A stretch of 24,000 nucleotides of DNA, from NCBI RefSeq assembly GCF_004359545.1, contig NZ_SCWB01000019.1, positions 1 to 24,000 on the forward strand. Reading direction: 5' to 3'. This DNA comes from Macrococcus lamae. Its GTDB lineage: Bacteria > Bacillota > Bacilli > Staphylococcales > Staphylococcaceae. The position numbers were made by a program, and so were the translations under genes. The notes under the pieces are model-generated. The model saw only the letters and a list, made by a program, of their open reading frames with translations, was not told where the DNA came from and made no database searches. Numbering within the stretch: the stretch's first letter is position 1; each line of letters opens with the position of its first letter. Below are positions 1 to 24,000 of this stretch, in pieces.

Positions 1-26
1 ACTCCTTCTCGTATATCTTTTCTCAT
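1..26 (-). CDS. 5' end of a CDS that runs off the left edge of the window (MRKDIREG...)
   Basis: On the minus strand, AAGGAGG lies 7 nt upstream of the ATG at 26..24. The frame stays open to the window edge. Only 8 codons are visible, so the product is unknown. Confidence 0.35.
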
Positions 27-62
27 GAAATCCTCCTTGAAAGCATGAGAAAAGCATACTAA

Positions 63-110
63 AAAATGTAGGAAAACCAACAATTTTAAATTGCCGTTTT
101 CCTACATTTT
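63..110 (-). terminator. Rho-independent (bidirectional-type) terminator downstream of the 666->192 gene pair
   Basis: Perfect 15-bp stem AAAATGTAGGAAAAC (63-77) / GTTTTCCTACATTTT (96-110) with an 18-nt loop. It has an A-run on one side and a T-run on the other. Confidence 0.75.
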
Positions 111-191
111 AGTTTTGCCATTAACATGCTGAGAGTATTTATAACATATTCAGTTTTCATAGTTTTAAATTATTATCCTATCTACGCCCCT

Positions 192-443
192 TCAGTAATC
201 ATCCTCCCACTTCTTCATCAACTTTTTATCATAATAAGAAATTGCAAATAGTTTCTTATATTTATTAAAGTATATATAGCCATAACGGTAGCGATACGTC
301 TTAAAATCACTTTCCTCATCCCAGTCGGGCTGATCTTTCCGAGGCTCGCCCTCTAATTTTCGTATCGTCTTTGTGTCAAAATCTATCGTCATGTCCAGTT
401 GATTGTAGTCAAATGCAACAGTATAAGGTCTTTCTTCTTTCAT
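192..443 (-). CDS. Hypothetical small protein (83 aa), Tyr/Lys-rich
   Basis: An 83-aa ORF that starts 4 nt after the stop of the upstream 72-aa ORF. It has a weak SD and no recognisable motif. Confidence 0.5.
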   Translation of the reverse strand: MKEERPYTVAFDYNQLDMTIDFDTKTIRKLEGEPRKDQPDWDEESDFKTYRYRYGYIYFNKYKKLFAISYYDKKLMKKWEDDY

Positions 444-447
444 TTTT

Positions 448-666
448 CTATTCTGTCAAACGATAACGTACTGAATGACTCTTATTCCCATAGTCAGACC
501 CAAATGTTGTAGGATAATCCGTTGAAGGTTCTTTAACTGGGGGTTTCCCTATCTGTTTAAGCACTTCTTTATATGTGGAGCCATATTTGATTCCGTTATA
601 GTTAAACGTTCCTTCTTTCATCTGTTCAATAATTTGTTTGTCTGTGATATCTGGTAATTTCAGCAC
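448..666 (-). CDS. Hypothetical small protein (72 aa) sharing a G-T-x-(F/Y)-N-G-(I/V)-K-x-G-x-T...GKP motif with the secreted protein at 4777-5334
   Basis: GTG start preceded by AAAGGAGAG at about 6 nt. No signal peptide. The motif similarity to ORF 4777-5334 was seen by eye. Confidence 0.55.
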   Translation of the reverse strand: MLKLPDITDKQIIEQMKEGTFNYNGIKYGSTYKEVLKQIGKPPVKEPSTDYPTTFGSDYGNKSHSVRYRLTE

Positions 667-821
667 TGTGATCTCTCCTTTATCTAGATGCTATGTTAAT
701 TATCATTTTACAGTAATTAGTGATATTAGTAGATATTTTTAATAGAAATGATGTTTGGTCTTGCTTTCAATTTAATATTTAGAGACATTTTCTAGTACAA
801 TAATCTTAAGGGAGGTCTACC

Positions 822-2900
822 ATGAACTCAATTCAAGAACGCGCTACACAAATTTTAAAAGATACCTACGGCGAGGCAAGTGAATTCCGCGAGGGTCAGC
901 TTGAAGCGATTACGGCGGTGGTGAATAAAGAGAAGACGCTGGTGATTCAGAAGACGGGCTGGGGTAAGTCGATTGTGTATTTCATTGCGACTAAGATTCT
1001 GCGCGAGCGTGGTGCGGGGCCGACGATTATTATCAGTCCGCTTCTTGCACTGATGCACAATCAGATTGAAGCGGCTGAAAAGCTCGGTCTTAATGTGGTG
1101 ACGATTAACAGTAACAATCGTGATGACTGGGAGGCAATCTATGCATCGTTCCATACGGTTGATGCGATTATTGTCTCACCTGAAAAGCTGTCGAATACGG
1201 AGTTCATTGACAAGCTCTCGACCGTTTCTGATATTGAGATGGTGGTCGTCGATGAGGCGCATTCGATTTCTGACTGGGGTCACGATTTCAGGCCGGATTA
1301 TCAGCGTATTGTCTACTTATTAAAGAGCTTCCCCGACCACATCGCGATTCTCGGCACGACGGCGACGGCCAATGACCGGGTGATTCAGGATATTAAGGAT
1401 CAGTTAGGCGATTTGAATGTCTTCCGTGGTGACTTGATCCGTGATAATATTTCCATCCAGGTCAATCCATCACAGAGTAAGGTTGAGCGGCTGGCTTTTA
1501 TTACGGATGCTTTGACGCGTCATCCTTTCTTGAGTGAGAATCAAGGGATTATTTATTGTTTAACAAAGAAGGAATGTGATTCTGTTACGGATTTTCTTAT
1601 TCAGAACGGCATTTCAGCTGCAAGATATTATTCCGGGGTACAAAATGAGTTCAGCGAGGATATTTCCGAGGCAATGCTGAACGACTTCCATACAGGTGCG
1701 ACGCGTGTGATTGTCTCGACGGTCAAGCTCGGCATGGGTTATGATAAGTCGGATATCGGCTTTGTCATTCATTTTCAACTGCCGCAGAACTTGATTGCCT
1801 ACTACCAGCAGATTGGTCGTGCGGGACGGGATGGTTCGTCGGCACTTGCGATTTTGCTGCACGGTGATGAGGACGAGGAGATCATCAAGTCATTCATTGA
1901 CAGTGCGAACAAGGATCCGGAACTGCTGCAGCAGATTCTAGAAATTATCGGCGACAGCAAGGATGGACTGAAACGTAACGAGATTCTGCAGCATTTTAAT
2001 TTAAGTGTCACTAAGCTCAGTGCCGTGCTGAAGTATCTCTTTGTCCATAACTATATTTATATGGAGAAGAACAAGTATTATCTTAATCCGAAGCAGCCAT
2101 TTGACGCGGCCCGAAATGCTCATGTACAGCAGCAGTTGAACATGACAAGGCTTGCTGAGCTGGATAATCTGAAACGATTTATCAGTTATGACGGCTGCTA
2201 TATGAAGTTTATCGCTGATGAACTGGACGCACCGGATGTGAAAGAGCGCTGCGGAATCTGTGTGCACTGCAGAGGAAGACAATTTGTGACGCTGTCAGAG
2301 GATAATCCTTATCTCGAGCCGGCTAAAGACTATAAAAATAAGCTGCACGGTGTGATTGCCCCACGCAAACGCTGGTCGAATAACAAGAAGATTGACGACA
2401 ATTTGCAGTTTCGAGAAGGCTGGACATATACTGTTGACCCTTACTCACCGATCGGCAGGCGGTTTATGCTAGAGCGTGAGCAAGGACATTTCTCAGACAA
2501 GACAGTCACAACCATCAGTCAGTTTTTGAAAGAGCATATTGAAGCGAATGATATTGATGTGATTGTCGGAGTACCGAGCATGCGAAGACCGGATCTTATC
2601 AGCGATCTTGCAAAAAAGATAGCAGATCAGCATGGCATCCAGTACGACGAAGAAGCCCTCTTGAAAACAGCTAAAGGTGTATCGCAGAGAGACATGCACA
2701 ACTCGATGATGCAGGAACAGAACGTGCGGGATTATCTTAAAGTTAACCAGGCGGAATTTATCCAAGAGAAGAACGTTCTACTGATTGATGACCTCGTCGA
2801 TTCACGATGGACGATGACCGTTGCTGCCAGTCTGCTGCTGGAACAAGGTGCAGCTCATGTTTATCCATTCGCATTGGTGAATACGGGAAGTAGTGACTAG
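822..2900 (+). CDS. RecQ-family DNA helicase fused to a C-terminal ComFC/GntX-type phosphoribosyltransferase-like domain (692 aa)
   Basis: SD GGGAGG lies 7 nt upstream of the ATG. Helicase motifs: FREGQLEAI, Walker A TGWGKS, VVDEAHSISDWGHDFRPDY (DEAH box), LGTTATA, VSTVKLGMGYDKSDIGFVIHF, QQIGRAGRDG, and a four-Cys cluster CYMKF...CGICVHC. C-terminal ~130 aa: VGVPSMRRPDL...GVSQRDM...EQNVRDYLKV...NVLLIDDLVDSRWTMTVAASLL, which is the ComF/GntX PRTase pattern. Confidence 0.88.
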   Translation: MNSIQERATQILKDTYGEASEFREGQLEAITAVVNKEKTLVIQKTGWGKSIVYFIATKILRERGAGPTIIISPLLALMHNQIEAAEKLGLNVVTINSNNRDDWEAIYASFHTVDAIIVSPEKLSNTEFIDKLSTVSDIEMVVVDEAHSISDWGHDFRPDYQRIVYLLKSFPDHIAILGTTATANDRVIQDIKDQLGDLNVFRGDLIRDNISIQVNPSQSKVERLAFITDALTRHPFLSENQGIIYCLTKKECDSVTDFLIQNGISAARYYSGVQNEFSEDISEAMLNDFHTGATRVIVSTVKLGMGYDKSDIGFVIHFQLPQNLIAYYQQIGRAGRDGSSALAILLHGDEDEEIIKSFIDSANKDPELLQQILEIIGDSKDGLKRNEILQHFNLSVTKLSAVLKYLFVHNYIYMEKNKYYLNPKQPFDAARNAHVQQQLNMTRLAELDNLKRFISYDGCYMKFIADELDAPDVKERCGICVHCRGRQFVTLSEDNPYLEPAKDYKNKLHGVIAPRKRWSNNKKIDDNLQFREGWTYTVDPYSPIGRRFMLEREQGHFSDKTVTTISQFLKEHIEANDIDVIVGVPSMRRPDLISDLAKKIADQHGIQYDEEALLKTAKGVSQRDMHNSMMQEQNVRDYLKVNQAEFIQEKNVLLIDDLVDSRWTMTVAASLLLEQGAAHVYPFALVNTGSSD

Positions 2901-2932
2901 AATTTATCTTTATAAAAGAAAATGGATCAGAA

Positions 2933-2978
2933 AATATGAGACTTTCACTGTTGAAAAATAACGTGAAAGTCTCATATT
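2933..2978. terminator. Bidirectional terminator between the convergent helicase and antitoxin genes
   Basis: 16-bp perfect stem AATATGAGACTTTCAC (2933-2948) / GTGAAAGTCTCATATT (2963-2978) with a 14-nt loop. Confidence 0.8.
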
Positions 2979-3041
2979 ATCGTTTTATGGGACTTTCAAC
3001 CGCAAATCCTCTTCTCAATGTCCCATATAATATAAAAACCA

Positions 3042-3299
3042 TCACAGAATGTTCCAGTCAATATTATCGACATTGGTAAAACCTGAGCCATCTTTCTCTC
3101 TCATTCTCACCGTCTTTAAAGTACCCGATGTTTCTAAATACATTGTTTCCTGTATGCTATTCCAATAATCAAGACTAACGATGACAGCACTATCTTCTTT
3201 TTTTGTTCCATTAATAATTATGGGTTGATAGGTATTATTCACTTGTTTTAAAACTTCATAGAAATTTTCACGTACTTTATCAGGTGTCATAATATCCAT
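3042..3299 (-). CDS. Phd/YefM (Axe-like) type II antitoxin family protein, 85 aa, with no cognate toxin gene
   Basis: The N-terminus (TPDKVRENFYEVLKQVNNTYQPIIING...AVIVSLDYWNSIQETMYLE) and the C-terminal tail (TVRMREKDGSGFTNVDNIDWNIL) match the YefM/Axe antitoxin pattern as I recall it from staphylococcal Axe proteins. SD GAGGTG is upstream. Confidence 0.8.
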   Translation of the reverse strand: MDIMTPDKVRENFYEVLKQVNNTYQPIIINGTKKEDSAVIVSLDYWNSIQETMYLETSGTLKTVRMREKDGSGFTNVDNIDWNIL

Positions 3300-3405
3300 C
3301 TCTTCACCTCGAATACATAATAACGTGCGTAAAGATATATATGAAAAACAGCATTCATTTAATCATTTTATAAACAAGCTTTTATTATCAGTTATTAATT
3401 TCCCG

Positions 3406-3975
3406 TCACTGTTCATTACTTCTTTGATATGGATTCACACCCCACCGGTTCGTGTGCGGTTCTGACGGGGTCACCAGCATAATGAAGTACCAGATATATA
3501 TGCCAATGGTCACAAGAGCAACGAGGCCGAACAAGACCAGCAGGACAGTATCTGACATTGTCTCTGGTTCTGGTGTAGTACGAAACGTTGCGATGTTGAT
3601 GATGAAAACGATAACCATAAAGATAAAGGGCTGAACGATAGGTATGAGAGTATACCATCCTGATTTGCCGATATCATGCATTCTTCTGACTGCGACTGAT
3701 AAATCAGGCAGCAGCTTAGCCAGTGAGAACAATAATAAAAATCCATAAAACAGCGGTAAGATAAACATAATTGGCGGTAATTCACCTGGCTGAAGATCGG
3801 ACGAAGAAGAAATCAGAGCTAAGTATAACAGTACTGTAGTCACAATGCCTATGAGTGCATTGATCAGCACAGGCACCCAGTATTCCTTCCGTCTTGCTCT
3901 CCCCTGAAAGTCTACACCATTCCGCCAGTAGCTCTTATATGCCTGCCAAATGCTCATCGTGTGATCGTTCATCAT
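3406..3975 (-). CDS. DUF805-family integral membrane protein
   Basis: YWRNGVDFQGRARRKEYW signature followed by several hydrophobic helices. The ORF track starts at a GTG (3981) that overlaps the SD AAAGGAGG. The ATG at 3975 is 5 nt after GGAGG and is the more likely start. Confidence 0.8.
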   Translation of the reverse strand: MMNDHTMSIWQAYKSYWRNGVDFQGRARRKEYWVPVLINALIGIVTTVLLYLALISSSSDLQPGELPPIMFILPLFYGFLLLFSLAKLLPDLSVAVRRMHDIGKSGWYTLIPIVQPFIFMVIVFIINIATFRTTPEPETMSDTVLLVLFGLVALVTIGIYIWYFIMLVTPSEPHTNRWGVNPYQRSNEQ

Positions 3976-3992
3976 AGCCACCTCCTTTAATC

Positions 3993-4307
3993 CTACTTCT
4001 TATAAGTCCTGGATTTGAACAAGTAAATATTAAATCCAACTGCACCGAAAAATATTATTGCGAACAAGACATACAATCCCCAGTTCGGTCCGAAGTTATC
4101 AACTAAATATAATGCGATCATCAACGCTATCACAACATATAGAAATCTGCTCATTCCTTGGCATAGCTTCTTCTCGTCATATTGACTCTGCTTTTCTTTA
4201 CTCATCGTACTGTAGCCGGATATCAGCATGGCACCTTTGCCCATAGAGAACATGATGGCAAGCGGTACAAGAAAAAGGAGTATGATGATTAGAACAATTA
4301 AAGGCAC
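3993..4307 (-). CDS. Small membrane protein, DUF3784-like (104 aa), paralog of 17632-17946
   Basis: GTG start with GGAGGG 6 nt upstream. An N-terminal TM helix is followed by GKGAMLISGYSTMSKEKQSQYDEKKL and two further TM helices. Confidence 0.8.
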   Translation of the reverse strand: MPLIVLIIILLFLVPLAIMFSMGKGAMLISGYSTMSKEKQSQYDEKKLCQGMSRFLYVVIALMIALYLVDNFGPNWGLYVLFAIIFFGAVGFNIYLFKSRTYKK

Positions 4308-4429
4308 GTTGATCCCTCCGATGTTTAGTATATTCTCTTTAATTTTATCTTATTTTCCAGATTTGTGTATTTTAATTTTCAGAAAACTGCTATGATTTAT
4401 TCAATCTACAATTACAGGAGGATTTTATC

Positions 4430-4528
4430 ATGTTATTATTCGTCTCACCCATCGGTCTATTAATTAACCTATTAGTGCTTGCGCTCATCGTGTTTGCCAT
4501 TCTTGCCTTACGCAAAAAGTTTCTATAG
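4430..4528 (+). CDS. 32-aa hydrophobic peptide MLLFVSPIGLLINLLVLALIVFAILALRKKFL (type-I-toxin-like small membrane peptide); not in the ORF track
   Basis: AGGAGG lies 8 nt upstream of the ATG. The peptide has a single predicted TM segment with a basic C-terminal tail. A 13-bp-stem terminator follows 22 nt after the stop. Confidence 0.6.
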   Translation: MLLFVSPIGLLINLLVLALIVFAILALRKKFL

Positions 4529-4549
4529 AAGAAGTTTAGTTTTCCATAA

Positions 4550-4580
4550 AAAACCACTTATCATAGCGATAAGTGGTTTT
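4550..4580. terminator. Bidirectional terminator shared by the small-peptide ORF (+) and the tRNA gene (-)
   Basis: Stem AAAACCACTTATC (4550-4562) / GATAAGTGGTTTT (4568-4580) with a 5-nt loop. Confidence 0.8.
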
Positions 4581-4585
4581 CATAA

Positions 4586-4657
4586 TGCACCCTGACGGAT
4601 TCGAACCGCCGACCCCTTGCTTGTCGAGCAAGTATTCTCCCGCTGAACTAAGAGTGC
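4586..4657 (-). tRNA. tRNA-Val(GAC)-like gene with an atypical anticodon loop (UCGACAA; C at position 33)
   Basis: Minus-strand sequence: GCACUCU-UA-GUUC-AGCGGGA-GAAU-A-CUUGC-UCGACAA-GCAAG-GGGUC-GGCGG-UUCGAAU-CCGUC-AGGGUGC-A. It folds into a full cloverleaf with a 7-bp acceptor, a GG in the D loop and a UUCGAAU T loop. No CCA is encoded. Confidence 0.8.
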
Positions 4658-4740
4658 GAATATAATGAATGTGAATTTATTATAGCACTTCCTGAATCGT
4701 TCGCCAATACTCCTGGAAGAAAATCTTATGAGCATCTTTC

Positions 4741-4770
4741 ATAATAAAAGAAATCACCGAAGTGATTTCT
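4741..4770 (-). terminator. Terminator of the secreted-protein gene
   Basis: Stem AGAAATCAC / GTGATTTCT with a 4-nt loop, followed on the minus strand by TTTATTAT. Confidence 0.7.
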
Positions 4771-4776
4771 TCATCA

Positions 4777-5334
4777 TTACTTGGAAAATGCTTTCTTAAT
4801 TGCAGTGATCGTCGCTTTATCAGCGTATTTATAACCCATGAACGCACCGTCGTTTTCGTCATAGACTAAGATAGTCTGACCGTAAATATAGTTTTCTGTT
4901 TCTCCACTGATATAAGTGAAATCTGCTTTCTTCCAGTAGCGCAGCATGTCCTTGTATTTGAAGTTCAAGCTTGATCCGCTGTACTCAATGTAATTCAGTT
5001 TGTAGTTCGCTTTTGTGACACCGCGTTTTCCTGTGAAGTAGATTTCGTGTGTATCATAATCATCATCTGTCTCGATATCGTAAGTCAGCCCATAATCATA
5101 GTATTTATTGATGCTCGTATATGCATATGCTGGTTTGCCCCATTTAGCTTTAGCCGTTGTAACAGTATCGCCGAGTTTTACTCCATTGAAGGTCTTTGTC
5201 CCTTTTTTCATCGCAGTGATGGTCTTCTCAGATTTCAAGTTCGGAAGTCCCGGCGCTTTACTTGCCGCTTCAGCAGGCAGTGTCAGTGCCAGCAGCATCA
5301 TCAGCATTACTATAATTGCAGTTAACTTTTTCAT
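4777..5334 (-). CDS. Secreted protein of unknown function (Sec signal peptide, AEA|AS cleavage motif)
   Basis: N-terminus MKKLTAIIVMLMMLLALTLPAEAAS. The track start at 5340 abuts the SD (AAGGGGA). The second ATG (5334) has 6-nt spacing and is the more likely start. Confidence 0.8.
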   Translation of the reverse strand: MKKLTAIIVMLMMLLALTLPAEAASKAPGLPNLKSEKTITAMKKGTKTFNGVKLGDTVTTAKAKWGKPAYAYTSINKYYDYGLTYDIETDDDYDTHEIYFTGKRGVTKANYKLNYIEYSGSSLNFKYKDMLRYWKKADFTYISGETENYIYGQTILVYDENDGAFMGYKYADKATITAIKKAFSK

Positions 5335-5412
5335 TGTCATTCCCCTTTACCGTTAATAACTCTAGTATAAAAGGAATTAATGTAAAATAAAATGTTTAAT
5401 TGAAATATTTTG

Positions 5413-5456
5413 TAAATAAATAATTGCATCAAACGGACTTGTGGTTTGATGCAATT
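5413..5456 (-). terminator. Terminator after the FlaR-like kinase gene
   Basis: 13-bp stem AATTGCATCAAAC (5422-5434) / GTTTGATGCAATT (5444-5456), followed on the minus strand by an A/T-rich tail. Confidence 0.65.
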
Positions 5457-5458
5457 AT

Positions 5459-5977
5459 CTAATTCTTAGTAGTTCCTACTGTCTCAAGAAACGTCGCAAT
5501 TTGTCGAGGTGTCCTCAATATAATCACTTTTTTGCTCGACTCGACTGTCTCCAGCATCTTCATGATTCCTGGCCGTTTGTCACGCGGGAAATTCCAGATC
5601 CAGCTCAGGAACTCGCGGTCAATTTTCTCGACACAGCCTTCTGCCATATCCGGTCGAACTTGATTTCGATGCGTCAAGTAGCGCTTGATGGCCTGATAGA
5701 CTGTGATACGCCGGTTAATGTCGAGAAAGATAATCGTGTCGGCGCGCGCTATCCGCACGTCAAATGTACTTGAATAGTTACCGTCGATGATCCATTTGTC
5801 GTCTTGCAGGAGCTGCTGCTGAATGACCCGCTGCTCTTCCTTAGTCGTTATGTTCCAGTTCGGTTTCCACATATGGGCGTCCAGATGAATGACTGGAATC
5901 TCTAAGCGGCGCCCCAGCGTTCTCGCGAGTGTGGATTTCCCTGACCCACCTGAACCGATAATCATGATTCGTTCCAT
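5459..5977 (-). CDS. Topology-modulation (FlaR-like) P-loop NMP-kinase-fold protein
   Basis: MERIMIIGSGGSGKSTLAR Walker A, then WIIDGNY and RPDMAEGCVEKIDREFLSWIWNFP, as in FlaR-type 'DNA topology modulation' proteins. The start was chosen at the ATG 6 nt after GGAGG; the track start at 6025 has no SD. Confidence 0.85.
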   Translation of the reverse strand: MERIMIIGSGGSGKSTLARTLGRRLEIPVIHLDAHMWKPNWNITTKEEQRVIQQQLLQDDKWIIDGNYSSTFDVRIARADTIIFLDINRRITVYQAIKRYLTHRNQVRPDMAEGCVEKIDREFLSWIWNFPRDKRPGIMKMLETVESSKKVIILRTPRQIATFLETVGTTKN

Positions 5978-6014
5978 CATATCCCTCCTCATCACATGTC
6001 GGAATATTATAACA

Positions 6015-6041
6015 CAAAAAAACACAGGAGAATCTCCTGTG
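6015..6041 (-). terminator. Terminator after the MBL-fold hydrolase gene
   Basis: Stem CACAGGAG / CTCCTGTG, followed on the minus strand by TTTTTTT. Confidence 0.7.
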
Positions 6042-6050
6042 CTGAGAAAT

Positions 6051-6908
6051 TTAGCGGTTCATCCGTCTGACGTAACGCCCATCTTTCGGGATTGCCATGA
6101 TATCAAAGTTTTCTGCAAGATAATCAAGGTGATGCTCCAAATATTCACCGACGATTTCCTTGCCATGCCCAGTGACTGCAACACGTGGCTTCAGTGCTGC
6201 AAGTCGTCTCACTGATTCTCGTGCAGAGACCCAGTCTGGTGTGAAATATTTCGGCGGACCGTTTAACTCTTCTGTCTGCAGAAATACTTTACGCAGCGAT
6301 TCCTGCTTTACATTGACGAACGCATCGCCTGCAATCAGAACGCGGTCAGCTGGTCTGAAGAATGACACATGACCTGGCGTATGACCAGGTGTATGAATCC
6401 ACTGGAATCCCGGCATAAAAGGCACAGTGCCATCTTCAGGAAGTGCATAGACGTTGTCCTGCAGATTGATCGGCCGCTTCGGAAACATGAATGACATCCG
6501 GGCAGCAAGTCCACCGCCGACACTCGGATCCGGAGACTCATAGTATTCCTTGCCTGTCAGAAACGGAATCTCACGAGGATGTGCGATGACCGGTACTTGC
6601 CAGTCATGAACAAGTTCAATGATAGAGCCGACATGATCAAAGTGACCATGTGTCAATATGATGGCTTTCGGTCTCGCGCCTTTTCCGTAAATATCTTCTG
6701 CTGCCATCTTAATCTGCGTAGCACTGTTCGGAAGACCTCCGTCAACAAGTACAAATTCCTTCGATGACGGATGTCCTACAAAATAGACATTAGCAATTTG
6801 AGTCGTATGGCTGAACAAGTCAGGAAGCACTTGTTTCGTACGTCCGCTTGAAAGTGAAGTGACTGGAATAGATTTGTAATCTTTACCGTATTGCATAGGT
6901 TGTTTCAT
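6051..6908 (-). CDS. MBL-fold metallo-hydrolase
   Basis: ILTHGHFDHVG (HxHxDH), HTPGHTPGH and GDAF motifs. The start was chosen at MKQPMQYG, where AAGGGGGA lies 7 nt upstream. The track start at 6971 adds 21 aa with no SD. Confidence 0.85.
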   Translation of the reverse strand: MKQPMQYGKDYKSIPVTSLSSGRTKQVLPDLFSHTTQIANVYFVGHPSSKEFVLVDGGLPNSATQIKMAAEDIYGKGARPKAIILTHGHFDHVGSIIELVHDWQVPVIAHPREIPFLTGKEYYESPDPSVGGGLAARMSFMFPKRPINLQDNVYALPEDGTVPFMPGFQWIHTPGHTPGHVSFFRPADRVLIAGDAFVNVKQESLRKVFLQTEELNGPPKYFTPDWVSARESVRRLAALKPRVAVTGHGKEIVGEYLEHHLDYLAENFDIMAIPKDGRYVRRMNR

Positions 6909-6984
6909 ATAGCTTTCCCCCTTCTGAAATGTCGCTCTTTCATTATTCCCAATAAATTCAGAATTAATCACAGGCCGACACTCA

Positions 6985-7542
6985 TTATTTACCAGGGTAA
7001 TGAATGACTATATTCAGACGTGTCAATTGATTGCCGGGGTTATGATAGGTATGATGAACGTCTGCATGAAATGATATCGATTCTTCCGCTGCCAGATGAA
7101 ACCGCTCCTCACCGATCATCAGTTCCAGTGCTCCGTCATAGACAGTGATATACTCTGTTGTCCCTGGTCTATGAGGTTTAGCAGCGAAGTATCCTCCTGC
7201 TTCAATTTCTATCATATCTATTTCAACCGGCTTTTTCTGGTCATACGAAAAATACGGATAAACACGATACTTCCCTTCGTCCATCTGCACTTCCTTGAGT
7301 TCTGTTTTCTTCCTGATAGTAATACCTTCTTCAGGCTCACGAATCAGTTCAGTGAATGGAATCTTCAGACCGTTTACAATCTTCCACAATGTCGTGATGG
7401 TAGGAATCGATTCCTGACGTTCAATCTGACCGAGCATCGTCTTACTCACTCCTGTTAGATGAGAGACATTACCGAGCGTCAACTGATGGGCATTACGGTA
7501 AGCTTTTAAGTTAATCGCCACTATTTCATGGATCTCTTTCAT
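6985..7542 (-). CDS. XRE-family HTH transcriptional regulator with a C-terminal cupin domain
   Basis: N-terminal LTLGNVSHLTGVSKTMLGQIERQESIPTITTLWKIVNGL (HTH_3 type). The C-terminal region has a cupin pattern (TEYITVYDGALEL...SFHADVHHTYHNPG). SD AAGGAGG is upstream. Confidence 0.85.
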   Translation of the reverse strand: MKEIHEIVAINLKAYRNAHQLTLGNVSHLTGVSKTMLGQIERQESIPTITTLWKIVNGLKIPFTELIREPEEGITIRKKTELKEVQMDEGKYRVYPYFSYDQKKPVEIDMIEIEAGGYFAAKPHRPGTTEYITVYDGALELMIGEERFHLAAEESISFHADVHHTYHNPGNQLTRLNIVIHYPGK

Positions 7543-7560
7543 GACAAATCATCCTCCTTA

Positions 7561-7589
7561 AAAAACAGGCGATCTACTAAGATCGCCTG
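7561..7589 (-). terminator. glmS terminator
   Basis: The minus strand reads CAGGCGATC-ttagta-GATCGCCTG followed by TTTTT. An extra ATCGCCTG repeat at 7590-7597 allows an alternative pairing. Confidence 0.8.
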
Positions 7590-7615
7590 ATCGCCTGTTT
7601 TATGTTATCTATCAA

Positions 7616-9418
7616 TTATTCTACTGTTACTGATTTCGCTAAGTTACGCGGTTTGTCAACGTCACAGTCTCTATGAAGTGCTGCGTAGTACGCAATCAGC
7701 TGAGTCGTTACGACTGAAACAAGTGGCGCGAGCATTTCATGAACAGCTGGAATGACGTAAGTATCGCCTTCCTGCTCAAGACCGCTCATTGTAATGATAC
7801 ATGGATTCGCACCACGTGCGACAACTTCCTTCACGTTACCGCGGATTGATAAGTTCACTGCTTCCTGTGTTGCAAGTGCAATAACAGGCGTGCCTTCTTC
7901 AATCAACGCGATTGTACCATGTTTCAATTCACCGCCGGCAAAGCCCTCTGCCTGGATGTAAGAGATTTCTTTCAGTTTCAATGATCCTTCAACGCCTACA
8001 TAATAGTCCATTGTACGGCCGATGAAGAATGCATTACGCGTTGTTGCAAGGAATTCACGTGCAATTTCTTCCATGCGTGGTGCGTCGTCGACAACAGTTG
8101 TGATCGCCGCTGTCACTTTTGCAAGTTCAGGCAGCAAGTCGATATCTGCTTCGTGGCCGGCATCTTTTGCGACAACTTGAGCTAAAATCGCAAGAACTGC
8201 AATCTGTGCTGTATAAGCTTTAGTTGATGCTACTGCAATCTCTGGACCCGCATGAAGAATCAATGTATGATCCGCTTCACGGGATAACGTAGAACCTGGC
8301 ACGTTTGTGATTGTCAGTGCTGTATGACCCAGCTCTTTGACCGCGACAAGGACGGCACGGCTGTCTGCTGTTTCACCTGACTGAGAAATGAAGATGAACA
8401 ATGGCTTCTCAGATAATAACGGCATATTGTAAACGAACTCACTTGCCACGTGAACTTCTGTCGGAACCTTCGCCCATTTCTCAAGGTATTCTTTACCGAC
8501 AAGACCAGCATTGTAAGACGTTCCACATGCAACGATATAGATGCGGTCAACCTGACGTACAGCCTGGATGATGTCAGCATCTACTTTAAGCGCGCCATCA
8601 GCATCCTGATATTCCTGAATGATTTTACGCATTACGCCTGGTTGTTCGTGGATTTCTTTCAACATATAGTGTGCATAAGTGCCTTTCTCTATATCAGATG
8701 CATCGATTTCAGCTTTGTAAGGCGCACGTTCAATGACGTTACCTTCAACATCCTTAATTGTCACACTGTCTTTAGTGACAAGCACGATTTCACCATCAAC
8801 AAGTTCAACGTATGTGTCTGTCACTTGCAGCATCGCCATAGCGTCTGATGCGATGACGTTGAATCCTTCGCCAAGACCGACAAGTAACGGTGATTTGTTT
8901 TTTGCTACATAAATCACGTCAGGATTTTCTTTATCGAGTAAACCTAATGCATAAGACCCGTGCAATAATTTCAGAACTGCGACGAATGCTTCTTCAGTAG
9001 CCATGCCTTCTTTCGCGAAATGTTCTACTAACTGCACGATGATCTCAGTGTCTGTATCTGATTTGAATGTCACATCTGATAAATACTCTTTTTTAAGCTG
9101 CTCGTAGTTCTCGATCACACCGTTATGCACTAATGTGAAACGCTCAGATTCTGATTGATGCGGGTGAGAGTTCACATGATTCGGTACACCATGCGTCGCC
9201 CAGCGTGTATGACCGATACCAGTAGAAGTTTCGAATGATGAATCAACGACTTTGCGCAGTTCAGCGATCCGACCTTTTTCTTTGTAGACACGTACATCTT
9301 CACCGTTACGGACAGCGATACCCGCTGAATCATAACCACGGTACTCTAATTTCTCAAGACCTTTTAATAAAATTTCCTTTGCATCTTCTGTTCCAATATA
9401 TCCAACGATACCACACAT
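7616..9418 (-). CDS. glmS: Glutamine--fructose-6-phosphate aminotransferase (isomerising)
   Basis: [10 protein letters not shown]-terminal nucleophile start, two SIS domains, the C-terminal ...[11 protein letters not shown], and a length of 600 aa. It is preceded by a glmS ribozyme. Confidence 0.98.
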
Positions 9419-9494
9419 AATGATTTCCTCCGATTGCTGGCTTATGCCATATTTTATAAATGTGTATTTCAGTATGTCAGTTTAGAGTATTTGC

Positions 9495-9640
9495 TTGCGC
9501 TGACGTCTTTGTGCCACCAGTCACCTGGCAGATTTAACGATCAGCTATCGAATAAGCATGTCCGGAATGGCATCCGCCGAAAGTTCGATAACCATTCTCC
9601 TCGTCAACAGTATCCACTGTTCTGGCGCTGTATCCCTTAT
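9495..9640 (-). promoter_or_regulatory. glmS ribozyme (GlcN6P-responsive self-cleaving leader)
   Basis: The minus strand reads AGCGCCAGAACAGUGGAUACUGUUGACGAGGAGAAUGGUUAUCGAACUUUCGGCGGAUGCCAUUCCGG...CUGCCAGGUGACUGGUGGCACAAAGA. This matches the conserved glmS ribozyme core (AGCGCCAGAAC...GACGAGGA...GGUUAUCGAA..UUUCGGCGGAUGCC). The boundaries are approximate. Confidence 0.9.
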
Positions 9641-9677
9641 TACTCCTTTAATCCTCCTGTTCTGCTAAACTTTATTA

Positions 9678-9706
9678 ATTGTACTATTTTTTCATAATTC
9701 AAACAA
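9678..9706 (-). promoter_or_regulatory. Putative sigma-A promoter of glmS (TTGTTT - 17 nt - TACAAT)
   Basis: The hexamers, read on the minus strand, lie about 40 nt upstream of the ribozyme core. Confidence 0.55.
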
Positions 9707-9744
9707 GGGTGGAGATTTCCGGACTTTTTCTCTTCATTAATGAC

Positions 9745-10788
9745 TCAGTCCCAAAAATCATCCGTCATGTGCTCTAGCCGCTGCAGCGCTTCTTCGACAC
9801 CATAACTGATGCCTTCCTTGGCAAAGTCACGCTCGTGTTTTGTAATTTCCCGTGCTGCGAACAAAAAGGTATAGAAGCGTCTCAGCGATGTGCCGAACTG
9901 TCTGACTTCCTTACTTCCCACCCATAGCGCCTTCCGAACGAGGAAGTCATCCAGGAAATCATACGGGTCACGCATATCAGTCACTGGCGTTCTGATGCCG
10001 TAATTCAGCAGATAGACGTCGACGAAAAAGGCGATATTTTCTACGTGTTCGGAAGCTGTCTGCTCCGTCATTTTATCGTGATTGATCAAATAATGGCGGA
10101 ATGACTCGAGCAGCTTCTGATTATTGTCTTGAACCTCTGCAGCAATCGTCTCATAGCCCTCAAACCAGCCTCCGTTCGCTGCGTAGTCATCCCAGTGAGA
10201 GAACGGCTGCCACGTGCGCGTCACTTTGTATCGTGTCATCTTCTGGTGTTCGAGTGGCACGACAGGTCTCAATTTAATATGCGCTTTGAACGCTTGCTTC
10301 AGGGCTGACTTGCCCGTACGATATTCCGGCTTCAGAAACGGATAGTCGCTGAGCTTGTCCATCAATGGCTGAGGAAATCGCTCCGTTAAATCAATGTGCT
10401 GGTAGGACAGCAGCTTGACATACTGATTAACCGCACTGATAACCGAACGATTATAAGCTGTATTCACTTCCAGCGTCCTGGCATTGGTTAAATACCGTTC
10501 AATATTATCCGGGTCATGCAGCACTGCATTGAACTGCTGTCTAATCCCCTGTTCAATCAGCACATCCAATTGTTTTCTATCCTGCGCCTTAACGTCCGTA
10601 ATAATCACCGGCGTATAAGTCAGGTCATTGACGAGAACAAGCACTTTCTTACGGTCGACGTTGATATAAGTCGCATGCCATGAATACAGCGGATTAGCAG
10701 CAGCGGCACTTTCCGCCTCTAGTCTACTTGTGCTCGGCGTTAACTGATTGAACAGTGGCAAGGTCTTCTTAGTAGGATTGATGATCAT
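9745..10788 (-). CDS. Hypothetical two-domain protein (347 aa); the N-terminus resembles the DUF6933-type pattern
   Basis: SD GAGGA lies 6 nt upstream. The N-terminus reads MIINPTKKTL...PLYSWHATYINVDRKKVLVLVNDLTYTPVII, a pattern I recall from uncharacterised DUF6933-like proteins. The C-terminal half is helical with no catalytic motif I recognise. Confidence 0.7.
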   Translation of the reverse strand: MIINPTKKTLPLFNQLTPSTSRLEAESAAAANPLYSWHATYINVDRKKVLVLVNDLTYTPVIITDVKAQDRKQLDVLIEQGIRQQFNAVLHDPDNIERYLTNARTLEVNTAYNRSVISAVNQYVKLLSYQHIDLTERFPQPLMDKLSDYPFLKPEYRTGKSALKQAFKAHIKLRPVVPLEHQKMTRYKVTRTWQPFSHWDDYAANGGWFEGYETIAAEVQDNNQKLLESFRHYLINHDKMTEQTASEHVENIAFFVDVYLLNYGIRTPVTDMRDPYDFLDDFLVRKALWVGSKEVRQFGTSLRRFYTFLFAAREITKHERDFAKEGISYGVEEALQRLEHMTDDFWD

Positions 10789-10851
10789 CGAATTCCTCGT
10801 TTCTGGGGTGGATTTGCAGGTTGGTCATCGGGAAGATGGACATCATTGACA

Positions 10852-11625
10852 TCAATCAACAATAGCCGCCACCTTTGCTTTGTCCGACCATCTGACAATT
10901 TCTATATCTTCACTGCGAGCAGCCATTAAAACTTTATCTGATAGCTTATTATCCTCGTCATTGGCAATTATCTTATAAACGGGCTTGATTCCTTCCAGAT
11001 GATAACGTTCATTGACGACATCCTTGTATTTAAAGGCATCCGTAGTAAAGACATTGAAATTCAGGTCGTTCACGAAATCAATCAGGATCTCTGGCTTATG
11101 CTTACGAGGATTGATCACAAAGTTAATTTTATAATTGATGCCAGTCGTTCCGGTCAGACTTTGATTATATGAACCATATATTTCTTTTTCCTCAAAATAA
11201 GACAACACTTCGTCGACAAACAAATTAGAAACATTACTCTTAGTAGTCATAGTCAAATCATAAATTTTCAAAATGCCTTGCATTAAATCATGCTTGCTCT
11301 GTGCAAAGTGTCTTGCATCTGTATCAATATATATTTCATTATCAGCCATGCTTAAATTAAATTGTTTGAGTGTATGTGAAATAATTCTTTGTCGCGTCTC
11401 ATTCTTAAAATCAATCAACTACATCTCAAGTTCATTTAATGTCTGCCCGTCGTCAGATAAACGAAATTGATTATTTTCAAGAGGTTCTACGTATATGCGA
11501 ATATAGTCATTGATATGATTACGGAATGGCGTCTCAATCTCCACCACTTCATTAAGATAATTAATAGACGATTTGTTCTTCAAAAACAAAAAATAATCAT
11601 TCATCAGCTGATCGATATTTTTCAT
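10852..11625 (-). pseudogene. DUF1828/DUF1829-family gene interrupted by an in-frame TAG (11421..11419)
   Basis: The 68-aa ORF (DUF1828-like) and the 188-aa ORF (DUF1829-like) are in the same frame, separated only by TAG: ...AAT GAA CTT GAG ATG TAG TTG ATT GAT... The downstream part would need a TTG start and has no SD. Confidence 0.65.
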
Positions 11626-11835
11626 ATACGCTGCTCCTTTTTATAGTATGTCATCAAAGATGAAGGAAGCCAAAGATTTCTTTCATAATATCATAAAACT
11701 TTAACAGCAGTTCCTTTAACTATATTACCAGCTTTATCTTCAAAGTAGACTGTAAGGACTGCGGTAAGTTATACAATCAAGTTAGCCATCTAAGATGGAA
11801 GATACATTATTTATAAAAAAATACGCCATACTGAT

Positions 11836-11866
11836 AAAAAAACTTACACTGTGAAAGTGTAAGCTT
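11836..11866 (-). terminator. Terminator after the formamidase/FmdB pair
   Basis: The minus strand reads GCTTACACT-ttcac-AGTGTAAGT followed by TTTTTTT. Confidence 0.8.
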
Positions 11867-11868
11867 CC

Positions 11869-12138
11869 CTATAACGTCCATGGCATAGGATTTTGATTAC
11901 GATTGAGTTGTTTGACATTACTCTTTGGGAGGTTTTCGCGTTTAACGACTTTCGGTGTCATGCCTGAATTGATTCTTTTGTATAACTTTGAATCCATTTG
12001 ATTCGTTCTAAAACTTTTATAGATCCGGTTTGTCACTTCACCACATTCAGGGCAGGCGTCTTCTTGCAAATTACTGTTCATTGATTTCCATATGTCATAT
12101 TCTCCGCAACGTTGGCAAACAAATGTATATTTAGGCAT
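11869..12138 (-). CDS. FmdB-family zinc-ribbon (putative regulatory) protein
   Basis: MPKYTFVCQRCGEYD...CPECGE gives a CxxC...CxxC ribbon. The start overlaps the formamidase stop (TAATG), which implies translational coupling. Confidence 0.8.
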   Translation of the reverse strand: MPKYTFVCQRCGEYDIWKSMNSNLQEDACPECGEVTNRIYKSFRTNQMDSKLYKRINSGMTPKVVKRENLPKSNVKQLNRNQNPMPWTL

Positions 12139-13325
12139 TATTCATCAAGCTTCGGAATAATATTATTTAAGAAGATTTCTTTAGGTAAAGAAACCGTACA
12201 ACATGCATTTGGAACATCAACAATACCCGCAACATTACCTTGAACGGGTGCTGATCCGAGTAGCATATAAGCCTGCTCACCTGTGTAACCGCATGATTTC
12301 AAGAATTCAATCGCATTGAGACATGCATTTCTGTATGCCGTATTGGCATCTAAATACGTTTGGTCACCAGAAAATTCATTGACTGAGATCCCTTCAAATA
12401 CTAAGTACTCATTATAATGCGGCATCACTGGCCCGGGTTGGAAGGCCGGATTTCTCTTAATCTTGTACTTGTCCATGCCACCTTTAATGACATTCACTTT
12501 AAGCTTAATCCAGCCGGGCATTTCAATACCGCCACAGAAAGTAATCTCACCGTCACCTTGAGAGAAATGTAAATCCCCAACAGATAGCTTAGCACCATCA
12601 ACAAATACAGGGAAGTAAATTCTGGAACCTTTCGATAAGTTCTTAATATCACAGTTACCACCGTTCTCACGTGGTGGTACAGTACGTGCACCTTCTTTAG
12701 CCACACGATCAAAATCTGCGCCTTTCAACGTACCCAGTACACAAGAATCAGGATCTGGTAAATTCGCTAATGCCGGGACTCGATTCGGATTCGTATCAAC
12801 TAATGCCTTCTCACGTCTATTCCACTCATCCAGCATTTCCTGACTCGGTGCAACACCAATTAAGCCAGGGTGAATAATACCTGCAAATTTAACATTCGGG
12901 ACATGACGACTCGTCGCATAAATACCTTCAAAATCCCAAATTGACTTCGCTGCATTTGGATAATGATCCACTAAGAAACTACCGCCATTTTCCTTAGCAA
13001 AAATACCATTAAAACCCCACTCATGCGCACTGAAAGTACCAATATCTAAAATATCAACCACTAACAAATCACCAGGTTCAACACCATTAACATAAACCGG
13101 ACCACTCAGAACATGAACACGATTTAAATTAACGTTCTTAATATCTGTTGGATCATCATTATTGCTGATCTGACCATCCGTCCAGTCTAAACATTCCATT
13201 TTGAAACTTTCCCCAGGTTCAACAGAAAAAGCAGCCGGAATATCAGGATGCCATCTATTATGTCCTGGATATTTCTGTTCGTGCATCTTTTTAGTTAAAT
13301 CGATTTCGAAGATTTTTTTCGCCAT
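12138..13325 (-). CDS. Formamidase/acetamidase (FmdA_AmdA family amidohydrolase)
   Basis: 395 aa. YPGHNRWHPDIP, VHVLSGPVYVNGVEPGDLLVVDILDIG and GGNCDIKNL are characteristic of the acetamidase/formamidase family. SD AGGAGGG is upstream, and there is a TTGTAA-17-TATACT promoter candidate. Confidence 0.88.
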   Translation of the reverse strand: MAKKIFEIDLTKKMHEQKYPGHNRWHPDIPAAFSVEPGESFKMECLDWTDGQISNNDDPTDIKNVNLNRVHVLSGPVYVNGVEPGDLLVVDILDIGTFSAHEWGFNGIFAKENGGSFLVDHYPNAAKSIWDFEGIYATSRHVPNVKFAGIIHPGLIGVAPSQEMLDEWNRREKALVDTNPNRVPALANLPDPDSCVLGTLKGADFDRVAKEGARTVPPRENGGNCDIKNLSKGSRIYFPVFVDGAKLSVGDLHFSQGDGEITFCGGIEMPGWIKLKVNVIKGGMDKYKIKRNPAFQPGPVMPHYNEYLVFEGISVNEFSGDQTYLDANTAYRNACLNAIEFLKSCGYTGEQAYMLLGSAPVQGNVAGIVDVPNACCTVSLPKEIFLNNIIPKLDE

Positions 13326-13402
13326 TTGAGTCCCTCCTATTAAACTAATATTACACTTTTAGTATAGTAATATTTTCTGAAAATTACAATTTTTATGGAG
13401 TT

Positions 13403-13438
13403 AAAAAATAAAAAAAGACAAGAAATCAATCTTGTCTC
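13403..13438 (-). terminator. Terminator downstream of the KAP NTPase gene
   Basis: The minus strand reads AGACAAG-attgattt-CTTGTCT followed by TTTTTTTATTTTTT. Confidence 0.7.
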
Positions 13439-13591
13439 AAAGTCTCCAATAATCTATTTTCACTTTGACATGCTACTATAACTGACAAAGACGCATAATA
13501 TCAATCTTCTGGTAAAACTGATGCTGAAGACTAAGAAATCGTCATAATTAATTCACATCAACTTGGTAATAATCATCTTTATTATTGACTA

Positions 13592-15451
13592 TTATTTTAT
13601 CGACCTAACTTTAAACTTCAATCTATTATAATCATATTCATTTTCAGTTACAGCATACAATATTCTATATAATGCATCCAATCCCGCTTCAGCATTATAG
13701 TGATAACCGAGTTTCAGTTTCTTATTTTTTTCAGGTATATATATTGTTGCACACTTAGGATATTTAGTATCATCCTTTTCTATTATCTCCGCTTCTTTAG
13801 CAACGCTTTCCGGCACGTTATTCTCTATTAAAAATTGAGGATTTGATAAACGTTCTAAATAGATTTCTTGATTGTTTATATCTCTTAATAAATCACTTAT
13901 TACTACGCTGAAAGCATACTTCGGTTCCATATTTTCCTTAAGACTTCCATCAATCTGTTTTAAAGAAATCGATTTTCTCTGAATCTTATATTTATATCTC
14001 TCTTTATAGAAATCTTGAAGACTAATTTCTTCTTCATCACCAAACGTTCTTACATTCTCTATTGTATCAGTCTTCTCTCCAGAACTTGTCGTTTCACTAT
14101 AACCAAGAATATTAATGAAATCAGTCAAATGATCAGTAGACAGTTCCTCATTTTCACTTATTCCTAACTTCCCTGACTCGTCATTAAAATAGAGTGAATT
14201 AAGAAGGTCGTGTGTTAGCTGTAAAAACCTTTCGTATTTTTTAAGATTATACTCAATCTCTTCATCATATACAGTACCGTAATTAAAATGTTCTAATTCT
14301 TCATGTAACTGATTATCGAAAGATATATCTTCTTCCGTTGTTTGAGTTATGAGTTCTAATATTTTCTCTTCATCATGTTTATACTTAATAAGTAAAATAT
14401 ATAGAGGCTGACTAGATAATTGCATACAAATAACAGAAAGCATTAGAGCTTGATATTTTTTATCGTTCATTAACGTTTGATCTAATGCCATCACTCGCAT
14501 ATTTAATGAGTAATAATTTATAAGTCTTTTAATCGCTCTAGGATTGCTACCAACTGAAAACTTAATTATTTCTAACAAAGGTTTGATATAGTTATCCGTA
14601 TTATCTTTAAATAAATCTATTTTTTCTTTAAGCAATGATTCATATTTATAAACTTCAACTGGAATTTTAAAAGGTACTTGAATCATTTTTTCCATAAAAC
14701 TTTTAGTTTTCTCATTCGAAGTATTTTTTATATGTTTAACACCTTGTTCTATCACTTTGTTATCAACCGCTAAAACAAATACGCAACCTTCTACATCAAC
14801 AAATAGTTTAATCACTTCTAATAATTTAACTGCAATTTCTGGTGATAAACGATCTAAGTCATCGATAAAGATGACTATTCTCCCGTCTTTACCTAATCTA
14901 GAAAGTCTATTATTAACAACTTCTTGCATAGTTTTCCTCAACACACTTATCATTTGTGCAATGTCTAAAGTTGTTAACTCATTTCCATCTTCTTGAGTTT
15001 CTGCATCTTTACCTATTGGAAATGTATATCCTAGTGGACCTAAAGTGATAGTTCCACCACTCACTGCTTTCGATAGTCCATTTAAAATTTTATTAATTCT
15101 TCCTCTTTCTTTTTCATTTTCTTGTACTCCAATTTCATTTATAAGATACTTCAGAAAGGAAATGCCTATATGATGCTCTAAATTAAATTGTGAATATTGC
15201 CACGTATTAAATTTAAATGTAATTATCTTATCTCGGTTGTTTTCTCTAAGATAATTATCTATAAAGTTTATAAATGATGTCTTCCCTGTTCCCCAACCAC
15301 CTTGTAATGCGATAGTGATAGGTGTCTCACAATACTCAATAAATTCGCCCAATGCTTCAACATATGGTATGATTTCAAATTTATCATGCTTACTTTCACT
15401 TATTGGAGTATCATTTGTTCCCAAACCATATTCTCTTCTTGTTTTCATCAA
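13592..15451 (-). CDS. KAP-family P-loop NTPase (619 aa) with an uncharacterised C-terminal region
   Basis: Walker A LQGGWGTGKTSFINF and Walker B RIVIFIDDLDRL, followed by AVKLLEVIKLF, which is the KAP NTPase pattern. No TM hairpin lies between Walker A and B. SD AAGGGGAGAG is upstream. The gene is very AT-rich; spot counts give 20-30% G+C. Confidence 0.85.
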   Translation of the reverse strand: MMKTRREYGLGTNDTPISESKHDKFEIIPYVEALGEFIEYCETPITIALQGGWGTGKTSFINFIDNYLRENNRDKIITFKFNTWQYSQFNLEHHIGISFLKYLINEIGVQENEKERGRINKILNGLSKAVSGGTITLGPLGYTFPIGKDAETQEDGNELTTLDIAQMISVLRKTMQEVVNNRLSRLGKDGRIVIFIDDLDRLSPEIAVKLLEVIKLFVDVEGCVFVLAVDNKVIEQGVKHIKNTSNEKTKSFMEKMIQVPFKIPVEVYKYESLLKEKIDLFKDNTDNYIKPLLEIIKFSVGSNPRAIKRLINYYSLNMRVMALDQTLMNDKKYQALMLSVICMQLSSQPLYILLIKYKHDEEKILELITQTTEEDISFDNQLHEELEHFNYGTVYDEEIEYNLKKYERFLQLTHDLLNSLYFNDESGKLGISENEELSTDHLTDFINILGYSETTSSGEKTDTIENVRTFGDEEEISLQDFYKERYKYKIQRKSISLKQIDGSLKENMEPKYAFSVVISDLLRDINNQEIYLERLSNPQFLIENNVPESVAKEAEIIEKDDTKYPKCATIYIPEKNKKLKLGYHYNAEAGLDALYRILYAVTENEYDYNRLKFKVRSIK

Positions 15452-15679
15452 ACTCTCCCCTTTTTACAAACTTAATTCACAGTATTTCTCTTTTAAGCCT
15501 TACAAATAAATTTAGAATAAATTTTGCTTTCACACCACTTTGACCTTTTAAATTTGCTTTTCTCTTCTTATCACACTTAATCTCCTAATAAGTAAAATTG
15601 TCAATATAATTTATTGTTTACATAAACATTATACTTCTAAGTTATTAAAATAGTATAATTACTTTGTAAATATTTTATT

Positions 15680-15949
15680 ATGAGGGTTTATATGGAAAAA
15701 AATGAGATGGAGATAATACGACTTATTAAGTCCATTAACCACAATAAAGATTTCTAATATCGTTTCCATCAAACAATTGTGACCCATAATTTCACAAATG
15801 TGCAGGATGATCTTGCTCATTATCTGAAAGTCCATATTCTGTTAAGTCATATTGAAAGTAATTTGTCTAAAGCCAAGCTGATAGAAAAAAATTATACGGT
15901 ATCTCTGCAAATAGATGTGTCACACCACTCATATCTAGAGATACAATAA
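15680..15949 (+). pseudogene. Possible decayed small gene (89-codon frame with one internal TAA at 15755)
   Basis: ATG (15680 or 15692; GAGGG lies upstream of the latter)...KDF-TAA-YRFHQTIVTHNFTNVQDDLAHYLKVHILLSHIESNLSKAKLIEKNYTVSLQIDVSHHSYLEIQ-TAA. A 63-codon open stretch is unusual in roughly 70% A+T DNA. No family was recognised. Confidence 0.25.
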
Positions 15950-15975
15950 ACTCATTACAGAAAGGTGGGCGCGTC

Positions 15976-17745
15976 ATGGATATTCAAGAACGTGCAGTTC
16001 AGATTTTAAAAGAGACTTATGGTGAGTCGAGTCAGTTCCGCGAGGGTCAGCTTGAGGCGATTACGGCGGTTGTGAATAAGGAGAAGTCGCTGGTCATTCA
16101 GAAGACGGGGTGGGGTAAGTCGATTGTCTATTTTATTGCGACGAAGATTCTGCGCGAGCGCGGTGCCGGGCCGACGATTATCATCAGCCCGCTTCTCGCT
16201 CTGATGCATAACCAGATAGAGGCTGCATCTAAACTCGGGCTTGATATTGTGACCATCAACAGTCAGAATCGTGAGGACTGGGATGCGATTTATAAGCGGC
16301 TCAATGACGTTGATGCGATCATTGTCTCGCCTGAGAAGTTATCGAGTCCTGAGTTTATTGAGCGGCTGTCTGCTGTGTCTGATATACAGATGGTTGTGGT
16401 AGATGAGGCGCATTCGATTTCTGACTGGGGGCATGACTTCCGTCCGGATTATCAGCGTATCGTCTATCTGCTGCAGTCTTTTCCCGACCATATCGCCATC
16501 CTCGGTACAACGGCGACGGCTAATGACCGGGTGATTGAGGATATCAAGAATCAGCTGGGCGATCTGAATGTTTTTCGCGGTGATTTGATTCGGGATAATA
16601 TCTCTATTCAGGTCAATCCGTCTCAGAGCAAAGTTGAACGCCTCGCGTTTATCACGGATGCTTTGACTCGCCATCCGTTTTTAAGTCAGAAGCAAGGGAT
16701 TATCTACTGTCTGACGAAAAAGGAATGTGAGTCTGTTGCTCAGTTTCTAGTTCAGCACGGTATTTCTGCACCGGCCTATTATTCAGGTGTACAAGGAGAG
16801 TCTGGCGAAGATATTTCCGAGGAAATTCTAAGTGCTTTTCATAGCGGTGAGACACGTGTGATTGTCTCCACTGTAAAGCTCGGTATGGGTTATGACAAAT
16901 CGGATATCGGTTTCGTCATTCATTTCCAGCTGCCGCAGAACCTGATTGCCTACTATCAGCAGATTGGCCGTGCCGGGCGCGATGGTTCTCCTAGTCTCGC
17001 AGTGCTCCTGCATGGTGATGAAGACGAGGAAATCATCAAGTCATTTATTGAAGGTGCGAATAAAGATCCAGAGCTGTTGTCACAGATTCTGGATCTCTTG
17101 CATAACAATGACCAGGGGCTAAAGCGCAACGAGATTCTGCAGCATTTCAATCTGAATGTTACAAAGCTGTCGTCTGTCTTAAAATACCTCTATGTCCATA
17201 ACTATATTTATATGGATAAGACCACCTATCATCTCAACCGCAACCAGCACTTCGATGCTGTGCGAAATGCTGAGGTCCAGCAGCAGCTGAATGAGACACG
17301 TCTAGCTGAGCTCGCAAGATTAAAGGACTTCATTGAATACGACGGCTGCTATATGAAGTTTATTGCAGACGAGCTGGATGCACCGGATGCCAAGGAGACT
17401 TGCGGTATCTGCGTCCATTGCCGAGGTCGCCAGTTTATTGTCATGAAAGATGATAATCCGTATCTGGAAGCTGCCCGCGACTACAAGAACCAGCTGCACG
17501 GTGTCATCAAGCCACGAAAAAGATGGTCGAATAATAAGAAGATTGAATTTATATCTATCCGCCAACATATATATTGTAGGTCCATCGTGCAATTAATAGG
17601 GCATCCGTTATATAATTGTAAAAAATCCCTCCTACTTCTTATAAACTTTTGTTCTGAACATGTAACTATTGAATCCAATCGTACTTACAAAGATAACTGC
17701 AAACAGAACATAGGGTCCCCACTCTGGTCCGAAGTTGGTGACTAA
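15976..17745 (+). CDS. RecQ-like helicase paralog truncated after the Zn-cluster/WH region. It lacks the PRTase domain, and its last ~66 codons are unrelated read-through.
   Basis: About 85% aa identity by eye to 822-2900 up to ...KPRKRWSNNKKI (nt 17546). The ORF then continues through the filler and the antisense of the neighbouring gene, overlapping 17632-17745. All helicase motifs are intact. Confidence 0.75.
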   Translation: MDIQERAVQILKETYGESSQFREGQLEAITAVVNKEKSLVIQKTGWGKSIVYFIATKILRERGAGPTIIISPLLALMHNQIEAASKLGLDIVTINSQNREDWDAIYKRLNDVDAIIVSPEKLSSPEFIERLSAVSDIQMVVVDEAHSISDWGHDFRPDYQRIVYLLQSFPDHIAILGTTATANDRVIEDIKNQLGDLNVFRGDLIRDNISIQVNPSQSKVERLAFITDALTRHPFLSQKQGIIYCLTKKECESVAQFLVQHGISAPAYYSGVQGESGEDISEEILSAFHSGETRVIVSTVKLGMGYDKSDIGFVIHFQLPQNLIAYYQQIGRAGRDGSPSLAVLLHGDEDEEIIKSFIEGANKDPELLSQILDLLHNNDQGLKRNEILQHFNLNVTKLSSVLKYLYVHNYIYMDKTTYHLNRNQHFDAVRNAEVQQQLNETRLAELARLKDFIEYDGCYMKFIADELDAPDAKETCGICVHCRGRQFIVMKDDNPYLEAARDYKNQLHGVIKPRKRWSNNKKIEFISIRQHIYCRSIVQLIGHPLYNCKKSLLLLINFCSEHVTIESNRTYKDNCKQNIGSPLWSEVGD

Positions 17746-17946
17746 ATAGAGTGCAATAATTGCTGCACTGACAACAAACAAAAACTTGCCCATACCCTGG
17801 CATAATTTCTTCTCGTCATACTGGCTCTGCTGGTCTTTACTCATCGTATTGTAGCCGGCGATCAGCATCGCACCTTTCCCCATTGAAAACATAACAGCAA
17901 GCGGTATAAGGATGAATAATATGATAATCAGTACAACAAGCGGCAT
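17632..17946 (-). CDS. Small membrane protein, DUF3784-like (104 aa), paralog of 3993-4307
   Basis: ATG with GGAGGG upstream. Same length and architecture as 3993-4307 (GKGAMLIAGYNTMSKDQQSQYDEKKL). Confidence 0.8.
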   Translation of the reverse strand: MPLVVLIIILFILIPLAVMFSMGKGAMLIAGYNTMSKDQQSQYDEKKLCQGMGKFLFVVSAAIIALYLVTNFGPEWGPYVLFAVIFVSTIGFNSYMFRTKVYKK

Positions 17947-18056
17947 GTAGTTCCCTCCGTTTTTTAATCTATTCTTTTCAATTTTATCTTATTTTCCGTA
18001 TTTGTGTATTTAATTTCCATAAACCGATTTTCAAAAGCACCAAACAAGACAGCAAA

Positions 18057-18078
18057 TTGTCATCAATGTATGTGACAA
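18057..18078. promoter_or_regulatory. Putative MtlR operator (TTGTCA-N10-TGACAA; TTGTCATC...ATGTGACAA) upstream of mtlA
   Basis: The inverted repeat lies about 90-110 nt upstream of the mtlA ATG. It resembles the TTGNCACA-N4-TGTGNCAA type MtlR site that I recall being reported for Bacillus subtilis. Confidence 0.45.
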
Positions 18079-18164
18079 AGTTAAGTTTAGTATGTGTTGT
18101 GTAAGACTCAATAACGTCTTAACATGAAGACAGTATAAAAAATATTTTTAAAGGAGAGAAACAT

Positions 18165-19682
18165 ATGGCAGAACAAAAAAATGGTCTTCAACGCAAAGTC
18201 CAAGCTTTTGGTTCTTTTTTAAGCAGCATGGTCATGCCGAACATTGCAGTATTCATTGCATGGGGATTCCTCACTGCTCTATTTATTCCAGATGGCTGGT
18301 GGCCGAATAAAGACTTAGCTAAAATCGTCGATCCAACTATTCACTATCTTATTCCAATCTTAATCGCATTCATGGGTGGTAAACTCATTCATGATGTACG
18401 CGGCGGTGTTGTCGGTGCAGCAGCAACAATGGGTATTATCGCTGCCTTTGACCAGCATATGTTACTAGGCGCAATGATTATCGGACCATTAACAGCATGG
18501 TTAATGAAGCAGTTCGATAAAGTTGTCCAACCAAGAATTCGTACTGGTTTTGAGATGTTAATCAATAACTTCTCAGCTGGATTTTTAGCATTAGGTATGA
18601 TGATTGTTTCATATTATTTATTAGCTCCAATTGTCGGCTGGATTATGTGGGTACTTGGTAAAGGCGTCAAATTCCTTGTTGACCTTCACATCCTTCCTTT
18701 AACTTCAATCTTGATTGAACCAGCAAAAGTATTATTCTTAAACAACGCAATTAACCACGGTGTGTTAACGCCGCTTGCGACTGATCAGGCTGCTGAAGTT
18801 GGAAAATCTATTCTTTATACATTAGAGTCTAACCCGGGACCAGGTCTTGGTATTTTACTTGCTTACATGATTTTCGGTAGAGGTTCAGCACGTGCGACTG
18901 CACCAGGTGCGGCATTGATCCACTTTATCGGTGGTATTCACGAGATTTACTTCCCGTATGTACTGATGAAACCTGCGATGATTATTGCAGCGATCTCAGG
19001 TGGTATGACTGGTGTTGCAATCTTCTCAGCGCTTGATTTCGGTTTGAAATCACCTGCTGCTCCAGGTTCAATACTTGCGTATATGGCAGTAACGCCTAAA
19101 GGTGATTTATTAACAATGTTTGCTGGTGTTCTCGGCGCAGCACTTGTTTCATTCATCGTCGGTTCATTAATTCTTAAATTCTCTAAAGATAAAGGCGAAG
19201 AAGATTTAGCAGCAGCAACAGCTAAGATGGAAGCAACGAAAGGCAAAAAATCTTCTGTTGCCGGTGCATTGACTGGCAAGGCAGCAGGTGCTACAACTTC
19301 TGACCGCGTAAAAGTGGTTGAAGTTGATAAAGACGAAACGACTGAGCCGAATTTATTGAATCAATATGATACAGAGAACGTGGGCGCACACGATTACTCA
19401 CATGTCAGCAAAGTCATCTTTGCGTGTGATGCGGGTATGGGTTCAAGTGCGATGGGTGCGGGTATGCTGCGCAACAAGTTCAAGAAAGCAGGCATCAATG
19501 CTGAAGTGACAAACTCTGCAATCAACCAGTTACCGCGGGATGCACAGCTTGTCATCACGCAGAAAGTTCTGACTGACCGTGCAATCAAGCAAGTGCCGGA
19601 TGCCATCCATATTTCAGTGGATAACTTCCTGAACTCCCCGCGTTATGATGAATTAATCGAAAACTTGAAGAAAGACCAATAA
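18165..19682 (+). CDS. mtlA: PTS mannitol-specific EIICB component
   Basis: SD AAAGGAGAG is upstream. The N-terminus LQRKVQAFGSFLSSMVMPNIAVFIAWG and a polytopic EIIC region are followed by an Ala/Lys-rich linker. The EIIB domain has the phospho-Cys motif VIFACDAGMGSSAMGAGMLRNKF. Confidence 0.95.
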   Translation: MAEQKNGLQRKVQAFGSFLSSMVMPNIAVFIAWGFLTALFIPDGWWPNKDLAKIVDPTIHYLIPILIAFMGGKLIHDVRGGVVGAAATMGIIAAFDQHMLLGAMIIGPLTAWLMKQFDKVVQPRIRTGFEMLINNFSAGFLALGMMIVSYYLLAPIVGWIMWVLGKGVKFLVDLHILPLTSILIEPAKVLFLNNAINHGVLTPLATDQAAEVGKSILYTLESNPGPGLGILLAYMIFGRGSARATAPGAALIHFIGGIHEIYFPYVLMKPAMIIAAISGGMTGVAIFSALDFGLKSPAAPGSILAYMAVTPKGDLLTMFAGVLGAALVSFIVGSLILKFSKDKGEEDLAAATAKMEATKGKKSSVAGALTGKAAGATTSDRVKVVEVDKDETTEPNLLNQYDTENVGAHDYSHVSKVIFACDAGMGSSAMGAGMLRNKFKKAGINAEVTNSAINQLPRDAQLVITQKVLTDRAIKQVPDAIHISVDNFLNSPRYDELIENLKKDQ

Positions 19683-19744
19683 TTAGACAATTGGTCAGTC
19701 AACAGCTACACTTTAACTGAATAATTTTTGAAAGGAGTGGGGGT

Positions 19745-21754
19745 ATGCAGGTCAGTAATCGCGAGAAGAGAATCATCGAATCGTTGCTGAAGAATCCCCG
19801 CTCCTTTTTGACGATTCGGCAGATTGCACAGGACCTCGGTGTCTCAAGCCGGACGATTCACCGGGAGCTGAAATTTGTCGAGCGTACGCTTGGCCGCTTC
19901 GGGCTTGACCTGCTCCGACTTCCCAACAAAGGGCTGCGCATCGAGGGGGACAGCGAGCATTTCAATCAGCTGACCGACCAGCTCGATGCGATGGATGTCC
20001 TTGACTTGTCGATGGATGAACGGAAAGTCATCATATTATACACCTTGATTAAAGCAAAGGATCCGGTCAAACTGTACGGTCTTGCAAGCGAGATCGGCAT
20101 TTCCATCAATAAGCTGAACAAAGAACTCTCAGCGCTTGAAATGGACCTCACCCGCTACCATCTGGAACTCCAGAAGAAGCGCGGCGAAGGGCTCGTGCTG
20201 TCCGGCGGTGAAGTCAACAAACGCCAGCTGCTCGCAGACCTCATGCTTGAAAGACTGAATTCAACAAGCGTCTACTCAGTCATCGAAGACCACTTCGTCT
20301 ATCAGACGTTGAATGACGAGAAGCTGCTTGAAATCGTCGATATGAATCAGATCTTCAATGTCGAGCGGTTGCTGATGGATGAGCTGTCAGAACTTCCTTA
20401 CGTCTTGATGGAGACATCGTATTTGACGCTGACGATTCACATTGTGCTCGCGATTGAACGCATCCGTAACGGCGAGCAGGTGATGATTAATGAAGAGCTC
20501 ATTCAGGCGCTGCGAGTGACTCCTGAATTCAAGGTCGCAGAAAACTTAGCTGAGTCACTATCTCATGTCTACAACGTAGACTTTGACCTTGAGGAAGTCG
20601 TCTTTATCACGATGCATCTGCGCGGGGCGAAACGCCGGGCGGATGAAAGTGAGACAGCGATTGATATTACGACAGAAGCAGAACAGCTGATCGCGCATGT
20701 TGAGCGGCTGACCGGCAATGACTTTGAAGGCAACACCGTGCTCCGGGAAGGCATTCTTCTTCACCTCGTACCTGCTTTGAATCGTCTGTCAGGTGGTATA
20801 GAAACGTATAACCCGCTGACGGATATGATTAAGGCGGACTATCTGGTATTATTTGAAGCCGTGAGCAGTGCCCTCGCCCGGATATTTCCTGACCATTCGT
20901 TTCCGGACGGGGAAATCGCCTTCGTAGTGCTGCATTTCGGCGGCGCTATGAAAGCAGCTGAAGAAGAGCAGGTGCTCGTCGTCTGTACGAGCGGGATTGG
21001 AACAAGCAGAATACTGTCCAATCAGATCGAGCAGAACTTCCCAAATGTCACTGTCGCCCGTCAAGCCTCGGTCAGTGAACTGAAGTCGATTGCGCTGGAC
21101 CAGTTTGACCATATTATTTCGACGGTCGGTCTGGATATCAAGCAGCCTTATACAGTGGTCAATCCACTGCTCCCTGCATCCGACAAGCAGATTCTGGCGC
21201 AGATTTTCACATCTCCTGCAGTGAAGCGGCAGAAAGTGACGCCTATGGTCCATCTCAACACTTATGACGCGGTCGTCCCGTTCGTCGTCGAAGGTCATGC
21301 ATTGATCGATGCGCTTTACTTCCATGAGACAGATGTCCTGACGCTGGAAGACGCAATCGCGGATTATGTGGCAGCACATCATATTACAAGCGAAAGCGAG
21401 GAACTGCTGGCTGTCATCGGCAAACGAGAGGACGCGCAGGGATTTGCGATAACCGGTTCAGAGATTGCGCTCCCTCACCTCGTCCATCCATTGATTGAGC
21501 GCCCGGGCATTGCATTAATTACTTTAGCTAAGCACGTGGCTGCTAAAAACATGGATGACGACACGCAGCATGTCCGATACCTCGCGATTATGCTGCTGCC
21601 GGAAGACACGCGGTTAAGGCCCCTTGTCAGCGAATTCAGTGTATTATTGATGAACCATCTGGAGTCACCAGACAAATTATTTCGCAGCAGATCATTTGTC
21701 GTTAATCATATGAAACAAGCTTTAATGCAGCAAGTCACACAACTAATCTACTAA
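19745..21754 (+). CDS. mtlR: PRD-domain transcriptional activator of the mannitol operon
   Basis: N-terminal HTH ([22 protein letters not shown]), two PRD-like regions ([11 protein letters not shown]; [11 protein letters not shown]), an EIIB-Gat-like domain ([15 protein letters not shown]) and an EIIA-Mtl-like C-terminus (IALPHLVHP). The gene sits between mtlA and mtlF. Confidence 0.9.
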
Positions 21755-21770
21755 ATGGAGTGAAGAAAAC

Positions 21771-22205
21771 ATGTCAAATTTAATCCCAACAGAAAATATT
21801 TTAATGAACCAGAAGCTCGCAACGAAAGAAGAAGCCATCGAAGCAGCAGGCCGTAAACTCGTTGAAGTCGGTGCAGTAGGCGAAGGTTACATCCAGGCGA
21901 TGAAAGACCGTGAAGCTATCGTTTCAACTTATATGGGTAACTTCCTGGCGATTCCTCACGGGACTGACGAAGCAAAAACTGAAGTGATTAAAACAGGCAT
22001 TACATTACTGCACGCACCTGACGGCATCGACTGGGACGGCAACACGGTTAAAGTCGTAGTCGGTATCGCTGGTAAAGACGGTGATCATTTAGATTTATTA
22101 TCACAGATTGCTATTGTCTTCTCAGATGAAGAGAACGTTGACCGAGTCATCCGAGCTCAAACAGCTGACGAAATCAACGCAATCTTCGGGGAGGTTGAAC
22201 TGTAA
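21771..22205 (+). CDS. mtlF: PTS mannitol-specific EIIA component
   Basis: 144 aa with the FLAIPHGT phospho-His motif, in operon context. Confidence 0.93.
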
Positions 22206-23335
22206 TGAAAGCAGTCCATTTCGGTGCCGGCAATATCGGCCGTGGCTTTATCGGTAAAGTATTATATGACAACGGCTATGACATTACATTTGTCGATGTT
22301 AATGCTGAGATGATCGATCTGATCAACAAAGAACAGGAGTATGACGTCATCATCGCTGAAGAAGCGAAGTCCCGTCAGCACGTGTCAGGCGTCAAAGGTA
22401 TCAACAGCATGACAGATACAGACAAGCTGCAAGCTGCCATTAAAGACGCAGACCTAATTACAACAGCAGTCGGTGTCAACATTCTACCGATCATCGCAAA
22501 AAGTATTGCGGGACCACTCAGCGAACGCACGTCTGACAAGCCAGTTAATGTTGTCGCCTGCGAAAATGCAATTATGGCAACCGACCAGCTGAAACAAGCA
22601 GTCGTTGCGATTTCTGGTGAACTAGGTGACCATGTTCATTTTCCTAACTCAGCAGTTGACCGTATCGTACCGATTCAGAAACAGGATAATCCACTAGATG
22701 TTATGGTTGAGCCGTTTTTTGAATGGGTGATTGAAGAAGATGCGTGGGCAGGCGAAAAGCTTGAAGGCGTAAAATATGTTTCTGATCTTCATCCGTATAT
22801 TGAACGCAAATTACTGACTGTGAATACAGGACACGCATTCATCGCATACTTCGGTAGTTACAAAGGCTATACAACAGTGGACGAAGCAATGAAAGATGCA
22901 GAGCTTGTCGAGCAGTTGAAAGCTGTGCTTGCTGAAACAAGTGACTACTTAACGACTGTCTATGACTTCACTGCTGAAGAACAGGCCGCTTACGTCGAGA
23001 AGATCATCAGCCGCTTCAAGAATCCATACTTATCAGATGCATTAAACCGTGTCGGACGTTCACCGCTACGTAAGATCAGCCCGGAAGATCGTGTAGTGAA
23101 GCCGCTCGCTTATCTTGCAGAAGAAGATAGAAAACACGATGCATTAGTTGATATGGCAGCCTACTTACTGCGCTATTCTGATGAACAGGATCCAGAAGCC
23201 GTAGAGAAGAATACCTTTATCGAGGAAAAAGGTATCACTGAATTCCTGAAGCACTATGCCAAAGTTGAAGGTGAACTTGCAAAAGAAATAGCAGAGCGAT
23301 ATAACGCCCTATTGTTTGATAAAGAGAATAACTAG
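22205..23335 (+). CDS. mtlD: Mannitol-1-phosphate 5-dehydrogenase
   Basis: [17 protein letters not shown] Rossmann start, 376 aa. The start overlaps the mtlF stop (TAATG). Confidence 0.95.
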
Positions 23336-23342
23336 TTTTGTT

Positions 23343-23375
23343 GAGACCGTATTATATGGATACGGTCTTTTTGTT
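23343..23375 (+). terminator. mtl operon terminator
   Basis: Stem GAGACCGTAT / ATACGGTCT(T) with a 7-nt loop, followed by TTTTGTT. Confidence 0.8.
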
Positions 23376-23382
23376 ATGAATG

Positions 23383-23468
23383 GATTTCTTAGGATTTTGG
23401 CCTTCAGGAGCCATTTGAAGGCCACTTCTCGTCAGTTTCGACCGATTTCTTAAAAGTTTTGGCCTTCA
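23383..23468. repeat. Short intergenic repeat: two direct copies of GATTTCTTA-N-TTTTGGCCTTCA plus one inverted GGCCTTCA
   Basis: 23383-23406 and 23444-23468 are direct copies. GGCCTTCA (23399-23406) and TGAAGGCC (23416-23423) can form a hairpin. Confidence 0.5.
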
Positions 23469-23474
23469 AGCCAC

Positions 23475-23503
23475 AAAAAACGACCCGCCTCTTCTGCGGG
23501 TCG
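23475..23503 (-). terminator. glmM terminator
   Basis: The minus strand reads CGACCCGC-agaagag-GCGGGTCG followed by TTTTTT. Confidence 0.8.
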
Positions 23504-23513
23504 TCCTCATTTA

Positions 23514-24000
23514 TTATAATCCCATTTTTTCTCTTACGACGTCAGAGATGCTGTTGACGAAACGCTCTGCATCTTCATCTGTTTTTGCTTCTACCATCAC
23601 ACGAACTAATGGCTCTGTCCCTGATGGTCGTACAAGTACACGGCCTTCACCGTTCATCTCTGATTCTACTGCCTGAATCGCTGCTGCCACATCTGCATTC
23701 TGTTCTACCGCATGTTTGTCAGTCACACGAATGTTGACTAAGCGCTGCGGATATTTCGTCATCTGTGCTGCAAGTTCGCTCAACGTCATACCCGACTGCT
23801 TGACGATAGCTGCTAACTGCACGCCTGTCAGTAAGCCATCACCTGTTGTATTATAATCCATCATGACAATATGCCCGGACTGCTCTCCGCCTAAGTTATA
23901 CTGTCCGCGGCGCATCTCTTCTACAACGTAGCGATCGCCGACTTTAGTCTTATCACTCTTGATGCCGTGCTCTTCCAATGCTTTATAGAATCCTAGATTA
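23514..24000 (-). CDS. glmM: Phosphoglucosamine mutase, C-terminal part (the gene continues beyond the right edge)
   Basis: [27 protein letters not shown] and [18 protein letters not shown] are GlmM signatures. The frame stays open to the window end, so the track's Met at 23978 is internal. Confidence 0.93.

Follow-up and report, generated by a model that had tools for sequence, protein, structure and literature searches.

An open reading frame (ORF) in the 24,000-nt stretch of Macrococcus lamae DNA analysed here (the window) joins a RecQ-like helicase to a ComF-like PRTase domain in one chain, and raises the question of what this protein is and how it is kept without the partner gene that usually accompanies its relatives. 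We consider it quite likely that the ORF is an RqlH/PsyrT orthologue that has lost its partner and is retained as a stand-alone surveillance or repair helicase; within this reading, the physiological role is the part that we infer.

Identification of rqlH1

The gene, here called rqlH1, and its predicted expression signals are as follows.

772..801, + strand, promoter-like site upstream of rqlH1 (TTAATA, 18-nt spacer, TACAAT)
808..815, + strand, strong ribosome-binding site AAGGGAGG, 6 nt ahead of the ATG at 822
822..2900, + strand, rqlH1, ORF for a full-length RqlH/PsyrT-family protein (692 aa, ATG start, TAG at 2898-2900)

The ribosome-binding site was read from the sequence, and the promoter-like site is a purely predicted one (consensus scan only, 9/12 matches). 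An M. lamae protein at NCBI was identical (100%) to the rqlH1 product. The ORF and all of the motifs quoted in the initial annotation were recovered in the translation, far above chance.

The suggestion that the gene is a PsyrT/RqlH relative was borne out by two end-to-end matches. The PADLOC PsyrT model (PDLC03928) matched residues 1-692 over model positions 1-688 of 689 (E 9.5e-216), and P. syringae PsyrT aligned to the product end to end with 36% identity over 711 alignment columns (E 1e-135). Based on these matches, on the RecQ core and PRTase fold described below, and on the published architecture of the family, ORF 822-2900 is almost certainly the M. lamae orthologue of RqlH/PsyrT. The initial annotation had presented the ORF as a new fusion of two toxin-side domains. 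However, RqlH/PsyrT is by definition a helicase-PRTase fusion, whose hallmark is a RecQ-like motor combined with a four-Cys module and a PRTase domain of the ComF type (Ordonez, Unciuleac & Shuman 2012, PMC3378886; Russell & Mulvey 2015, PMC4670107; Millman 2022, 10.1101/2022.05.11.491447). The ORF is thus a further member of an already described family, and the fusion is not new.

Helicase motor, linker and cysteine module

The N-terminal part of the product comprises three segments.

822..1871, + strand, RecQ-like SF2 ATPase/helicase core, aa 1-350
1872..2195, + strand, RqlH-specific linker joining the ATPase core to the Cys cluster, aa 351-458
2196..2270, + strand, four-Cys putative zinc module (C459, C477, C480 and C483, spaced C-x17-C-x2-C-x2-C)

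The translation contained the helicase motifs FREGQLEAI (aa 22-30), TGWGKS (aa 45-50, with the motif I GKS at 48-50), DEAHSISDWGHDFRPDY (first residue aa 144, DEAH box at aa 144-147) and QQIGRAGRDG. The RecQ-type motor proposed earlier was supported by Pfam (DEAD, E 2.3e-25; Helicase_C, E 2.1e-16), by the NCBIfam model recQ_fam (TIGR00614), which scored 270.9 bits against a cut-off of 219.8, and by PDB matches of aa 4-360 to RecQ (4tmu, E 1e-54; 1oyw, E 6e-53) and to BLM. The PDB RecQ matches ended at about aa 360-390 and offered no equivalent of the segment that follows. Beyond the core lies a linker of the type described for M. smegmatis RqlH (PMC3378886), in which we detected a weak winged-helix match at aa 368-422. 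The four-Cys cluster was present as claimed, and its four columns were at least 90% conserved across 56 homologues; the Pfam scan of the product returned neither a RecQ_Zn_bind match nor an HRDC domain.

In M. smegmatis RqlH, the equivalent 505 aa suffice for ssDNA-dependent ATPase activity, 3'-5' translocation and unwinding (PMC3378886). Judging by the conserved motifs, residues 1 to ~500 of the M. lamae protein would likewise act as a RecQ-like SF2 motor.

The C-terminal domain

Two features cover the rest of the chain.

2319..2897, + strand, ComF-like PRTase-fold C-terminal domain, aa ~500-692
2778..2813, + strand, PRPP-binding loop motif LLIDDLVDSRWT, aa 653-664

The motifs VGVPS, SQRDM, NVRDYLKV and NVLLIDDLVDSRWTMT (its DLVD being aa 657-660) were all found in the translation. 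Profile searches with this part of the protein gave weak matches: Pfam PF00156 scored 24.2 bits, under its cut-off of 26.3, and the comF (TIGR00201; E 1.8e-7, 31.3 bits) and GntX (E 2.4e-7, 30.4 bits) models stayed far under their cut-offs of 233.55 and 304. A phmmer search of the C-terminal domain against the PDB matched PRPP synthetase (E 2e-4) and PurF (E 7e-4). An AF2 model of aa 490-692 had a pLDDT of 93.3, and in Foldseek it matched PurF (E 8.7e-5), H. pylori ComF (7p0h, E 1.3e-4, 170 columns) and ShosT (8zvc/8zvd, E 1.9e-4), as well as PRPP synthetase and PyrR. The ComF-like domain assigned earlier, for which Pfam alone is weak, was thereby confirmed by AF2 and Foldseek, and residues ~500-692 are modelled as a ComF-like PRTase fold. 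The segment after the Cys cluster, initially described as a linker of ~90 aa, is predicted to be confidently folded from about aa 510, where it would form the N-terminal half of this domain.

The PRPP loop is intact in the rqlH1 product (DDLVDSRWT), and its D656, D657, S661, W663 and T664 were invariant or nearly so in 78 RqlH sequences. The D660N change seen in Macrococcoides canis was considered as a detoxifying substitution and rejected, since P. syringae PsyrT and an E. coli allele, which both come from paired systems, also read DDIVNSRWT; the correspondence of this site to D663 of E. coli F11 is uncertain.

The PRTase domain of E. coli RqlH is required for the genotoxic, SOS-inducing effect of the protein and for co-immunoprecipitation with the RqlI antitoxin, and is non-toxic when expressed alone; the helicase domain helps hold it back (PMC4670107).

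Partner genes of RqlH

We searched for the SLOG/DprA-like partner, known as RqlI or PsyrA, in M. lamae and its relatives. A PsyrA/RqlI/DprA-like ORF was not found in any frame of the window, and PADLOC PsyrA matched none of the rqlH1 neighbours. Six-frame searches for RqlI/PsyrA in the window and in Macrococcus loci L001-L007, using one HMM for the canonical and one for the divergent partner (see below), gave only E-values above 0.28, and there were no Macrococcus proteins among 72 database relatives of the divergent partner. These searches of every frame agree with the initial observation that neither copy of the gene has a DprA/SLOG partner beside it. The orphan status so defined refers to a linked partner, in the window and in five other Macrococcus loci.

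Elsewhere, the partner is the rule. Canonical PsyrA lay directly downstream of RqlH at 76 of 80 diverse loci, and adding L012, which carries a divergent partner, brought the number of loci with a SLOG/DprA-like partner in this position to 77. The four nearest outgroups of Macrococcus RqlH all had a divergent SLOG/DprA-like partner directly downstream. In these outgroups, the partner is almost missed by the canonical PsyrA HMM (E 2e-5 to 0.13), and their loci could be taken for orphans; this was ruled out, as a jackhmmer search started from their partner joins the canonical family and its structure model is SLOG/DprA-like, with matches to ShosA, ThsA-SLOG and DprA. On a neighbour-joining tree, the Macrococcus RqlH clade was sister to a partnered clade. 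This nested position among partnered relatives suggests that the partner was once present, and the Macrococcus ancestor most likely lost an RqlI-like gene.

RqlH genes lacking RqlI had been described already in 2015, and according to a published figure, 99.6% of Gram-positive RqlH carriers lack RqlI. With sensitive profiles, all of the ~20 Bacillota/Actinomycetota loci that we sampled had a SLOG/DprA-like partner beside RqlH. The published figure therefore probably reflects strict BLAST criteria. The divergent partner subfamily contains no Pfam domain and shows only a weak N-terminal PADLOC match, so defence-finder tools are likely to miss it.

Conservation in Macrococcus and the second copy

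At least 11 named Macrococcus/Macrococcoides species had a full-length RqlH orthologue (67-85% identity), with an intact ORF of 686-692 aa despite saturated synonymous divergence. For the helicase, dN/dS was estimated at 0.05-0.08, and for the C-terminal domain at 0.10-0.15; these values are rough because dS is saturated (~1.3 or undefined), and for the same reason no value was obtained for the comparison with M. canis. The full-length gene, including its C-terminal domain, is thus kept genus-wide in the chromosome under purifying selection, which speaks for a functional orphan.

Eight near-invariant positions that are kept in the sister clade were replaced in Macrococcus RqlH (W226F, L536Y, V548F, K552R, L561T, F596L, L604H/K and K623R/H), and seven of the eight lie in the C-terminal domain. 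Columns conserved elsewhere were replaced at 13/42 in the C-terminal domain compared with 15/121 in the helicase.

The window also holds the second copy noted in the initial annotation.

15976..17745, + strand, rqlH2-delta, truncated second copy, matching rqlH1 to nt 17546 (aa ~1-523) and ending in an unrelated 66-aa tail

It is cut exactly at the start of the PRTase domain, which it lacks, and PADLOC PsyrT accordingly covered only model positions 5-515. DNA identity between the two copies (831-2395 versus 15982-17546) was 77.6%, with a dN/dS of 0.075. With the full-length M. equipercicus RqlH, rqlH2-delta shared 97% identity over 365 aa and the same gene order; it is the version at the locus common to M. 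equipercicus and M. lamae. In one M. brunensis strain, rqlH is frameshifted into pieces of 382, 78 and 142 aa, with the PRTase domain split off. Truncated RqlH forms of 382-502 aa were also present among the database matches, and Shigella rqlH is known from the literature to be split by an IS. The deletion in copy 2 and the M. brunensis frameshift are more in line with residual toxicity, or with a dispensable domain, than with an essential housekeeping role, and the PRTase domain of Macrococcus RqlH looks like a liability. At the other extreme of length, relatives of 942-1056 aa from Enorma/Coriobacteriales were considered as RqlH-RqlI fusions and rejected: their extra ~360 aa are N-terminal and match neither PsyrA nor Pfam.

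Gene neighbourhood

The genes immediately downstream of rqlH1 were as initially described, a YefM-type gene and two small membrane proteins, and are separated from it by an inverted repeat.

2934..2977, no strand, perfect inverted repeat of 15 bp, ATATGAGACTTTCAC ... GTGAAAGTCTCATAT, separating rqlH1 from the convergent Phd/YefM gene, read from the sequence
3042-3299, - strand, Phd/YefM-family gene (Pfam E 1.1e-12), convergent, 141 bp past the rqlH1 stop
3406-3981, - strand, DUF805 gene
3993-4307, - strand, DUF3784 gene

The repeat is likely a bidirectional terminator; the terminator scan was silent on it because no T-run follows. No recognisable remnant of a cognate toxin was seen by eye downstream of Phd/YefM in three frames (2700-3045, - strand).

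Macrococcus gene context was taken from loci retrieved by exact-protein look-up. In M. brunensis, M. carouselicus, M. equipercicus and M. canis, Phd/YefM was absent beside rqlH, and no other neighbour of rqlH was conserved across these loci. Downstream synteny was common to M. brunensis and M. carouselicus, and copy 1 shared it only in part (MBL-fold and kinase-like genes, plus glmS with M. brunensis). The upstream flank of rqlH was a variable region with defence genes in several genomes: Thoeris and a SLFN-like helicase with MazG-like and HSDR_N in M. brunensis, and NERD in M. canis. Beside copy 2 were ORFs for a KAP NTPase (PifA/QatA-like) and for PDC-M24B-like and PDC-S63-like proteins. The initial annotation had counted a fixed housekeeping locus without enrichment of defence genes against a defence role; the gene is indeed genus-wide and chromosomal, but its upstream flank is variable and bears defence genes in several genomes, and this pattern applies only in part.

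Proposed function and alternatives

We propose that M. lamae RqlH1 is a stand-alone helicase for DNA surveillance or repair, as opposed to the toxic component of a two-gene module. The helicase part would hold its PRTase domain in check in cis, the lineage-specific substitutions would attenuate that domain, or both. How an antitoxin-less PsyrT/RqlH came to be kept for the length of a genus can be answered only tentatively: the fusion may be beneficial and non-suicidal on its own, or it may have been detoxified by the seven C-terminal substitutions. If detoxification is true, the sites of L536Y, V548F, K552R, L561T, F596L, L604H/K and K623R/H would mark an RqlI-binding or regulatory surface. 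On either view, the repeated, independent loss of the PRTase domain only (copy 2, the frameshifted gene in M. brunensis and the Shigella gene split by an IS) would reflect a remaining cost.

A single-gene anti-phage or anti-MGE system is a possible but rather doubtful alternative, in which foreign or damaged DNA, once sensed by the helicase, would lead to release of the PRTase effector and a block of replication, as PsyrTA-type defence without the antitoxin. PsyrTA is a validated defence system (10.1101/2022.05.11.491447), restraint of the PRTase domain by the helicase domain has a precedent in E. coli (PMC4670107), and rqlH borders variable regions with defence genes in M. brunensis, in M. 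canis and beside copy 2. However, vertical conservation across a whole genus is atypical for mobile defence genes, and psyrA-less mutants were unobtainable in the tested systems, possibly through toxicity, which implies that the effector normally needs its partner.

It is improbable that rqlH1 is a decaying remnant, a PsyrTA system minus its antitoxin on the way to a functionless pseudogene. The PRTase deletion in copy 2, the M. brunensis frameshift, the truncated database forms and the excess of replaced columns in the C-terminal domain could all be read as decay, but the ORF is intact in at least 11 species, dN/dS is well under 1 in every domain, the catalytic-loop residues are intact and the predicted expression signals are good.

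A two-gene module in which RqlH1 is the toxin and Phd/YefM (3042-3299) or some other small gene nearby is a non-canonical antitoxin is very hard to credit. Phd/YefM does lie close to the rqlH1 stop, and no gene for a cognate toxin accompanies it; against this, it is convergent to rqlH1, a hairpin with a 15-bp stem stands between the two genes, and it is missing beside rqlH in four other species and beside copy 2. As an unconserved neighbour, Phd/YefM is not a plausible partner of RqlH1, and this suggestion of the initial annotation is largely refuted.

A competence DNA-uptake factor combining ComFA-like and ComFC-like functions in one chain is equally remote from the data, since the resemblance to ComF in sequence (TIGR00201, GntX) and fold (7p0h) comes with scores of ~30 bits, far under the 233 and 304 bits that the families require, the motor is of the RecQ and not the ComFA type, no competence genes are nearby, and the DprA-like partner of related systems is precisely the component missing here.

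Significance

The architecture of RqlH has been in the literature since 2012; reports on its toxicity and antitoxin followed in 2015, and on its role in defence in 2022. Against this background, the one unusual and mildly interesting point is that Macrococcus RqlH is kept without its usual partner. A genus that carries the "toxin" minus the antitoxin offers a natural system for studying the reaction of the RqlH/PsyrT PRTase domain and its restraint, with the lineage-specific substitutions as specific candidate residues. The presence of a SLOG/DprA-like partner beside nearly all sampled RqlH genes corrects the picture in the literature.

Comparison with known systems

The closest match in layout is M. 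smegmatis RqlH (MSMEG_5935, PMC3378886), with 691 aa compared with 692 and an identical domain order. Both proteins have the Walker A lysine and DEAH box, the RqlH-specific ~90-aa linker, the four-Cys module (a putative zinc module in M. lamae) and the ComF/PRTase-like C-terminus, and neither has HRDC; the M. smegmatis protein is known biochemically, whereas M. lamae RqlH1 is known from its sequence. In a mycobacterial relative, that of M. colombiense (L038), a PsyrA-like gene follows downstream, unlike in Macrococcus.

RqlH-RqlI of extraintestinal E. coli and PsyrTA of P. syringae are the same system (PMC4670107; Sberro 2013; Millman 2022). Its PsyrT/RqlH shares the PRPP-loop motif DDxV[DN]SRWT with M. 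lamae RqlH1, and RqlI/PsyrA lies immediately downstream, where M. lamae has no such gene. The four-Cys cluster of M. lamae RqlH1 is missing from P. syringae PsyrT.

The ATPase core of E. coli RecQ (1oyw) is similar to that of RqlH1, as is the four-Cys spacing. In contrast to classical RecQ, RqlH1 has no HRDC, an extra linker, and a PRTase domain in place of the usual C-terminus, and classical RecQ profiles scored below their cut-offs (TIGR01389, 292.6 versus 640.2 bits; PRK11057, 229.6 versus 1015).

ShosT (8zvb-8zvd) is a PRPP-binding PRTase-fold effector with a DprA-like antitoxin in its own system. Its likeness to RqlH1 is at the level of the fold, and it has an N-terminal pyrophosphatase domain where M. 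lamae RqlH1 has the helicase. The PADLOC ShosT model was absent from the best 25 of the 42 families that matched M. lamae RqlH1 at E <= 0.1, and it did match relatives (E ~1e-9). ComFC/ComF (H. pylori 7p0h) and GntX share the PRTase fold and a similar N-terminal extension, with 7p0h giving the longest structural alignment. ComFC is a stand-alone protein of ~200-250 aa encoded in a competence operon with the ComFA helicase, whereas in RqlH1 the domain is fused to a RecQ-type helicase.

RqlH1 and its PRTase-fold domain

The ORF at 822-2900 (+), rqlH1, starts with ATG and encodes 692 aa. All motifs quoted for it in the initial annotation were present in its translation. The helicase motifs GKS and DEAH occupy aa 48-50 and 144-147, the cysteine cluster is formed by Cys459/477/480/483, and the PRPP-loop motif, LLIDDLVDSRWT, spans aa 653-664. 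The gene is flanked by the following elements:

5' of rqlH1: promoter-like site
5' of rqlH1: strong RBS, AAGGGAGG
3' of rqlH1: hairpin with a perfect 15-bp stem
3042-3299 (-): Phd/YefM-family ORF (Pfam E 1.1e-12), convergent with rqlH1

Pfam recognized DEAD (E 2.3e-25) and Helicase_C (E 2.1e-16) in RqlH1, with Pribosyltran (24.2 bits) slightly under its 26.3-bit cut-off. According to NCBIfam, the protein belongs to the RecQ family (TIGR00614, 270.9 bits versus a cut-off of 219.8) and falls short of the RecQ equivalog (292.6 versus 640.2 bits); comF and GntX matched weakly (~30 bits). Sequence matches in the PDB (phmmer) were RecQ, BLM, RECQ1, RECQ5 and WRN, all confined to aa ~4-360. The PADLOC PsyrT profile covered residues 1-692 with its positions 1-688/689 (E 9.5e-216). 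Alignment to Pseudomonas syringae PsyrT, which is followed by a bona fide PsyrA gene (PADLOC E 4.9e-135), was also whole-length (36% identity, E 1e-135).

We modelled aa 490-692 from 56 aligned homologues (mean pLDDT 93.3, pTM 0.88). The top Foldseek matches in the PDB were all PRTase-fold proteins: E. coli PurF (E 8.7e-5), H. pylori ComF (7p0h, E 1.3e-4), whose 170 aligned columns made it the longest match, and ShosT (8zvc/8zvd, E 1.9e-4); PRPP synthetases and PyrR matched as well. In a PDB sequence search with the same residues, the region around the PRPP loop matched PRPP synthetase (E 2e-4) and PurF (E 7e-4). Because of these structural and sequence matches, the earlier assignment of the C-terminus to a ComF-like PRTase holds. 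The "~90-aa linker" described with it does not, as this stretch is confidently folded and part of the PRTase-fold domain.

Conservation in Macrococcus

RqlH1 was 100% identical to one M. lamae database entry. At least 11 named species, among them M. carouselicus, M. brunensis, M. hajekii, M. equipercicus, M. animalis, M. equi, M. armenti, M. capreoli, Macrococcoides canis and Macrococcoides bohemicum, carry full-length orthologues (686-692 aa, 67-85% identity); the next-best matches were at most 54% identical. Macrococcus rqlH is under purifying selection: pairwise dN/dS (Nei-Gojobori) ranged from 0.05 to 0.08 in the helicase and from 0.10 to 0.15 in the C-terminal domain, rough values given saturated synonymous sites. 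The PRPP loop itself is intact.

Absence of a linked partner

No DprA/SLOG-type partner had been noticed beside either rqlH copy, and the profile searches agreed: PADLOC PsyrA matched none of the neighbours, and both partner HMMs were without a match in the window. For the canonical partner, jackhmmer was started with P. syringae PsyrA and run on the window and every retrieved locus, each translated in six frames. With filters off and E <= 50, the canonical and divergent HMMs found nothing in the window or in Macrococcus loci L001-L007, the best match (E 0.28) falling on RqlH itself.

Among the 80 diverse RqlH loci listed (L008-L087), canonical PsyrA lay immediately downstream on the same strand in 76, and one further locus carried a divergent partner type. 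All sampled loci of Bacillota and Actinomycetota (~20 of those listed) had a PsyrA/RqlI-type partner, examples being Blautia, Lachnospiraceae, Clostridium nigeriense, Ruminococcus and Mycobacterium colombiense. Many genomes have been described as carrying rqlH without rqlI (PMC4670107). The published figure of 99.6% of Gram-positive RqlH carriers lacking RqlI is at odds with the listed loci and is probably a product of stringent BLAST criteria for orthology.

The four closest outgroups of RqlH1 (47-53% identity) have a gene of 416-606 aa directly downstream. Such genes, in each case next to RqlH, are located as follows:

L088 (outgroup locus): 8086-9336
L090 (outgroup locus): 8098-9354
L092 (outgroup locus): 8102-9412
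L094 (outgroup locus): 8129-9949
L012 (one of the 80 diverse loci): 8575-10011

These loci come from Enterococcus, Leuconostoc, Erysipelotrichia, Coriobacteriales and Basilea. Pfam detected no domain in the gene, PADLOC PsyrA matched weakly over the N-terminal ~90 residues only, and the canonical PsyrA HMM barely detected it; jackhmmer seeded with the divergent protein linked the two families. Since its AF2 model (pLDDT 87.5) matched ShosA (top), ThsA SLOG domains, H. pylori DprA and LOG, we assign the gene, on its predicted SLOG/DprA-like fold, to a divergent RqlI subfamily. About 72 relatives, all annotated "hypothetical", were present in a collection of 5.8 billion proteins; those named were from Enterococcus, Leuconostoc, Breznakia, Erysipelothrix, Coriobacteriales and Basilea, and none of the ~72 was from Macrococcus. 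Such systems probably escape defence finders that rely on the present PsyrA models.

On a neighbour-joining tree, Macrococcus RqlH was monophyletic and sister to the divergent-partner clade, followed by two further partnered lineages. This nesting makes loss of RqlI in the Macrococcus ancestor the parsimonious and probable reading, with linked-locus searches covering the window and L001-L007.

Close RqlH relatives from Enorma / Coriobacteriales (P0092, P0095 and their relatives) are longer, at 942-1056 aa. Their N-terminal extension of ~250-360 aa had no Pfam or PADLOC match, and the idea that it is a fused PsyrA was rejected on this basis.

Genomic neighbourhood of rqlH1

The rqlH1 stop codon and the Phd/YefM ORF are separated by 141 bp, hairpin included. 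This ORF has no recognizable toxin gene beside or downstream of it, and neither a Phd/YefM gene nor any other conserved neighbour accompanies rqlH across M. brunensis, M. carouselicus, M. equipercicus and M. canis. Being convergent and missing near rqlH in four other species, it is not a credible RqlH1 partner.

Downstream of rqlH, M. brunensis and M. carouselicus share HlyIII, MBL-fold, NUDIX and IsaB genes. Synteny of copy 1 is partial, with MBL-fold and kinase-like genes as in both species and glmS as in M. brunensis. The upstream flank varies. In M. brunensis strains it carries Thoeris, HSDR_N, a transposase and an SLFN-like helicase accompanied by a MazG-like gene; M. carouselicus has DUF4411 there, and M. 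canis has genes for NERD and pilin. This variable defence-gene flank and the 3' synteny thus indicate a chromosomal, vertically inherited rqlH bordering a defence-gene hotspot. A defence role is thereby neither refuted nor upheld by the test proposed for it initially, universal conservation at a fixed housekeeping locus with no enrichment near defence or mobile genes. In one M. brunensis strain (L004), Thoeris (SIR2-STALD and TIR) and the SLFN-like helicase with its MazG-like gene lie at 478-7056.

Two DUF3784 paralogues encoding small membrane proteins (3993-4307 and 17632-17946, both on the minus strand) share 76% DNA identity. Each rqlH copy in the window has one downstream, as does M. equipercicus rqlH.

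A second copy without the PRTase domain

9745-15451 (genes on the minus strand): block between glmS and the second rqlH copy
15976-17745 (+): rqlH2-delta, 589 aa

Homology of rqlH2-delta to rqlH1 (77.6% DNA identity) extends only to nt 17546 and is followed by 66 unrelated codons antisense to the DUF3784 gene. Since PADLOC PsyrT matched over profile positions 5-515 only, the product is left with the helicase-sufficient core and no PRTase domain. This copy has its own RBS, and with a dN/dS of 0.075 relative to copy 1 it was constrained during most of their divergence.

Over its first 365 residues, the product shares 97% identity with full-length M. equipercicus RqlH, and gene order is common to the two species (DUF6933, Zn-ribbon, formamidase, KAP NTPase, rqlH, DUF3784, mtlA-R-F-D, glmM). 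Positions 11763-17546 match the M. equipercicus locus (L095, 5783-11571) at 97.0% identity, compared with 84-92% in the flanks. This block comprises the 5' 1.57 kb of rqlH2-delta and 4.2 kb upstream (formamidase, KAP NTPase). Because it stops exactly at the truncation point, the alignment suggests recent recombination or transfer with a breakpoint inside rqlH2; recombination or deletion at nt 17546 is the likely cause of the PRTase loss. M. lamae therefore carries a PRTase-less version at the locus it has in common with M. equipercicus and, across glmS, the full-length copy 1 at the M. brunensis rqlH locus.

The block at 9745-15451 encodes DUF6933, which is PDC-S63-like by PADLOC, and a PDC-M24B-like DUF1828/DUF1829 ORF truncated at its N-terminus; it also encodes a Zn-ribbon protein with a formamidase, and a KAP-family NTPase of 619 aa that is PifA/QatA/PDC-S20-like. 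Compared with M. equipercicus, the DUF1828/1829 segment (about 10821-11762) is inserted, and GC content falls to 29-31% at 13-16 kb of the window.

In the L004 strain, rqlH (10001-12072) is frameshifted into ORFs of 382, 78 and 142 aa and is only 76% identical in DNA to the allele of another M. brunensis strain (L001). In one Shigella rqlH, the PRTase part is separated from the rest of the gene by an IS element (Russell and Mulvey, PMC4670107). That only this part is repeatedly lost suggests that the PRTase domain is costly to its carrier.

Substitutions in partner-less RqlH

We compared 176 reference columns, each at least 85% conserved among 71 partnered RqlH proteins. Macrococcus differed at 13 of 42 conserved columns in the C-terminal domain versus 15 of 121 in the helicase. 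Eight replacements affect positions near-invariant elsewhere (W226F, L536Y, V548F/I, K552R, L561T, F596L, L604H/K and K623R/H), and the partnered sister clade keeps the original residue at all eight. The substitutions may reflect either relaxed constraint on a partner-binding surface or compensatory attenuation. D660N in M. canis was discarded as an informative change, as the same Asn occurs in P. syringae PsyrT and an E. coli allele, both paired.

Possible role and comparison with known systems

RqlH1 belongs to the RqlH/PsyrT family and has a PRTase fold, an intact PRPP loop and no linked partner. In E. coli, RqlH is genotoxic via its PRTase domain (Russell and Mulvey, PMC4670107); the DprA-like RqlI neutralizes this toxicity and co-immunoprecipitates with full-length RqlH, not with RqlH lacking that domain (PMC4670107). 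[quoted passage not shown] Macrococcus RqlH may act alone, its C-terminal domain restrained in cis and/or attenuated, and could serve in DNA surveillance or repair, or possibly in single-gene defence.

PsyrTA (= RqlHI) is an anti-phage system whose toxin has a PRTase domain (Millman et al., 10.1101/2022.05.11.491447). P. syringae PsyrT (L024, 6474-8561) differs from the Macrococcus and mycobacterial proteins in lacking all four zinc-module cysteines (aa 459-483 in RqlH1), and the cysteine cluster is therefore not family-wide. RqlH1 shares the architecture of the 691-aa M. smegmatis RqlH defined by Ordonez, Unciuleac and Shuman (PMC3378886), in which a RecQ-like ATPase is followed by an RqlH-specific linker, then a tetracysteine zinc domain and finally a ComF/PRTase-like C-terminus, without HRDC; residues 1-505 of that protein suffice for 3'-5' helicase activity (PMC3378886). 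Because the literature describes exactly this architecture, the helicase-PRTase fusion, put forward initially as a new combination, is a trait that already defines the RqlH/PsyrT family (PMC3378886, PMC4670107, 10.1101/2022.05.11.491447), of which the rqlH1 product is a new, uncharacterized member, partner-less genus-wide.
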